Notes under the pieces: generated by a model | Databases searched by the model: none | The model's input: only the letters and a program-made list of their open reading frames with translations | What the model was told of the DNA's origin: nothing | Translations under genes and position numbers: made by a program | NCBI GenBank assembly: GCA_009602735.1 | Contig: WELA01001079.1 | Coordinates: forward strand, 1 to 64,000 | Direction: 5' to 3' | DNA: 64,000 nucleotides | From: Mesotaenium endlicherianum | Lineage: Eukaryota | Shown here: positions 1 through 64,000 of the stretch, piece after piece | Numbering within the stretch: position 1 is the stretch's first letter | Layout: each line of letters opens with the position of its first letter

Positions 1-1091
1 AAGCTAAATCCCGCCGAGCAAAATTATACAACCACGGAGCGAGAGGCATTGGCGATTGTACATGCCTTGAAGGTTTGACGCTGCTATGTTGAAGGACGCA
101 AGGTACTGGTCACCACGGACCACGAGGCGTTAAAGCACCTCCAGACGCAGCCGTATCTCTCAAGGAGACAAGCAAGATGGAGCGGATACTTGCAACAATA
201 CAACATCACNCATCACGATTCAGTACCAGTCCGGCAAGACAAACCCGGCAGACCCCCTCTCAAGACTGCAATTAAACGTCGTGATGACATCCCTGAAGAC
301 AGAGCTGGAAGCTTGATTTTCAGCCGCCTATGAAAGAGACCCTTACTACAAGAACGGAGAAGCAGCCTTCGACCCATACAAGAAGCAAGAAGGCAATTAT
401 TGGGTGAGGCAAGACTCGGGCCAGAGATGTGTTCCTAATGACTTAGACCTCCGGCTCTTGCTTCTACGAGAAGCACACGACAACCCTCTTGGAGGACACT
501 TTGGAATCCTAAGGACCACGGTCGTTCTAGCCAGAACTTATTGCTGGCCAGGCATGTCTAAGCAAGATTATTTCCCTGAACAACAGGCCTGCCGGCAGCA
601 AGTTCACTCCCAAGTGTTTGGGACCCTTCAAGATTATCCAACAAGTCAACCCCGTTGCTCTCAAGCTAGAACTTCCCCAGACTATGCACATCGACCCCGT
701 ATTCCACGCTTCCCTCTTCAAGCCATATGTGCAACCCGACAACAAGTTCCCTGGACGTGTGACAACCCCACCAGCCCCAACAATAGTGGATGATCATTTG
801 GAGTACGAAGTGGAAGACATAGTGGCTATGAGAAATTTCAGGAGACAGCAGCAATACTTGATCAAGTGGAAAGGATATCCAGATTCGGAGAATAGTTGGG
901 TGGCGGCGCACTACCTTGACAAAGTTCAGAGAAAGTTGAAGCGCTTCCATGCCGCCAACCCCCATTTTGGACCAGCCCCAAGTCTCTCTACTAGAAGCCC
1001 GAAGACTTCAAGGAGGCAGCCTGCCACCATCAAGAAGCAGCAGAAGACCCCTTGGAGGCAGCCTGCAAGAACAAGAAAGAGGAAACATTGA
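1..1091 (+). pseudogene. Ty3/Gypsy chromovirus (family 1) pol 3' part: RNase H, integrase Zn-binding region, GPF motif and chromodomain; integrase core deleted
   Basis: KLNPAEQNYTTTEREALAIVHAL...TDHEALKHL...RRQARW (RNase H); HDNPLGGHFG (integrase Zn site) joins GPFKII directly at ~560-620; EYEVEDIV...YLIKWKGYPDSENSWV chromodomain. Stops and frameshifts present. Confidence 0.92.
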
Positions 1092-1716
1092 CAATAGACA
1101 CTCTTCTCTTCTTGCAGTTTCTGGACAGAAAACTAAAACTGCTACTGGTGATAGGTCTCTGCATAATAAATTCTGAAAATTTACCTGGCTGTAGTCCATG
1201 AGTAGCCGGTCATTTAGAGTCCAAGATTGCTCAATTTGGAGCACTGGTGAGAGAGATATGATGCTCTAAGTAGAAGGGGGTCAGGCTGCTGGCATTGTTA
1301 GGGCAGAATATGCCTTCTGTCATTGTGCCCTCCCCTGAACTTGGAATGCTCTGAAACTCAAGACTCTGGTAGAACATCTTACAGCGCCCACTTTGAGACT
1401 TAGTTTGTAGCATTTGGAGAAGTATAGAAGGACTTCTGATATTCAAAAGGTTCTGCACAGATTTGGAGGAGTGCCTACTCTCTCAGCTCTCAACGACACT
1501 CCAGAAATTAGAATGCTCTCAAATTTGGTGACCCGGTAGAGTTCTCTGACGCGGTTCGTCAGGCACTCCAATTTTTAGATTTGGAGCAGTTCTGTGGCCG
1601 CTATAAATTTTTGAATTCGTGGCAGATTCTAGGCCAACTTGTACAATTTTCTTTATCATTAAGGAGTAGGCTAGCCAATAAGGTCACACCACCTACGACC
1701 TTGCCTAGTCTACCTT

Positions 1717-1830
1717 ACATGTGTAGCACCTGACTTGGCGCCTTTGACTAGTCCTCTTCAACATGTGTGGCATCTGACTTGAAACTGTTGACTAGTTTGC
1801 TCCACATGTGTAAAACCTGACTTGACGCGC
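1717..1830 (+). repeat. Three imperfect ~44-bp tandem repeats in the 3' UTR of the family-1 Gypsy
   Basis: acatgtgt(a/g)...ctgacttg...ttgactagt recurs at ~1718, ~1761 and ~1804. Confidence 0.7.
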
Positions 1831-1861
1831 CGAGACGTCGCTTTTTCTATCGGGGGGGTGA

Positions 1862-2374
1862 TGTAGTGATTTGAGTTATTATATATTAGTTTGCCTATAT
1901 TTTAATNCTTTTTTTTGATGTTTTCAAATATATTTGGAGTAGTTTTGTGTGGAGTCAAGTGTGACTAGGTACTCTTGTAACTTGGTTCATGTCCTTTGAA
2001 CCTTCCAAGGCATTTTCGAAGTTAGAGGAAAGACCTAGAAGAACTCCATGTGGCAAAAGTCAAATGTGCATTTTTAGGTCAAAAAGACGTGTACATTATT
2101 CTAGAAAGAGGTGGCAAATTTTGGGATGTGTTGGGTGCCAACACATCAACATACATTTTCCTAGAAATTACTTATGTAGCAAGTATATAAACAAGAGCTA
2201 GAACATAGAAAGACATTCCAGAATCACTCTTGTACTTGCCAAAATCCAGAAATATATTAACTTTCAAGAAGCCATCTCTCTTTCAAGAAGCTACCACTTG
2301 TGTTCAAAGATCCTTGTCTTGAATAGATAAAGTATTCTGTTTTACTAAGTACTTTATCTATCTGTTTCACTACA
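1862..2374 (+). repeat. 3' LTR of the family-1 Gypsy (513 bp)
   Basis: Inverted termini TGTAGTGA...TCACTACA; preceded by PPT cgggggggtga (1851-1861); an inverted homolog lies at 44729-45100 plus 56489-56611. Confidence 0.9.
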
Positions 2375-2989
2375 ATCTAGATCAAGAGGGACAGTGAGGC
2401 GACAACAAAGGGTGGATTTAGAGTGGAGAGGGGGTTCACGCACGTAGAGGAGGATGTGGGGGGAGAAAGAATGGAGCAAAGATTGCTTACTACGAATGTA
2501 AGTCCTGGAGAGCAAAGGGATGAGCAAGTCCTAGTGACCAACGTCATGGGCCAGACGAAACTTACAAAGGCTGCGCTTCAGTGTCTGAACCACACGTTCC
2601 GCTAACCCGTCTGGGGGTGATCACGCAAGGTTGTTCGATGGTTGATAAAAGAACGTTCAAGTATGTTAAATAACTCACCTTGAAATTTGGATACTTGGTC
2701 GGTCAAGACCCCCGCGCGTCAAACGGCACAAGACCAGTTCGGTAAAGGCTGAAGCAATGTGCATATTAGGCTTGTCCCCTAGGTTTAGAAAGTTGATCTA
2801 TTTAGTGAAGGATTTTATCATATCAACAACATAACAAAACCCACGCTTTGAGAGAGGAAGAGGGACTGCCAGATCCTTAAACCAACAATAGAACGTATCG
2901 CGGATAGGGAGTGGCTAGGGCTGCCCTCCAAAGGGGGGCACGTCGCCCCCTACGGGAAAAACAATAGGTCGGTAGAAGGTGTAGCGATA

Positions 2990-5900
2990 CAACCGGTACG
3001 CACGCAATCACAAATGAAGCATGTGCCCCCCACTGATAGTGCTCACTACGATCCAGTATACGGTCACGTTCATGAGTCACAAGGTACGGGTCCAGGCAGG
3101 AGAGTGCAAGAGCGGAGATAGTGGAGGCGAGAGCATCATGCCAGACATCAGACTGAGAAGGAGGAGGTTCAGATGGTACAATGGTGAGTGCCGGGAGGGG
3201 TAGAGAGACCCAAGAAGTTAGAGGCGTGCCATGCAGGAAGCAGCCGTTCTTGCTGCTGTGAGGCGTCACGAGCACAACCAGGGTCTAGGTTGAAAGGGTC
3301 GTGATTGCGACTAAGCCCATCAACATCTTGGTGCAAGAGCTCGACTTTATGCTTTATCGTGAAATTATACTCCACCAAAATTAATGCCCAGCGGGCGTGT
3401 TTACCAATGAGACGCTGGTTTGTCATAAGCCAGCGCAGGGGTTGATGATCAGCGATGAGAGTGAAGGGAGTATCGTCAAGATAATGTCAAAAGTGCACAA
3501 CCCCCCAGACAGCCGCGAGACACTCACCTTTGTAGGAGCTGAAGTTGCGTTCTGCTGCGATGTTGCTATGACGTGTTCGTGATTGTCATCATCACCTTGC
3601 TCAAGCACCGCACCCAGCCCAAGGTGGCTCCAGTGGGTGTGGAGAACAAAGGGTCGAGCTAGATCAGGCCGACACAAGATGGGAGCTGACGCTATTGTGC
3701 CCGTTAAGCGCTCGAAGGCTCTCTGACAGTCGGGTGTCCATTTCCAACTGACTTCTTTCTCTAACAGGGCATTTAGGGGTGCGGTTGCTGCGCTAAACTC
3801 GGGTAAAATTTACTGACAATAACCTGTCATGCCCATAAATGCGCGCAGCCGTGTGACATCCTACAAAATCGGCAAATGTTGGATTGCATCTACGTTGACC
3901 TGCTGAGGGGTGAGACCTCCTGGTACGATAAAATGACCTAGGTAGGCAACAAAAAGGGTGGCTATTTAAGTCCCCAGTAATCCCACACATGCGTTTTTCT
4001 GTATGATTCCCACTTGTGTCCTTTTTAGCAGGCATAACAATGGGAGCTGCAAAATCGGACATCGACTCCTTCATCATATCAGCCTTTGATAAGTCGGTAA
4101 CCTTCTCACGAATAATGTCATGTCTAACTTCAGCGTGCCGATAAATCCCTCAAAAGTACCGATTTTGTGTTAGTGAGATCGATGGTACATTGAGACATCG
4201 TACACCTTCCTAAATCCATATCTGACCGTGCAAAACAAGCTTTCTTCCGTTTCAGCACTTTATTGAATTCTAGAGTTTCCTCCTTAGTCAACTGAGTACC
4301 TAGGTACCACCGATCCTTCAGTTTGGATACAAAAGTATCAGATGAGGGGTCTGAGCACTACAATTGCTATGCAGGTGTTACAAATTCGGAAGAACCCCCC
4401 CCCCCCCAGCGAAAAGCATGCAACGGATAGGCTGGAATGTGGAGGAATGGGTCAGATCGCCGAGCATTGAGGACGAAGAGGACAAAGAAAAGCCATGTGA
4501 GAGCATGAGTATCTATGACCCGACCGAGGAGTTGGCACCGCTGAGAAGCAGATAAGGAGGGAGAGGCAGTAGCATGTGGATTAACACTATAATGAGCTTG
4601 CGTTTGGACGCGAAAGGCTCAACGTACTGGTGGGTATGGGAATCAAACAACATGCCAAGTCCATAGTGACATTATGCAAAAGAATGGGGACGGCTGACGA
4701 GAGTGGGAAAAGCGGCTCGGGGATGTTCTGAGAAGAGTGACTCGGAGGAATGACTTCCATGGGACAACGGTGAGGGGCCAGTGCGGAGATAACGGCGATG
4801 CGAGGGGGATGCAAGTGTATGTGGTGAAGCATAGGCTCAAGTGTAGTGTGAGGCACAAGGTTTTCCCAGAACACTCGCGAACAATGGGCGTATGATCCAA
4901 CAGCGGCGATGTCGAGGTTAACGTCAGGCCCCAGGGTGGAGGTGATGGTGAGGAAGTCAGCAGGGATGTGAGCACGATCATCATCCGGGGAGTTTTTGTT
5001 TTTGAGCAGGTAGGTAAGCAAAGAGAACTAGGAGGTCTGGAGGAGACCTAAGACACGGATAAGCTCTAAAAATAGTCCGGATCGATGAATAGCAAACCCC
5101 TTGCCACGACCTGCGCGAGAATGACCCTGACACTCCCAGCCGTCGACGACAAGATTGACTTGACCTATGGCATGCAAGTGATCCTGCAGGAGGAGACAAA
5201 TATGCTGAGGCAACGCGGGATAGGCTGTGTGATATGCGGATGGAGGAAGCAATGTGGGAAAGGCAAGGTGAAAAGCCGCCAGGTGTCTTTGAGTTGCCAG
5301 CTGTGCAACGAGGTCGACATTACAATAATGGTAGTGTGCAATACAATGTCCACTCTGCAGGAAACCAGCAACGGTAGAGAAGACCCCCACAAACAAGTCT
5401 AACATTGTGATCCCCTCATGGGGAGGCAGCCGCGGACTGAGTTGAGTTAACAATCGGGAGAGAGGGTATGAGAGGTAAAGGGGAAGGAACGGAGGGGGAG
5501 ACCTTAGGAGAAAGGGAGGGATTGTGTAGGGCTGCGTGGATTTGCAAAAGGGTTGCAGAAGGGATAGTGCGGGATTGGAACGGGGAGGGTAGGTCTGTTT
5601 GAGCACAATATGCAGGAAGAGAATAAGGTTCAGTGTCGTGAAGGAGGTAGGAGGGATAGGGGAAATCACTGATGCAAAAATCATTGATGGTACTTGTGAA
5701 AGCGGCGGCCACGGGGCATGCGAGAAAAGAAAGAGTATGTGTAAGAATGAGGGGAAGAAAATCCAGATGGTGACCGAGAGATTTGAATTCAACCCAATAC
5801 GTAGCGATGCCTTGCCATAAGTGAATGGTAAGCTCGATGAGTAAGTTGAATTCCTGATCCAAAATGATATTGTAAGCGGTGGACTTGAAGACCATGCATT

Positions 5901-7830
5901 GGGCATAGAAGGTGACAATGGTAGGCGTGTGGGCATTGAGAGTGATAGGAATACAACGAAGGATCTGGTATGCGGTGTGGTTTAAGAACGACATGGCAGT
6001 AGAGACGGGGTCCAGGCAAAGCTCGAGATCGGCTGCGGTGATGTTAAGGTGTCGACACATGACTGCACCCAAGAGGACCGGCTGAGCATTCTTATCGAGA
6101 ATGACCACACGTGGAGCGAGACCCGTAATGAGGAGACAGGCATATTGGTTGTCAAGCATGACGTTATGAGGCAATGCATGCTGCCGTTTAAGAGGGGTGA
6201 GGAACAAGGGATGCGGGATTGACTTGGGTGGCAGCGGACCTAGCTATGGAGAAGGGGTGAAAGAAGGAGCAACAGGGGACAACCTACCTGGCAGCAACGT
6301 CGAGGCTGGCGATGGAGAAGACCTCGCAAGGTAGGCGACCAGAGGGGGCGCCGATGGACAAATTATAGAGACTGCCGAAAACATGTGAGGAGCTGGTACT
6401 GGTGGGACGATGGAGCGCGGACGCCAGCGAAGGAGCTCGTGCGTGATCTATTTTTGTGCCTGTGTGAGAGCACCGGAAGACATTGTGAACAAGGATGGAG
6501 GGAGCAAGGCACCGACTTGTAGGTGAGAAGCAGGCGGGAGAATGAACAGTGCTGGACGGGGATTAACGGAAGTCGGAGCCGGGGCCGTAAGAGCTGGGCG
6601 AGGCAGGAGCTAGCCAGGATCACTTGAAATAGGGAAATCGACTGACCCCTGCGGTGAAGAAGGGAGGAACTCCTTAGCACGCCGAGCATAGGTGACCTGA
6701 CCAATGCAAGAGGTAACAGTGTAAGGCAAATGCTCAGGAATCGACTCCAATAATTCCTCGGCAGGGCTTGGAAACACTTCGGCATCATCGCGAACGGCAG
6801 GCACGGACGTAGAGATCGCCGGGGTAGGGAATGCCAAAACTTCGTCCGTCTCCCCACCACCAACGCTGTAGGGTGGGGGCGTGTGTAGGCACGGGTCGAC
6901 GTTGTCGGACGCGTAGGCTAGGAGGTGGAGGCAAATCCGCCACCACTTGGCATACAAAGTGGGCCGCAGCAAATCGCGCTCGACAAAAGCCGTTGCCGCG
7001 CAGGTTGTCACACATCAGCTGGGCCTGCAGCTGCGCTGCGGGGACGTCGTCGGGAAGGATGACCAAGGTACCTGCATCACTAGAGCAAGCTAACGCATCC
7101 CAAACTAGGCTACCGGGCGTGAGCAGGTCCTAAAGTATCGTCTGGCTCAAGAAGGTCGAACCACCGCGGAAGTTGGGCAGATTGCTCAACACTTCGCCCG
7201 CGGACCCACAACTGGTGCGGCAGGTGCCTCATGGGCAGCCACACGGCGACTGTGAACAGCGTGGACACCTACGACGTGATCACTGTTCTCCTTCTCAGTC
7301 ACATAATATGCGCCGAATGGAGGTCTGGAGAACCAAGAGATATAGGCAGAACCAAGCTCACGTGGCGGAATGGGGTGCAAACCAAAAAACTAAGCAGCAA
7401 CAGGATTAGGCTGCAACCCAGCGCGACGGTGAATGTCCTGCATCTCAGCTTGCATTGCAGCCAATTGGTGACGCATGAAGACCACCTGAGATGTGAGAGT
7501 TAGAGTTAGGGTAAGGGTTAGGAATACGGATAGACTTAGGGTTACGCTTAGGGTTAGATTAAGTTTCGAGTTAAGGTTAGGAACCCCAGCCTGATATGCA
7601 CATTGGAATGGACCAAAAATTGATGGATCGGGAGAAGGATATCCCGCAAAGCTGCTATGCTGAGGTGGGAATCCCGTGGCACCAAGATAGAAACCCGCAA
7701 ATGTAGAAGGTAAGGAAGCATAATAAGATGGCACCTGCGCTGTCTGGGTAGCACTAGGGGTGACAAAAGGGCCCGTGTCCTTTTTGGGCTTGAAGGTCCA
7801 GCCAGTAGGAGCCAGATGTGGATGCAAGAG
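2990..7830 (-). mobile_element. Decayed Ty3/Gypsy element A: gag - protease - C5 DNA methyltransferase - RT (core deleted) - RNase H; integrase missing
   Basis: Degenerate protease VILDKNAQPVLLG (~6080-6110); MTase motifs; RT SDFAAPIVMPAKKD...EKRMCG then YLGH...RLRAFMGMTGY; RNase H RPDLARPFVLHTHWSHLGLGAVL and GKHARWALILVEYNFTIKH...DGLSR. Confidence 0.85.
4490..5415 (-). pseudogene. C5 cytosine DNA methyltransferase domain inside the element-A polyprotein (frameshifted)
   Basis: Motif I ITMLDLFVG; motif IV VDGWECQGHSRAG; motif VI-like AYLLKN; motif VIII AVGSYAHCSRVFWENL; TRD FPTLVS...GLGMLFD; motif IX EPFASKR; motif X QRCQLLGRVIDTHALTW (read across frames). Confidence 0.85.
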
Positions 7831-7836
7831 GAAACA

Positions 7837-8576
7837 TGAAAGGGGCAGAGGGCCCTACTGGAAGCGTACTGACCTCACGAGGGAAAGAACTAGTTGCAAT
7901 CATACTAAAGTGTGCAGCGGCATCTCACTAAGAAAGTTGAGGAAAATTACTTGACATCTTGACTCGCAAGAAACTGCTCACACATGATGTAGGATGGAAG
8001 GCCTTGTCAATACAAATCCGTGGAAAATTACAGAAGGGAAAATTGATAACAAACAGACAAGTTATGTCTACTTATAGTTTTATGCAAAAATGCTTCTCTC
8101 TACGAGGAAGCTACGGAATTTCCAAAGTGTTAGTGAAATCGTCCCTTCCAAAATTTTTATGAGTAGGCCAGATCAGTCTCATCTGACGTGTCGGGCCAAA
8201 TTGACGTCCACATACATGCATCGACATTACTAGAATATTCTTTCTTAGGCGCGCTAAGCTACACCGAAACTTTGAGGTAGATCAACCTAGTCAGCACTCC
8301 GTGTTAGCCAAACTTACGTGAAGGTTCGAGTTCACTCTAACGGCCCAGATTGCTCGACGCTGTCGGTCAATCCGACGGTCGCGCTCACCGCGAATTAAGG
8401 ACAGACGTCTACCGACCTCAAAAGAAATTAAACTTTGAAAATCTATAATTCTCTCAATACTAAATTCGATGAACTTTATATAGAAATGACCACATACATG
8501 CACTCTAGACTTCTATGCAATCAAAATTTATCTTCATGAAACTCAAAAATGCACTTTATAAACCTTTGACCTTACA
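7837..8576 (-). repeat. 3' LTR of element C (family 2)
   Basis: TG...CA termini; homologous to 13566-14329, 45119-45861 and 50008-50748. Confidence 0.9.
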
Positions 8577-10357
8577 TTATCCCCCTCCTCAAGATGCGAC
8601 GTTCTCGACGCATTTTGCAAATAACGTCTCAACTTACTCTCACAATGAGTGTGTTTGGTGTCTAGCTCCAAAGTGTTGTTGTTCGCATGGTAGCCTTTCC
8701 ACTTAAGTAGATACTCTTGAACAAGTTGATCTCGCTTGACTTGTCGATCGCCGACAATTGCCTCCACTCCATACTCCAATGCATCATCGATCTCGACTGG
8801 TGGTGGCGATGTAGGTAGTCCTCCTGGATGTCCTTCATTCGGGTCAACGTATGGCCGCAAAAAATTGACATAGAACACATCATGGATGCGCCAGCATGAA
8901 GGAAGGTCCAACTTGTAGGTCACTGGATTAACCTGCTTGAGCACCACAAAAGGACGTGTGAACTGTGTTCGCAATTTCCTCTTGCCTGTGAAAGGTAGAT
9001 TCTTTGTTGACAAGAGTACTTTGTCACCCACATGGAATGTCACTTCCGTCCTGTGCTTAATAGCATGCTTGACTAGCTCATCTTGTGCCTTCCGATTACA
9101 AGTCTTTGCCATGTCCCATGTCTTGGCCATCTGCTCCATCAAAGCTTGTGAAGTGGAAACCTGAGTCTTTTTGGCCTTCCCCAACAAGATGTTCCCTGGA
9201 TGGTATACTTCTCTCCCATAAACAATGGTGAATGGTAACTACTTTGTAGATCCTTGCATGATGTTGTTGTAGGCAAACTCCAAGCCTAGTAGCTTCTTGT
9301 CCCACTCTGAAGGGTCTTCCATACTGTAACTTCTGAGCACCTCTTGCAGAATTCTGTTGAGCCTCTCACTTTGCCTGTCTGTCTGAGGATGTTAGGAAGT
9401 GCTTATACTTAGCTTGATTTCCATCAAAGCAAACAATGATCGCCAAAAGTTGCTACTAAACCTTGGATCCCAATCTGAAACAATTACCTTCGGCATCCTA
9501 TATAGCCTAAAAATATGAACAAAGAATAGCCGTGCCACATCTGTTGGCGTAGAAGTCTTCTACATGGAAATGAAGTAAGGCTTCTTGCTGAGCCGACAAG
9601 ACACAACCCAAACTGTATCGTGCTCTTGACCACTCACTGGTAAAGATCTGCTACCAAGGATACTCTGGAATAGGCAAGGGTTGCAAGGTACCTCCCTTCT
9701 TTTGATATGGTATCTTGTTGCGCTGGCACGCATCGCACCTCCCGATCCACTCCTCGATGTCCTTGTCCATATTTCTCCAATAGTACTCCCGCTTCAGCAC
9801 GCTTGCCGTCTTCTCGCTTCCAAAGTGTCCAGCATATAAGCAGTCATGATGCTCCGCAAGTAGTAAGTCTCGTAGCTCCTTGATGTTAGGTACCACCACT
9901 CTCTTGGAATCACCATAATACCATATGCCGTCCTTCTTCTGCATACTCAAGTTGGACTCAGCTGCACCACCATCAGCAAACTGTGGGTTCTCCTCATAAC
10001 CTCTTTGAAGCTTCTCCTTGAAGTCCATACTCTCCTTGATGATTGAGACAACTGCAAAGTCAGACCTTCTGGATAAAGCATCTGCAGGGTTGATCTTTCC
10101 AGGTAAATACTCAATCTTGTGGCAAACTGTTGCGAAAATTCCATCCACCTTGCCTGTCTTGGTGTCAACGTTGGTTGCGTCATAAACTTCTCCAAGCTCT
10201 TGTGGTCGGTCTTGATGAACACCTTCCGTTCGTCCACATAACATCGCCAAATCCTCAAAGCCAGGATAATAGCCAACATCTCCCGCTCGTGTGCTGCATA
10301 ATTCAGCTCAGCAGGAGTCAACTTCCTGCTCTCGTATGCCAGAGGCTGCAATCCCTT

Positions 10358-10680
10358 CAAAGTTACGCCATACGCGTATCAGCCCAAAAAATTAGGCGTA
10401 TTCAGCGTATTTGGATAGAATTGAAGTGTAAAAATGAACCTTTTTTGTTTGGAGGGGGGAGGTCAATAGATTGTGTTCAAAGCATGGTGTATCGTCCTAA
10501 TAAGTGTCATATATCTTCAAGTTTCTCAAAAAACTCGATTGGAGTAATTTTGTACACATGCCGTAAAATAAGGCGTAAATTGTGATGCGTACTAAGCGTA
10601 TCAAGCAATTTTTGTTGTGACAAATTTAGCGAACTAGAGTATCTAGCGTATTAAGCGTATGAACGTACGGCGTAACCTTG
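10358..10680. mobile_element. hAT-type MITE (323 bp) inserted in the RNase H of element C
   Basis: TIR caaagttacgccatacg...cgtacggcgtaaccttg; 8-bp TSD aatccctt/attccctt (one mismatch); splits LLQD-GK/GLQPLAYESRK; second copy at 59636-59984. Confidence 0.88.
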
Positions 10681-13565
10681 ATTCCCTTGCCCTAGTCCTG
10701 GAGAAGAATGGCCCCCACTGCGAATTTTGATGCGCCTGTGATGATGGTGAAAGGAAGCTCTGGACTTGCAATTGCCAACACAGTTGCCTGTGTCAACAGC
10801 TCCTTAATCTTCTCATAAGCTTGCTGCTCCTTGTCACCCCATAGCCACTTCTCTTGCTTCTTCAACATGTCCGTGAGCGGTGCATACAAAATGGAAAATC
10901 CTTCAATGAAAGGTCGATAATAATTTGCCAAACCGAGGAAGCTCCTGAGTTTATGAATATCAGCAAGTACCGGCCAATATCTGACTGCTTGCACCTTCTT
11001 TTGCTCCACCTTGACTTGTTCATCTCCCACTATGTGCCTAAGAAACTAGACCTCGTTGAGACAAAAGTCGCACTTGCTCATCTACCCATATAACTCCTGA
11101 TCTCTCAAGACCTCTAACGCCTTCCTCAGATGCTCCACATGCTCTTCCAAGGTCTACAAATAGATTAGGATGTCGTGCAAAAATACCACCACAAACTGGT
11201 CCAAGTAGGGTCGGAAGATACTATTTATGAGTCCCATGAATGTAGCACGTGCATCAGTCAACCCAAAATGCATGACTGTGAACTCATATAAAGCATAGCG
11301 ACTCCTGAAAGCACTCTTCGGAACGTCTCCTTCCGAAGTCCTTACTTGGTGATAGCCACTCCTCAGGTCAATCTTCGGGAAATACTTCACCGCGACAAGC
11401 CTGTAAATCAACTCGTCCACTCGTGGAAGTGAGTACCTGTTGTAGATAGTGACCTTATTGAGTGCCCTGTAGTTGACACACATCCTCATACTCCCATCCT
11501 TCTTCTTCACAAATAAGACTGTCGCTGCAAATGGAGACTCGCTGGGTTGGATGAATCCCTTCTCCAACAACTCTGTCAGATGCTTCTTCAACTCATACAA
11601 CTCCGCAAACACTTTACGATAGGCGGGTCTCAATATTGGCTTGCTCCCTCATTCCAACTTGATCTTGTGCTCCATAGCTCTCTGGGGAGGTAATCCTGTA
11701 GGTAGCTCCTCAAGAAAAATGCACTTGAACTCCTCCAACAGCGCCTTAATTTGGGCAGGCATCTCAGCAGGCTTCTTCTCTTCAGCAGTTGGGCTCTGCT
11801 CCTTCTGAGCAAGGCAATCAGACACCACCACTTGCTCCTCCAGCGATGTACATTTGCCCAGGCTGTTAGGATTCACGCTTGCTCCATCTGATGACCTGGC
11901 CAGGGCCACCGAAACAAGGTACATCTCCTTCACCTGATTCGTCCTGCATAGCTTCTTAACTTGCCGGCTCGACAGAAGACAGTTACTTGTGGTCGTATCT
12001 ACCTCCACCTGTTTCGCTGTCTTCATTCGACCATCACGCCCTTGGACCTTCACTAGTCATGTGCTCTACTGCACTTGAGGGTTGGCTTTCCTCTGCCATG
12101 GTCGGCCCAATATGACCTCATGGTGACCCAACTCTGCCTGCTCCATAACTTCCACAACTTCCATAACTCCGCCTGCTCCACAACTTCCTTACTCCGGTGC
12201 CCCGCTACTTCCACGTGAATAGCATCCGTAGGTGCACCACACTTGAGTCTCTGCCCATTTGCCAAAAGTGCCTCCTTAGGCTCATAATGCTTCTGCAGAG
12301 GGATTCGCCACTCTTTCACCAGGATCTTGTACACAAAGTTTGCACTTGCGCCAGTGTCGACCATACACTTTGCCTTATTGGCGTCGACTACTCCTTCCAC
12401 GATGATAGGCTTGTCAACGTCTCGTCTTTCGCTTCTCGCCAGGCTCCTGGGGATAACCTCCTTGTAAGTTCTCGTCTTCACGCCAGTAGACACCCCAAAA
12501 TGACTTATCGGCGTCCTCCTTTTTGCTGTTGCTGAGGTTTCTTCGCATCCACATGACAATCTCAAGCCAGATGTCCAAGCTTGCCACAATTATAACAAGG
12601 TCCTCACGGCTTAAAATTTTGCTGCTTGCGCTGGTTTTGAATAAGTCCCAACTCCATAGGTACTGCACCTTGAACACTTGTGCTTGGCGCTTGAGGTCCA
12701 AAGTGTCGATATCCTCCAAAGTTGTGGCTGCCCCACTGTCTCTGACTATACTCCACAGCGTCAACCCTTGTTGCTAATGCCATCATTTCTCCAAGACTGG
12801 TTGGGTCCTTGAGCGCCACTTCCTTGGCCACAATTGGCTTGAGTCCTCTCTTGAACTTGTCCATCATCTCCGACTCGTGCATGGATGGACATTGAAGCAC
12901 CAGCTCGTTGAAGCGCAAAACATACGCTTTCTCGTTGAGGAATGCGCACCAATACATCTCGAACTGTAGCCTCTGGTGCATTTGGTTGAAACTGCCTCTT
13001 CAAGCCTTCAAATAGCTGATCAACAGTAGCGGGAACTCCAGACAGCTGATCCTGTCGCTCATACCAAGCTCCAGCACTCTTCTTCAGCAAAGTATTCACG
13101 AAGGCGACTTGCTTGTCGGGCGTGAGCGCAGAATATTCCATAAACTTCTTCACTCCAAAAATCCACTGATAAACAGGCGGCGATCCACGCTCTCCTGTAT
13201 ACACTTCAGGCTTAGGCGCACGCACTCCTGATGGGGGTGGAATAACTGGTTGCACCACTTGGTTAATATGAAATGGTGGTACAACGGGTGCAGGTGCTGA
13301 ACTCGTCAAAGCGACATTCCCAACAATAACCCGCTCCATTCGCTCTACCTCTGCGCACATATTTTTTTGAAATTGGGCATAGACTTCTCCTCCAATTGCA
13401 TCCGCCATTTACCTTAGCATCGCCTCCATCTCTTGTTGCTCTCTGGTCATCGTTGGTGCTGCGCGCTGCCCCGCGCGCTCAACATGCTCCACATGTTTGC
13501 CTGCTGTTGCTGCCGACTGCGACTCCATAATATAATACGCAAACTAGACTAGCTCCGACACCACA

Positions 13566-14329
13566 TGAAAGGGGGCAGAGTGCCCTATTGGAAGCGTGGT
13601 AATTCACGAGGAAAGAAACTTATTGCGATCATACTAAAGAGTGCAACGGCATATTACTAAGAAACCTTAGGAAAAATACTCAACATATTGAGTAGCAAGA
13701 AATTGCTCACACATGATGTGGATGAAAGGCCTTGTCATTACACACTCGTAGAAATTTACAAAAGTGAAAACTGATGAGAAAAAAATAAGTTATGTCTATT
13801 TATAGTATTCTGCCTAGGTGCTCTTCTCTAGGAGGAAGCGACGGTATTTATTAAGTGTTCGTCAAATTGTAAGTGTTTGTCAAATTGTCCCTTCCAAAAT
13901 ATTCGTGAGTAGGCCAGGTCAATCTCATCTGACGTGTTGGGCCGAATTGACGTCCACATACATGCATTCGACATTACCAGAATATTCTATCTTAGACGCG
14001 CTAGGCTAAACCGAAACTTCTAGGTAAATCAATCTAGTCGGCACTCCGCGTCAGCTGAACTTACGTGAAGGTTCGAGTTCACTCTAACAGACCAGATTGC
14101 TCGACGCTGTCGTTCAATCCAATGGTCGCGTTCATCGCAAATTAAGGACAATTGTCAACTGACCTCAAAACTATTTAAAACTTCGGAAATCCGGAACTCT
14201 CTTAAAACTTCATAAAATGCGATGAACTTTATTACAAAATGACCACAAAACTGCAATCTACACTTCTATGCAAGCGAAACATACTTTTATGAAACTCAAA
14301 AATGCACTTTATGAACTTATGACTTTACA
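13566..14329 (-). repeat. 5' LTR of element C (family 2)
   Basis: TG...CA termini; adjacent PBS. Confidence 0.9.
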
Positions 14330-14545
14330 TTTCCAATACAGCCACCAGTCTGCTGCACAGCCTTTCTGTAGAGCATTAGTGTGCCTGACCTTTCTCTCTG
14401 AATCATAGTCCTCGGGAGGTTTTGGCTTACTAGGCGCTCTACCACCACCACCTGTGGTTTGAGAACCCAGTTGGACTATGTCACGGAGCAGTGCCATCGT
14501 GATTCTTTTGTCCTTTTGTTAGGACTGATACATGCTCGCCATTTT
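14330..14545 (-). pseudogene. N-terminal gag fragment of another Gypsy element, truncated by element C
   Basis: KPKPPEDYD...KGCAADWW resembles the retrotransposon gag N-terminus. Confidence 0.5.
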
Positions 14546-14608
14546 CGATTGCATCTGAACAAATAAGGCTCACAGATCTACATTCTGAAGTCGTAGCCCA
14601 GCAACCGC

Positions 14609-15796
14609 TGTAAAATGAATCTTGCTTATTCAAGATTAATACAATTCATTTGAATATATAAGATCAAAGATAGGTGGAAGCGTGTGAAATCAGGGAGCAA
14701 TCTTCGCCCTTATAATGAATTCCATTTACTCATCCACACCCCTTGACTCACTTACCGTGGTGCGCCATAGTTGCACACTAACACGAGGCACAAGGAAGAG
14801 GCGAGCTTGAGGACTTGAGCTTCTCCTTTAGAAACTCATGGCATCTTCCCTACCAGACATGCAAGCATGTATAGCACATGCACAACATCAGGGGACTGAA
14901 TAGCAAAGGCGCTCTCATTCAGGTGACCATAATGTAGCTAAAACACATCCCACTGACTTAGGTGCAAAACCATGGAATCTGTCCGCTGTGTGACCCAAAA
15001 TGTCAGAGGGCATAACTCAGCCAATACTACTCCAAATTGGACACACATTACAACAATGGATGTATCTTGACGAGACCTTTCCGAAAAGTTCTACTTTGCT
15101 CCATTTGGAGCGCAGACAAAGCGGCCATGTCTATTTCCGAGAAGGCTGGTCATTAGAACGAACCCAAAAGTGCACACATGACTTGCAAGTAGAAATCCGA
15201 CTGGAAAGCCTACTGTCCAGAATAAGGGACCACGAGATCCCAGCCTGTTATGAACCTAGTGACGACCTGGTTGACCACGGCGCAAGGTGCGCCGTTTTGT
15301 AAGAAATCCGTTAAGTTGGGACCCACGTATCTAGGTATAATGACCATATTAATTGGTCGGTTGACCGAAGTCCTAATTGTTCAGTTGACTGACCACGGCT
15401 CCGCCTACCCAGTTGTTAACTACACTGATAGGACATGGGTATACCGAATCTCAAACGACCTTCCAACTTTCACTATACTTTGGTCACATGTGCCAATCTA
15501 GAAATAATAATCTAACTGAATATATCTTCCATCAGCGTACTGAAGCTCATTGAACTGACTAATATCATGCGAGCTTACTAAATGTCATCCTCCTGATATT
15601 ACATCCTATGTATAACTGGTACATAAATTTTGGCAAACTATACTATGATACAAAACTCATCCTGCTGACCTTCTCAACAAAGTCAGCAAACTCGCATTAC
15701 ATTCATTTAAATCAACTCGAGTATATTGAAATATTACTTATTTAGTGTGGTATTTCTATGCAACTAATTAAATATATAATGAATTGATTCATTACA
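14609..15796. repeat. Probable LTR (~1.19 kb) of an unidentified family
   Basis: Inverted termini TGTAAAATGAATC...GATTCATTACA; same right terminus as 20700-21436; no TSD seen. Confidence 0.5.
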
Positions 15797-16068
15797 CGAT
15801 GCAGCAGCAATTTTAACTTGATTAGTAGCAGCTTTGGCATTCCCAATTGTTGCCGCTCCGGCTATGCTTATTGCGCTCAACTATCTAGAAATTTGAGGGA
15901 GAGATATGACAGCAGAAACAGCAGGAGGTTGGTTTCAAAATTGGCCCTTTCTGCCATTTTCTCTTCCACCGTCCTTTCATTGGGGGCCCTCTTGTGCACT
16001 GCCTCCTCAACCTATTTGGCTAAACGCTCATCCTTAGCCAACTGGGCTACTACTGCGGCAAGAGCTGC

Positions 16069-19000
16069 TGTAGAAAATAAGCAGTCCTAGCTCTAATTGC
16101 TTAGCATGTGCTTTCACATGTGTGGAGGTTGACTGAAGTTTGTGGTCGGTCGAGGCCGACTAATGTTGGCTGAGAGTGTCGATGTGTAGGGCTTCTGATG
16201 ACTAGGACTGTCGATTAGTTCAAGGTAGGTTAGCAGCCGCAAAAGTGAATATAGAAGGGCAGAGAAACTTGTAAGGGACACACTTGAGTAAGAAAGAGTT
16301 GAGCCCCCGAGAAAGAGAGTGCTCCTCTTGATGTCGTGTGCATGCTTATATGTGTTGTGTATGAGCTGCAAGTGAAGTATTTGTCTTGCTATAGAACGAG
16401 TAAGCAATGACAGATGAAGATTTTCAACATGGTATCGGAGCAGGTTCTAACTCTCGGCTCCCGCACTTCGATGGGAAGGGTACTGAGTATCTTGTGTGGT
16501 CGCGAAGAGTGTGTGCACAGTTAGCCAGACATGATCTCAAGGAGATAGTGCTTGGAAATGAAAAAATCCCAGATCCACTCGAAGTGCCCGCTGCAAATGC
16601 TGATGCAGCAACCAGAGAAGCGTATGTTGCGAATGGAGCAGCTAGAGTTGCATGGCGAAAGAGGGAGGCACATGCATTTGATTTGCTTACAAAGAGCTTG
16701 GGTCAGGAGACCTACATGAGAGTGCTGAATTTAGAGACCAGCACAGCGATGTGGGAGTCGTTGAAGAACCTGCACCAGCAGTATAGTGTTGCTAACAAAG
16801 GCACCTTTAAGAAGAAGTTTGCTCTGTTGAAGCAAGAAGAGGGAGAGAGCGTGCAGTCCTACTTCTCCCGCATCAGAGAAGTGTGTGAGGAATTAAAAGC
16901 CTTGGATGCCGAGGTGAATCAAGAAGATCAGGTGATTCAAGCTCTAAATGGATTGGATTCAAAGTTTGAGACCTTCAGAGACTCCTTCTCAGTGCTGACA
17001 ACTGCTAAACTCACCATGGAAAACATTGATTCCAAGTTGCTCATTAAGGAGGTTCAGTTGGAGACCAAAGAAAAGGCAAGCTCATCCACTGAACAGGCTC
17101 TACTCATGTTTGGAGACAGGAAGTTTCGTCTGGTGGGCAATGAGCTAGTGGAGCAGATGGAAGAGCTTAGCGTGGCCAGTTCCAGTCGGCAAGGAGAAGG
17201 ATGGGGAGAAAGGAGGTCAGGATCTCATAGAGGAGGCTATCAAGGCAAAGGAGGTGGAAGCAAGAAAGGGAGATGCTTCATTTGTGGGAAGACAGGACAT
17301 TCTGCACCAAGCTGCGAGGATGCAGTGTGCTTCACGTGCAACAAGAAGGAATATCTGGCCCGGGATTGCAGCCAGAAGAGAGAAGGTACTTCCCTTCACG
17401 ATGCTGAAGAAAATGCCAATGCTGTTACTATAGAGGAGTCACTGGTGTGCAGCGAGCAGGATGAGGATGCCTGGTTTGTTGACTNATTTGTTGACTCCGG
17501 AGCTGCAAGACATGCCACTCCCAGGAGAGAGATCATGCTCGACTACAAGTCCTGCAGTGCACTGCCAGTCAGAGTTGGTGATGGCATGCTGCTGCAAGGG
17601 ATTGGAACTGGAAAGGTGGTAGTCATGACACAGCTAGGCAAGAGGAGGCACAAGTTTACGATGCAGGATGTGCTTCACTGTCTGGGACTAGTGAAGAATC
17701 TGTTTTCAGTGCCAAAGACCACAGCCCTTGGAAACACAGTGGCTTTTGAAGGAAGTGAGTGTCGAGTCATGGAATCGGACAGTGATGTGGTAATGAAGGC
17801 TGTGAAGTCAAGTGTTCAAGGCAGCTTGTTTAAAATCCAGTGCCAAACTGAGATTGCTCTATCTGTAATGGACCAAATTCTTCAGGTTGAGTTTGCACTT
17901 GGTGCACAGGGAGGTGCCAAGCTGGAGAGTGACATCAACCTGTGGCACCAGAGGCTGGGACATGTGAGTGAGCAGAGATTGAAGCAGATGGCACAAGACA
18001 AGGAGAGAGGGCTGCCAAAATTTACAGGGCAGAGTTTAGAATTTTGCAGGGGATATCAGATGGGGAAGCAGGCCAGGAAGGCACTCCCAAAGGGAGAAGC
18101 TTCAAGGGCTAGTGAGCTGCTGGGGTTGGTTCACTCAGATGTGAGGGGACCTGCTAGTGTAACAACCAGATCGTCAAGAAACTTGTAGTACATCACCTTC
18201 ACAGATGACTACTCCAGGAAGACTGAGGTGTATTTCATGAGAACCAAGGATCAGGCGTATGAAAAGTCCTTGAAGTACAAGGCATCCGTGGAGAAGCAGT
18301 TGGGAAAGAAGATCAAGACCCTGAGGATTGATAGTGGGTCTGAGTATGTCAACGGCTACTTTGACAAGTTTCTGTGGGACGAAGGAATCAAGCATGAGCT
18401 GACTATCACTTACTCTCTTCAGCAGAATAGAGTTGCTGAGAGGAAGAACAGGACTTTGTGGAGGCTGCAAGAGCGATGATCTTTGCGTCTGGTTCATCTT
18501 TGAGTCATGGCTCATCTAGACACTCAAGAAGAGAGAGTGTGCTACCTGCTAGATTTGGCTTTGATGAGTATGTAAGTGTGGCTGAGTTGATGGCTGAGGA
18601 GGATGCTGTAGAGAGTGAGGTGGTCTACATGGTAGGTGACTCAGAGCCCAAGACCTTTGAGGCTGCTATGCGAACAGAGGAAGCAGCTAAGTGGAGAAAG
18701 GCTTCTGAGGAAGAGATAGAGTCACTGGCAAAGAATGAGACATGGGACCTGGCAGAGCTGCCACCTGGTAAGAAGGTTTTGGGAGGCAGGTGGATCTACA
18801 GGAAGAAGAGGAAGGCAGATGGATCAGTGGACAGATACAAGGCGCGGTTTGTGGCAAAGGGCTACTCCCAGACAGAGGGAGAAGACTATCATGAGACTTT
18901 TGCACCAGTTGCCAAGATTGCCACAGTGAGAGTCGTGACGCAAATTGCCGCAGTGGAGGATATGGAGATGCATCAGATGGACGTGAAGACTGCATTTCTG

Positions 19001-20509
19001 TATGGAGAGCTGGAGGAGGAGGTCTACATAGAGCAGCCAGAGGGATTCATTGATGAGAAGTTCCCGAAGAAGATGTGCAAGCTGAAGAAGTCCCTGTATG
19101 GACAGAAGCAGTCTCCAAGAATGTGGAACCAGAAGATAGACTCCTTTCTTCATGGTGAGGGATTTGTGAAGTCCAATGCTGACAGCAGTTTGTATATGAA
19201 GGGAGCAGGTGATGACAGGGTGATGCTGGTACTATATGTTGATGACCTGCTGCTCGTTGGCAAGAAGATGGTGGAGGTGCAGAAGGTGAAGGATGCCCTG
19301 AGTCGTGCCTTCGATATGAAGGACTTGGGAGAGGTACAGTTCCTGCTTGGCATTCAGGTGAAGAGAGATAGGGCCAAGAGGATTGTAATGCTGGGTCAGC
19401 CAGCCTACTTGCAGACAGTGCTGGAGAGGTTTGATATGATGGGCTGTAAGCCTGTCAGTGTGCCCCTTGATCCTAAGCACAAGCTGAGCTCGAGTATGTG
19501 TGCTAAGGATGAGCATGAGTGGGAGATGATGTCTCAGGTGCCCATGAGGAAGGTTGCAGGTAGTATCATGTATCTGATGGTGTGCACACGTCTTGATTTT
19601 GCTAACGCAGTCGGGATAGTGAGTCAGTTCATGGAGAATCCAGGCCTTGCACACTGGGAGGCTATGAAGAGGATCCTGAGATATCTCAAGGGGAGACCAA
19701 ACCTGTGGTTGCACCTTGGCGGAAGTAACAGTGTGAGGCTAGAAGGGTGCAGTGATGCTGACTGGGGAGGAGACATAGACACTCGGAAGTCTACAACAGG
19801 CTATGCATTCTCTCTGGCTAAGGGTGCTGTGACCTGGAAGAGCAAGAGACAAAAGGTGGTGGCCTTGTCGTCCATGGAGGCAGAGTATATGGCAGCCTCA
19901 CAGGCAGTGAGAGAGGCAGTGTGGCTGAGAAGACTTTTGGAGGACCTGGGTTATGAGCAGAAGAGGCCCACTGTTATTTTGAGTGATAGTCAGAGCTGCA
20001 TTGCATTAGGGAAGAACCTTGTTGAGCATGCTAGGAGTAAACATATAGATATTCAATACCATAAGTGCAGGGAGTGTGTGCTTGATGGTAGTGTAGAGTT
20101 CAAGTTTGTTAGAACTGATAAGATGGTGGCTGATGCCTTGACAAAGGCTATTCCCAGATTATAGCACCGATGGTGTGCTGAGATGCTAGGAACTAAAAGA
20201 GATAGTGAGCAGATAGATTAGAACTGAGAGAGAGTGTAGAAAATAAGCAGTCCTAGCTCTAATTGCTTAGCATGTGCGTTCACATGTGTGGAGGTTGACT
20301 GAAGTTTGTGGTCGGTCGAGTCCAGCTAATGTTGGCCGAGAGTGTCGATGTGTAGGGCTTCTGATGACTAGGATTGTCGATTAGTTCAAGGTAGGTTAGT
20401 GCTCCTCTTGGTGTCGTGTGCATGCTTATATGTGTTGTGTATGAGCTGCAAGTGAAGTATTTGTCTTGCTGTAGAACGAGTAAGCAATGACAGATGAAGA
20501 TTTTCAACA
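16069..20509 (+). mobile_element. Ty1/Copia LTR retrotransposon, structurally complete but defective
   Basis: LTRs 16069-16429 and 20235-20509 (TG...CA); 5-bp TSD gctgc at 16064-16068 and 20510-20514; PBS tggtatcggagc 16430-16441; PPT gagagagag 20226-20234. Confidence 0.97.
16407..20164 (+). pseudogene. Copia gag-pol (gag with CCHC knuckles, protease, GAG-pre-integrase, integrase, RT, RNase H); frameshifted, integrase C-terminus deleted
   Basis: CFICGKTGHSAPSC; FVDSGAARH; LWHQRLGH; VHSDV; QNRVAERKNRTL; QMDVKTAFL; LYVDDLL; SDADWGG; RSKHIDIQYH. Confidence 0.95.
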
Positions 20510-20686
20510 GCTGCTGCCTGCTCAGGAGCTTCTCTAGCTCCTGCATTGTGCAGCGTTTCCAAGTAGGTACGGGGTCCAAAGACGCGTCCTGCCCTTCTAC
20601 AAAGTTATCATTGTCCTCACCCTCCATTTCTCGAGAGTTGCTAGTTTGAGACCTTGTCCTGACCATACACGACAACTGTGATAACT

Positions 20687-21436
20687 ACTCTGATACAATT
20701 GAAATGAATTGCCTCACCAATAGACAATTAACATTTAATAGAGATCTTTATATCAGCAAGTAATCTGTATGGTATTTTCTATCGACTGATTACACCGCAA
20801 AAGACAACACACTAGCAGTGAATAATACTCGCAAGTCAAATGCAAGTAAACTAGCATCAATTATGGAATAAGTAAACTCATACATAAGCAAGGCTAGAAG
20901 ATCGTGCGTATCAATGGCTTCTCGCCTTGGATTCAGATATCTCTCAGTAAGGAGTACAAGAGAGTTGGCCTCGTTTTCGAATGCCAAACTTGAGACCAAT
21001 ACCTAGGATATGTACAAGGAATAAGTTTATCGTTCAACGGCAAGTGCGATGGCACCGCCTACCCGGGAGCTAACCACGTTGTTAAGACCTCGGCTAACCA
21101 AATTTACAGCCATCTTTCATCATCCCGAATTGCCATCCACCTTAAAGGTGTCATGTGGCAACTCATTTAGCATGCACACTACACTTAGAAGTATAGCTAG
21201 GCAGTTCGCTGCTGCCGAGTACAACAGCCATTTGATTGTCAAAAAATGTGTCAGCAAGCTGACACAAGTCAACAAGCTAACCAATTGGACTTTAGCTTGC
21301 TACTCTCGGCTGAGTCCTTTAACTAAGTATCAAGTATCCAGCAGACTAATTATTAACTGTAGTTCAGGAGACTGAACTTGTTTAACTATTGTATGTTACT
21401 AGATATTATATCCATCCAATATATTGATTCATTACA
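20687..21436 (-). repeat. Probable 5' LTR (20700-21436) and degenerate Met PBS of an old LTR element whose gag start (MVRTRSQ...) was hit by the Copia
   Basis: Termini TGTAATGAATC...ATTCATTTCA on the minus strand followed by ttgtatcagag; gag-like N-terminus at 20510-20666 continues at 15800-16068 across the Copia TSD. Confidence 0.55.
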
Positions 21437-22585
21437 CTGGCCCAAGAGACACACGCGGTTGACCTCGCAGATACCGTCCACCTGCGTGAGGTGTGGAGGG
21501 AAGCCTATTGCACGCTCTATCTCTACGGCACCAGGCCGCTGGAACATGCCAATTTCGAGGTCAATATACATGCTGCGCTGGTCCCCCACGTGGGCCGCGC
21601 TGTCGTAGTGACTCACGAATGTTGGAAGCGCCCTCGTGACATAGTGGAGGACCTAACACTGATTTTGGGAAGGATGTGGAAAAGCGACCACCCGCTGGGC
21701 CAGGCGCGTCACATCGAGGATAGAGTTGACGTTGCGCGCGTGGCGCGGATGTGCGGTTGCCAAGGCCTCGAGCATGCCTGGCATGGCCAAGATGGTGAAG
21801 TAGGCACGCACGCAGTGCGCGAAGAAGTTAATCTGGGTAGCGTGGATGACGTCAAACGGCCAACGTAGCTGTTGCAGAGCTCGAAGTTGGTGCGCACGTT
21901 GGGCCGAGAATTATGGCGGACAGCCGTGTTCTCCATAACCCAGGCGAGCGTGTGCGGCAATTGGCGGTCCTCAACCATGTTGAAGACGCGGAGTAGATGC
22001 CAGAATAAGGCCGTACGCGGGTCATCGAGCGCACCTCCTTGCCCAGCGATGGAGAATCCCTGGCACTCCCAGCCAGCCAGCAATGATGAGGTCAAGTGAC
22101 CCAAGTCGTGTGATGAGCTCGGCGGCGGTGTCCCGGATGTCCATAGACCAGTCGGTCTGGGCACGGTGGAATGCGTGCGCAGTGAAGAGGTCAGTGAAAT
22201 GCTTGTGGCACAAGGACATGTGCCGGCAGACCACCTGCTGCGCCTCGGCATCAGGGTCCAGGTAGACGTACTGACGTACAGGAATGCTAGCTTGCAAGGT
22301 GGCGAGCAGCTCTGTCGCAATGCCGACAAAGAGCCTGTCAAGGACAATGCCAACAAGATGCTCGTCGAGTTGGTCGAAGTAGATAGGCGTAGGGAGGGGA
22401 CGACAGCGCATGGCGGGAACGCTTACCTGCGTAGGAGGAGGATAGATGCGGAGGACACCATGCTGATGGGGCGCTATGCAAAGGGCCGCCACAACGCGCT
22501 CGACACAGTCACAAGTAAGCCTTGGGAATGCGCTCGAATTGCAAGGAGAAGGCCTGGCATCCTTTACATCAGGGACCTGAGGCAT
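21437..22585 (-). pseudogene. Isolated C5 cytosine DNA methyltransferase fragment, probably Gypsy-derived and frameshifted
   Basis: Motif I GIVLDRLFVGIAT; DIRD; motif IV LIIAGWECQGFSIAG; DPRTALF; motif VI WVMENT; motif VIII FAHCVRAYFTIL; motif IX PGAVEIERAIGFP; motif X RVCLLGQ cut by the LTR at 21436; GC-rich island. Confidence 0.85.
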
Positions 22586-24499
22586 AAAAATAAAAATGCA
22601 CTAAATTAATTTTCACTATCTGTATTCTTCTTCTTACATTTTATGCCACACTATGGAAGAATCTTGCCCTTTCTCTTCAAGCACAATTTAGTTGGTGAGT
22701 GAACTCTACAAGTCTTCCTAGATTAGGCCCTATCCTACATTCAAATGAAGCATACTTCACCCTGCTCAGTAACTTCAAGAGCTATGCATCCCTGCTCTTG
22801 TCTCTTGTCCCAAAGTTTCTTCCTGCCAGCACCTCGCTTGGCACCTCCTTGCAAATCTGTGTAAGCTTACATAAGTGTATTGTGTACAACATCCATCGCT
22901 TGTTTGTCCTTCTTTGCAGACCTAACATGATGTTCTATGCTAGCATAACTATCCAAAAGCAACTTGGAATAAGAAGGGCGGTCGTAGAATCCTTCACAAG
23001 TGCCATTAAGACCAGACTCAGGATCATTCGTAACTGCAATATCGGTATCAGCTTCCACTTCGACTTTCTTCAAATCAGAAATAACACGAGTTTGAATTTC
23101 AGCGCGAATACACTATTTAACTATGTAATGACTTGGATAAACCACGTCAATTGCTTTTTGAGCTTTTGCACTTCAAATAACTTTCTAGCATCTTTCATCT
23201 GCTCTCATTTGACATGAAAGTCTACCTCTTCTCTTCAAGGATTCTTCAGATTTCCCCTGAAGAGGTTGTCAAAGGTGCCGCGCTTTGGTCTAGAAGGCTC
23301 CCTCTAGAGGTAGCGGCATTGATGACACAAGTGGAAATGCAGCGTTGTGCGGCGTGGCGCGGCGCAAGAGCACAAACATGCAGTATGTGTCAGTAAGAGT
23401 GAGTAGGTGGCACCCGTGTGCACTCGTGGCACCTTACTGCACCTGAGTGTACCTGATGGCACCTGACTGTGCTGACTCAGCCTGCCTGACAATAACAGCT
23501 ACATGCAGAAATGGGCGGTCAGCGACTTCAGCGATCACATACAAAAATAGCATGATGGCCATAGATATGCACAAATCAACGCAGATTGACGATATAGGAC
23601 GAGAAAGACAAAGCGGGACCAAGCGGGACAAAGCAAGCAAAAAGTTTGAGGGCGACAACGTATGGGCACATCTAAGCTTCACACAAATTATCACCGGTTT
23701 TCAATGCTAAGATTTGTTGACAACGAAATGTTGATATGCCTACAATTGAAAGGAGCAATCCGGGACGCTGAATGTGGTTTAATATCAATCAAGTTCATCA
23801 TTGCAGGCGCTATGTTAGATAGAGCTTGCAATGAAATGCAATATATTGCAATGACGTGCGATAGCTGAGCTGGCTTGCGCTGGAGTGCGACAATGCCGAC
23901 TAACTTCGCCGAGCTTGGTCCCTAATCCAACAGACTACGCGGCGTTCAAGCAACTTTTGAATGAACGCCATTAATTCTAGTTCTTTTGAAAACGACGACA
24001 TAAAACGCGTGTACTGTGAATTTGCCGACTAAAATTCCAGCATTTAGATTTTCCAACCTTGAAAAAACCTATATTTGAAAAAGGATCCATTAAAGATCTT
24101 CATTTTGATTTTCGGGCGTTACTAATGTCGTGCCTAACAGTGTCGGACCCGTGGTGCGTGCGTGTCTTCCCAGCACATGTGCCTTCGACTTGGTTGACGT
24201 GTCGGTGCGTTGCTGCACGTGGGAATCGACCGGGTTGATCTTCCCTTGCACGTGTGTCGGTGACAGTCTGGTTGGGGTTTGACCCATTCCTGGTCTTCTT
24301 GCACTTGCATCATGTGGTGGGGCATCCCACACTTAGTGCTTCCCATGTTCAACCAGTTCCTCATTCAACACTAAGCAGAAATTTTAAAAAAGATAGCTTA
24401 TCTTCAGTTTCCCTTACACCCCTTCCTTTCAGCTGAGGCGTCCCTGCCTTTCTGCTGAAAGCTTTTATTTCCTGGCCCTATGGCTGGGGGTTTTGGGAA

Positions 24500-24628
24500 G
24501 GCAGTCAAGACATTCCCACCGTCCTGCCATAATCTTTTCTTCACCAATGCAGAAGGTGTGCCAACGGGCACCGACTTATCGCAGGTTACCATTGCTTCTT
24601 GATCATCCAACACTTTGCAGCTGGCACA
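24500..24628 (-). other. PHD finger (C4-H-C3) at the integrase C-terminus of element B
   Basis: Correcting a 1-nt frameshift gives CASCKVLDDQEAMVTCDK(C)GARWHTFCIGEEKIMAGRWECLDC. Confidence 0.85.
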
Positions 24629-27600
24629 AGGCATGGCTGGCACCAATTCCTCGAGCTCAGTCTTAACTGACGATCGATATTTGGCAAATGGCACAGCGAA
24701 CAATTTTGTACGTGATCTCTCATGGTCTTACCATCAGAAACTTCCAGTTCCAACACACCATTGTCGAACGCATGTTTCACGTGTAAGATTATTGCACCTG
24801 AACTGGTGTCAATGGTGGTCTTAGTCTGGCGCTTGCGGTAGACGAAGTCTCCTTCCAAGATCTGCGTCATTTGCAGGCGGTAGCTCCCATCTCGCGTCCT
24901 GGCGTAACGCTGCGTGTCTCTTTTCTTTGCAATTTTCAGATTGTCCAGGGCAGCAGGCATCATGTGCTCAAATAACACCTTGCGGCGCAACATGACCTTT
25001 AACAGTTCATCAGGGTTGTCCAGATCTTTCACCTGCTCATCTCCTGCTTGATGCTGCAGGGCACAATTGGACTTCTTCCCAACAGAATCTGATAAGGCGA
25101 GTAATTTGCCAAAGAAGCTTGCTTGCTAAATCTGTAACCCATAACCAGCCATGGCAGGGCCAGATCCCAATCACGCTTATCATGCTCAAGGCAAAATTTG
25201 CGCAAAGCAAACTTAATGGTTTACACCATCCGTTCTGCCCGACCATCTGCTTGTGGGTGGTCTCTAGACGTAGTGCGCTCGTCAATGAAGCATTTAACCA
25301 GGAGGTTCTGAAAAGATCCTTAGAACTCAGACCCTTGGTCTGTCAACACTTCTGCTGGGGCTCCATGACGTACAATCACACCATTGAGGAGCGCTCTTGC
25401 GGTCCCCAAGCTTTCCTTAGCGGTTAGAGGTACCACCTCTATCTACTTAGAAAAATGCTCAATCATGACCATAATGTACTTGTTACCTCGCTTGGACAGC
25501 GGTAACTCACCTGCGAGATCGCAGCTCCACCGATAGCCTAGGCCCATGATTAGCAGTGGTTGCACGTGTAGGTGTTGCTGCGTAAAACCAGCCTTGACGC
25601 GATCGCAACTTGTACAGGCCTTGATCACATCCTCACATTGCTGCTTCATGCCCCTCCACCAGTAAGACAGCTCCAGAAGATTGTATGTCTTCTTGACACC
25701 ATAGTGTCCATTTATTATGATGCATTTCCTGCACCAGAGCTCGTCTTTTGGTGGATTCTGGCACTAACTTTTCCTGACCAGTTTCTTCAATCTTGAAGAG
25801 GTTATTGCGTTTCCAGCAAAACCTTTTAGCTCGATGACCTACCTGGTCCTTTTCTTTTGCCGATAATCCTTCCATATGGACCTTCGTCTTCAACCAATGC
25901 ATAGTGGCTTGATCTTTCCAGATGTCTGAACTGAACAAAGGTAGGGGCTCAGCTTCTCCTGATGCTACCACTCTAGCCATTTAAGCCAGGCAGGCGGCCA
26001 ATTCTGTGGGGCTGCTCAAATCTTCGTCTTCTCGAGCTCCTAACCTGTCGTGTGCGGATGGGTCCGGGTTCCTGCTGAGTCCATCAGCGTCGTTGTTGAG
26101 TATACCTGCTCGGTGTATCACCGTCATCTGGTACTCCTGGAATTTGAGAGCCCAACAAGCCAGTTTACCAGTGAGGTCTCCATTCTTCATCAGCCAGAAT
26201 AATGGCGAATGATTTGTGATCAACGTGAAGGGTCTACCCCATAGATACTCTCTGAAATATGCAATAGCCCAAACCACTGCCAGTAGCTCTCCTTTGTAGG
26301 ACAAGTAGTTGCTCTCCGCTCAGTTGTTAGAGCGCGAGGCATAGGCAATGACGTACTTCTCTCTAGGAATTTCCAACACTGCAGGTGTCCTAGGAGCTGA
26401 ACTGTCCTTCTCCCATGTTCCAGTGGATGAGGGATGCACCATGGGAATGTGAATTCCCAAAGTCATGGCTTTGCGAATTACGCCATCCTCTCCCTCTCTC
26501 TGCAAAATCTCTGGGATAGGTTGTGGAGGAGGAGCCGTGGTTCCTTTCGGAACCCCTTCTCTCTGAGCTGTTCCCCTGTACTTCAAGTAACGCATCAGCA
26601 TCCGCCTGAAAGGTGCATTGCCTTCCCGGGCAACCTTTCTTGGTCTGCTTGCGCGACCGTGAGGATTTCCTTGTGTTGGTTCCACCTTAGCGATGCAGGC
26701 AGCCACTTCCTGCGGTTGTTGTAGCTAATGTGGGGTAGCTTCTGGTGCTGGCAAACTGGTGGTTGGAGTGCTGGATGTAGGCGACCTTAGATCGTTGTGA
26801 AGATCGGCCGAGCTGGGTCCTTCTATCACCAATTGGTCGTTCACCCAGTCATCCGTTCTGAGTTCTTCTAGCTCCTATAGATCCAGTTCAGGGGTAGGAA
26901 AACGTGGAATTGCTTCCTAAGTGTCCTTTTCAATGGTGACTGACGGCAGGTCGAACCCTGGAAGGTCTAGCATCTCTGCCTCATCTTCAACTGATTTCGC
27001 CGCTCCGGGTGGTGGCGTTTCTCCTTCATTATCTGTGTTGAGCTTTGCCAAGTTGACGATGGCTGATTGCAGAGCGCTTGCCGCCTTAGCCACTTTTCGT
27101 TCCTTGTGTTGTCGGGCGTCTGCGTCCAGAAGCTGCTCCATGATTTGCCTTGCAATGGATTCAGCAGTTTGACTGGCTGAACCCTGCTGTTGCCCCTTAG
27201 CTTGCGGCTCTAAGCTCATCAAGGCAGGTGTTGTAGACAGTGTCTTGTCCAACTCCTCCTGGCGTTCTTCGAATATTACTTCGAGGCATATGGTCTTTGC
27301 AGACCCTCCAAAATCTCCTGACTTCTGGCTACTCTCTTCGGCCCATTCACTAGAATTGCACTGCTGTTCTTGCCTTGGTACTTGGTTTAGGCAGTATCCA
27401 GTAGTTTCAACTGTAAGCTCAGGAGCCTTCTTCTCAGATTCTTCTGACATGTCTTGTAACGACGCTCGCTCTGGTGAAGACGATACACTTTTTGTTGGTT
27501 TCCCAGCTACTTGAGCTTTCCTGCCAACAGTCTCCGTGCCCAGCTGCCCTTAGGCTGAGGGGGGTATCACACACTGACCCGGCCTTTTCTGGGGTCTCTT

Positions 27601-28039
27601 GACGTCTTGATGTCGTTGTTCCGGGAGGTGAGCTCCCAAAAATCTTGCTGTAAGTGGCGTTTCTCACAGATAATGGGGTGCCATGCGTATCGTCCCCCAC
27701 TCCTGGTAGCGGTGCTGCTTGCTCAGGCGCTTGATCCCTCATGGGTGTATCCTCTCTTTCCAGAGGTGCTTGTAATTCATAGGTCCGATTATCAATCCGG
27801 TCCAATAGATCCTGACATCTCATGAGTGTTGCCATCCTATCTCCCCTCTATGCTCTGTCTACAGCGGCTTCCGCTGCGTCTCTTTGCACCCAGTATTCTT
27901 CTTGTTGCTGGTGTGCCATTCTGATAGCCCTCTGGTCAGATGTTGGCACCACATTGATCCCAATTGTTACTGGTCTTGGTCTCGGCATAGGCTTGTTGGT
28001 GAAGGTCAACTGTTGCCATGTCATGATTGTTTCCACCAA

Positions 28040-28995
28040 CCAAGTCATAGAGTGCTACCCGATCATGTTGCCAAAAACCTTTGCAGCCTCATCTGATCCT
28101 ACACCACCAGCCATATGCCGAGCTATGTTGTCGGGTATTCCAAGGCATTTGCCCTTTTCCACCGTGGTGGGCTCTTTCCACACGGCGTCTCTTTTATAAA
28201 TGTCTTTGACCATTCCTGGTCCACCTCCTCTGAAGGCTCGGGATCCTGGACATGTTGTGAAGGTAGGCAGTACCACTCTTGGCTGACCTGGTTCGTTGAT
28301 GACCCACTGTGGATAGGAATCCCTCCAGGTCACTGGTCTGGTATCCACCGCCAGTGCCTTTTACACTGTCAATGCTGTTGGTGAGCGTTGTGTAATGTCC
28401 TCCAATTCTCTCAGAACCTCGATAGACGTGCCGTTGGTCCAAAATATCCTGGCCCTATGAGACAATCCTTCGTGCTTGGCGTCGTTGATTAGCACATGAC
28501 GGCCCAAATTGGAGTCGAAAATCAGCCATTGTTCTCCCGACTTCATCTGCTTGTAGTCCATTCCTGGATGTACGTTCTCAATCACAAACACAGGTGGGTG
28601 ATAGTGCTGACGTTCCCGCAGTATGCTGATGATTTTCACCATCCATCCCCAGTGTTGTGCTCGTGGATCACTGAATTCCCTCTTGTTTCTAGCTTGAGCA
28701 AATGGTTGACAACGGAATCCAGCAAAGATCCAATCACTCCTGTAACCATACAGGTATTCAGGCTTCACGTATATAATGTTGCCTTCAGCAATGCACTCGA
28801 CATTGCTAGATACAAGCGCCAACCTTTGAAAATGATGCATTTGCCGCATCTGATTCATGACCTCTTGGAATGCTCGAAAAGTGTGGTCATTGTTGTCCAC
28901 ATACAGGACTTCGGCCACCTGTATTTCTCGCTGGATCAATGCTATGGTCCCACAGCCAAGTGCGGCAAATAATTCCAGCACCACCACTCCCCTTT
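28040..28995 (-). pseudogene. C5 cytosine DNA methyltransferase domain inside the element-B polyprotein
   Basis: In the 411-aa ORF 28361-29596, contiguous with the protease C-terminal half: motif I VVVLELFAALGCG; motif IV IFAGFRCQPF; motif VI FVIENV; motif VIII SHRARIFWTN. In ORF 28055-28348: motif IX EPTTVEKGKCLGIP and motif X KVFGNMI. Confidence 0.92.
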
Positions 28996-31900
28996 TGCGG
29001 AAAGGATCTTCCATCCTGACAATGCCTTGCGGCAGCGGCTCCACTCCAAGCATCGGATTTGGAGAGGAGGTAACTGGGTAGGGTACTAGCAGCAGCTCTT
29101 GCGGGCTGTGGTCCCTATTACTCACATTTTCTAGCTGCTTCATGATCCGGAATTGCCATACCAAGGGTGTTGGCATGTTGATGCTTGTATAGCCTTCCTC
29201 TTCTTGCTTCATGAGGTTGTCGCTGGCTTCTGGGTACGTGTCATTAAAGTAGCAGTCTAGCAGTCCGTAATTTGCTTCTCCTATGCAAACCATTTTCACA
29301 GGAATCTCTCCTGCCGGCTGTCTATCTGTTGACTGGTAAGTCACTCTCTGTTTCCGCAGATCAATGATCATACCCAAAGGAATCAATGTTTCTGTTCGAA
29401 AGAGAACATCATAGTTCTCAGCTTCCGTCACTGTGCACTCCATGAATTGTGACGCCTCTTTAGGTTCCCCTGGATTTACTATGATTTTCACAAGCTTGCG
29501 GGTAATCCCACAAGATTTTGAGACTTGTCCTGAGGCAGTTCTCGATTGAAAAGGACTCTCTTTCAGGTCCCTTGTCGTCAAACCTAGAGCTTTCACAGCA
29601 CGTTCCCCAAAATGACTGGCTGTGCGCCTGTATCCAACAGGATGTTGGGAGCTGCCCTGTTGTTGAAGATCAGTGCACCATCCTAATTTTGCACTCTTAC
29701 GGTGCTAAAATTGGTGGGCAATGAGGCGGTATTTGCACCTCAGCTATAACCATCTGATGTCCGGCCTCTTTAACCATGAATGGGTAGGTGATGTGCAAAT
29801 CAGCGAGAGAAAGCAAAGGAGCATGCTGGATCCGGTGTTCCACCAGAGCCTTCAGCTTCTCCAGTGAAAAACTCAATGTCTTGCGCGACCCGGGCCTGGT
29901 TTGTCGTAGCTGCGAGATCTCGTTTTCATCTAAAGTGATCCGGCAAGTGTGAGGAACCTTTCCCGCATTCCTTGGCACCAGACGGTTGTGATCTACTTGC
30001 TCGGCAGCTGTTGCATCCACAGCCTTTTCAGGCAACCGCTTCTCGCCTTTGCAGACGGTCTTTTCTGCAATGTCTGCATCATAATAGACATTAAGCGCAT
30101 TTAGATTTGCAAACTGTGCTTTCAACTCAACGATTTCTGCACTCATAGCTTCATACTTCTGGTTACCCTTGCGGTTACCTGAGCCACCCTTTTGTTTCTT
30201 TTTCTCTTTGTCTGCCTCTTTCGTGGCAGCATTTGCCCAGGGCGGCTTTAGATTTGGGTTCTTAGACCAACACTCATCTTCCGAGTGTCCCTTCTTACTG
30301 CAATGTGCGCATATCTACGCTTTGCTAGCGGATAGTTGCTTAGCATCTGGGTACAGGCAGTCTCTCTTGTGATACTCTGATTTCCCGCAATTCCAACAAC
30401 TCTCTGCTGTCTCAGCAGTGTTGGCGTGCTTAGCAAACTTATTGAAAGACCCGCTCTTTTACCCTAAACTGAAAATTAGAGCTGTTGGCCTTAGGCGAAG
30501 AGAATTCCTCTCTCCTCTTAGGAGCCATAAGCGTCCTGGAAGCCTCTTTATACCATACTTTACCTTCTTCGACATTTCGTGCTATTCAATCGCCTCGTCG
30601 ATATCCCAGTGAATCCCGTGTTTTGCGGACGGATGTGGCCTAACGTCACGATCTGTTTCCTTGCCGAAGCACAACAGAAACTTGTCAGCCACTATTCTGG
30701 GCTCGTATACTTTTGCCTTTTTGGCAAGGTCTACCAATCTGGATTTGACCTCCATGACTGTCTCGTTCTTCTGACGAACAAAATGTACATAACGGTGCAC
30801 CTTAAGACTGCGATCCTCAGGGAATCGTGCCTCAAGCAACTTGAAGAAACGACCCAGGCAATGCGTGGCGTCTAGCTGGTCATCCCCAGCCTCCATATCC
30901 TTACGACAGCTAGCCAAGGCTTGCGCATGGCTTGCCTCTCTCGTGGCGCTATCGCTTTGCTGCCCATTGAGAGGTGTAGCTCTGCGTGTTACTCGTTCCT
31001 GAGCTTTAGCAATCTTTTATGACAGTTCTGCACAGACCTTTTGCAATTCTGCGACAGAGCCGACATCATCATCTTGAGGGGCAGCCTTCCGCTGACCCTC
31101 AGTGAGTTGCCTCATGGCCTCTGTTAATTCTTGTCTTAGTGCAACTAAGTCTATGCTCTCAACAGGAGCAGTTGTCATTGTTCTTCTTGAAGATAAAGTG
31201 GACATTCGGGCTTTCGCAGCCTCTTTCTGGATTTTTAAATCCCTAGCCCTTTTCTGTTCTTCAAACGCCCATTTTTGGGTGAGGTCCTCGTCCTTCCGGA
31301 ATTGGCGATATTACAGCAGGGCATCCTTGTCCAAATACTGAACCAAGCCTATAAATGCGACAGATTGCGTATAAGAAGAATCCTTCCGAATCTTCTCAAA
31401 GAATTATGCTCAATAGATCTCATCAAACTCTTCGAAAGTGAGACCATTTCCGCTGGTTCGTCCAATAAAACACTTTGCAGACAGCTTGAACTTAGGATTT
31501 TCATCCCGTTCATCACCGGCCATTTCGAACGGTGAAGAGGACTCACTGACTCTTCCCCACACGTCTTGCTCTCTGCCCAAATCAGGTGTAAAGGCTCGTA
31601 TGTTATCTGGGTTCTCACCGTTTGCGGAGTTATAACAAGACTCGTCGCTCGACGTTTGCTCACTCCACCGGTTGTCAGTATGCACAGACGTCTTACTTTC
31701 TCGTGGACTCTGGCTAGAATCAGAACCTTCTGCAAGCTCCACAGAGTGGTAGAGTCTTCCACTCCTCAATTGCATATACAGTTGAATTTCTCCGGGTCCC
31801 TTTCCAGGTTGAACACCGGCACCCTTCACAGGCCTCAATCCCCAACTGACTTGGAAATGCTTGTTCACCTGAACCAATCAACCCAAGTTCTCAGAAGTAG

Positions 31901-33695
31901 GACAGAAGCGTCTTACTTCCACACAGGCTTTCGCCCAAGTTGAGGGTTTACAGAATGAACAAGTTGGTAGTTTGCAGAAATCACGTCTAAGCAGCTTAAC
32001 AGGCAATGCCAAGTTCAAAGAAAATCGCCCTTGAAGGCTTTCGCTTAACTTCCACGAGTCACAGCTTACAAAACTCTGAACTGCACATCTATGCTGGCCT
32101 GGTCTGAGTTCTTTGCTCAACACCGCGCCTCAACAGCTCTTCACTAATTGGCTGGGCTCACTCAGTTCTTCGCTGAGAGATTTTGCTTGTTAATACTACT
32201 CTTGCTATCAGCAATTCGACAATGGAGACTTCTAAGAACTTGGAAACTAAGACAGCACTCACCATTTTAAGTCACCCTCGCACGCTGGTGGCGTTTGACC
32301 CAAATCTATGCTACTCTCCTAACAGATTCTATTCTGCAGCTCTCTACTTTCTACCAGCGAGATCCTCTCTTGGGAACTTTTGAGGTCTAACCATTCTATG
32401 ATACACTTTAGGACGAAATCTTCCAGCGTCGACAGAAGCGTGGCGCTCTGACTCTTCTATGGCCTTGGGAACTCCTTCTTCTTCGCGCTCCTTTTGCTTC
32501 TTTAGCTTCCTTCGACAACGATGCGAGCAAGAATGAGGCAGCTTCAGGCAGGGCTCGTGCCTTTCACAGGCACCACACATTATCCTCTCTCGAGAATGCC
32601 AGTGCTTAGCCACCGCGCTTAGCTTGCATGCCGTCCTTGCCCGGCAGTTCTCTCACAGCTTAGAAGTTGTCATTCAGCATGCATGCATGCATGCATTGGG
32701 ATTGTTGCGCGTGACCACTCAGCCTTCCAGCTGACAATCACGCCTATGTGGCTGGCTGACAGCGTTTAGGATGAACGCTCAGGCCGTGACCAGTCACCTG
32801 AGGGCCTAGCCGAGGCGGCACACGGCGCCCTTTGCAACATCCTTGCTGTACTTGGCTTGGATAGCCGATTGATCAGTATCTTTCCTGGCACTTGCTAGTC
32901 TGGCTCATTGCTGGTTCCATGTCCCTAGCCTTTCGGCTGACCACTCGGTCCACATCCGCATCCCATCCTGGGTGTGGGCGTGACGTGTCGTGACCACTTT
33001 GACAGTGACAACGACTTCAACATGCCCGCTGACTCGGTCCTCTGGTCGGTGAGTCAATACTGACTTCCCGAACCTGGGCGGCCGTGACTTGCGCTGCGCG
33101 TGCGGCACCGTCAAGTGGATAGCAGTCGCGACAATAATCGCGCAACACAATTATTTTGCTCCTACACGTCGAATTTTGAATAATTGGCGCTATCTAAAGG
33201 CGCTATATGCCCCCTCCTCCTGGGGGAAGTCACCCCCCCATGCCTGAGAGTCGCTACTTGCACCACAAGTGCTGCGCAGTCCAAGTGGTAGCCATCGCGA
33301 CATACATTGCTCTCCATTTTCAATCTTTGGAGCATGGGGTGGTAACTCCCCTCCAAAATTTGGGTGAAATAGCGCCCAGGATTCAAAGATGAAAAATAGC
33401 GACCTGAAATCAAAATTATGCAGTGAATTAGCGCCCTTAAATCAAGGAAATGTGGGTCAATAGCGACCTGAAATTAAACTTGGAAAATTTTAGTATTGGG
33501 AAAATTAGTGCCAGTTATCACCCCATGCTTTGGAGGGTAAAATCAATATTTTGTACTTTTTTTGCGTGTGCCAGGAGGTTCGGAGTGCGTTATGACTATT
33601 TGGAGAATAAGTCTAAGGTTGCTGAACTTCTTCAGCAGGCTGAAGGTGAAATGGCTAGGACATCTGTACCGTGAGGAACCTCACTGTTTTAAGAC

Positions 33696-36195
33696 ATGGC
33701 TGTTGACTACCAGTACGGCCACTTCAGATCAATGGTTCCCGAGAACCAGATTACAGTAGGGCCGTCTGAACAAAGGTCCTTATCCTGTCTTGAATAATAA
33801 TCGATTTCATTCCTTTGGATAACTTACTGATGGCATGGCAGGGCAGTCTCGCGGTTTTTCGCTGCGTGTAATTGAGCTTCGCGGCGTCCTCCCATCTGTC
33901 CTTTTATATATGATATTAATTGCAATAGAGTTACTTCTATGTGTTTTCGTCAGTGTTATCGAAGGTGATGACCTTTTTCGAGGGGTGGCCTGTTTAGGTC
34001 TTTCTTCCTGTGCTGGCCCCCAATTGCTTACTAAATTCGCGTTGGCTGGTAGATTGCAGATGGAGGTACTACGACCATGGGCCAAAGTCAGTGCCTCCTG
34101 TTATTTTTCTGGGAGGCGTGGGAGTGACAGCAGATGTGTTTTATAGGCAGCTCCTTACGTTGGCTGGCTGGGGCTACAGAGGCATTGCTGTAGATTATCC
34201 GGCGCTATGGACGCACAAGCAGTGGCTCACAGCATTTGATCATTATCTTGATGTCCTTCGCCTGCACCAGGTCAGTGCTGACATTACATCATGTCTCGCT
34301 GTTCCAGTGCCCTGATAGATGATGCCCTGACCGAGCATTAAGTATATGGCTGGTATTTTAATTGGGGGTACAGGTGGATAGCGTTAGAATTCAATGTACG
34401 ACTTGGGTGTGATTGACGTCTTTCCCAAATTGATTTCGTGTTGTGCTCCGATGAGGCGCATTTTAAACCATTGAGATTTGAAATTAAGAATTGCCAATAA
34501 GTTGGCAGCTTAGCAAATGGCAGGTTTTGTTCAGGAACATCAACCTCACACAAGCAGGAGGGATATTACGGATGCTGATTGAAAAGTGCAGTGGTGCAAA
34601 AAATGAGTTACTTCTAGTGCGAGGTCGTAACTGAGGGGTGAGCAGGTGCACCTGTATGGAATGTCACTGGGAGGCTTTCTAGCTCAGCTGTATTGCCAGC
34701 ACAGGCCACGCAGGGTGCTGTCCGTGGTGCTGTCTAATACGTTCCTGGATACGCGCTTCTTCTTCCAGTCTTCTGGTGTCTGGTCAAAGGTGTAAGTTGC
34801 CTGCTTGCAGAGTCTATTTTCAGCTTTTTTTAAGTTTACTGCAGGTGCGAGTTCTCTATTGGTCAATAATGAGGTAAGGGCTTGCTATCCTGGCGTGCTC
34901 TGGATTGTAACGCTGCCTATTGGGATAAGCTCCTGGCACAGGTATATATGCCTTTGCTGTCTTGTGTCGAGGGTACACATGTTGGACGTTGGTGTGTCAG
35001 CTCCTGCTCATATACCTCAACTTAATTGGGTGACAGGTTTGCCTGGGCTCCGGATTTTGTGCTGAAGAGGCTTGTGCTGTCAGGGCTGCATCAGGGCCCC
35101 CACGAGGCCCTCACGGCTGAATCAATTGACTTTGTAGTGGCACACCTGGACAAGCTTGGACGTGCTGAGCTGGCAGCTCGCCTCTCTCTCAAGACCGAGG
35201 TTGCAGCCGTGGGGCGTCTGACCCTTTCAGATGTAAAGATTACAGTGATGGACAGCCTGGACTGTGTTTCAGTTCCACCTGCGCTCAAAGATGCTGTCTT
35301 CGAGCGCTACCCAAACGCAAGGCGTGCCACACTCAAGTCCGGCGGCGAGTTTCCTTCTCTGTGTAGGGCTGACGAGGTGGGCCTGCATCTAGTGCTGCAT
35401 TTGCGCCACGTGCATGCTGCACGCGTTGCTTGTGCTCCAGATGTTTTGGCTGACATGCAACTAAGGGACGTGCAAAAAGGCAGCCCATCTTCACATTGGG
35501 ATGGCAGGGGTGGAGGAGCAGCAGGACAAGGAGGGACAGTAGAAGGCAAACAGGAGCAATCAGAGATCAGCGACAAATGCATTTGCGAAAGGGAAAGGGG
35601 AGGCGGCGATTGGCATGCTTTGGCGCACCATGAAAGGCCTGCAGGTGACAGAGGCGGAGTCGCGGCAATGCTTCAGGGAAGGCACGAGAGCATCAGCAAT
35701 AGCATCAAGACAAGCACTTCCTCTGAATGTTCAAGTTTGCGAGCTGGGTGCAGACGGAAGCTGCTTATGGACGGTCGCAGCGCGAAGGGGTGGGCGGAGG
35801 ACGCCAGCCACTTGCAAGATTGGGCTGACGCTGACCATCCTCTGTCGTCCGTAACAGGAGGTGCTATTGCTGGCGTTAAGATTGTGACTCCGAACGACCT
35901 GTTGCAGGTCACCCAAAATGTAATGCACAAGACTACGGAGAACATAGACTTGAACAACAACGGGCGCACGTCATACCGGGGGGTAGAGGATGAGAAAGGT
36001 GAGGGCGAGAAGCTTTCAGGTAGCACAAGGAATTTAGGGGGTCCTGCGGATATCGGCAGGAGTCATGTACCAGGGGGGGATAAGAACAGAGGCAGAGGCT
36101 TGCTGGCCTGCGACAAGAAGCACCAGCAGTATCAGGAAAGGAATGTGGACAGGTACCGGAAGAGCAATCCAGTTGTTTGGCTTCCATCCTCTTAA
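33696..36195 (+). CDS. SPG21: Maspardin (SPG21/ACP33)-like alpha/beta hydrolase-fold protein; exons 33696-33775, 34060-34270, 34646-34791, 35037-36195; 531 aa predicted
   Basis: YGHFRSMVP...WRYYDHGPKSVPPVIFLGGVGVTADVFYRQ...VHLYGMSLGGFLAQ...WAPDFVLKR...LKSGGEFPSLCRADEVGLHLVLHLR; all three introns GT-AG with consistent phases; 1596 nt in frame. Confidence 0.9.
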
Positions 36196-38129
36196 CCTCC
36201 TGGTGCGTCCCTGGTGCGTCAAAGGAACTCAGTTGAGGGCTTAGGCTGGAGTACAATAGAGAGCAGTGGATGAGCTTAGATTCTCTTTACATACCGCCCT
36301 CCTCTGTTGTCGAGGCCGCTATCTGCAGGCCATCTCTTACCTCAGAAGATAGGTTGAAGGTTTGTGGCGTGCATTCTGAAGATAGCTTTAGAACGGAGAG
36401 CAGGAGTCTAAGTCCACAAGCCGGAGGCTGTTGTAGCGGAGGACAGATGCCCCCAGAAAGCAAAATTTTGTATATCGTGAAGGGTATTCAGGATGGAGAA
36501 ACTTCGATTGCAGGTTCTCATGACGTGGATGTCTATTGGTTCTGAGCAACTATGGCGGAAAACGTTCAATTGGAAATAGCACATGGGTGTACAGTCTAAT
36601 TGAAAGCTGGGGTACTGCTTGTAGGAAATGGGTAGTTTTACTTAAGTGGCTCTGCTTTGTTTGAAATAACTCTTTGAAGGTACTCATTTGGATGATTTCT
36701 TTGAGTTATAGCCTCCGAAACAATACATCCTACAACAATGAGGTCCATGATCTGTTGACTTGCTATGGATATTGCTGTGCCTACTGAGGCTACTTTAAAT
36801 GTCGCCTGTGTCCATCGAGTACTCGTAATGTGTCAAAATAGAGGAGGGGAATCATCCGCACGTGACTACTCCACTACGTGGAGAGCGTTGTAAAAGGCAC
36901 TGATGAGCAAATATATATGGCTCGCTTACTTTGTATGCTGTGTCAGTAATTCATAGTGCATGCTCATTTAATTCCCCTGAATTTCACAAATGCACCACAT
37001 CAATGGTGCTGCATTTGGAAATCATAGCGGACTTTAAGAATCACACGACAATCCACAAGCTGAGGCACAGGCCAGTGTGTGCAGCTACGTCTGTAGAGCA
37101 CAAACTTGGGCTTGTTCCAAAAGGTATGCCCTGCAATAAAAGTTGTCCACGTCCATTGCATGGCAGGAATAGAAATGGGTTTCCCGAGCAACCTTGGAAA
37201 ACCTGGTGAGTGATCCACCGAGCAAACCGCACTCGTAGGTTTCCACTTTGTAGTTTTGGGTTATGACCCCTCGAAGTGAAGGTGTTTTATTGCGAAACAA
37301 CTGGGCACGACCAAATCAGAGAGAAAGAGCGAGAAAAATGTATCTCTCGACAGCCTTGCAATGATTTTGGCCCCTCCAAAACGACACACATGCACCACGC
37401 GCGGGCCAAATCACGCGACAATTGATTTTGGCGCTGGGGGTACCAATTCGGTACCGATCGGTCTCACTCGCGACTCTTTTGACAAAGTTAAGAACGCGTT
37501 GCAGCAGCTCACTTATCTTCTTCATAATTCTCTGTACACTCTCTTAGCACTTACAAGTCCTAATTAAAAGTTGTTAAGCACTTAAGGGCAAACACCTCAC
37601 AACAAAAAAAAAGACTTGAGACGAAGTGTGGAGGCATTGACGACTAAATGAAAGTGGCGGATTCACAAGAGTAGAGCCTATAAAAGGTATACTATGGCTC
37701 TTTTTGCTGCACTCTTGCCCCATTAACATTCAGCACTGTTATTCATAATGTTTGTTATTTGCTATAAAAGAATCGCAGATGGGTTTAGGACATGTCCACC
37801 CCGTGAATTTGTGGACAAATTCGTATAGACGTATTTCAAGACGATTTTGTGAGGAGGGTACGAGCGGCCTGGGAAACGCAGGGAAATGTAGGTGTCAACA
37901 TAAGCAACATAAGAAGGGAAGAAAATCATTTTTACTTCACTTTTGCCTTGGGGGCAGGTTGGGACCAAATTGGGGGCAGATTTTAGGGATGGGGGCAGAT
38001 TTTAGGATATTCATTACTTGATTACACAACAAGTTCTTATACTTACCTGAGCAGTAATAGTCCAGTATTAGTACTACGTTACTCATTATTCACCTCTTAA
38101 CTTCTTTTCTTTTGGAGTGGGGCTAGGAC

Positions 38130-39183
38130 TGTCAGAACCAGGCCGGAAACATCGCCCTATGTAACATGGCATCATACCCCAACTACTGTAGCAACTGTGG
38201 TGCAGCATGAGGTGTGGGACTTCTTTACAGTCAGAAGTGGAACAAGTCTTTCACGCGGGCTGTAGAAGTGAACCCTATGGGCTGGCTTGTTAACTATACG
38301 TGTCTATAGGAGGATAGACTCTACTCCTCAAGCAAGTGTCCGCATTAGTGATGTGAATGTGCCTAAGAACTTGTTTGAGACTCTCTTTGCAAATGTAGGC
38401 AAAGAAGTTCCCCATATGTGGCTGCCAAATTGCTTCCAAAATCAAGAGAGGTGGAAACTATTATCCCCCCTTTTTTCATGGAATGGAGGATGAACAAGTC
38501 TGGAGAGAAAACTCTCACTTTAAAGCTTTCATCTTCAATTTTAAACACGGGGGGGCATGTTGTGATGGCCCTTGACCAGTGGTATGATAGACTTGTTTAG
38601 AAGGCACATCATCATATTGACACTAGCACTCATATACGATATAGACTTGCTGATTACCCTCTTAGGATGCAAGCAAATGGGCTTGAAGTGAAGGATGCCA
38701 TGATAGAACCAGCACAACTTTCAAGCGCTATCCTGCAGAAGGAACAAGAGAGAATTAAGAGAGAGAGAGAACTATAAGAGAGCTTGTGAGTTGCAAGAAG
38801 CTGCTGATTTAACAACTCGTGAGTTGAGAATGCAAAGGTTACAAGATATGTGCACACCTGCTAAAAGAAAAGCAAATTCTGATGCTCCTTTTGCACCTCA
38901 ACCTCCTACCACCTCTAAGCTAGCTAAGCAAGCTGCTATACAAGTCACGAGAGAGGCAAGAGCTAAGGTTGCAAATGAAGTGAGGCAAGTGCTTCAACGC
39001 AGAGAAGAGGAAAATTGGTTGATTGCGCAACAAGAGAAGGAGCATGCTCAAGCAATGCAAGTTTTGGTAAGAGAAAGCAAGCACTTGTCATCAAAAGAGC
39101 TTATGAAGAGAGCGCGTGAGGTAGCTGCCAACAGGAGAAAGACTCCAGCAGGTGAGGTGCACATATACATATTATACATTTAA
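38130..39183 (+). pseudogene. Second, convergent gene of the DNA transposon: N-terminal CxxC zinc finger and C-terminal basic coiled coil, function unknown
   Basis: NYCSNCGAA here and FYCQKCNKSF in copy 2; CTPAKRKANSDAPFAPQ...QRREEE...REVAANRRKTP, conserved at 51470-52696. Confidence 0.55.
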
Positions 39184-39217
39184 CATACTGGTTCCTTCCT
39201 ACACTAAGCATGTTTTC

Positions 39218-41540
39218 TAGCTACTCTACTTCTCCACCTTCTTCTTCTATGACCGTTGGATCAGATATCGTTACAACTGATGCCAGCGGTCGTCGCTTGA
39301 ACACCACCTCCTTCCTCTTTTGTCATTCTTTTCTACTCAATGGTGGCTCTATGATGGTAGATAGAGCTCTCTTCCCATTCTCTTAATGTGTTGCCTGGCC
39401 TATTCTCCCTTTACTGTACACTCGTCCTGTAGCATCCACCATCACCTTCTTGTTGTTAATCTTGGCTAATTTCCTCCATTGATGCAATGCCTCTATACCT
39501 TGTCCACTAAATTGATCTTGGTCCCCATGTATCCTGATCATATTTCCTATATGGCACTTCAATATGTGTATGTACTCAGTAATGTGGTCTGCTGCGCAAG
39601 CTACTACAAACTTGTCCTCAAAGTCTTCAGCAAGGGCCTCCACAAGAGAAGCTTTAGCTTCTCTCTCGTCGCCCGTGTCTAGTGCCGATATTGGCTCCAT
39701 AAGGGCAGCCAAGCACACTCCATAAGCACCTCATGCTTCTAACACGGCTTGTAGCTGTTCTGCATCATCAGGCTGGTTACAGAAGACACACTCTGCCAGC
39801 TCTAGAAAGTACTCGAGGAGGCGATGGCTGTCCCCTCTAATGAAGCTTCGCATGGCTGTCCTATTTCTCTTCTCTCCTTTCTTCAAGGCCTTCACAGCCT
39901 CCTTAGGTGTTGATGCCTTCACCTTCTCTTTGAAGAGCTTGTAGAATTCATCCTATTTGGCTTGCCTCGGTGGTAAGAATGCATGCAAAGTTCTCTCATA
40001 AAGTGTAGTTGAGATTCTTAAGTTCAAGTGCAGTACGCATACAACACAGTCATTAGGAGATATGTTAAACAATGGTGGCTTCTTGTGTCTCTGTCCTTGG
40101 TGCTGGAGCAAGTATTCCAATCTTGCCTTAGTGCTCTCCTTCTCTGGCTTGCCTCGTGTCGTCTTCATGATGTCCTTGTCCAGGTCTGACATACTCTCAG
40201 AATGTTTTGAGCAGTGTGGACACGTCATCGACTAACTTGCCCAAGTCAGGAGCGTGAGCTGCAGCCTTCATCCCCTCCAAGTTGCAAAGGGCACCGCGGT
40301 GACACCTGTCGTGGATGTCCTTCGACGTGCAAAGGCACCATAAGCACGGGTACGTTGAGCTTGCTCCAGTCAGCCCAAACAAGCTGTTACTAAATTCATA
40401 ATCGCCACCCTGATAGAACTTGACTCTGAAGAGGTCCTCTCGTAAATGCAGGCGTGCTGTAGTAACAGTGCCTATTTGCTCCAGCAGCCTTGAAGACACT
40501 CCCTGTATGCTATTGTAGTCATCCTGACCTTCAAAGCATACGAGGGTGCAGGTATTAGCTGCTGATTTTCTCCTTTGTTCTCATTTTGACAGCTATTGTA
40601 ATCTGGTCTACTTCCCGGTGTAGTGCTGCTGCGTCTCCTACAAGCTGGCATCTGCACCCTTACTACTCTTCCTGGTTGGAGCTGCCATTGTACTATGTGT
40701 AGTCAAAAAGTTTCTGACAATGACAAGGTCACTGCCAGCCCATCTGTACTCTCTTGAGGTCCCACACTTCGCTGCCAAGTTCTTTACTTTCCTCCTAGAA
40801 GGCAGCTAGGGAAGGGGAATCTTGGTGTTCTTGATGTACTTGAGCTCCCATAGTCCTGTTGCTTGGAGTATGTCTTTGACATGATGTTGAAAAGCATTTG
40901 GGATTGCTCCTCAAGAAGCTTCAACTTTATTTCATAGCCAGGCCTATCCGTCATTCCACTGCTCCTGTATTTGCTTCGCTATGGCCTCCTCTATAACTGG
41001 CAAATCGGTTGTAATAGCTACCAGCATGAGTTGTTCTCTGGCTTGTTCAAGGCTTTCAATAACTTGCTCATGTTTGTCTCACATCCAAACTCGCCCCCCA
41101 TAATAGCTTCAGGTCATTGCTCATTCTTTGCCATGTTTTTGCAGATTCTCCACCTACTCTACGACGCTTTGCTAGAGGAGTTTGAGAGGCTGCCATTCAC
41201 ACCTTTTGCTTTAGGTACCTTATCTCTCTTCTAGCTCCTCTCAAGTCTTTCTTCATGCCCATGAAGTGCCGAGCAACCTATACCTCCCTATCGGTTGTTT
41301 TCGTGTTCACGCTTCTGTTTTCTTTTGTATACATTAGCATTTGAAACCTGTATCTCTTTACTTTGCTCTCTAGCCTCTTTGAAGTATCTACAAGTGCTTT
41401 CTCAACACTTCTTTTCTTCCTCTACAAGAATCTGCCACCTGTTCCTCTAGGCATGTTTGTGGTTGTCTGCAGTCTTGGTCATATCACTTTATTGGGTTGA
41501 CCTTGATTCTTTTTGGCTCTTGGGATGGGATGGGTTCATG
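39218..41540 (-). pseudogene. RAG1/Transib/Chapaev-like DDE transposase, copy 1
   Basis: LVGDAAAL (D1, ~40630); FYQGGDYEFSNSLFGLTGASSTYPCLWCLC (D2 plus CxxC); PLFNI...CVLHLNLRI; ITEYIHILKCH (HxxxxH); QFSGQGIEALHQ (E). Confidence 0.8.
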
Positions 41541-42340
41541 ATGGGACACAAACTCAACTAGATCCATGATGAAAAATACCTTCTGTATAAATGTATAGGC
41601 GGATGGGTAGGTAGGTAGGTGGTAAAATGTTAATTCACTAGATTTTGGGCATTTTTTGATTTTTTGATTTTAAATTTAATTGTTTTTTTTAATATGATCC
41701 GAGAAAACCTTTATTTAAGCATGTAAAGATCACTTGTGCCTACACACCAAAAATGTGGCATAGATTGAAATGCACATGTAGCACGACTTATGCGAGTGAG
41801 AAAACTAAAATGGCAATTATTCTACGAGTACTCCTCATTAAACTTCAGAAAACTCTTCAAGTCCGAAAACACCTTCAAATTTCAATCTTGAAACTGTTCT
41901 GCAATCCTCTTAAATAGAAGAATAGTCATGCAAATTTATAGCTTCAAACAATGCCAGGTTGTTAATATATGCCAATGAACACATGCATTAAAAAGAGTCA
42001 CCTTTCAAGAAGTAGACAACTTATCGCCTACTTTTGCATATATTGCTCATGGGCCCTATCTTGGGCTTTGGTGCTTAGAATGGGCTGTAACTTGACTAGT
42101 AGCACTATGGGAGGGTGTGGAATCTAGTACAATCATTTTCACTTGTACTCCAAGTGTTTCTGCATTGTACGGATTGGCATGCTTCACTTGTGCGAGAAAC
42201 TCCATACGTCACATTTTGGAGGCTTACAGCCTGGTGTAGTTTGATGCAAATTGAATTTTTACTCTTTCATGGCTACCTGGTTGGATCCTTAATGCCTCTT
42301 CAAATATTGGGGAGAATTAAGAAAGTGGAATACAACCTAA

Positions 42341-43075
42341 CACTAGGTTTATTGCTTGTGGAACCAGAAATGACGCCACTGGAAGCTGTTTTTGAATGGT
42401 CATACTAAAATCGGTCCTAATGTGGTGCAAGCAAGCCGTACATGTCCACATTCACAGTTACATGAGCTTTCTAGCCATATAGTTATGCCGGTTTTAGCGC
42501 CGGTACTTAAAGGTACTTTTTGTACTTTCACTGAGATTGCACGCGCGCAAGGAAAAAAAATATTTTCTTCCGGCGCAATACCCGGGAAACTACAGCATAT
42601 ATGGGCTTGCTGATTTTTCCTCGCCTATCCTATGATATGCATAGTGCATAGCACTTCATAAATCTGCAATTTATCCATTACACACACACCAGCAACCTCC
42701 CAAACTTTGGTGTCAAAATTGAGACCAGGTCTTTCTTGGGTGACTCCAAAACTTTAGTGACAGTGTTCAACCAGATAAACATTTTTTAACATTGCTTCAA
42801 AAATACTTCATGCATTTCGTTGATACCTTTTTAAATGTGTTGACTTCTTACTTAACAAGCATGTTGCACCAATAACGCTTCAAAAATCTACGATTGGAAC
42901 AATAGGGCATTTGATGTGCAAGCCCCAAGAGTCGAGGCATTGCAAGACAAAGTTTATGCATCCTTTTCACAATAAAGTATTGAGTGTTTGTATAGAAACA
43001 TGCTACAGAAAATAGGCTGATAGTGGTGTTGTTTATGGTTCTAGAACCACATTTGGCACCATCGTCTACCTAGTG
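42341..43075. mobile_element. Non-autonomous piggyBac-like TIR element (735 bp) inside transposon copy 1
   Basis: TIR cactaggt...acctagtg; flanked by ctaa and ttaa; absent from the aligned site in copy 2 (~55857, tgcaaattatggcc). Confidence 0.65.
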
Positions 43076-45118
43076 TTAAGGCCATCGGTATGGAGTGTGA
43101 GTATGAAATATTTCTGAAATTATCTCTTTCTTTTGCAGATATCAGTTTGTGTGCATATCTTGAGTCTCATTACATGGATTGACCCGGATCTTCACCAAGA
43201 GCAATATGAGAGCATGAAAAAATCACTGAATCAATTTGCAGATCCGTACTACAAATATATCGCATTTTACGGACTGCCACTCTTCACATGTGTGAAATGC
43301 GCCACATGGCACACTTTGGAGGCCCATAACTTGAAGGGATTTTACGAATTTTTTTAATTTTTTTTTCTTGGCCTATAAGGGTTCTTAGTAGCCTCTAAAA
43401 AATGGAAGTGTTTGGACAACTGATGGTCATTTGTGTAAGGCAGCAAGAATAAGACAAAGTGAGTGTTTCCAGTTTTGTCGACAAATGCTTCACTTTCACT
43501 GAAAGTGCAATGACTTATGGAGAATATGTCAGCTGTGTTTGAAACTAAAGGGAGGTTTGCTAATATGAGTTTTTTATCACATTCTCAAAGTTTAGACCAT
43601 TCCGACAAAACCGTCGCAAAAAAGTACTTAAGTGTCAAAAAAATGGGCATTTGGGCTGCATGTTAAATCTGGTCCCCCAAGGAAGTTCAAGAACTCTATG
43701 ATCGTTGGGAAGTGGACGTTACGTTAGCTTGGAAAATGAATGTGAAGGACATTAGATGTTTGTAAGATGTAACTGTAATGGTCCAGTTTTGCACTGCTAT
43801 ACTCATCTTAGTGGGCATGATGATGAATACGATGCACGTATTAGATGGAAACCTCTGCGCACTCATGAAGCTCTTGGTGTTACGATGACAACGGGGAAGT
43901 AATTGAGTGAGGAGTGAATTTGAACACTAAGAACAAGGTCCACAAAGTTGTAAGTGGCCAGAGTGCTGTGGGGCTTCGTAAGGCGGAGCTTGCCTAAGTC
44001 ATACATGCACTACAAAGGAATAATTTGCAAAGATTGCCGCATTTGTGTCATAATGAACGTGTGCAGGAGCTAGAATGATCATCATTCGTGTCTCTGGATT
44101 GACGACCAAAAGTGAAAAGGTTGGCAGATAGTCTTTCTTTAAGAGATTTTTGCAACTTTGTGTATGAGAAACGTGTTACATCACGTATTTAAGAACACTC
44201 CAAATAGCGGAAGAAGCAACTTTTAGCTGTTGTGATACATTGAAATTCTTCTTATTCATCCCTAACACTTGTATTTTGGAGCAGAGTGATTTCCCAACCG
44301 GTCACAAACTTATGAGCTTAACTTTTGCAGGTTCTAATAAATTCATTGAGCTTACCAAGTTTGATAAGAACCTTGGAGACGGAAATATACATGTATCTCT
44401 GATTCATTATTTACTTGTCACTTCAATTATTATTTTTCAATGAAGTGATATAGGACTGTTATGTGTATTGAGTGTGCCGATCCTAAGAATACATGTCTAT
44501 AAATTAGGCACATAGTGCCACACTTTCAGTTCGCTGAAAGCACAATGACAAGATTCAAGAAAATGCTTATTACATGTGAGTGATGAGCCAGGCTTTACGT
44601 TGGTCAAATGTAAAATGCACTTCATTTAGTACAAACATTTGCGTGCATTTTAGGCTTCCACGTGGTGCCCCAACTCTCATGTACAGATACAAAAGTAGAG
44701 TTTCTCATGACACTTTACCCTGGCACGCTGTAGTGAAACAGATAGATAAAGTACTTGTAAAAGGGAACACTTTATCTCTTCAAAATGCAAGGATCCTAGG
44801 ATACAAGTGGTAGCTTCTTGAAAGAGATGGTTTCTTGAAATTGAGTATATTTTTGGTACTTGGCAAGTACCACAGTGATTACAGAATATCTCCTTATGTT
44901 CTAGTTCTTGTTTTCATACTTGCTACATAAGTAATTTCTGCGAAGGTGCATATTGATGTGTTGGCACCCAACACATTCCAGAACTTGCCACCTCTTTCTA
45001 GAATAATGCACGCAATTGACTTTAACCCAAAAATGGCATTTTTGACTTTCGCCACATAGAGTTGTTCAATAGGTCCTTCTTCATATTTCAAAAATGCGTT
45101 TACATGCACCACGCGCGG

Positions 45119-48100
45119 TGTAAGGTCATAGGTTTATAAAGTGCATTTTTGAGTATCATGAAAGTATGTTTTGGTTGTATAATAGTATAGTGTGCATTTT
45201 TGTGGTCATTTTGATATAAAGTTCATCGAATTTGGTCAAGTATTGAGAGACTTACGGATTTCCAAAGTTTAATTTGTTTTGAGGTCCGTTGACGACTGTC
45301 CTTAATTTGCGGTGAGCGCGACTGTCGGATTGACCGACAGAGTCGAGCGATCTGGCCTGTTAGAATGAACTCGAACCTTCACGTAAGTTCGGCTGACGCG
45401 GAGTGCCGACTAGGTCGATTTACCTAGAAGTTTCGGTTTAGCCTAGCGCGTCTAAGATAGAATATTCTAGTAACGTCGATGCATGTATGTGGACGTCAAT
45501 TCGGCCGGACACGTCAGATTAGACTGATTTGGCTTACTCACGAATATTCTGGAACGGACAATTGACGAACACTTTAAGAGAATCCGTAGCTTCCTCCTAG
45601 AGAGGAGCATTTAGGCAGAAAATTATAAATAGGCATTACTTCTTTGTTTCTTATCAGTTTTCACTTCTGTAAATTTCTATGGGTTTGTAATGACAAGGCC
45701 TTTCATTCTAGTTCATTTAAGAGCAGCTTCTTGCTACTCAAAATGTTGAGTATTTTTCCTGAGCTTTGTTAGTGATATGCCGCTGCACTCTCTAGTATGA
45801 TTGCAACTAGTTCTTTTCCTCGTAAGTTACTACGCTTTCACTGGGGCACTCTGCCCCTTCAATCTGGTATCGGAGCAAGGTTAGTTTGCCCATAATATTA
45901 TGGAGTCGCAGTCGGCAGCTGGAGGAGGCGAACATGTCGAGCATTTTGAGCGCGTGGAGCAGACGACACGACCTTTGGCAAGGGAGCAACAAGAGATGCA
46001 GGCGATGTTGAGGCAGATGGCAGACGCAATTGGAGGAAAATTTTACACGTTGCTTCAACAATATATGCGCCAGGAGGTGGAGAGAATGGTGCGAAATGTT
46101 AAGGGGAACGCCGCTTCGACGAGTTCGGCACCTGCACCTGTTGTACCACCAATTCATGTTAATCCAGTGGTGCAACCAGTTATTCCACCCACATCAGGAG
46201 TACGTACGCCTAATCCTGACGTGTACATTGGAGAGCGTGGATCGTCGCCTGTTCATCAATGGAGTTGGGACTTGTCCACTACCAGCGCAGGCAGCAGAAT
46301 TTTAAGCCGAGAGAACCCTGCTATAATTGTGGTAAGCTTAGACATCTGGCTCGAGATTGTGATGTGAAGGCAAAGCAACCTCATCAGCAGGAAAAAGGAG
46401 GACGCCAGTAAGTCGTTCTGGGGTGTCTACCGGCGTGAAGACGAGAAATCACATGGAGGTTATGCCCAGGAGCCTGCCGAGAAGCGAAAGACAAGACGTT
46501 GACAAGCCTATTATCGTGGAAGGAGTAGTTGACGGCAACAAGGCGAAGTGTATGGTCGACAGTGGCGCAAGTGCAAACTTTGTGCACAAGAAGCTGGTGA
46601 AAGAGTGGCGAATCCCTGTGCAAAAGCATTATGAGCCTAAGGAAGCAATTCTGGCGAATGGGCAGAGACTCAAGTGTGGTGCACCTACGGAAGCTATTCA
46701 CGTGGAAGTAGCCGGGCACCAGAGTACTGAAGTTATGGAGCAGGCAGAGTTAGGTCAACATGAGGTCATATTGGGCCGACCATGGCTGAGAAAAGCCGAC
46801 TCTCAAGTGCAGTGGAGCACAAAACAAGTGAAAGTCTAAGGGCGTGATGGTCGAATGGAGACAGCGAAACAGGTGGAGGTAGATACGACCACAAGTAACT
46901 GTCTTCTGTCGAGCCTGCAAGTTAAGAAGCTATGCAGGGCGAATCAGGTGAAAGAGATGTACCTGGTTTTGGTNGGTTTTGCTGGCCCTGGCCAGGTCAT
47001 CAGATGGAGCAAGCGTGAATCCCAACAGCCTGGGCGAATGTACATCGCCAAAGGAGCAAGTAGTGGTGTCTGATCCCCTTGCTCAGAAGAAGCAGAGCCC
47101 AACTGCTCAAGAGAAGAAGCCTGCTGAGATGCCTGCCCAAATTCAGGCGCTGTTGGAGGAGTTCAAGAGCGTATTTCCTGAGAAGCTAACTACAGGATTA
47201 CCTCCACAGAGAGCTATGGAGCACAAGATCGATTTGGAACCAGGGAGCAAGCCACCAGTGAGACCCGCCTATCGTCAATCATTTGCGGAGTTGGACGAGT
47301 TGAAGAACCAGCTGACAGAGTTGTTGGAGAAGAGATTCATCCGACCCAGCGAGTCTCCATTTGCAGCGCCAGTCTTATTTGTGAAGAAGAAGGATGGGAC
47401 AATGAGGATGTGTGTTGACTACCGGGCACTCAACAAAGTCATTATCAAGAACAGGTACCCACTTCCACGAGTGGACGAGTTGATTGACAGGCTTGTCGGG
47501 GCGAAGTATTTCTCGAAGATTGATTTGAGGAGTGGCTATCACCAGGTACGGATTGCAAAAGAAGACGTTCAGAAGACTGCTTTCAGGACTCGCTATGGTT
47601 TGTTCGAGTTCACAGTCATGCCTTGTGGATTGACTAATGCACCTGCTACATTCATGGGACTCATAAATAGTATCTTCAGACCCTACTTGGACCAACTTGT
47701 GGTGGTATTATTGGACGACATCCTGATCTATTCGAAGACCTTGGAAGAGCATGTGGAGCATCTGAGGAAGGTGTTGGAGGTCTTGAGAGATCAGAAGTTG
47801 TATGGGAAGATGAGCAAGTGCGACTTCCGTCTCAATGAAGTCGAATTTCTTCGACATGTAGTGGAAACTGAAGGAGTGAAGGTGGAGGAGAAGAAGGTGC
47901 AAGCAGTCAGAGATTGGCCGGTGCCTGCTGATATTCATCAACTTAGGAGGTTCCTCGGCATGGCAAATTATTCCCGACGTTTCATTGAAGGATTTGCCAA
48001 GGTGTGTGCACCGCTTACGGACATGTTGAAGAAGCAGGAGAAGTGGCTATGGGGTGACAAGGAGCAGCAAGCCTTCGAGAAGATTGAAGAGCTGTTAACA

Positions 48101-50748
48101 CAGGCACCTGTGTTGGCAATTGCCAGTCCAGAGCTTCCTTTCACCATCATCACGGACGCATCAAACTTTGCAGTGGGAGCCATCCTTCTCGAGGACCAGG
48201 GCAAAGGATTGCAGCCTGTGGCATATGAGAGCTGAAAGTTGGGTCCTGCGGAGCAGAACTATGCAGCTCACGAGTGAGAGATGGTGGCTATCATCCAGGC
48301 TTTGAGGATTTGGCGATGTTATGTGGACGGCCGGAAGGTGTTTATCAAGACCGACCACAAGAGCTTGGAGAAGTTTATGACGCAACCAACGTTGACACCA
48401 AGACAGGCAAGGTGGATGGAGTTTCTGCAACGGTTTGACCACAAGATTGAGTACTTACCTGGGAAGATCAACCCTGCAGACGCTTTATCCAGGAGGTGTG
48501 ACCTTGCAGCTGTCTCAGTCATCAAGGAGAATATGGACTTCAAGGAGAAGCTTCAAAGAGGTTATGAGGAGGACCCAGAGTTTGCTGATGGTGGAGCAGC
48601 GGAGTTCAACGCGAGTATGCAGAAGAAGGACGGCATATGGTATTATGGTGATTCCAACAGAGTGGTGGTACCTGACATCAAGGAGCTACGAGACTTACTA
48701 CTTGCGGAGCATCATGACTGCTTATATGCTGGACACTTTGGAAGCGAAAAGACGGCAAGCGTGTTGAAGCGGGATTACTACTCGAGAAATATGGACAAGG
48801 ACATCGAGGAGTGGATTAGGAGTTGCGATGCGTGCCAGAGAAACAAAATACCAAATCAAAAGAAGGGAGGTACATTGCAGCCACTGCCTATTCCAAACTA
48901 TCCGTGAGAGCAGATTGCTATGGACTTCATCACGTCGTTACCAGTGAGTGGTCAAGGGCACGATGCAGTTTGGGTTGTGTCTGATCGGCTCAACAAGATG
49001 GCTCACTTTATTCCCATGAAGGAGACTTCTACGGCAGCAGATGTGGCACGGCTATTCTTTGATCATATTTTCAGGCTACATGGGTTGCCGAAGGTGATTG
49101 TTTCAGATCAGGATCCAAGGTTCACTAGCAACTTTTGGCGGTCATTGTTTACTTCGATGGGGACCAAGCTGAGTATGAGCACTTCCTATCACCCTCAGAC
49201 AGATGGGCAGAGTGAGAGGCTAAACAGAACTCTGCAAGAGGTGCTCAGGAGTTTCACTATCGAGGACCCTTCAGAGTGGGACAAGAAGCTGCCAGGATTG
49301 GAGTTTGCCTACAACAACAGCATGCAGGGATCCACCAAGCAGTCACCATTTGCTATGGTTTATGGGAGAGAAGTATATCATCCAGGGAACATCTTGTTGG
49401 TGAAGGCCAAGGAGATTCAGGTTCCTACTACACAAGTTCTTATGGAGCAGATGGCCAAGACTTGGGATATGGCGAAGACGTGTATTCGGAAGGCACAGGA
49501 AGAGCAGGTCAAGCATGCTAACAAGCACACGAGGGAAGTGACATTCCATATGGGTGACATCGTACTCTTGTCAACAGAAAATCTACCTTTCACAGGCAAG
49601 AGGAAACTGCGAGCACGGTTTACAGGTCCCTTTGTAGTGCTCAAGCAGGTGAATCCAGTGGCCTACAAGTTGGAATTTCTTTTAGGCTGGCGTATCCATG
49701 ATGTGTTCCATGTCAAATGTTTGCGGCCATACGTGGACCCGAACGAAGGACATCCAGGACGACTACCCACACCGCCCTCACAGGTCGAGATCGATGACGT
49801 ATCGGAGTATGAAGTGGAGGCGATTGTCGGCAATGGACGAGTCAAGCGAGGTCAACAACTTGTTCAAGAGTATCTGGTTAAGTGGAAGGGCTACCATGCG
49901 GACGACAACACTTGGGAGCCAGAGGCCAACTTGACTCATTGTAAGAGTAAGTTGAGACGTTATTTGCAGAATGCGTCGGGGACGTCGCATTTTGAGGAGG
50001 GGGATAATGTAAGGTCATAGGTTTATAAAGTGCATTTTTGAGTTTCATGAAAGTATGATTTGGTTGTATAATAGTATAGAGTGCAATTTTCAGGTCATTT
50101 TGATATAAAGTTCATCGAATTTGGTCAAGTATTGAGAGAGTTACAAATTTCTGAAGTTTGAATAGTTTTGAGGTCGGTGGACGACTGTCCTTCATTCGCG
50201 GTGACCGCGACCGTCGGATTGACCGACAGCGTCGAGCGATCTGGCCCGTTAGAATGAACTCGAACCTTCACGTAAGTTCGGCTGACGCGGAGTGCCGACT
50301 AGGTCGATTTACCTAGAAGTTTCGGTTTAGCCTAGCGCGTCTAAGATAGAATATTCTAGTAATGTCGATGCATGTATGTGGACGTCAATTCGGCCCGGCA
50401 CGTCAGATTAGACTGATCTAGCTTACTCACGAATATTTTGGAAGGGACGATTTGACGAACACTTAGGAGAATCCGTAGCTTCCTCCAAGAGAGGAGCATT
50501 TAGGCAGAAAATTATAATAGGTATAACTTCTTTGTTTCTTATCAGTTTTCACTTTTGTAAATTTCTACGGGTTTGTAATGACAAGGCCATTCATTCTAGT
50601 TCATTTGTGAGCAATTTCTTGCTACTCAAAATGTTGAATTTTTCCTAAGCTTTGTTAGTGATATGCTGCTGCACTCTCTAGTATGATTGCAACTACTTCT
50701 TTTCCTCGTGAGTTACTGCGCTTCCACTAGGGCACTCTGCCCCTTCCA
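45119..50748 (+). mobile_element. Ty3/Gypsy chromovirus (family 2) element D, both LTRs and TSD intact; gag internally deleted; premature stops in pol
   Basis: LTRs 45119-45861 and 50008-50748; TSD cgcgg at 45114-45118 and 50749-50753; PBS tggtatcggagc 45865-45876; PPT gaggagggggataa; [42 protein letters not shown], chromodomain EYLVKWKGY...TWEPE. Confidence 0.97.
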
Positions 50749-51469
50749 CGCGGGCCTAATCTTGCGACACTTAATTTTGGCGCTGGGGGTACCAATTTGG
50801 TACCGATCGATCTCACTCGCGACTCTTTTGACAAAGTTAAGTGCGTTGCAGCAGCTTGTCTTCTTTATTATTCTCCGTACACGCATGCACCACTTACAAG
50901 TTCTAACTAAAAGTTGTTAAGCACTTACAGGCGAACACCTCACAACAAAGAAATAGACTTGAGACGAAGTGTGGAGGCATTACGACTAAATGAAAGTGGC
51001 GGATTCACGAGAGTAGAGCATATCAAAGGTAAACTATGGCTCTTTTTGGTGCACTTCCGCCCCATTAACTTTCATAATTGTCAATTATTATGTTTGTTAT
51101 TTGCTTTGAAAGAATCACAAAAAAGTTTGGAACTGCTCCATCCCGTGAATTTGTGGACGACTCCGTACAGACATATTTAGAGATGACTTTGTGAGGAGGG
51201 GTACGAGCGGCTTGGGAAACGCAGGGAAGTGGAAGTGTCAACATAAGCAGCATAAGAAGGGAAGAAAAATCATTTTTACTTCACTTTTGCCTTGGGGGCA
51301 AGTGGGGGGCAGATTGGGGGCATATTTTAGGGTTAGGGGCAGATTTGATAATAGTCATTACTTGTTTACACAACAAGTTCTTATACTTACCTGAGCAGTA
51401 GTAGTCCAATATTAGTACTACATTACTCATTATTCACCTCTTAACTTCTTTTCTTTTGGAATGGGGCTA

Positions 51470-52696
51470 GGATTGTCAGAACCAGGCCGGAAAGATCGCC
51501 CTCTTCAACAAGGCATCATTCCCCAACTACAGCAGCAACTGTGGTGCAGCAAGAGGTGTGCGACTTTTCTACTGTCAAAAGTGCAACAAGTCTTTCATGC
51601 GGGCTGTAGAATTTGACCGTATGGGCTGGCTTGTTAACTATAGAAGACGTGTCTATAGGAGAATAGACTCTACTCCTGAAGCAAGTGTCCGCATTAGTAA
51701 TATGAATGTGCTTAAGAACTTGTTTGAGACTCTCTTTGCACATGTATGCAAAGAAGTTTCCCACTATATTACTAAAACCGAGTCCATGGTTGTCTCGTAG
51801 TATTCGAAGAGTGTGTTGGAGTGTAGAGGATTTGGATGCTCTTCTTTCCTTCAAATCTGTCCATTCTTATTTGGACTATGGGGCTGCCAAATTGCTTCCA
51901 AAATCAAGAGAGGTGGTAGCTATTATCCCCCCTTTTTTCATGGGATGGAGGATGATCAAGTCTGGAGAGAAAACTCTCACTTTAAAGTTTTCATCTTCAA
52001 TTTTAAACACGGGGGGGCATGTTGTGATGGCCCTTGACCAGTGGTATGATAGACTTGTTCAGAAGGCACATCATCACATTGACACTAGCACTCATATACA
52101 ATATAGACTTGTAGAGCACTCTCTTAGGACGCAAGCACATGGGCTTGAAGTCAAGGATGCCATAATAGAAGCAGCATAACTTGCAAGAGCTAACCTGCTA
52201 CAAAAGGAACAAGAGAGGATTAAGAGAGAGAGAAAGAGAGAACTATAAGAGAGCTTGTGAGTTGCAAGAAGCTGCTGATTTAACAACTCGTGAGTTGAGA
52301 ATGCAAAGGTCACAAGATATGTGCACACCTGCTAAAAGAAAAGCAAATTCTGATGCTCCTTTTGCACCTCAACCTCCTACCACCTCTAAGCTAGCTAAGC
52401 AAGCTGCTATACAAGTCACGAGAGAGGCAAGAGCTAAGGTTGCAAATGAAGTGAGGCAAGTTCTTCAACGCAGAGAAGAGGAAGACAGGTTGATTGCGCA
52501 ACAAGAGAAGGAGCATGCTCAAGCAATGCAAGCTTTGGTAAGAGAAGGCAAGCACTTGTCATCAAACGAGCTTATGAAGAGAGCTCGCGAGGTAGCTGAC
52601 AACAGGAGAAAGACTCCAGCTAGTCAGGTGAGCTGCATATATACATATTATACATTTAATTTACTACTTCCTTGCTACACTAAGCATATTTTCTAG
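51470..52696 (+). pseudogene. Second, convergent gene of DNA transposon copy 2 (zinc finger plus coiled coil)
   Basis: FYCQKCNKSF; HGGACCDGP; homologous to 38130-39183. Confidence 0.55.
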
Positions 52697-55065
52697 CTAC
52701 TCTACTTCTCCACCGGCTTCTTCTATGTCTGTTGGATCAGATGTTGTTACCACTGGTGCCAGCTGTCGTCGCTTGAACACCACCTTCTTCCTCTTTTGTC
52801 TTTCTTTTGTACTCAATGGTAGCTCTATGATGGTAGATAGTGCTCTCTTCCCACTCTCTTGATGTGTTGTCTGGCCTATCCTCCCTTTGCTATACACTCA
52901 TCTTGTAGCATCCACCATCACCTTCCTTTTGTAAGTCTTGGTCCATTTCCTCCATTGATGCAATGCCTCTATACCTTCTCCACTAAATTGATCTAGGTCC
53001 CCATGTCTCCTGATCATATTCCCTACGTAGCACTTCAATATGTGCATGTACTCAGTAATGTGGTCTGCTGCGCAAGCTACTACAAACTTGTCCTCAAAAT
53101 CTTCAGCAAGGGCCTCCACAAGAGAAGCTTTAGCTTCTCTCTCGTCGCCCGTGTCTAGTGCCAATATTGGCTCCATAAGGGCAGCCAAGCACACTCCATA
53201 AGCACCTCATGCTTCTAACACGGCTTGTAGCTGTTCTGCATCATCAGGCTGGTTACAAAAGACACACTCNTCATCAGGCTGGTTACAGAAGACACACTCT
53301 GCCAGCTCTAGAAAGTACTCGAGGAGGCGATGGCTGTCCCCTCTAATGAAGCTTCGCATGGCTGTCCTATTTCTCTTCTCTCCTTTCTTCAAGACCTTCA
53401 CAGCCTCCTTAGGTGTTGATGCCTTCACCTTCTCTTTGAAGAGCTTGTAGAATTCATCCTATTTGGCTTGCCTCGGTGGTAAGAATGCATGCAAAGTTTT
53501 CTCATAAAGTGTAGTTGAGATTCTCAAATTCAAGTGCAGTACGCACACAACACAGTGATGAGGAGGTATCTTAAACAATGGTGGCTTCTTGTGTCTCTGT
53601 CCTTGGTGCTGGAGCAGGTAATGCAATCTTGCCTTAGTCCTTCTCTGGCTTGCCTCGTGTCGTCTTCATGATGTCCTTGTCCAGGTCTGACATACTCTCA
53701 GAATGTTTTGAGCAGTGTGGACACGTCATCGGCAACTTGCCCAAGTCAGGAGCATGAGCTGCAGCCTCCATCCCCTCCAAGGTGCAAAGGGCACCGCGAT
53801 GACACCTGTCGTGGATGTCCTTTGACTTGCAAAGGCACCATAAGCACGGATATGTTCAGGTTGCTTCAGTCAACCCAAACAAGCTGTTACTTAACCGTGA
53901 CCCTGATAGAACTTGATTCTGAATAGGTCCTCCTCTACATGCAGGCTTGCTGTGATGACAATACCTATTTCCTCCAGCAGCCTTGAAGACACTCCCCGTA
54001 TGCTATTGTAGTCATCCTGATCTTCAAAGCATACGAGGGTGCAGGTATTAGCTGCTGAGTTTGTCATGCCCAAGCTATCCTTTGTTAAAATTTTGACAGC
54101 AATTGTAGTCTGAATAACTCCCCTGTGTAGTGCTGCTACGCCTCTCATAATTTGCACCCTTACTACTCTGCCTGGTTGGAGTTGCAATTGTACTATCCGT
54201 TGTCTTATAGTTTCTTGCAATGACAAGGTCACTGCCAGCCCATCTGCACTCTCTTGAGTTCCCACTTAAGCGTAGATCTTGGCTGCCAGGTTCTCTACTT
54301 TCCTCTTAGACGGCAGCTTGGGGAGGGCAGTCTTCGTGTTCTTGATTTACTTGGGCTCCCATAGTCTTGTTGCTTGCAAGTATGTCTCTGACATGATGCT
54401 GACAAGCATTTGGTATTGCTCTTGAGAAAGCTTCAACTTGTACTTGATACTCAGCCCTAACCTGTCATCCCTCCGCTCCTGTATTTGCTTCACTGTGGCG
54501 TCCTCTATGATTGGCTTCGAGTGCAATTCTGTTGTAATAGCTTCCAGCATGTCTTTGTTCTTTGGCTTGTTCAACAAGGCTGTTGATGACTTGCTCATGT
54601 TTGTCTCACATCCAAACTTGGTCCCCATAAATAGCTTCAGGTTCTTGCTCATTTTTTGCCATGTTTTTGCAAATTCTCCACTTACTCTACGACAATTTGC
54701 TGGAGGAGTTTGAGAGGCTGCCATTGACACCTTCGCGTACCTTATCTCTGTCCTGGCTTTTCTGAAGTCTTTCTTCATGCCCATGAATCACCGAGCAACC
54801 TGTACCTCCCCATCGGCTGTTTTCCTCTTCAGACTTTTCTGTTCTTCTGCATATTTTAGCATTTCACACTTGTATCTCTCTACTTTACTCTCTAGCCTTT
54901 TTGAAGTACCTACTGGTGCTTTCTCAACACCTGTTTTCTTCCTCTTTTAAAAAAATCTGCCACTTGATCTTCTATGCATGTTTGTGTTAGTCTGCACTCT
55001 TGGTAATGTCACTCTATTGGGTTGATCATGATTTTTTTTGGCTCTTTGGATGGGTGCGGGTTCAT
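52697..55065 (-). pseudogene. RAG1/Transib/Chapaev-like DDE transposase, copy 2
   Basis: RVVRVQIMRGVAAL; NTCTLVCFEDQDDY; FRIKFYQG; CVVCVLHLNLR; ITEYMHILKCY...DLDQFSGEGIEALHQ. Confidence 0.8.
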
Positions 55066-57051
55066 CTTGAGACACAAAGATGATGAAAGAGACCTTCTGT
55101 ATGAATGTGTACAGAGTTATAGGCGGATTAGTAGGTAGGTAGGTGGTAAAATGTTGGTTCAGCAGATTTTTGGCATTTTTTTTTGATTTTTTGATTTTTA
55201 AAATTATTTTGCATTTTTGAAAAAAACATTACTTGAGCATGTAGAGTTCACTTGTGCCTACACACCAAAAATGTGGCATAGATTGAAGTGCACATGTAGC
55301 AGGACTTATGAGGGTGAGAAATCTAAAATGGCAAATTTTTTACGTGTACTTTTCGGTAAGCTTTAGAAAACTCTTAAAGTTTGAAAACACCTTCGAATTT
55401 CAAACATGAAATTGTTATGCAATCCTCTTATGTAAAATAAAGTCATGCAAAGTTATAGCATGAAAGAATGCCAGGTTGTTAACATATCCCACTCAACACA
55501 TGCATTAAAAAAAGTCACCTTTCAAGAAGTACACGACTTATTGCCAACTTTTGCATATATAGCTCATGGGCCCTATCTTGCGTTGTGGTGCCTAGAATGG
55601 GCTGTAAGTTGACCAGTAGCACTGTGAGGGGGTGCAAAATCTAGTAGGATCAATTTCAGATCCGTACTCAAAAAGTTTCTGCATTGTATGGATTGGCAAG
55701 CTTCACATATGCGAGAAACTCCCCATGTCACATTTTGGAGGCTCAGAGCCTGCTGTGGTTTAATGCAAACTGAATTTTTGTTCCTTTTATGGCTACCCAG
55801 TTGGGTCTCTAATGCCTCTTCAAACTTTGGGGGGAATCAAGAAAGTAGAGTGCAAATTATGGCCATCGGTACGAAGTGATAAAAAGTGCAACATGTAACA
55901 TTTTTCCAATTATCGCTTACTTTTTATCGCTTGCAGATTTAGTTTGTGTGCACATCTTGGGTCTCAATGAATGGAGTAACCCAAAACTTCATCAATAGCT
56001 CTATGAGGGCATGAAAAATCCGATGAAACAATTTTCAGATACGTAATACAAATATACTGCATTTTACGGACTGCCTCTCTTTACAAGTGTGAAAAGCGCC
56101 ACATGGCACACTTTGGAGGCACATTACTTGAAGGGATTATTAGATTCTTTTGTTTTTTCTTTTAAAGTTATGGCTACCTTAGAGGGTTCTTAGTAGCCTT
56201 TCAAAAAATGGAGTCAATTAGCAAACTTTTGGACAACTGATGGTCATTTGTATGAAGCAGCATGAATGAGACAAAGTGAGAATTCCACTTTTGTCGACAA
56301 ATTCTTCACTTTCACTGAAAGTGCAATGAGTTTGGAGAATATGTCAATTATGATTGAAACTTCAGGGAGGTCTATACATATGGCTTGTTTATCAGATTCT
56401 CAAATTTCAAAACATTCCAACAAAATCGCCACAAATGGCGCCTAAAAGTACCTAAGTGTCCAAAAAATGGGCATTTGGGCTGCATGTGTTAGAAGGTGCA
56501 GAGGACATGAACCAGACTAGTAGAGTATCTGTTCATACTTGAATGGACAGATAAGTACTTAAAAGCAATAGAACAAAAACAAACTAATGTATTTTAACTT
56601 ATATCACTATAGCCCTCCCCAGACAGAATAAGCGGTGTCTCGATGCGTTCAGTCAGGTCTTACACATGTGGAGAAGACTTGTCAAAGGCGCCAAGTCAAG
56701 TGCGACACATGCAAGAGAGAACAGGCAAGGTCGTGGGTGGTGTGACCTTATTGGCTAGCCTAGTCGTTGATCATTATGGGAAATAGTGCAAATTGGCTGT
56801 AAATTTGCCCCGCATTCAAAAAACCATAGTATCTTGAAAAGTGCTTGAAATCTCAATAATCTAGTACCAGACGTACCTCGTAAAAGACATCTACCAGATC
56901 ACCAAATTTGAGAGGTTTCTAACATCTGGAATAAAGTAGAGTTCAAAAAGAGTAGGCACTTCTCCAAATCAGTGCAGACAATTTTGAAAATCAAAATCCC
57001 TATACTTCTTTGAATTGTGCAAAGTTAGTAGTTACTTGAGAGCAGTAACGT

Positions 57052-60000
57052 TGAAAGAGACAGAGTGCCCTAGTGGAAGCGTAGTGACTCACGAGGAACC
57101 AAATTAGTTTCAGTTTTATCTAGAGTGCAGCGACATAACATTAAGAAAGCTTTGGAAAATACTGGACGTTTTGAAGAGCAAGAAAGTGCTCACAAATGAA
57201 TTGAGATGAAAGGCCTCATCATGACAAACCCATAGATGTTTACAAAATTAAAAATTGATAAGAAACGAAGAAGTTATGCTCATTTATAGTTTCTATGACG
57301 GCCGCTCTCTCCTAGGAAAGAGGGCAAGAATTAAGTGTTTGTCAAATTGCCCCTTCCAAAATATTCGTGAGAAGGCCAGATCAGCCTCATCCAACATTTC
57401 AAGCCTACTTGACGTCCACGTGCATGCATCGAAATGTTTGCAATATACTAACTTGGGCGCGCTAAGCTAATTCAATACTCCTAGGTAAATTGACCTAATT
57501 GGCACTCCTCGTTAGTTGAAATTACGTGAAGGTTCCAATTCACTCTAACTGCTCAGATTGGTCGACGCTGTTGGTCACTTCGTCGGTCGTGCTTATCGCA
57601 AATTAAGAACAGACGTTGACCAACCTTGAAAATTATTACTTTGGAAATTTATAACTAATTTATAACCACATTCAACAAAAGGTACATCAAATTGACCACA
57701 AACATGCAGTCTACAATCCTATTACCTTATATCATCCCCCTCCTAATGACGCAATGTCCTTGACGCGTTTTGCAATGAGCGCCTTAACTTACTTCTGTAA
57801 TGAGTCAAGTTGGCCTCTGGCTATCAAGTGTTGTCGTCCGCATGGTAGCCTTTCCACTTGAGCAGATATTTTTGAACAAATCGTTGACCTCGCTTGACTC
57901 GTCGATCGTCAACAGTCGCCTCCACTTCAGACTCCAATACACCATCAATCTCGATCGGTGGTGGCTGTGTAGGTTGTCGTTTTGAATGTCCTTCATTTGG
58001 GTCAATGTATGGATTTAAGTAAGTGACATAGAACACATCACGTATACTCCAATCTGAAGGAAGTTCCAACTTGTAGGCGAGTGGCTTTACCTGCTTGAGC
58101 ACCGAAAATGGACCTGTTAATCTTACTCGAAGTTTCCTCTTGCATATGGAACGTGGAGTCTTTGGTGACAAGAGCACTTTGTTGCCCACATGGAATATCA
58201 CTTCTCTCCGGTGCTTGCTAGCATTGTTGACCTGCTCTTCCGGTACACGTCTTCGCCATGTCCCAAGTCTTGGTCATCTGCTCCATAAACGCTTGTGTAG
58301 TAGGAACCTGAGTCTCCTTGGCCTTCTCCAACAACATGTCCCCTAGATGATATACTTCTCTCCCATAAACCATTGTTAATGGTCACTGCTTTGTAGATTC
58401 CTGCATGCTGTTGTTGTGGGCAAACCCCAAACCCGGCAGCTTCTAGTCCCACTCTGAAAGGTCTTCCAAAGTGAAACTCTTAAGCTCCTCTTGCACAATT
58501 CTGTTAAGCCTCTCACTCTACCTGTCTGTCTGAGGATGATAGAAAGTGCTCATGCTCAGCTTGGCCTTCATTGCAGTAAACTATGATGGCCAAAAGTTGC
58601 TGATAAAACTCGGATCCCAATATGAAATAATCACCTTTAGCAACCCATGTAGTCTGAAAATATGACTGAAAAAGTGCGTGCCACATCCGCTGTTGAAAAG
58701 TCTCCTTCATGGGAATGAAGTGAGCCATCTTGGTGATCTTTTGCAACACAATCCATACTGCATCGTGCGCGTGCCTACTCACTGGTACCAAAAGTTTGAT
58801 GCGTTCGTGTTGATGGTGAAAGGAATTTCTGGACTGGCAACTGTTAACACAGGTGTCTGTATCACCAACTTCAAAATCTCCTTAAAGGCTTGCTGCTCCT
58901 TGTCACCCCATAGCCACTTCTCCTCCTCCTTCAATATGTCCATGAGCGGTGCGCACACCTTGGAAAATCCTTTAATAAAGCATTGATAATAATTTGCCAT
59001 GCCCAAGAAGCTCCTGAGTCGATGAATATCAGCAGGTTCCGGCCAATCTTTGACTGCTTGCACCTTCTTCCGCTCCACCTTGACTCCTTCAGCTCCCATC
59101 CTTGAGACACAAGTCGCATTTGCTCATCTTCGCATAAAGCTTTTGATCTCTCAAGACCTCCAACACTTTCCTTAGAAGCTCCACATGCTCCTCTAAGACC
59201 TTTGAATAGATCAAGACGTCATCGAGAAATACCACCACAAATTGGTCCAAGTAGGATCTGAAGATACTATTCATAAATCCCATGAATGTAGGGGGTGCAT
59301 TAGTCAACCCAAAAGGCATGACTGTGAACTCAAACAAGTCATAGCGAGTCTTGAAAGCTGTCTTCTAAACGTCTCCTTCTGCCATCCGTACCTGGTGATA
59401 GCCACTACTCAAATCAATTTTTCAGAAATACTTCTCTCCGACAAGCCTGTCAATCAACTTGTCCACTCATGGAAGTGGGTACCTGTTCTTGATGGTGATT
59501 TTGTTCAGTGCCCAATAGTCAACACACATCCTCATAGTCCCATCCTTCTTCTTCATAAATTTGACTGGCGCTGCAAACAACGACTTGTTAGATCGGAGGA
59601 ATCCCTTCTCTAAAATCTCTGTCAGTTGCTTCTTCCAAGGTTACGCCATACGCGTATCAGCCCAAAAAATTAGGCGTATTCAGCGTATAAATAGCGTATA
59701 GCGTGTTAAGCGTATTTGGATAAAAGTGAAGTGTAAAAATGAACTTTTTTTGTTTGGAGGGGGGAGGTCAATAGATTGTATTCAAAGCATGGTGTACCGT
59801 CCTAATAAGTGTCATATGCCTTCAAGTTTCTCAAAAAAGTCGATTGGAGTAATTTTGTACACATGCCGTAAATAAGGCGTAAATTGTGATGCGTACTAAG
59901 CGTTTTAAGCAATTTTTGTTGTAACTAATTTAGCGAACTAGCGTATCTAGCGTATTAAGCGTATGAACGTATGGCGTAACCTTGGCTTCTTCAACTCCGC

Positions 60001-60060
60001 ACACAATTGACGGTAAGCGGGTCTCACTGGTGGCTTGCTTTTTGGTTCCAACTTGACCTT
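57052..60060 (-). mobile_element. Family-2 Gypsy element E remnant (3' LTR ~57052-57731, chromodomain/integrase, RT); RNase H-to-integrase segment deleted
   Basis: LTR homology; [24 protein letters not shown]...[15 protein letters not shown] joins VPVSRHAHD at ~58790. Confidence 0.85.
59636..59984. mobile_element. hAT-type MITE (349 bp), second copy, inserted in the RT of element E
   Basis: 17-bp TIR caaggttacgccatacg; perfect 8-bp TSD gcttcttc at 59628-59635 and 59985-59992. Confidence 0.92.
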
Positions 60061-60084
60061 GGGATTCAAAGCCCTTAGTGAAGG

Positions 60085-63000
60085 TGAAAGTGGCAGAGTG
60101 CCCTAGTCGAAGTAACTCACGGGTCAAAGAACTAGTTGCAAATATACTAAAGAGTGCAACGGCATATCACTAAGAAAGCTTGAGAAAATTACTCAACATT
60201 TTGAGGAGCAAGAAACTGCTCCCAAATGATGTCAGATGAAAGGCCTTGTCATTACAAACCTGTAGAAATTTATCAAAGTAAAAAATTGATCCCCTCCAGA
60301 ATATTCGTGAGTAAGCCAGATAAGTCTCATCTGACGTGTCGGGTTGATTTGACGTCCACATATATGCACTGACATATCTAGAATATACTAACTTAGGCGT
60401 GCTAGTCTAAATCGAACCTTCCAGGTAAATCGACCTAGTCGGCACTCCGCGTCAACCGAACTTACGTGAAGGTTCTAGTTCACTATAACGGGCCAGACGG
60501 CTCAACGCTGTCGGTCAATCCGACAGTTGCCCTCACCGCGAATTAGGGACAGTCGTCAACCGACCTCAAAACTAATTAAACTTCAGCAATATATAGCTCT
60601 CTTAATACTTGACCACATTCGATGAACTTAATATCAAAATGACCACAAAAATGTCGATTGAACTTACGTGAAGGTTTGAGTTCACTCTAACGGGCAAGAG
60701 CGCATGCGCCTGTCGGTCAATCCGACGGTCGCGCTCACCGTCCACATAACATCGCCAACTCCTCAGAGCCTGGATAATAGCCAACATCTCTCGCTCGTGT
60801 GCTGCATAATTTTGCTCGGCAGGTTTCAACTTCCTGCTCTCATATGCCACAGGCTGCAATCCTTGGAGAAGAAAGGCTCCCACTGCAAAGTTTGATGCGT
60901 GCGTGATGACGGTGAAAGGAAGCTTTGGACTGGCAATTGCCACCACAGGTGCCTGTGTCAACAACTCTTTAATTTTCTCGAACGCTCGCTGCTCCTTCTC
61001 ACCCCATGGCCACTTCTCTAGCTTCTTTAACATGTTCGTGAGCGGTGCACACGCCTTGGCAAATCCTCCAATGAAGCGTCGACAATACTTTGTGATGCCA
61101 AGGAAACTCTTGAGTTGATGAATATCAGCAGGTACCGGCCAATATCTGACTGCTTGCACCTTCTTTTGCTCCACCTTGACTTCTTCAGCTCCCACAATGT
61201 GCCCAAGAAACTCAACCTCTTTGAGACAGACGTCGCACTTCCGCATCTTCCCATATAATTTCTGATCTCTGAAGACATCCAACACCTTCCCCAGATGCTC
61301 CACATCAACCCAAAAGGCATGAGTGTGAACTCAAACAAGTCATAGCGAGTCCTGAAAGCAGTCTTCTGAACGTCTCCTTTCGCAATCCATACCTTGTGAT
61401 AGCCACTCCTCAAATCGATCATCGAGAAATACTTTGCCCCAAGATGCCTGTCAATCAAATCGTCCACTCGTGGAAGTGGGTACCTGTTCTTGATGGTGAC
61501 CTTGTTAAGTGCTCGGTAGTCGACACACATCCTCATAGTCCCATCCTTCTTCTTCACAAGTAAGACTGGCGCTGCAAATGGAGACTCGCTGGGTTGGATG
61601 AATTTCCTTCTCCAACAACTCTGTGAGCTGGTTCCTCAACTCATCCAACTCCGCAAACGAATCACAAAAGACAGTTCTCACAGGTGGCTTGCTTCGTGGT
61701 TCCAACTCAACCTTGTGCTCCATAGCTCTCTGTGGAGGTAATTCTGCAGGTAGCTCCTCAGGATATACGCACTTGAACTCCTCCAACAGCGCCTTAATTT
61801 GGGCAGGCATCACAGGTGGCTTCTTCTCTTGAGCAATTGGGCTCTGCTCCTAGTGAGCAAGGGGATCAGACACCACTACTTGCTCCTTCGACGATGTACA
61901 TTTGCCTAGGCTGTTAGGATTCACGCTTGTTTCATCTGACGACCTGGCCAGGGCCATCGAAAGAAAGTACATCTCCTTCACCTAATTTGCCCTGCATAGC
62001 TTCTTAACTTGCAGGCTCGACAAAAGATAGTTACTTGTGGTCGTATCTACCTCCACCTGTTTCGCTGTCTACATTTGACCCTTGGACCTTCACTTGTCTT
62101 GTGCTCCAGTGCACATGAGCGTTGGCTTTCCTCAGCCATGGTCGGCCCAATATCACCTCATCGTGACCCAACTCTGCCTGCTCAATAACTTCCTCACTCT
62201 GGTGCCCCGCTACTTCCACGTGAATAGCTTTCGTAGTGCACCACACTTGAGTCTCTGCCCATTCGCCAAAATTGCCTCCTTAGGCTCACAATACTTCTGC
62301 ACAGGGACTCCCCCCTCTTTCACGAGCTTCTTGTGCATTGTCGACCATACACTTCGCCTTGTTGCCGTCGACTACTTCTTCCACAATGATAGGCTTGTCA
62401 ACGTCTCGTCCTTTGCTTCCCGGCAGGCTTCGTGGGATAGCCTCCTTGTGAGTTCTCGTCTTCACGCCAGTAGACACCCCAGAACGACTTACTGGCGTCC
62501 TCCTTTTTCGTGCTGTTGAGGTTGCTTCGCCTTCACATGACAGTCTCGAGCCAGATGTCCAAGCTTGCCGCAATGATAGCACGGTCTTCTTGACTTGATA
62601 TTCTGCTGCCTGGGCTGGTACTGAACAAGTCCCAACTCCATAGGTACTGGACCTTGAACATTTGTGCTTGGCGCTTGAGGTCTGAAATGTCGATATCCTC
62701 CAGAGTTGTGGCGGCCCCATTGCCTCTGACTATACTCCACAGCGTCGACCCTCGTTGCCAACGCCATCATTTCTCCAAGACTAGTAGGGTCCTTGAGCGC
62801 CATTCTTTGGCCACAGTTGGTTTGAGTCCTCTCTTGAACTTGTCCATCATCTCCGACTCGTGCATAGATGGACATTGAAGTACCACCTCGTTGAAGCGCG
62901 AAACATACTCCTGAACGCTTCTTCGTTGACGAAGGCGCACCACTAGATCTCGAGCGGTAGCCTTGGGTGCAATAGGTTGAAATTGCCTCTTCAAGCCTTC

Positions 63001-64000
63001 AACTAGCTAATCAACTGTCGCTCATACCAAGCTCCTGCACTCTTTTACAGCAAAGATATGACAAAGGCGACTTGCCTGTCGGGCGTGAGCGCAAAATATT
63101 CCATAAACTTCTTCACTCCAAAAATCCATTTATGAACAGGCGGCGATCCACGCTCTCCAATATATGTTTCACGCTTAGGCGCACGCACTCTTAATGTGGG
63201 TGGACTAACTGGTTGCACCACTGGGTTACCATAAACAGCTGCAGGTGCCAAACCCTCCTCCAATACTAGATGAAAGGGGCAGAGTGCCCTAGTGGAAGCG
63301 TAGTAACTCACGAGGAAAGGAAGTAGTTGCTATCATACTAAAGAGTGCAGCGGCATATCACTAAGAAAGCTTGAAAATTACTCAACATTTTCAGTAGCAA
63401 AAAACTGCTCACAAATGATGTAGGATAAAAGGCCTTGTCATTACAAATCCGTCAAAAAATACAGAAGTGTAAACTGATGAGAAATGAAGTAATTATGCCT
63501 ATTTATAATTTTCTGACCTAAGTCCTATTCTCTAGACGGGAGCGCCGTTTAGCAACGGAATTATTCAAGTGTTTGTCAAATCATCCCCTCCAAAATACTC
63601 ATAAGTAAGCTAGGTCAGTCTCATCTGACGTGTCGGGTCGATTTGACGTCCACATGCATGCATCTAGAATATACTAACTTAGGCGCGCTAGTCTAAACCG
63701 AAATTTCTAGGAAAATCGACTTAGTTGACACATCGCGTCAGCCAAACTTACGTGAAGGTTCGGGTTCACTCTAACGGGCCAGATCGCTTGTCGCTGTCGG
63801 TCAATCCGACGGTTGCGCTCACCGCAAATTAAGGACAGTCTACAACCGATCTCAAAACTGATTAAACTTTAAAAATCCATAAATCTCTCAACACTCGACC
63901 AAATTTGATGAACTTTATATCAAAATGACCACAAACATGCACTCCAAAAAACTATACAATCAAAACATACTTTCATGAAACTCATATATGCACTGTACAA
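60085..64000 (-). mobile_element. Family-2 Gypsy element F remnant: deleted and rearranged LTR (60085-60740), RH/RT/PR/gag fragments, 5' LTR from 63271 to the window end
   Basis: LTR homology; [22 protein letters not shown]...CYHCGKLGHLARDC; integrase absent (RNase H fused to LTR at 60740). Confidence 0.88.

What the first reader, a model, noticed from the sequence alone, without database searches (positions are those of the whole stretch)
4490..5415. A second, divergent MTase-bearing Gypsy with the same PR-MTase junction, followed by RT
Seen: element A has motifs I to X between the protease and RT, with motif IV GWECQG. I saw no obvious nucleotide similarity to element B, but both share a (DTG)AQPVxLG-type protease and similar RNase H and post-RH segments. 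This copy shows the order PR-MTase-RT-RH that element B has lost. Inference: the capture is ancient and has been retained across diverged families.
Basis: partly seen in the sequence, partly recalled or inferred. Interest (0 to 1): 0.75.

Follow-up and report, generated by a model that had tools for sequence, protein, structure and literature searches.

The report
Gypsy retrotransposon carrying DNMT3-like methyltransferase
This is a broken copy of a jumping gene that carries its own DNMT3-like DNA methyltransferase between its protease and reverse transcriptase, a kind already known from one alga, and several relatives place a likely leaky stop codon right after the methyltransferase, which would make it far more abundant than the copying enzymes.

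Summary
Element A (minus strand, about 7500 to 2375) is a decayed Ty3/Gypsy copy with the order PR-MTase-RT-RH-IN. The MTase is DNMT3-like by profile and fold, but has two stops, two frameshifts and two substituted catalytic residues; the RT lacks about 130 core codons; no RNA reads cover it. Relatives with the same slot occur in Klebsormidium, Mesostigma and Closterium, so this is the KnitGypsy-Dnmt3 kind (2018). Intact relatives keep the MTase under purifying selection (dN/dS 0.10-0.12). A larger group, including Haematococcus elements, has the MTase between RH and IN; Pol and MTase trees both separate the two groups. Whether A and B share one capture is unresolved. Unexpected: five of eight related loci have an in-frame TAG-CAR-YYA (TMV-type leaky stop) between MTase and RT, and A has TAG-CAA-TTG at the matching place. 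That would give an abundant Gag-PR-MTase protein and readthrough RT-RH-IN. A's nearest Pol relative lacks the stop, and readthrough is untested. The scan has seen PR-MTase-RT Gypsy elements before on other DNA. Verdict: new variant of a known kind.

The parts
6133..7500 (-). Decayed region upstream of the protease, probably the end of gag; no zinc knuckle or capsid match, so the 5' end and LTR are lost
   Evidence: No Pfam match in three frames; no tblastn match to the gag of relatives; assignment is inference
5743..6132 (-). Aspartic protease, catalytic triad decayed in this copy
   Evidence: Protease profile 46.5 bits, E 2e-14; translation
4740..5414 (-). DNMT3-like C5 methyltransferase, motifs I-VIII; motif IV GWECQG; stop at 5030; motif VI and VIII residues substituted
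   Evidence: model pLDDT 87, best folds DNMT3A/3B
4591..4728 (-). Methyltransferase, second piece after a frameshift; stop at 4674
   Evidence: Profile positions 242-287, E 1.7e-06
4487..4579 (-). Methyltransferase motif X piece after a second frameshift; same frame as the pre-RT segment
   Evidence: Profile positions 292-322, E 1.3e-04; frame check
4361..4369 (-). Candidate leaky stop TAG-CAA-TTG, first in-frame stop after the MTase
   Evidence: same place and context as TAG-CAR-YYA in L001, L002, L003, L005, L009
3961..4312 (-). Pre-RT segment and N-terminal part of RT; about 130 codons of the RT core are missing after 3962
   Evidence: sibling contigs run on with other sequence at 3982
3271..3962 (-). 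RT thumb and RNase H, with stops and one frameshift near 3564
2375..2914 (-). Integrase core, broken, cut off by the LTR at 1862-2374
1862..2374 (+). LTR (TG...CA, preceded by a purine tract) of another, very high-copy element that bounds A at its 3' side
24664..31877 (-). Element B: gag with zinc knuckles, PR (29655-29327), MTase (28990-28034, GFRCQP), no RT, C-terminal RH (26361-26032), IN
21428..22351 (-). Third, isolated MTase copy (C) of the same family, GWECQG, frameshifted, no PR or RT beside it

Best explanation
Element A is a broken, truncated Ty3/Gypsy retrotransposon copy with a DNMT3-like cytosine methyltransferase between protease and reverse transcriptase; in active relatives the enzyme is likely made at the end of an abundant Gag-protease protein and would likely methylate the element's own new DNA copy. 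Shown: domain order, DNMT3-like fold, decay of this copy, sibling copies in the genome, purifying selection and a conserved TAG-CAR-YYA after the MTase in several relatives. Inferred: (1) ribosomes mostly stop after Gag-PR-MTase and sometimes read through to RT-RH-IN-PHD (about 0.85 for L001/L003/L005, about 0.65 for A's own family); (2) the protease frees the MTase inside the virus-like particle, where it is in excess over RT; (3) it methylates cytosines, probably CG, in the cDNA before or at integration, so the new insertion arrives marked like host chromatin (about 0.5; the model of de Mendoza et al. 2018); (4) the module was captured early in streptophyte algae or before and inherited mostly with Pol (about 0.65). 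The identity of the element alone is about 0.95.
For: Order and significance. DNMT3 class: family profile hits DNMT3A E 2.6e-13 and DNMT3B 3.5e-11 ahead of HaeIII 1e-07, DRM 1.9e-07, HhaI 1.4e-06; model of A's first 226 residues gives Foldseek DNMT3A E 7.8e-10 and VIA-align Z 16.8 to DNMT3B (rmsd 3.5, 196 aligned) against 13.0 for the best non-DNMT3 chain. Slot shared: 40 of 283 relatives are PR-slot, 39 of them with motif IV ending CQG as in A; 176 of 185 RH-IN-slot relatives end CQD; A's 10 best hits are all PR-slot. Selection: MTase dN/dS 0.124, 0.122, 0.103, 0.103 in the 4 of 8 pairs not saturated, like PR (0.11-0.13) and below the linkers (0.28-0.58). Trees: the RH-IN group is one side of a branch for Pol (96/99) and, with L007, for MTase (100/100); A and B lie outside it; Mantel r 0.75 over 33 rows. 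Leaky stop: TAG-CAR-YYA is the first stop after the MTase in 5 of 8 loci; background 18 of 9064 stops, and 45 of 9064 for A's looser form; 11 further proteins end 102 residues after the MTase at the matching place and 4, including K. nitens GAQ93235.1, end 13 residues after it. CAR-YYA directs readthrough in plants, 20-32% in reporters (PMC2754532).
Against: No activity was measured; the K. nitens enzyme gave no methylation in yeast, a result its authors call inconclusive. A and B show no extra CpG loss (o/e 0.77, 0.61) against non-MTase elements in the window (0.60, 0.64, 0.26). A's stop context has G at the sixth place and A has many decay stops; 20 of 39 PR-slot proteins run from MTase into RT without a stop, including P0271, A's nearest Pol relative, and the published K. 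nitens element is described with the MTase in the RT ORF. The five matching loci are about two independent lineages. L007 has the PR slot but its MTase groups with the other slot, and AU tests resolve nothing. Host DNMT3 genes and MTase-less sister elements were not in the trees, so a single capture is not shown.
Confidence: 0.6

Rival explanations
1. The MTase module was captured or swapped several times. A, B and the RH-IN-slot elements hold related DNMT3-like domains taken from host genes or from each other, not one inherited capture.
For: Two slots exist. B's MTase is only 25-30% identical to any relative while its Pol is 52-54% identical to PR-slot elements. L007 joins the other slot's MTases in the best tree. 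Independent captures and shuffled orders are published for SymbioDIRS-Dnmt3.
Against: MTase and Pol distances correlate within the PR slot (r 0.78, p 0.001) and several sub-clades recur in both trees. A tree with L007 outside the RH-IN group is not rejected, nor is A+B as a clade.
Confidence: 0.3
2. The MTase is conserved for a job other than marking the cDNA, such as methylating host loci or the element's own promoter to limit its activity, or binding nucleic acid in the particle.
For: No CpG depletion beyond other elements. No activity of the K. nitens domain in yeast. The 2018 paper itself lists self-limitation as a possibility.
Against: Catalytic cysteine, ENV-type glutamate and HRxR arginines are at least 90% conserved in 33 PR-slot relatives. 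Its place in the protease-processed polyprotein would put it in the particle with the cDNA (inference).
Confidence: 0.3
3. A's TAG at 4369 is an ordinary decay stop and A's family had one open Gag-Pol frame, as in P0268, P0270 and P0271.
For: A has 2 stops in the MTase and many downstream. Its nearest Pol relative has no stop. The DNA flanks do not align with the loci that have the signal.
Against: Chance of a CAR-YYR context is 45 of 9064. The stop lies 23 codons before the conserved G-x-x-L-T of the pre-RT segment, against 22-29 in five relatives (counted).
Confidence: 0.3
4. The MTase is a host gene fragment or nested insertion that lies between PR and RT by accident.
For: PR and MTase are in different frames in this copy. 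An isolated MTase copy exists at 21.4-22.4 kb.
Against: Intact relatives have the same order and spacing in one frame. Sibling contigs cover PR, MTase and RT start alike. No introns interrupt the profile match.
Confidence: 0.02

Closest known systems
KnitGypsy-Dnmt3 of Klebsormidium nitens (de Mendoza et al. 2018, PMC5890265; abstract, introduction, results, discussion read; Fig. 4c and main supplement not seen)
   Same: Ty3/Gypsy element with an intronless, unrearranged DNMT3-like domain in the polyprotein, under purifying selection. A K. nitens protein (GAQ93235.1) has the PR-MTase order and matches A's MTase at 31%, E 2e-26.
   Different: Different, diverged family in another genome; this copy is dead. 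The paper puts the MTase in the RT ORF and mentions no leaky stop, no wider distribution and no second slot. Its DIRS-like repeat layout could not be checked in A. That GAQ93235.1 is a KnitGypsy-Dnmt3 copy is my inference.
SymbioDIRS-Dnmt3 (same paper)
   Same: DNMT3 domain inside a retroelement Pol, two domain orders, shown to methylate CG de novo in yeast.
   Different: DIRS class with tyrosine recombinase, in dinoflagellates; A has a DDE integrase and Gypsy RT/RH.
EpiLTRs and DAM-LTRs (bioRxiv 10.64898/2026.05.21.726589; parts 1-3 of 5 read)
   Same: Gypsy elements carrying DNA methyltransferases.
   Different: Their DNMT is sister to DNMT4 and comes with a Dam domain and chromodomain; the preprint calls it distinct from streptophyte Gypsy-DNMT3. 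No Dam or chromo match was seen in A; relatives end in a PHD finger.
Stop-codon readthrough: TMV UAG-CAR-YYA (PMC2754532, PMC4132726; passages) and retroelements with in-frame stops such as MuLV, SIRE1, Tca2 (PMC2194720; passages)
   Same: One in-frame amber codon with the CAR-YYA context sets the ratio of an upstream to an extended protein.
   Different: Here the stop falls after Gag-PR-MTase and before RT, not at gag/pol or pol/env; predicted only.

Membership tests
Ty3/Gypsy LTR retrotransposon | Order PR-RT-RH-IN | tested here: met
Ty3/Gypsy LTR retrotransposon | RT/RH most like Ty3 | tested here: met
   Relative P0001 hits Ty3 Gag-Pol first, E 5e-76; A's RT/RH pieces match that family's profiles
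Ty3/Gypsy LTR retrotransposon | Own LTR pair, PBS, PPT, target-site duplication | tested here: inconclusive
   No repeat pair for A; both ends are cut off
C5 cytosine methyltransferase | Motifs I, IV, VI, VIII, IX, X in order and the MTase fold | tested here: met
C5 cytosine methyltransferase | Intact catalytic residues and open frame in this copy | tested here: not met
   Cysteine kept; motif VI glutamate and a motif VIII arginine substituted; 39 of 52 conserved sites kept; stops and frameshifts. Met in intact relatives.
DNMT3 family | Closest to DNMT3A/3B among solved MTases, motifs not permuted as in DRM | tested here: met
DNMT3 family | Nested among host DNMT3 genes in a phylogeny | not tested
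KnitGypsy-Dnmt3 kind | Intronless DNMT3-like domain within a Gypsy polyprotein region | tested here: met
KnitGypsy-Dnmt3 kind | Purifying selection on the MTase (Ka/Ks under 0.2) | tested here: met
   0.10-0.12 in relatives L001, L002, L003, L008; not measured among copies of this genome
KnitGypsy-Dnmt3 kind | MTase in the same ORF as RT | tested here: inconclusive
   Same frame in A but a stop between; open in 20 of 39 PR-slot proteins, stopped in others
KnitGypsy-Dnmt3 kind | DIRS-like layout of terminal repeats | not testable with these tools
   A lacks both ends; no whole genome held; L001 and L003 show no terminal repeats within their contigs
EpiLTR | Dam domain plus DNMT4-sister DNMT plus chromodomain | tested here: not met
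   No Dam or chromo Pfam match in A; MTase is DNMT3-like
TMV-type readthrough signal | In-frame UAG followed by CAR-YYA with coding frame beyond | tested here: inconclusive
   Exact in 5 of 8 loci; five of six bases in A
TMV-type readthrough signal | Measured readthrough | not testable with these tools
   Needs a reporter or proteomics

The most novel reading that the evidence does not exclude
Green-lineage Gypsy elements treat DNMT3 as structural cargo: one capture older than the chlorophyte-streptophyte split gave a lineage of hundreds of families; chlorophyte-type elements moved the enzyme to the RH-IN slot, while many streptophyte elements, A's family among them, put it in front of a TMV-type leaky amber codon so that each particle packs several times more methyltransferase than RT or integrase and delivers pre-methylated cDNA.
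Probability: 0.3. Interest if true: 0.72.

Novelty: new variant of a known kind. Interest (0 to 1): 0.5.

Why it matters
Why a transposon carries a silencing enzyme is an open question since 2018. The data here widen the kind from one alga to a large green-lineage group with two domain orders, and the leaky stop gives a direct, testable prediction: methyltransferase in excess over RT in particles, and methylated cDNA. Intact relatives supply enzymes to assay, where the first yeast test was inconclusive. The copy in this window is itself dead and adds only a further host and family.

Tried and rejected
No whole genome was held, so copies could not be aligned and dN/dS within this genome was not computed. 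No RNA holder listed in the run search. RNA runs X6 and X9 laid 0 reads and are flagged as no test. phmmer of A's MTase alone on the PDB gave only E 0.8 hits. The Atlas search with a host gene did not place the host lineage; with P0125 it gave generic C5 MTase clusters. Viral contigs gave 30 distant, partial MTases and no close donor; 71 of 80 metagenome loci were weak MTase matches with no retroelement domain. The mixture-model careful tree did not finish; its quick tree is quoted. Four AU tests rejected nothing. Four of eight MTase pairs were saturated for dS. No clear structure 3' of the stop (z -0.7 to -2.7). DNA flanks of the stop did not align. CpG depletion gave no sign of self-methylation. 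Rejected: EpiLTR membership, accidental nesting, an active copy. Rows left out of trees: P0280 (probable deletion derivative), near-copies P0258/P0129-type duplicates, P0259, P0261, P0262, P0272, P0204, most RH-IN-slot proteins (14-30 of 185 used) and most slot-unknown proteins. Ten literature searches found no paper on the RH-IN slot or on readthrough after the MTase; Iyer et al. 2011 and Havecker and Voytas 2003 were not held, and Fig. 4c and the main supplement of PMC5890265 could not be seen and may show the domain order.

Full report
Setting. The window is a transposon-dense eukaryotic region (GC about 0.46) with nested LTR elements and one intron-bearing host gene. No whole genome is held. 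The host lineage was not determined; the named relatives point to a streptophyte alga or non-seed plant, which is inference.

Observation. A profile from 120 relatives matches 5414-4487 on the minus strand in three frames at 147.5, 20.4 and 14.1 bits; 200 shuffles reached 2.2 bits at most. The protease lies upstream at 6132-5743 and RT, RH and IN pieces follow. The order PR-MTase-RT-RH-IN is real. A and B share no blastn match, and their RH pieces are 52% identical. B has no RT.

State of the copy. The MTase has stops at 5030 and 4674 and two frameshifts. It keeps the catalytic cysteine but not the motif VI glutamate or the first motif VIII arginine; 39 of 52 conserved sites are kept. The protease triad is decayed. 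About 128-130 codons of RT core are missing; sibling contigs run on at 3982 with sequence that A lacks (3 and 5 contigs), so the deletion appears private to A. Gag, both LTRs and the end of IN are absent; a foreign LTR at 1862-2374 cuts the integrase. The locus has single-copy depth of about 55, while 183 and 210 contigs at 80% likeness or more lie on 3900-5450, the long ones 16-19% different: there is a family of older siblings, number not measurable. Of 19 listed A-versus-sibling sites in the first MTase piece (from 40 rows shown of 261), 15 are non-synonymous, as expected for neutral decay. Three RNA runs of the same species label gave no reads over 4391-5425 though they covered the flanking LTRs; they come from other samples.

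Class of enzyme. The family profile ranks DNMT3A (E 2.6e-13) and DNMT3B (3.5e-11) above HaeIII, DRM and HhaI. A model of A's first 226 residues (pLDDT 87, driven by the alignment) matches DNMT3A at E 7.8e-10 and DNMT3B at Z 16.8, rmsd 3.5 over 196 residues, against 13.0 for the best bacterial enzyme. B's model also ranks DNMT3B first. Placement among host DNMT3 genes was not tested.

Relatives and two slots. The first search reached a large group: all 120 listed proteins have the MTase after RH and/or before IN, none before RT; the species named is Haematococcus lacustris. A profile of the window's own MTases found 3429 representatives at E 0.001 or better, the best of them PR-slot. Over 283 proteins, 185 are RH-IN slot, 40 PR slot, 57 unknown, 1 without MTase; motif IV ends CQG in 39 of 40 PR-slot and CQD in 176 of 185 RH-IN-slot proteins. 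PR-slot names include Mesostigma viride, Closterium spp. and K. nitens GAQ93235.1. A's ten best hits are all PR slot (32-38%); B's are mixed (3 PR, 6 RH-IN, 1 unknown; 25-30%). Seven of nine retroelement loci from metagenomes show the PR slot and two are uninformative.

Trees. With 61 and 41 rows the MTase tree splits the slots (SH-aLRT 97, 99) with A, B and C on the PR side. With 33-35 rows the RH-IN group is supported for Pol (96/99) and, with L007 inside, for MTase (100/100); Mantel r is 0.75 overall, 0.78 among 13 PR-slot rows, 0.46 among 18 RH-IN rows. A, B and L007 are long branches, and AU tests reject none of four alternative placements (p 0.48-0.57). So inheritance with Pol is broadly supported, while one capture for A and B, and the direction of the slot move, are open.

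Selection. Among intact relatives the MTase has dN/dS 0.124 (0.06-0.21), 0.122 (0.08-0.17), 0.103 and 0.103; PR 0.11-0.13, RT/RH/IN 0.04-0.10, linkers 0.28-0.58; four of eight pairs were saturated, and the usable pairs share sequences.

A leaky stop. The first in-frame stop after the MTase is TAG-CAR-YYA in L001, L002, L003, L005 and L009, TAG-TAG-CCA in decayed L006, absent in L007 and off the contig in L004. Background is 18 of 9064 stops. L003 has one 1369-codon Gag-PR-MTase frame, the stop, then RT-RH-IN-PHD in the same frame. Eleven proteins of another group end 102 residues after the MTase at the matching place, and four, including the K. nitens one, end 13 residues after it; their DNA context is unknown. 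A has TAG-CAA-TTG at 4369, in the frame shared by motif X and the pre-RT segment (looser form: 45 of 9064). CAR-YYA is the TMV readthrough signal (passages of PMC2754532 and PMC4132726), and in-frame stops are known in MuLV, SIRE1 and Tca2 (PMC2194720). Against: 20 of 39 PR-slot proteins run through without a stop, including A's nearest Pol relative, though some are gene models that may splice round a stop; the matching loci are about two independent lineages.

Mechanism. Best reading: active members make Gag-PR-MTase in bulk and RT-RH-IN-PHD by readthrough or in one frame; the protease frees the MTase in the particle; it methylates the cDNA so the insertion arrives marked like host chromatin. 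Processing, packaging and target are inferred from general LTR-element biology (recalled) and from de Mendoza et al., where the dinoflagellate enzymes methylated CG in yeast and the K. nitens one did not. CpG content gives no support.

Comparison and novelty. It works like KnitGypsy-Dnmt3 and meets the tested features of that kind; repeat layout could not be tested and the single-ORF feature is inconclusive. It is not an EpiLTR. PMC12344493 (section 5 and passages) only repeats the 2018 report; PMC6317226 (passages) names no such domain. Ten searches found no account of the wider distribution, the RH-IN slot or the stop after the MTase; unseen figures, supplements and unheld papers may bear on this. 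Other papers seen as passages only and not used as support: PMC6453930, PMC4738411, 10.1101/2022.06.16.496473. Earlier scan notes report PR-MTase-RT Gypsy elements in other genomes. Verdict: new variant of a known kind, interest 0.5.

Noticed in passing
window 21428-22351 (-): Third MTase of the same family (GWECQG), frameshifted, with no PR or RT next to it; sits between a Copia element and AT-rich DNA. Groups with PR-slot MTases.
   Followed up: partly
window 28034-28990 (-): Element B's MTase keeps the catalytic C, EN and HRxR residues but only 29 of 55 family-conserved sites, and its branch is three times longer than its Pol branch: fast evolution or a different source.
   Followed up: partly
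window 26361-28034 (-): In B about 1.7 kb of acidic, partly open, non-RT sequence replaces RT and the first half of RH; origin unexplained.
   Followed up: no
window 7500-7585 (+): Degenerate TTAGGG-like repeats at the point where element A's 5' part ends.
   Followed up: no
window 1862-2374: LTR with summed contig depth of several hundred thousand against about 55 for single-copy DNA, and RNA reads in three runs: a very abundant, transcribed family; another copy at 44729-45100.
   Followed up: partly
window 16069-20509 (+): Near-intact Copia element with 96-98% identical terminal repeats and strong CpG depletion (o/e 0.26).
   Followed up: no
window 34046-36195 (+): Intron-bearing alpha/beta-hydrolase gene resembling maspardin (name recalled), with a long low-complexity C-terminal extension.
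   Followed up: partly
L007 3365-8753: GC-rich element with PR, a TAG followed by GGG, then MTase-RT-RH-IN-PHD in one frame: a possible leaky stop before the MTase instead of after it; its Pol is an outlier.
   Followed up: partly
P0001-P0120 (no window coordinates): Large group of Gypsy polyproteins with RT-RH-MTase-IN-PHD, named from Haematococcus lacustris; not found described in the searches made.
   Followed up: partly
window 37922-40064 and 51266-53570: Two copies of a 2-kb unit, 90-98% identical, with short ORFs of no assigned family.
   Followed up: no

What the first reader, a model, noticed from the sequence alone, without database searches (positions are those of the whole stretch)
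24404..31877. Gypsy retrotransposon carrying a C5 DNA methyltransferase in its polyprotein
Seen: directly after the aspartic protease (LLDTGAQ) the polyprotein has C5-MTase motifs I, IV (FRCQ, catalytic Cys kept), VI (ENV), VIII, a TRD, IX and X in canonical order. The protease C-terminal half and motifs I-VIII share one 411-aa ORF. Established: this motif order defines Dcm/DNMT-type cytosine methyltransferases, and MTase-bearing Gypsy elements have been reported in charophyte algae, so the concept is not wholly new. Inference: the enzyme would be cut from Gag-Pol, packaged in the particle, and could methylate the new cDNA or insertion site (self-camouflage or self-regulation).
Basis: partly seen in the sequence, partly recalled or inferred. 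Interest (0 to 1): 0.85.

Follow-up and report, generated by a model that had tools for sequence, protein, structure and literature searches.

The report
Methyltransferase retrotransposon lacking reverse transcriptase
This is a dead copy of a multi-copy jumping gene of a freshwater green alga that carries a DNMT3-like DNA-methylating enzyme (a design already described in a related alga), but it has no reverse transcriptase and so likely borrows one, and its two ends are the halves of a short palindrome, conserved in distant relatives, that its integrase is predicted to cut open.

Summary
The methyltransferase is real: PF00145 above cut-off, motifs I-X in order, DNMT3-like by family profile and fold, 26% identical to a Klebsormidium nitens protease-DNMT protein. 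The host is Mesotaenium. So the headline is a known kind (Gypsy-DNMT3, de Mendoza 2018), and this scan noted it before in mosses. (1) There is no reverse transcriptase: a ~545-codon, nearly open, disordered stretch replaces RT and the first half of RNase H; other copies carry this stretch too, so the family is probably non-autonomous while keeping Gag, protease, DNMT and integrase. (2) The element (24126-33133) has no terminal repeats. Its ends are halves of a palindrome, CGACA-GC-TGTCG, found joined in other copies; GACA-nn-TGTC lies 3' of the integrase in 16 of 18 related loci long enough to show it. This suggests that the LTR is circularly permuted and that the integrase opens a joined cDNA at an internal site, explaining the 'DIRS-like' repeats reported without a mechanism for K. 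nitens. Similar palindromes were noted by this scan in moss elements. Enzyme activity and mechanism are untested.

The parts
24126..33133 (-). Whole element: A - coding region - PPT - B, beginning TGTCG and ending CGACA
   Evidence: Depth of laid DNA contigs rises from 66-79 outside to 8,000-78,000 inside; 89 and 93 loose ends with unlike flanks at 33133 in two runs of one sample; joints 33133->24126; end sequences
31898..33133 (-). Segment A (1,236 bp), non-coding 5' part; inferred to be the downstream part of a permuted LTR (rest of U3, R, U5)
   Evidence: Joints in other copies link 31895-31901 to 24418 and 24126 to 33133; no open frame
33129..33133 (-). Left integration end TGTCG: one half of the palindrome CGACA-GC-TGTCG
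   Evidence: Sequence; joined to the other half with GC or GT between them in 10 contigs of each of two runs (tables 5, 5c)
32228..32244 (-). 5' arm of a 17-bp stem (2 G:U) with the sequence just behind A; candidate self-primer
   Evidence: Longest stem in 31700-33133; 0 of 30 shuffles gave 15 bp with at most one G:U; not formed in the minimum-energy fold of 31860-32260
31882..31898 (-). 3' arm of that stem, at the place of a primer-binding site
   Evidence: Begins exactly where the A-to-B joints map
29700..31775 (-). Gag-like region with two zinc knuckles (30398 degenerate, 30311 intact); 8 stops
   Evidence: Translation; weak tblastn match to Closterium protein P0046; no Pfam hit
29270..29680 (-). 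Aspartic protease, LLDTGAQ at 29640-29620, frameshifted just behind it
   Evidence: Translation; matches proteases of relatives
28013..29011 (-). DNMT3-like C5 cytosine methyltransferase, motifs I-X, two stops
   Evidence: PF00145; 96 hits in 1.84 billion proteins, 22-37% identical; model pLDDT 85, best folds DNMT3B/3A
26365..28000 (-). About 545 codons of nearly open, disorder-rich reading frame where RT and the first half of RNase H should be
   Evidence: 1 stop in 138 and 4 in 386 codons against 4-17 in the other frames; codon bias like the domains; no RT trace; present in other copies
26074..26361 (-). C-terminal part of RNase H only (starts at YVIAYASRS; the TDWS motif with the first catalytic Asp is missing)
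   Evidence: PF17917 from profile position 29; positions 378-473 of a 473-position RT-RNase H profile
24604..25730 (-). Gypsy integrase: HHCC, D-D-E core (25526, 25343, 25238), C-terminal part
   Evidence: PF17921, PF00665; 55-59% identical to integrases from Calypogeia and unnamed records, many with a PHD finger
24470..24640 (-). Remnant of a PHD finger
   Evidence: CxxC..D..M..CD pattern by eye across a frameshift; no Pfam hit; relatives carry PF00628 here
24419..24430 (-). Polypurine tract directly before the TG that starts B
   Evidence: Sequence
24126..24418 (-). Segment B (293 bp), TG...CGACA; inferred to be the upstream part of U3; ends in the right integration end
   Evidence: Joints at 24418 and 24126; sequence
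24122..24125 (.). Possible 4-bp target-site duplication with 33134-33137, one mismatch
   Evidence: Flanks read; weak

Best explanation
This is a dead copy of a multi-copy, likely non-autonomous Gypsy-DNMT3 retrotransposon family of Mesotaenium: it keeps Gag, protease, a DNMT3-like methyltransferase and integrase, has no reverse transcriptase, and is predicted to integrate by cutting an internal palindrome in a joined cDNA. Shown: the domains, the missing RT, the open linker, the ends, the joints in other copies, and the conserved palindrome in relatives. Inferred steps: (a) the linker keeps the frame open so that the integrase is still made; RT comes from an RT-bearing relative packaged in the same particle (one with PR-DNMT-RT-RNase H-INT order lies at 2.4-6.2 kb of this window); (b) reverse transcription is ordinary, from the PPT and a probably self-primed site behind A, so the cDNA repeat is B-GC-A; (c) the integrase does not use the cDNA tips but the palindrome CA-GC-TG inside that repeat, where one staggered cut after CA on both strands gives two ends with 2-nt 5' overhangs, the shape of processed retroviral ends; a one-repeat circle opened there gives A-coding-B (this copy), a two-repeat circle gives A-coding-B-A-B, the form that can be copied again; (d) the DNMT, released by the protease, would methylate CG in the new cDNA.
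For: DNMT3 type: profile of 19 relatives (without this copy) scores DNMT3A 7e-23, DRM2 6e-13, HhaI 1e-11; Foldseek ranks DNMT3B/3A first, TM 0.64-0.69; E 3e-24 to K. nitens GAQ93235.1. No RT: no Pfam RT hit in six frames of 26350-28000 while a control Gypsy of the window gives 118 bits; a profile of 18 relatives finds only positions 378-473 of 473. Linker is shared by other copies: bins at 7,983-11,233 depth against 66-79 in unique flanks; 9 listed places in it show other letters in 4-22 contigs; all-depth there (1,588-10,200) overlaps that of the MTase rows (2,421-21,244); a 2-letter indel is listed at 27484, near the frame break. 4 of this copy's 19 stops fall on the 40 listed places where other copies differ, and indels are listed at 24573, 25038, 25714, so at least some breaks are private to this copy. 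Ends: 89/93 unlike flanks at the start of A; B-to-A joints exact, with 2 letters between; A-to-B joints ragged (31895-31901), as expected of joined cDNA tips. Palindrome: GACA-nn-TGTC occurs 27 times in 166,995 bases 3' of the integrase core against 2 times in 272,064 bases before it, in the 57 of 67 loci with integrase; present in 26 of 45 loci with 1 kb, 16 of 18 with 3 kb behind the core; spacer GC in 24 of 27; other spacings not enriched. L067 reads PPT-B-AC-A-B-flank, L062 reads PPT-B-flank; L004 and L044 start A at a foreign flank. Foamy-virus integrase cleaves a palindromic LTR-LTR junction (PMC1180852, abstract).
Against: No whole second copy could be read (no genome held), so that most copies lack RT rests on contig depths, which the tool says are no copy number, and only 24 of about 2,800 loose ends and 15 of 290 joints were shown. 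Depth is higher over gag and integrase than over linker and MTase, so close RT-bearing or MTase-free subfamilies may exist. The DNMT is a long branch (2.63 against a median 0.64), keeps 17 of 25 conserved columns and has Ala for the first Gly of motif I; alone it gives no significant PDB hit, and the model was built on Dnmt3-like relatives. CG depletion of the element (0.60) equals the window's (0.61). The self-priming stem is absent from the minimum-energy fold, z -0.09. The target duplication has a mismatch. The 26 loci include repeats of one element (L009/L011/L012 99% alike). Several contigs (L006-L008, L044) show head-to-tail units at the palindrome, which may be tandem insertions or assembly joins. 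L002 has 5.6 kb behind the integrase and only a one-mismatch site.
Confidence: 0.55

Rival explanations
1. An ordinary autonomous Gypsy-DNMT3 family; RT was lost only in this copy or a small branch, and the linker is an expanded DNMT-RT spacer left after a deletion.
For: Relatives have long disordered spacers before RT (P0141, P0162). Depth is higher at gag and integrase than in the middle. RT-less deletion products occur: L004/L005 keep only the RNase H tail, DNMT and integrase.
Against: The linker is covered by many different contigs at depths like the MTase's; it is open and coding-like over 545 codons; no RT or pre-RT trace.
Confidence: 0.2
2. No circle is needed: the integrase cuts both internal palindromes of a linear B-A-coding-B-A cDNA, or A-coding-B-A-B arises by template jumps as in split-repeat DIRS elements and this copy lost its A-B tail by recombination between the two B segments.
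For: B-by-B recombination gives exactly A-coding-B. In L067 the same three letters precede both B copies, which fits a template jump. PMC5890265 likens the K. nitens repeats to DIRS.
Against: Cutting a linear cDNA twice cannot make the A-to-B joints; their ragged positions and added letters fit end joining. This rival still needs the palindrome as the integration site.
Confidence: 0.2
3. The element became an RT-independent DNA transposon (Ginger-like; family recalled) that moves A-coding-B by its integrase; the palindrome is an excision-circle junction as in IS3/IS30 elements (recalled).
For: Ends are a 5-bp inverted pair, integrase is the best conserved domain (55-59%), RT is gone.
Against: Gag, protease, PPT and a primer-site stem are kept; the palindrome with a fixed GC spacer is shared with RT-bearing relatives, whereas an excision junction would carry variable host letters.
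Confidence: 0.05

Closest known systems
KnitGypsy-Dnmt3 of Klebsormidium nitens (de Mendoza et al. 2018, PMC5890265; abstract, passages, Discussion and a search of 3 supplementary text files seen, figures not)
   Same: Dnmt3-type DNMT inside a Gypsy Pol; repeats described as A-coding-B-A-B; streptophyte alga; 26% identity over the whole DNMT to K. nitens GAQ93235.1.
   Different: No RT and half an RNase H; very diverged DNMT; this copy is A-coding-B only. In the passages read, the paper gives no palindrome, PPT or mechanism for the repeats.
SymbioDIRS-Dnmt3 (same paper)
   Same: Dnmt3 domain in Pol, split direct repeats; two of these DNMTs methylated CG in yeast.
   Different: DIRS elements use a tyrosine recombinase; here a DDE integrase is present and no recombinase was hit in the frames scanned.
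EpiLTRs (bioRxiv 10.64898/2026.05.21.726589; abstract, section 8 and passages seen; supplements closed)
   Same: LTR retrotransposons with their own DNA methyltransferases.
   Different: EpiLTRs carry DAM, a DNMT4-related DNMT and a chromodomain; the paper calls them distinct from streptophyte Gypsy-DNMT3. 'Mesotaenium' does not occur in its text.
Integrase cleavage of palindromic LTR-LTR junctions in foamy virus (PMC1180852, abstract) and HIV-1 (PMC1905944, search listing only); IS3/IS30 circle junctions (recalled)
   Same: A DDE enzyme opens a palindrome with CA...TG at its centre to give processed ends.
   Different: There the palindrome is the junction of the two DNA tips; here it is a templated site inside the repeat, away from the tips, and it defines the genomic ends.

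Membership tests
Streptophyte Gypsy-DNMT3 (KnitGypsy-Dnmt3) | Dnmt3-type C5 methyltransferase within the Pol frame | tested here: met
   same frame as the protease C-terminal half
Streptophyte Gypsy-DNMT3 (KnitGypsy-Dnmt3) | Reverse transcriptase and whole RNase H in the same polyprotein | tested here: not met
   hence filed as an RT-less derivative, not as an autonomous member
Streptophyte Gypsy-DNMT3 (KnitGypsy-Dnmt3) | Gypsy DDE integrase behind RNase H | tested here: met
Streptophyte Gypsy-DNMT3 (KnitGypsy-Dnmt3) | Repeats arranged A-coding-B-A-B | tested here: inconclusive
   This copy is A-coding-B with no repeat; both B-to-A and A-to-B joints exist in other copies; B-A-B read whole only in relative L067
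Streptophyte Gypsy-DNMT3 (KnitGypsy-Dnmt3) | Catalytic residues kept | tested here: inconclusive
   Cys (IV), Glu-Asn (VI), Arg-x-Arg (VIII) kept; first Gly of motif I is Ala; 17 of 25 conserved columns
Streptophyte Gypsy-DNMT3 (KnitGypsy-Dnmt3) | Purifying selection on the DNMT | not testable with these tools
   No second full copy could be read
Canonical Ty3/Gypsy LTR retrotransposon | Two LTRs, TG...CA, at the element's ends | tested here: not met
   No direct repeat in 18000-40000 or by self-BLAST; the ends are different sequences
Canonical Ty3/Gypsy LTR retrotransposon | Polypurine tract before the 3' repeat | tested here: met
Canonical Ty3/Gypsy LTR retrotransposon | Primer-binding site behind the 5' repeat | tested here: inconclusive
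   No TGG at the end of A; 17-bp self-complementary stem not in the minimum-energy fold; host tRNAs not compared
Canonical Ty3/Gypsy LTR retrotransposon | 4-5 bp target-site duplication | tested here: inconclusive
   4 bp with one mismatch
DIRS/PAT split-repeat retrotransposons | Tyrosine recombinase instead of DDE integrase | tested here: not met
   DDE integrase present; no recombinase hit in the frames scanned, which did not include every + strand frame of the element
Ginger DNA transposons (features recalled) | Long terminal inverted repeats, integrase without Gag and protease | tested here: not met
   Only a 5-bp inverted pair; Gag and protease present

The most novel reading that the evidence does not exclude
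A whole lineage of PHD-finger Gypsy elements (Mesotaenium, relatives of Klebsormidium and bryophyte elements, many unnamed metagenome contigs) has abandoned the cDNA tips and integrates by opening a circular cDNA at a conserved internal GACA-GC-TGTC site, as bacterial IS3-type elements open their circles; within it, this Mesotaenium family spread without RT as a parasite that brings its own integrase and DNA methyltransferase, which would mean that the methyltransferase is worth more to an element than its own RT.
Probability: 0.4. Interest if true: 0.85.

Novelty: new variant of a known kind. Interest (0 to 1): 0.6.

Why it matters
The methyltransferase cargo alone adds a host (Zygnematophyceae) to a kind known since 2018. 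The two added features matter more. An RT-less family that keeps DNMT and integrase is a natural test of what the cargo is for: if it is under selection in an element that cannot copy itself, it acts in cis on the element's own particle or cDNA. The conserved internal palindrome gives a concrete, testable mechanism for the unexplained 'DIRS-like' repeats of Gypsy-DNMT3 elements and would be a case of LTR retrotransposons that normally integrate from circles, an old question in retrovirology (recalled). Practically, LTR finders that need twin repeats will miss A-coding-B copies.

Tried and rejected
No genome was held for the window. A search for long close relatives of the MTase found none among 365 candidates. 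Scans of viral contigs found no relative (9 and 27 pattern matches, none confirmed). The MTase alone gave no significant PDB sequence hit. RT remnants in the linker: a z 3.9 match to P0141 (1 of 28 pairings) was low-complexity and vanished in BLAST and profile tests; rejected. The Atlas gave no usable hit for the linker. Reading TAA/TAG as Gln was considered and dropped: a stop also stands where relatives have Trp (FSK*IEV), which fits mutation. One RNA-like contig set covers the integrase end and A deeply and the MTase thinly, but contigs cannot rank expression. The careful tree did not finish; the quick tree (70 rows; proteins with under 240 aligned residues and 5 near-duplicates left out) has no outgroup and only shows the long branch and that the copy lies outside the RNase H-DNMT clade. 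The second structural aligner did not complete. Searches that found no paper on the palindrome, on RT-less DNMT elements or on Mesotaenium Gypsy-DNMT3: (open-licence library only; figures, Repbase entries and closed supplements not seen).
Full report
Observation. The - strand frame 28364-29704 hits the C5 methylase model PF00145 at 34.8 bits, cut-off 22. Motifs I, IV, VI, VIII, IX-like and X stand in order at 28978, 28723, 28582, 28459, 28174 and 28081. The protease motif LLDTGAQ is in a neighbouring frame; the shared frame is 413 codons from that frameshift to the first stop. The copy is dead: 19 stops in about 2,385 codons and about six frameshifts. A gene next to it is identical, over the part searched, to Mesen1 ME000089S10075, i.e. 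Mesotaenium endlicherianum (label recalled). No genome was held.

What the methyltransferase is. A search of 1.84 billion proteins gave 96 hits at 22-37% identity. I scanned 40 of them with Pfam and all with local domain queries: many are Gypsy polyproteins, either PR-DNMT-RT-RNase H-INT or RT-RNase H-DNMT-INT-PHD. Named ones come from Mesostigma, Closterium and Klebsormidium nitens; the K. nitens protein aligns over the whole domain, 26%, E 3e-24. A profile of 19 relatives ranks DNMT3A (7e-23) above DRM2 (6e-13) and HhaI (1e-11). An AlphaFold2 model (pLDDT 85, built on those relatives) matches DNMT3B/3A first. So this is the Gypsy-DNMT3 kind of de Mendoza et al. 2018 (PMC5890265; abstract, passages, Discussion, supplement search), which a 2026 preprint calls 'streptophyte Gypsy-DNMT3'; a 2019 opinion paper repeats it (PMC6338049, passages). 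This scan noted the kind in seven moss-like windows. The copy's domain is diverged: branch 2.63 against median 0.64, 17 of 25 conserved columns, catalytic Cys, Glu-Asn and Arg-x-Arg kept, first Gly of motif I replaced. Activity is therefore open.

No reverse transcriptase. Between motif X and RNase H lie about 545 codons with 1 stop in 138 and 4 in 386, against 4-17 in the other frames, with the codon bias of the real domains and a disorder-rich make-up. Six-frame Pfam finds no RT there, while a control Gypsy in the window scores 118 bits. A profile of RT plus RNase H from 18 relatives matches only positions 378-473 of 473; tests for remnants were negative. Laid DNA contigs (4 runs, at most 3 samples) cover the linker at 7,983-11,233 against 66-79 in unique flanks in run X1; 9 listed places in it differ in 4-22 contigs, and a different copy spans 27447-27871 with 59 differences. 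Indels are listed at or near four of this copy's frameshifts, and 4 of its 19 stops fall on the 40 listed (of 1,685) variable places. I read this as a family trait with a once continuous frame, at about 70%; the depths are not copy numbers and no second whole copy was read. The integrase remains 55-59% identical to relatives. An RT-bearing Gypsy-DNMT3 lies in the same window, and L004 is an independent RT-less DNMT-integrase element.

The ends. The element spans 24126-33133 and has no terminal repeat. One search shows 89 and 93 unlike flanks at 33133, exact joints from 24126 to 33133 with GC or GT between (10 contigs per run), and ragged joints from 31895-31901 to 24418. With this gives: A (33133-31898), coding region, PPT, B (24418-24126, starting TG right after the PPT). 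The B-to-A joint is the palindrome CGACA-GC-TGTCG. Just behind A lies one arm of a 17-bp stem with 32244-32228 (0 of 30 shuffles), where a primer site belongs; self-priming is reported for Tf1/Tcn1 elements (PMC6317226, passages), but the stem is not in the minimum-energy fold. In 67 metagenome loci of the lineage (best 80 of 159 confirmed matches), GACA-nn-TGTC occurs 29 times against 6.6 expected, other spacings not above chance: 27 times behind the integrase core and 2 before it, in 16 of 18 loci with 3 kb behind the core, spacer GC in 24 of 27; some loci are the same element, and DNMT-free members (L044, L047) have it too. L067 reads PPT-B-AC-A-B-flank and L062 PPT-B-flank; L004 and L044 begin A at a foreign flank.

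Mechanism. Shown: domains, loss of RT, ends, joints, conservation of the palindrome. Inferred: the cDNA repeat is B-GC-A, made in the ordinary way from PPT and primer site; the integrase opens a joined cDNA at the internal CA-GC-TG, where one staggered cut yields two processed ends. One-repeat circles give A-coding-B, two-repeat circles give A-coding-B-A-B, the form described for K. nitens as 'the same as DIRS' and the only form with the repeat needed for the next round. Integrase cleavage of palindromic circle junctions is known for foamy virus (PMC1180852, abstract). Rivals: private loss of RT; template jumps plus B-by-B recombination without circles; an RT-independent transposon. The DNMT most likely would methylate CG in the cDNA, as proposed in PMC5890265, where the K. 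nitens domain was inactive in yeast (inconclusive by the authors' account); nothing here tests it, and the element's CG depletion equals the window's.

Novelty. The headline is known. My searches found no paper on an RT-less DNMT-bearing family, on Mesotaenium Gypsy-DNMT3 or on the palindrome; figures, subscription papers, Repbase and preprint supplements were not seen. I wrote the palindrome model down before finding that this scan had noted similar internal palindromes in moss Gypsy elements; those notes are unchecked and are not counted as support. Verdict: new variant of a known kind, interest 0.6; most novel reading 0.4 likely, 0.85 if true.

Noticed in passing
window 2426-6243, - strand: A second, unrelated decayed Gypsy-DNMT3 element with PR-DNMT-RT-RNase H-INT order (GWECQG motif; RT with an internal gap); no DNA similarity to the focal element.
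   Followed up: partly
window 21400-22450, - strand: A third Dnmt3-like methyltransferase, motifs I-X with frameshifts, without protease or RT nearby; multi-copy by depth.
   Followed up: partly
window 21000-21516: A very high-depth repeat (149,099 against 66-79 for unique DNA in run X1), unidentified.
   Followed up: no
window 33900-36200, + strand: Host gene, 100% identical over the part searched to Mesen1 ME000089S10075 (PF00561; looks maspardin-like, recalled); spliced joint 34791-35037 GT..AG in run X5. 'Mesen1 = Mesotaenium endlicherianum' is recalled.
   Followed up: partly
P0008, P0010, P0019 and others; loci L001, L003, L006-L009: A second architecture, RT-RNase H-DNMT-INT-PHD, in 29 of 70 tree rows, inside one 98%-supported clade apart from the PR-DNMT type; hosts unnamed. 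Named PR-DNMT carriers include Mesostigma, Closterium and Klebsormidium.
   Followed up: partly
L004:1975-9320 (and L005): Another RT-less element: A, RNase H tail, DNMT, integrase, PHD in one 1,798-codon frame, then B-GC-A.
   Followed up: partly
L006:7083, L007:5080, L008:5728, L044:8888: Different elements joined head to tail exactly at the palindrome; tandem insertion or assembly join. L006 and L008 have perfect 15-bp stems between A and gag.
   Followed up: partly
window 7834-14331, 45119-50748, 57052-64000; 16400-20200; 37400-43663 with 50749-56487: Several copies of a chromodomain-type Gypsy family with ordinary 740-bp LTRs, a Copia element with strong CG depletion (0.24), and a duplicated unidentified element of about 5 kb.
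   Followed up: no

Follow-up and report, generated by a model that had tools for sequence, protein, structure and literature searches.

Does a Gypsy retrotransposon that carries a DNA methyltransferase also carry a histone reader behind its integrase, and what might the two domains do in one element? The question is raised by a locus in the 64,000-nucleotide stretch of Mesotaenium endlicherianum DNA analysed here as a whole (the window), where a first-pass annotation had placed a complete PHD finger, hidden by a one-nucleotide frameshift, after the integrase core of such an element. The features at issue are:

24501..24628, minus strand: PHD finger (C4-H-C3), its fourth Cys codon hit by a one-base frameshift; the frame closes 11 codons on
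24573..24575 (about), minus strand: the frameshift within the PHD finger, in the fourth Cys codon; absent from other family copies

Read in two frames of the minus strand, the window copy retains seven of the eight zinc ligands (C1 24628, C2 24619, C3 24583, His 24560, C5 24551, C6 24512 and C7 24503), so that the C4-H-C3 pattern is complete except for the fourth Cys, which sits at the break. The spacing is canonical, and the Trp two residues ahead of the last Cys pair is kept. A profile was built from 17 PHDs of relatives that had been picked up through their methyltransferase, and the finger, read through with an X at the break, matched it with 40.2 bits (E 1.2e-14). Among 2000 shuffled controls, 1986 of which were scored, the top score was 10.9 bits, and on this comparison chance was rejected as the source of the Cys pattern. 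Furthermore, the two PHD halves rank first and second for the profile across all six frames of the window. Pfam PHD (PF00628) gave no match for either half taken singly; intact relatives exceed the Pfam cut-off. Judged by these scores and ligands, the feature is a genuine PHD finger. It departs from the clade pattern in having Thr before Cys3, Arg two before His and a final loop two residues shorter, differences that may reflect decay or may be typical of the family, and it has three Glu upstream of Cys1.

The element to which the finger belongs runs on the minus strand from about 31900 to 24126, in the order Gag knuckle-like motifs, protease-like domain, C5 methyltransferase, linker of ~550 codons, partial RNase H, integrase, PHD, purine run and TG...CA repeat:

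31898..32300, minus strand: putative 5' terminal repeat unit, its outer limit approximate; sequence unlike the 3' unit, to which it is joined in other copies' contigs (split-repeat layout)
30255..30400, minus strand: a pair of Gag zinc-knuckle-like motifs, recognised by eye; Pfam gives no match in the window copy
29290..29650, minus strand: aspartic-protease-like domain with a DTG motif, matching the protease regions of relatives; Pfam gives no match in the window copy
28010..28996, minus strand: DNMT3-like C5 cytosine methyltransferase (DNMT); catalytic Cys, ENV and RxR kept; one in-frame stop
26362..28009, minus strand: long linker of low complexity, which other copies of the family cover at high depth
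26020..26361, minus strand: RNase H without its start, covering 55-168 of the 168 profile positions (the C-terminal two thirds)
25041..25712, minus strand: zinc-binding domain and catalytic core of the integrase; D-D-35-E kept; in-frame stops; frameshifts near 25038 and 25711
24673..25035, minus strand: C-terminal region of the integrase; identity of 42% to a relative with a PHD that was recovered with a PHD-free query
24669..24670, minus strand: a second break of frame, past the C-terminal region of the integrase and ahead of the PHD; absent from other copies
24126..24418, minus strand: 3' terminal repeat unit, TG...CA, immediately after the polypurine run

The domain order fits a Gypsy set, and intact relatives carry all of its domains; the window copy has no reverse transcriptase (RT) and only part of the RNase H. 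The linker that separates DNMT from RNase H had no match in any of ten proteins with the DNMT ahead of RT (layout A, see below). The one-base break inside the PHD does hide it, as the first-pass annotation had it, but further breaks near 24669, 25038 and 25711 and the in-frame stops of the core also separate the finger from the integrase. As for the ends, blastn found no 5' copy of the 3' terminal repeat. In contigs of other copies, the 5' repeat is linked at its inner end (31898) to where the 3' repeat begins (24418); each listed joint has 1-4 contigs in a run, as would be expected of split direct repeats. At two loci of relatives, L002 (10279-10994) and L003 (3014-3678), a repeat is seen twice after the PHD, ~530 bp apart.

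The methyltransferase claimed for the element was borne out by a match to PF00145 (E 1.6e-8). A profile built from the window DNMT and 20 relatives matched DNMT3A (1e-24) and DNMT3B best among solved structures, followed by DRM2 (1e-12) and HhaI (1e-10). The domain is intronless, non-permuted and DNMT3-like, and lies inside Pol. In these respects it resembles the streptophyte elements known as KnitGypsy-Dnmt3 or Gypsy-DNMT3 (the text available of PMC5890265; the name is also used in the accessible part of bioRxiv 10.64898/2026.05.21.726589), which likewise have an intronless DNMT3-like domain in a Gypsy Pol. DIRS-like terminal repeats are counted among the features of that type, and the window element and two relatives show signs of split repeats; the window copy differs from the type in its absent RT. 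According to the same text of PMC5890265, the isolated KnitGypsy-Dnmt3 domain had no activity in yeast. Two further decayed DNMT3-like Gypsy copies, of other families, lie in the window on the minus strand at 2400-7900 and 21500-22400; the former ends before the integrase C-terminus.

Contigs from DNA sequencing runs place the window copy within its family. In three DNA runs from one sample, 6441-7663 contigs fell on the element and covered 30 of 30 bins, and a fourth run gave 78 contigs in 23 bins. The PHD break at 24573 is absent from 10, 10 and 7 contigs in the three runs, the break at 24669 from 8 contigs, and that at 25038 from 6, 5, 4 and 1 contigs in the four runs. Likewise, contigs of other copies lack the stops at 25115, 25444, 25884 and 25983. 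Since the breaks and stops are missing from other copies' contigs and contig coverage is high, the window element is a decayed, dead copy of a high-copy Gypsy family. At these four integrase/RNase H stops and at the frameshifts, the other copies deviate from the window copy towards an open frame, suggesting selection on the family's protein. At the RT junction, no loose ends were found in the best 24 of 2622 and the best 6 of 373 rows, and no listed contig bridges the junction; the whole high-copy family may thus be RT-less. RNA reads numbered 17 and 7 in two runs, none of them 99% alike, and the 0 reads of a third run are no test; three of five RNA reads across the PHD break are without it.

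These data bear on the reading that PHD and DNMT are drifting relics in an RT-less, non-autonomous family mobilised by the enzymes of other elements. The missing RT of the window copy, the lack of loose ends among the best-supported rows, the very few RNA reads, the long branch of the window DNMT and the divergent window PHD would all suit such a history. Against it stand the deviation of other copies towards an open frame at stops and frameshifts and the retention of catalytic Cys, ENV, RxR and DDE alike, and we regard it as very unlikely.

Whether PHD and DNMT belong together was examined in relatives. A full HMMER search with the methyltransferase ORF returned 101 proteins, of which 25 reach the integrase and 19 extend at least 150 residues beyond its core, and a PHD was present in all 19 of these methyltransferase-selected proteins. 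Cluster members added later include two that extend equally far without a PHD (P0104 and P0110); in all, a DNMT without a PHD was seen in two clusters, both of layout A. A query with the PHD-free integrase C-terminal region gave a single match, which carries a PHD; a word-index search with the methyltransferase region and a metagenome scan with the methyltransferase ORF gave no matches. When the integrase-PHD region of a relative was used as query, PF00628 was found in 119 of the best 120 of 298 matches, a set biased towards PHD by the PHD in the query itself. DNMT profiles matched 105 of these 120; eight polyproteins spanning RNase H to integrase were without a match, and seven proteins were too short. 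Six of the eight have an N-terminus too incomplete to exclude an upstream DNMT, and one of the eight is probably a deletion copy.

RNase H, DNMT and PHD occur together in 95 polyproteins. Catalytic Cys and Glu are intact in 87 of them, one is cut, and seven have a degenerate DNMT beside a retained PHD (four of the seven are volvocine). Counted against all 103 polyproteins with RNase H and PHD, the same 87 keep a DNMT with its catalytic residues. In P0173, P0217, P0137 and P0183 (Chlamydomonas, Pleodorina and Tetrabaena), the DNMT fold lacks the catalytic Cys or ENV while the PHD is retained, and the C. reinhardtii relative CHLRE_09g398141v5 has a degenerate DNMT. As far as these proteins tell, the pairing of PHD and DNMT is conserved across the clade as a rule.

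Two layouts of Pol occur in the clade. In layout A (the window, Klebsormidium and Closterium proteins, P0210 and locus L002) the DNMT lies ahead of RT, and in layout B (Haematococcus, Chromochloris, Chlamydomonas, Tetrabaena and Pleodorina) between RNase H and integrase. The distance from DNMT to PHD is accordingly ~1060 residues in layout A (P0210), where RT and RNase H intervene, and ~540 in layout B. The A/B split had an SH-aLRT of 99 in both the integrase and the DNMT tree, and the window falls outside B. Note that these trees are quick searches on subsets with long branches, with near-duplicate and chimeric rows left out: 34 of 93 catalytic B rows were chosen for the integrase tree (33 in the tally), and 22 B rows for the DNMT tree. 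The window DNMT groups (SH-aLRT 99) with Klebsormidium nitens GAQ93235.1 and a Closterium protein of Gag-protease-DNMT order; its branch is 3.47 long, against 0.72 for the integrase. On these trees, the window element sits with the streptophyte Gypsy-DNMT3 elements, which points to a streptophyte plant or alga as its host, and the large chlorophyte group is their sister. In the portion of PMC5890265 available, the capture of the domain is placed in the K. nitens lineage, whereas the relatives found here reach chlorophytes with the DNMT after RNase H.

Some further domains were seen in these relatives. A tail of more than 250 residues follows the PHD in 81 of 129 (layout B: P0171, P0212, P0217, P0046 and others) and is absent from the window element. 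The tail of P0046 holds a Tudor-like stretch (PF21743), and that of P0171 an amino-methyltransferase-like domain with a weak match to PF02086; an SP[PW][FY] motif occurs in 22 of the 81 tails. Such tails would put DNMT3, PHD and a DAM-like domain in one Pol, a combination not among the EpiLTR layouts in the part of bioRxiv 10.64898/2026.05.21.726589 consulted. A G-patch domain is present in the Pol of P0019 and P0029, between DNMT and integrase, and in four of the best 120 of 298 matches.

The PHD had been said to replace the chromodomain of neighbouring Gypsy families. These neighbours do have chromodomains, with PF00385 matches in four ORFs (531-1088, plus strand; 8546-9238, minus; 48908-50017, plus; 57827-58273, minus), and the PHD occupies the same position after the integrase. 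By descent, however, replacement finds no support: PF00385 is absent from the window element and from the best 120 of 298 relatives listed, and in integrase the chromodomain neighbours are ~5.2 changes per site from the window element, against 1.4 for PHD-bearing relatives, the former figure coming from two outgroup rows, one of which (9k) is partly out of frame. A recent swap of chromodomain for PHD was therefore rejected. Copies of one chromodomain Gypsy family, about 80-90% alike, lie at 8-13.4k, 45-50.5k and 57-64k of the window. Chromoviruses (Ty3/gypsy) have a chromatin reader with a targeting role at this very post-integrase position, as stated in the accessible text of PMC6673714; the window element differs from them in the fold of the reader and in its distant integrase lineage.

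What the finger may read was assessed on 129 complete PHDs out of 132 from relatives. We take the invariant cage Trp of H3K4me3 readers to be the residue two before the His ligand. Trp occurs there in none of the 129 PHDs, Gly in 121, and Arg in the window copy, so that by this residue neither clade nor window copy belongs to the H3K4me3-reader class. A hydrophobic residue precedes Cys3 in 126 of 129, Asp follows Cys3 directly in 123, Met lies three before Cys3 in 112, and 73 have an acidic residue (Asp or Glu) three positions ahead of Cys1. For two relatives, the closest matches among solved PHDs include KDM5/Lid, PHF21A (BHC80), ATXR5, BAZ2 and UHRF1. In the sections available of PMC3241642, H3K4me3-reading PHDs have an aromatic cage with an invariant Trp, while readers of unmodified H3K4, a class that takes in BHC80 and DNMT3A/3L, lack the cage and have acidic residues ahead of Cys1 and a hydrophobic residue ahead of Cys3. 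Because the clade PHD has no cage Trp, has a hydrophobic residue before Cys3 and resembles these solved PHDs, it is likely to be a reader of H3 unmethylated at K4. The window PHD itself departs from the clade at two positions relevant to the class, namely Thr before Cys3 and Arg two before His.

Alternatively, the PHD could serve the integrase in folding or in contacts other than H3 (a host cofactor, DNA or capsid) and be kept for assembly. Some PHD fingers do have non-histone partners (the consulted part of PMC3241642), and the acidic residue ahead of Cys1 is found in just the 73 PHDs counted above. The residues of the H3 surface are nevertheless strongly conserved beyond the zinc ligands (the Met, the hydrophobic residue before Cys3 and the Asp after it), and we consider an H3-independent role improbable.

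In LTR elements, the element's own protease cuts Pol, and a C-terminal domain stays with the integrase, as in chromoviruses. We think it reasonably probable, arguing from domain arrangement, that the integrase-borne PHD tethers integration and that the DNMT is a separate module. The PHD of working copies would bind histone H3 tails unmethylated at K4, and this binding may steer integration away from active promoters. The DNMT would act apart from the PHD, and its most probable target would be the cDNA or the fresh insertion of the element itself, as proposed in the accessible text of PMC5890265; the only link between the two domains would then be the shared particle. A point against separate modules is the catalytic DNMT kept in 87 of 103 polyproteins, which would fit real coupling as well; the deviant residues of the window finger and the inactivity of the isolated KnitGypsy-Dnmt3 domain in yeast also count against this reading.

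The coupled reading, raised by the first-pass annotation as a parallel to DNMT3, holds that the PHD recruits or activates the DNMT at H3K4me0 chromatin, like the ADD of DNMT3A, so that targeting and methylation are one step. The window clade does share with the ADD-catalytic pair of DNMT3A/3L a DNMT3-type catalytic domain and a predicted reader of unmethylated H3K4. The PHD class agrees with ADD specificity, DNMT3A/B are the nearest solved structures of the DNMT, co-occurrence of the two domains is the rule, and in the chlorophyte-type Pol the integrase follows straight after the DNMT, an arrangement in which a fusion could persist. However, the reader of the window clade differs from an ADD in being a canonical PHD (KDM5/BHC80/ATXR5 type) that sits on the integrase, far from the catalytic domain; RT and RNase H intervene in the window's own group, DNMT and PHD have been lost or have decayed independently, and the window DNMT is on a far longer branch than its integrase. 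The fit to the reader class that includes DNMT3A/3L stands, and the ADD-like coupling is unsupported. With the domains 540-1060 residues apart, the DNMT at two positions in Pol and each domain lost without the other, integration targeting by the PHD is likelier than coupling, which we judge unlikely.

A bolder account would be that the DNMT3 logic arose anew in one old Gypsy clade of the green lineage, which spans volvocine algae and streptophytes: a PHD on H3K4me0 would bring a co-packaged DNMT3 that methylates the insertion on arrival, and the high-copy family would have kept DNMT, integrase and PHD after RT loss since they are useful. We hold this to be decidedly unlikely.

Several of these traits have precedents. 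PHDs and chromodomains are described as widespread in retrotransposons (the passages available of PMC6673714 and bioRxiv 2021.11.30.470311), and Gypsy-like Ginger transposases bear a PHD (PMC2836005, seen in part). Gypsy-7a_cRei of Chlamydomonas reinhardtii has a Gypsy Gag-Pol with a PHD, proposed to avoid harmful insertions, and no methyltransferase is listed for it in the part of bioRxiv 10.1101/2022.06.16.496473 available; according to the same part, intergenic insertions of a PHD-bearing Chlamydomonas Gypsy are 2.6 times above chance, in line with targeting by the PHD, though selection may explain the bias. EpiLTRs are LTR elements that, like the window element, join a histone reader to DNA methyltransferases; they have a chromodomain, DAM and a DNMT4-related DNMT, whereas the window element has a PHD and a DNMT3-like domain (accessible text of bioRxiv 10.64898/2026.05.21.726589). 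The word PHD is absent from the searched text and text supplements of PMC5890265 (whose domains are drawn in Fig. 4c) and from PMC6317226. In the openly accessible article and preprint text searched, no passage was found that states the PHD-DNMT3 pairing or the chlorophyte branch, and no retrotransposon PHD was found tested as a targeting device.

The window element is thus an ordinary member of a partly described group, and the dead copy itself adds just a further host and a form without RT. The text available of PMC5890265 treats the reason for DNA methyltransferases in retrotransposons as an open question. The clade is more useful here than the window copy, since natural comparisons within it can test what both methyltransferases and PHD fingers are kept for in retrotransposons: it holds PHDs with an intact, degenerate or absent DNMT and DNMTs without a PHD, and the genes are at hand in Chlamydomonas, Haematococcus and Klebsormidium.

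Elsewhere in the window, a repeat of ~5.6 kb occurs at 37400-43663 and 50749-56487 with 77-87% identity; the ORFs examined there gave no convincing match to Pfam. On the plus strand, a nearly intact Copia element lies at 16069-20509, with LTRs that are 96-98% identical.

Follow-up and report, generated by a model that had tools for sequence, protein, structure and literature searches.

Two decayed copies of one transposon

The window, a stretch of 64,000 nucleotides from Mesotaenium endlicherianum (contig WELA01001079.1), holds two copies of one transposon, A and B, each carrying a transposase pseudogene and a second, convergent reading frame, ORF2 (Table 1). The original prediction of a repeat ending CACATGC/GCATGT(G) that occurs twice is borne out by both copies: the right end of copy A reads GCTGCATGT followed by T instead of G at 43664, and that of copy B closes with GCATGTG at 56488. 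Both copies have a terminal inverted repeat of 9/10 bp, CACATGCA, of the CAC...GTG type. The window letters at the right terminus of copy A agree with a contig (runs X1 and X2; 0 differences); after 43663, 14 contigs of run X2 depart from the window, and the first letter of their consensus is G. At both ends of copy A the summed contig depth steps from about 50–60 to about 1200, a ratio that is not read as copy number; the contigs also contain a divergent subfamily at high depth. The two copies are 77–87% identical over three blastn blocks; both are broken and their divergence is neutral, with dN/dS of 0.5–1.5 and no codon-position bias. The left end of copy B is present, split off from the remainder by an LTR retrotransposon. 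The window also contains methyltransferase-bearing retroelements, a type reported from charophytes and dinoflagellates (PMC5890265); they and the named relatives described below lend indirect support to the green-lineage genome of the original prediction.

What target duplication does the element leave? Comparison of copy B with an empty paralogous site gives 2 bp at this one site. The 5-bp flanks, GCGTT/TTAGA in copy B and CGACA/AAATC in copy A, misfit duplications of 4 and 5 bp, and those of copy A fit exactly neither 2 bp (CA/AA) nor 3 bp (ACA/AAA). A duplication of 2 bp is likely for the family, judged from a single site, and 3 bp is also possible. Scans of metagenome contigs, viral contigs and prokaryote genomes for flanked related loci with further duplications returned none, blanks that are weak because these were close-match scans; two metagenome pattern matches sat in DNA of bacterial appearance that blastn did not align to the window, and a match in a viral contig was due to chance. 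RAGL and ProtoRAG elements have bipartite, asymmetric terminal inverted repeats. In the present element a candidate second end element, GACACTTA, lies at offsets 31 and 29 of the two ends; a likeness as good arises in 5/1000 shuffles by alignment score and in 23–279/1000 by longest word over four pairings.

Table 1. Positions in the window of the two transposon copies and their features.
Feature	Position	Strand	Remarks
Transposon copy A	37387..43664	-	6278 bp, decayed
Left terminus of copy A, CACATGCACC	37387..37396	+	
Right terminus of copy A, reverse complement AACATGCAGC	43655..43664	-	last base altered; copy B has CACATGCAGC
ORF2, copy A	38128..39150	+	decayed; ends approximate; may be a single exon of a spliced gene
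Transposase pseudogene, copy A	39230..41570	-	approximate outer ends; matched by the profile over 41374-39308
H-x4-H zinc ligands and catalytic Glu	39491..39568	-	H 118/119, H 109/119, E 115/116 aligned relatives
Putative second zinc module, H-x11-CxxC-x36-H	40100..40256	-	family-specific; crosses +1 frameshift at 40233
Second catalytic Asp and CxxC	40335..40403	-	D 60/60, C 64/64 aligned relatives
First catalytic Asp (VQLVGD)	40633..40635	-	D in 41/41 relatives aligned at the column
TT target-site duplication of copy B, left	45099..45100	+	
Left end of copy B, TACATGCACC...	45101..45118	+	18 bp; first base changed
Ty3 LTR retrotransposon	45119..50748	.	inserted 18 bp into copy B; flanked by its own 5-bp duplication, CGCGG
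Remainder of copy B	50754..56488	-	includes transposase pseudogene and ORF2
ORF2, copy B	51471-52627	+	
TT target-site duplication of copy B, right	56489..56490	+	
Paralogous empty site of the repeat that received copy B	1700..2080	-	shorter by 2 bases where copy B is inserted

The transposase and its relatives

All six motifs that the prediction had quoted from a decayed ORF lie on the minus strand in the order given, in a frame that stops and frameshifts interrupt in copy A; in copy B (profile match 54871-52784) a frameshift removed the context of two of the three D-D-E codons. The second Asp, at 40403-40401, stands in GGDYEF-SNSLF-GLTGASSTYPCLWC, with 19 residues from D to C; LHLNLR comes next, and the H-x4-H of ITEYIHILKCH is followed by the Glu of FSGQGIEALH at 39493-39491, with 25 residues from the first H to E; both distances are those of RAG1. 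The triad encloses C(2)C and H(3-4)H from its second D to its E, as in the CMCT clade, which comprises EnSpm/CACTA, Mirage, Chapaev, Transib, Plavaka, ESTA, Lanisha and RAG1 (Kojima 2025, PMC12730594), and whose CA..TG ends and target duplications of 2–5 bp are likewise shared here. The signature that had been ascribed to RAG1, Transib and the CACTA/Mirage/Chapaev group is present, and the list of groups was incomplete, since it omitted Plavaka, ESTA and Lanisha (PMC12730594).

Single window fragments returned nothing significant from Pfam or PDB, word-index protein searches gave no match for the C-terminal or the D2 fragment, and alignment A6 recovered the query itself only. A profile built from window fragments found, at E<=1e-3, 128 relatives, the best of them at 2.1e-23, with core identities to copy A of 19–30%. 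In the reverse direction, a profile of 47 relatives, built without any window sequence and 698 positions long, matches both copies from positions 7–10 to 656, with E reaching 1.7e-61. The match extends over the N-terminal half, which lay outside the original search query, and is not due to chance. Among 30 clusters looked up from the 128 hits, six carry organism names, all of early green algae (Pterosperma, Mesostigma, Cymbomonas), and the Pterosperma relative is a protein from a transcriptome. With 24 of the 30 clusters nameless and 98 of the 128 hits outside the look-up, the host range is poorly known. In a tree of the relatives, the place of the window sequence has support 0.

A profile of the 44 relatives that bear a putative second zinc module matches RAG1 (E 1.5e-13) and ProtoRAG RAG1L (3.2e-10); HzTransib is matched by neither profile searched, and the RAG1 Pfam model is reached by one of the 44, under the model cut-off. 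The structure predicted for P0011 (pLDDT 84.9), an intact relative 29% identical to copy A that stands in for the window's own protein, matches the folds of RAG1 (E 5e-16), HzTransib (3.9e-10; TM 0.63 by target length) and BbRAG1L (1.8e-9), followed by the P element (4.2e-4), in a library whose matches held no CACTA, Chapaev or Mirage enzyme as a competitor to RAG1. Structural identity to RAG1 is 12–15%. The model of this one relative supports a RAG1-type RNase H DDE fold for the transposase, as the original prediction had supposed. Language-model features of one window fragment fall near the RAG1_RNase_H/ZnC2, Transposase_21 and Plavaka clusters, Transposase_21 being at this level a look-alike cluster with 15% of members. 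None of the 47 relatives matches Transposase_21 or Plavaka in Pfam at E<=0.05, which agrees with the view that this is not an ordinary CACTA TnpD. The suggestion that the motif spacing is closest to RAG1, Transib and Chapaev survives in part: the spacing equals that of RAG1, but the one measurable target duplication is 2 bp and no Chapa or RING domain or RAG2 was found.

A putative second zinc module and a convergent ORF

The putative second zinc module is present in 45 of 54 well-covered relatives, and the nine lacking it are set apart by a split that has an SH-aLRT of 99.5 when the module columns are removed; since the search query contained the module, the search favours proteins that bear it. 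The +1 frameshift within it is specific to copy A, being found neither in copy B nor in most of the contig depth. In the CMCT description (PMC12730594), the conserved residues listed in a figure legend are two Cys and three His, and a second H-CxxC-H is not among them. Judged by sequence, the conserved module appears to be new here. Inserted into the zinc domain right after its first CxxC, it might bind a second zinc and touch DNA.

ORF2 carries CxxC-x10-CxxC at its N-terminal end and is helical and charged at its C-terminal end; in copy B it retains stop-free stretches of 109, 157 and 175 codons. It matched no protein family, including Kelch, PHD and RAG2, and reading it as PHD/RAG2 requires a frameshift that neither copy has. 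Its fold predicted without an alignment was unusable (pLDDT 49), and its look-alikes in the Atlas were all under 0.8. ORF2 may be an accessory protein encoded by the element, positioned like ProtoRAG RAG2L and unrelated to it; a convergent second ORF unrelated to RAG2 would likewise be new here. Neither the module nor ORF2 figured in the original prediction.

Lineage, mechanism and significance

What kind of transposon is this? It is a member of the CMCT clade, and by target duplication or RAG2 it is not a Transib or RAGL. Copy A is dead and belongs to a cut-and-paste transposon present in many copies; we propose, with a probability of about 0.6, that this transposon represents an uncatalogued, mainly green-algal CMCT lineage that has a predicted second zinc module and probably duplicates 2 bp of target. 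A likely extra zinc finger, a likely footprint of 2 bases instead of 5, and named relatives in early-branching green algae together suggest that a known group of transposons has here a branch not yet catalogued. As reference sequences of Transib, Chapaev, Mirage, EnSpm, ESTA and Lanisha lay outside every tree, and Lanisha was compared by description, an undescribed lineage is probable and not firm; the earlier suggestion of an undescribed family is plausible to that degree. The literature searched on Transib, RAG-like, Chapaev and Lanisha elements in plants and algae (Repbase Reports and most subscription journals lying outside it) does not describe the family, and a search for Transib in algae by name showed no Transib among the best 30 of 460 matches listed.

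The strongest competitor, appreciably less probable, is a CMCT lineage already described but thinly documented, most plausibly Lanisha of the moss Ceratodon or a family filed in Repbase as EnSpm. Described as a cut-and-paste superfamily of the green lineage (PMC8245031), Lanisha shares the C(2)C and H(3-4)H motifs and the CA..TG ends and sits in a clade whose duplications measure 2–5 bp (PMC12730594); CAC..GTG ends with a 2-bp duplication are known for CACTA-type elements (PMC6004678), and Chapaev and Mirage are themselves filed under EnSpm in Repbase (PMC4455052). Against Lanisha, moss is absent from the six named clusters, and Lanisha is EnSpm-like according to Kojima (PMC12730594), yet none of the 47 relatives matches the TnpD family; both points are weak, because 98 hits lay outside the look-up and the Lanisha sequence lay outside the comparison.

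A bolder version of our proposal is doubtful: the family might be an ancient undescribed green-lineage superfamily, spanning prasinophytes to streptophytes and the closest non-Transib relative of RAG1. Such a superfamily would combine an additional zinc finger with bipartite ends resembling RSSs, a target stagger of 2 bp and a convergent partner gene that arrived independently in the RAG2 position. A place in the Transib/RAG1L line itself is unlikely; the element would then be a green-lineage member of that line, a Transib of subgroup I or a relative of RAGL, with ORF2 replacing RAG2L. The exact RAG1 spacings, RAG1 as best profile and fold match, the possible second end element and a convergent layout as in ProtoRAG (PMC9435367) all favour such an origin, but a 5-bp duplication misfits both copies, ORF2 lacks any Kelch, PHD or RAG2 match, the RAG1 Pfam model and HzTransib are essentially missed by sequence profiles, and identity to RAG1 is well below the mean of 26% reported for RAG1L and Transib combined (PMC9435367). 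A Chapaev or Chapaev3 element is very improbable: CAC..GTG termini are a Chapaev hallmark (PMC4079192) and a 3-bp duplication with further changes could be accommodated, but Chapaev duplicates 3–4 bp and Chapaev3 TWA (PMC4079192), and Chapaev transposases begin with a Chapa zinc finger domain at the N-terminus (PMC4411706). Here neither copy is flanked by TWA on the two sides or has matching flanks of 4 bp, the N-terminus of the modelled relative is coiled-coil and helical, and alignments A6 and A9, read without a Chapa profile, have no conserved Cys or His before the first D.

For an active member of the proposed algal lineage, the cleavage mechanism of RAG1 and Transib serves as a model. By analogy, a transposase dimer would bind both ends, the D-D-E site would nick at the CAC border, and the element would be released through hairpinned flanks; joining of the ends to the target with a 2-nt stagger, followed by repair, would yield the 2-bp duplication.

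To our knowledge, work on RAG1-fold transposases has dealt almost exclusively with animals. A deep family in algae, with members that are intact and transcribed, would serve as an outgroup in tracing how RAG1 and Transib arose, and would test what sets the target stagger, 2 or 5 bp, on one fold. Since the family escapes Pfam, annotations of algal genomes probably leave it unlabelled. The window's own copies are dead, and their value is mainly as a pointer to the family.

Comparison with known systems

Plant CACTA/EnSpm elements share the CAC..GTG ends and the two-gene organization, with TnpA and TnpD as the two genes; their terminus is CACTA whereas it is CACATG here, and their genes are co-oriented whereas here they converge. 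Mirage has a 2-bp target duplication, and the duplication found here fits in length, the one property compared. Plavaka has TGT..ACA or CATCA..TGATG ends (PMC12730594), and neither such ends nor a Plavaka domain was found here. Lanisha, from Ceratodon purpureus, resembles the present family by description in its green-lineage host and CMCT motifs (PMC12730594, PMC8245031). ESTA of rust fungi is RAG1-like by remote homology, begins with CAC and duplicates 2 bp, as here (PMC12730594); ESTA duplicates TA, whereas here TT is duplicated at the one clean site and the other flanks vary, the proteins lying outside this comparison.

Transib-like proteins are known from plant assemblies, 39 in all (PMC9435367). 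HzTransib shares the fold and the CAC ends; Transib duplicates 5 bp (PMC4411706) in contrast to 2 bp here, where a second ORF and the extra module are also present. RAG1 and RAGL likewise leave a 5-bp duplication, and RAG1, ProtoRAG and RAGL differ further from this family in its extra module, its short terminal repeat, its low structural identity and the absence of any RAG2-like gene among those found. Nevertheless, RAG1, ProtoRAG RAG1L and Aureococcus RAGL share with it the fold, the D-to-C and H-x4-H-to-E distances and the CAC ends, and ProtoRAG, like the element described here, carries a convergent second gene (PMC9435367).

Results

The motifs named in the original prediction were all found on the minus strand, from ~41570 to 39230 and spread over several frames, and self-comparison of the window recovered the repeat that it had reported as two copies, copy A and the interrupted copy B, which align in three blocks at 77-87% identity. 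The termini read CACATGCA(C/G)C at both ends (9 of 10 positions match), with one altered terminal base in each copy. A Ty3 LTR element, flanked by its own 5-bp duplication, is inserted 18 bp inside copy B.

Features located in the window
Feature	Position	Strand	Remarks
Copy A	37387-43664	-	decayed
Copy B, left end	45101-45118		split from remainder by Ty3 LTR element
Copy B, remainder	50749-56488
Splice-donor-like site	38042-38050	-	CAGGTAAGT
Target repeat of copy B	1418-2374; 44729-45100; 56489-57009		tandem ACACATGT/AGTCAAG units
C5 cytosine methyltransferase-like frame	5028-5981	-	decayed; Pfam E 0.008
C5 cytosine methyltransferase-like frame	21709-22422	-	decayed; Pfam E 3e-4
C5 cytosine methyltransferase-like frame	28361-29704	-	decayed; Pfam E 1.6e-8
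Ty3 element, nested in copy B	45119-50748		near-complete; chromodomain-like C-end; LTRs 92.9% identical
Ty3 element, further copies	~7840-14330; 57050-64000
Copia element	16404-20164	+	long open gag-pol frames

In two DNA runs from one sample, possibly the window's own source and not independent support, summed contig depth is ~1000-2000 over the element versus ~50-60 on its flanks, and up to 16 contigs overlap at single positions. At the right border, 14 contigs of run X2 depart from the stretch just after 43663, with G as the consensus first letter. The depth step, overlaps and departures together indicate a repeat family whose right border lies as drawn. Another run-X2 contig links 39149 to 43372, possibly an internally deleted derivative. 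The last 50-80 bases of the element sit on longer contigs in runs X5 and X6, which could represent short non-autonomous copies.

Stops and frameshifts interrupt both copies (the +1 frameshift at 40233 in copy A only). Because dN/dS between them is 0.5-1.5 over six segments, with third-position excess absent, we infer that they decayed without selection. They are 98-99% identical at 38857-39057 and 39652-40020 versus 81-95% elsewhere, with two shared stop codons, and at 53271 copy B has an N accompanied by a 30-base duplication; these near-identical stretches and the N/duplication reflect either gene conversion or assembly mixing. One subfamily, ~80% identical and deeply covered on a single contig, is possibly younger.

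Copy B sits within another, unclassified repeat, an empty copy of which lies at 1700-2080. Joined and compared with this site, which shares only ~75-80% identity and contains further small gaps, the flanks of copy B (TT / TT) hold two additional bases precisely where the element inserted; a 3-bp duplication would need two further changes. Copy A's flanks (CA/AA at 2 bp, ACA/AAA at 3 bp) have one mismatch either way, and duplications of 4 and 5 bp fit neither copy. The best reading is a 2-bp target duplication, observed at one site.

What kind of enzyme does the element encode? Single window fragments of the transposase found no match in protein, Pfam and PDB searches. A profile of three overlapping fragments retrieved 128 proteins at E<=1e-3, and 10 at E<=1e-10, from 1.84 billion representatives. 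In an organism survey of 30 clusters, the other 98 proteins lying outside it, six are named (Pterosperma sp., 1; Mesostigma viride, 2; Cymbomonas tetramitiformis, 3) and 24 unnamed. One Mesostigma protein of 2844 aa (P0142), which clusters with a family transposase, also has leucine-rich repeats and guanylate-cyclase domains, reflecting either gene-model fusion or an insertion. When window sequence was excluded, a profile built from 47 relatives still aligned to the two copies along almost all of its length. Among relatives aligned at each column, the catalytic triad is kept (D 41/41, D 60/60, E 115/116), as are CxxC (64/64) and H-x4-H (118/119 and 109/119).

The family profile matches RAG1 at E 4e-13; that of module-bearing relatives only (see below) matches RAG1 (E 1.5e-13) and ProtoRAG RAG1L (E 3.2e-10) and found no Transib. 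Under Pfam at E<=0.05, RAG1 was hit in 3 of the 47 relatives and DUF1280 in 7, the best scores lying under the cut-offs. The protein from Pterosperma shares 29% core identity with copy A and has a predicted fold (pLDDT 84.9) matching RAG1 (E 5e-16) and HzTransib (3.9e-10), both proposed for comparison in the original prediction, followed by BbRAG1L (1.8e-9) and the P element (4.2e-4). Since this list holds no CACTA, Chapaev or Mirage enzyme, the fold speaks for kinship to the CMCT clade (EnSpm/CACTA, Mirage, Chapaev, Transib, Plavaka, ESTA, Lanisha and RAG1), not for special closeness to RAG1.

Behind the first CxxC lies a second putative zinc set, H-CxxC-H (H 58/61, C 63/63, C 57/59, H 71/75 of relatives aligned per column), reading AAHAP...CPHC...LQHQG in the window and invariant or nearly so in a further alignment. 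Among relatives that span 70% or more of the core (the other 74 were dropped), this module is present in 45 of 54, a sample biased toward it because the search query contained it. The nine without it form one side of a split (SH-aLRT 99.5, even with module columns removed), and the window copies fall within the module-bearing proteins, where no sister to them gains support.

A second frame, ORF2, runs on the plus strand, convergent with the transposase, and carries CxxC-x10-CxxC; its stop-free stretches in copy B span 109-175 codons. Searches of ORF2 against Pfam families and Atlas clusters gave no match, and it is not RAG2-like. GACACTTA, which recurs at offsets 31 and 29, hints at a possible second end element. 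Both copies retain a canonical splice-donor-like site, which lies a long way 3' of the transposase frame. Elsewhere, the three methyltransferase-like frames, all set among retroelement remains, resemble the methyltransferase-bearing retrotransposons reported in charophytes and dinoflagellates (excerpt of PMC5890265). Taken with the named relatives of the transposase, this resemblance makes a green alga or early plant the more probable host.

Discussion

RAG1 and Transib transposases bind both element ends as a dimer, nick at the CAC border, form a hairpin on the flank and carry out strand transfer. Building on the observed ends, one-site duplication, catalytic and zinc residues and a relative's predicted fold, we propose by analogy that a transposase dimer would engage the two termini, cut one strand where the CAC begins, leave a hairpin on the flank and transfer strands into the target, here with a 2-nt stagger. 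More speculatively, the extra module may be a putative zinc and DNA binder, and the ORF2 product a putative accessory factor.

The CMCT clade is defined by these D-D-E/C(2)C/H(3-4)H motifs, CA..TG ends and 2-5 bp duplications (Kojima 2025, excerpt of PMC12730594). The element has all three and belongs to it: it is a genuine multi-copy CMCT transposon, now dead, whose enzyme is of RAG1 type. We consider it somewhat probable (roughly 0.6) that it represents an uncatalogued lineage defined by the putative second zinc module, with Lanisha compared by its published description. Lanisha, a moss superfamily (excerpt of PMC8245031), is the main rival identity.

By the features tested, the element is not plant CACTA, Chapaev, Transib or RAGL. 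CACTA-type elements with CAC..GTG ends and a 2-bp duplication have been described (excerpt of PMC6004678); none of the 47 relatives matches Transposase_21, the Pfam TnpD family, or Plavaka (Pfam, E<=0.05), in agreement with the earlier view that the motif spacing looks closer to RAG1/Transib/Chapaev than to plant CACTA TnpD. Chapaev has 3-4 bp duplications (PMC4079192) and a Chapa domain (PMC4411706, both in excerpt), neither of which was found in the element. Transib and RAGL differ in their 5-bp duplications (excerpt of PMC4411706; PMC9435367); Tao et al. report 39 Transib-like proteins in plant assemblies, and six algal or moss terms were all absent from the text of their supplement (PMC9435367). 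The TA duplication of ESTA and the other termini of Plavaka (excerpt of PMC12730594) set both apart. What stands of the predicted RAG1/Transib/Chapaev-like transposon is its RAG1-type enzyme, not membership of Transib, RAGL or Chapaev; its second D and first C lie 19 residues apart, and its first H and the E 25, both exactly as in RAG1.
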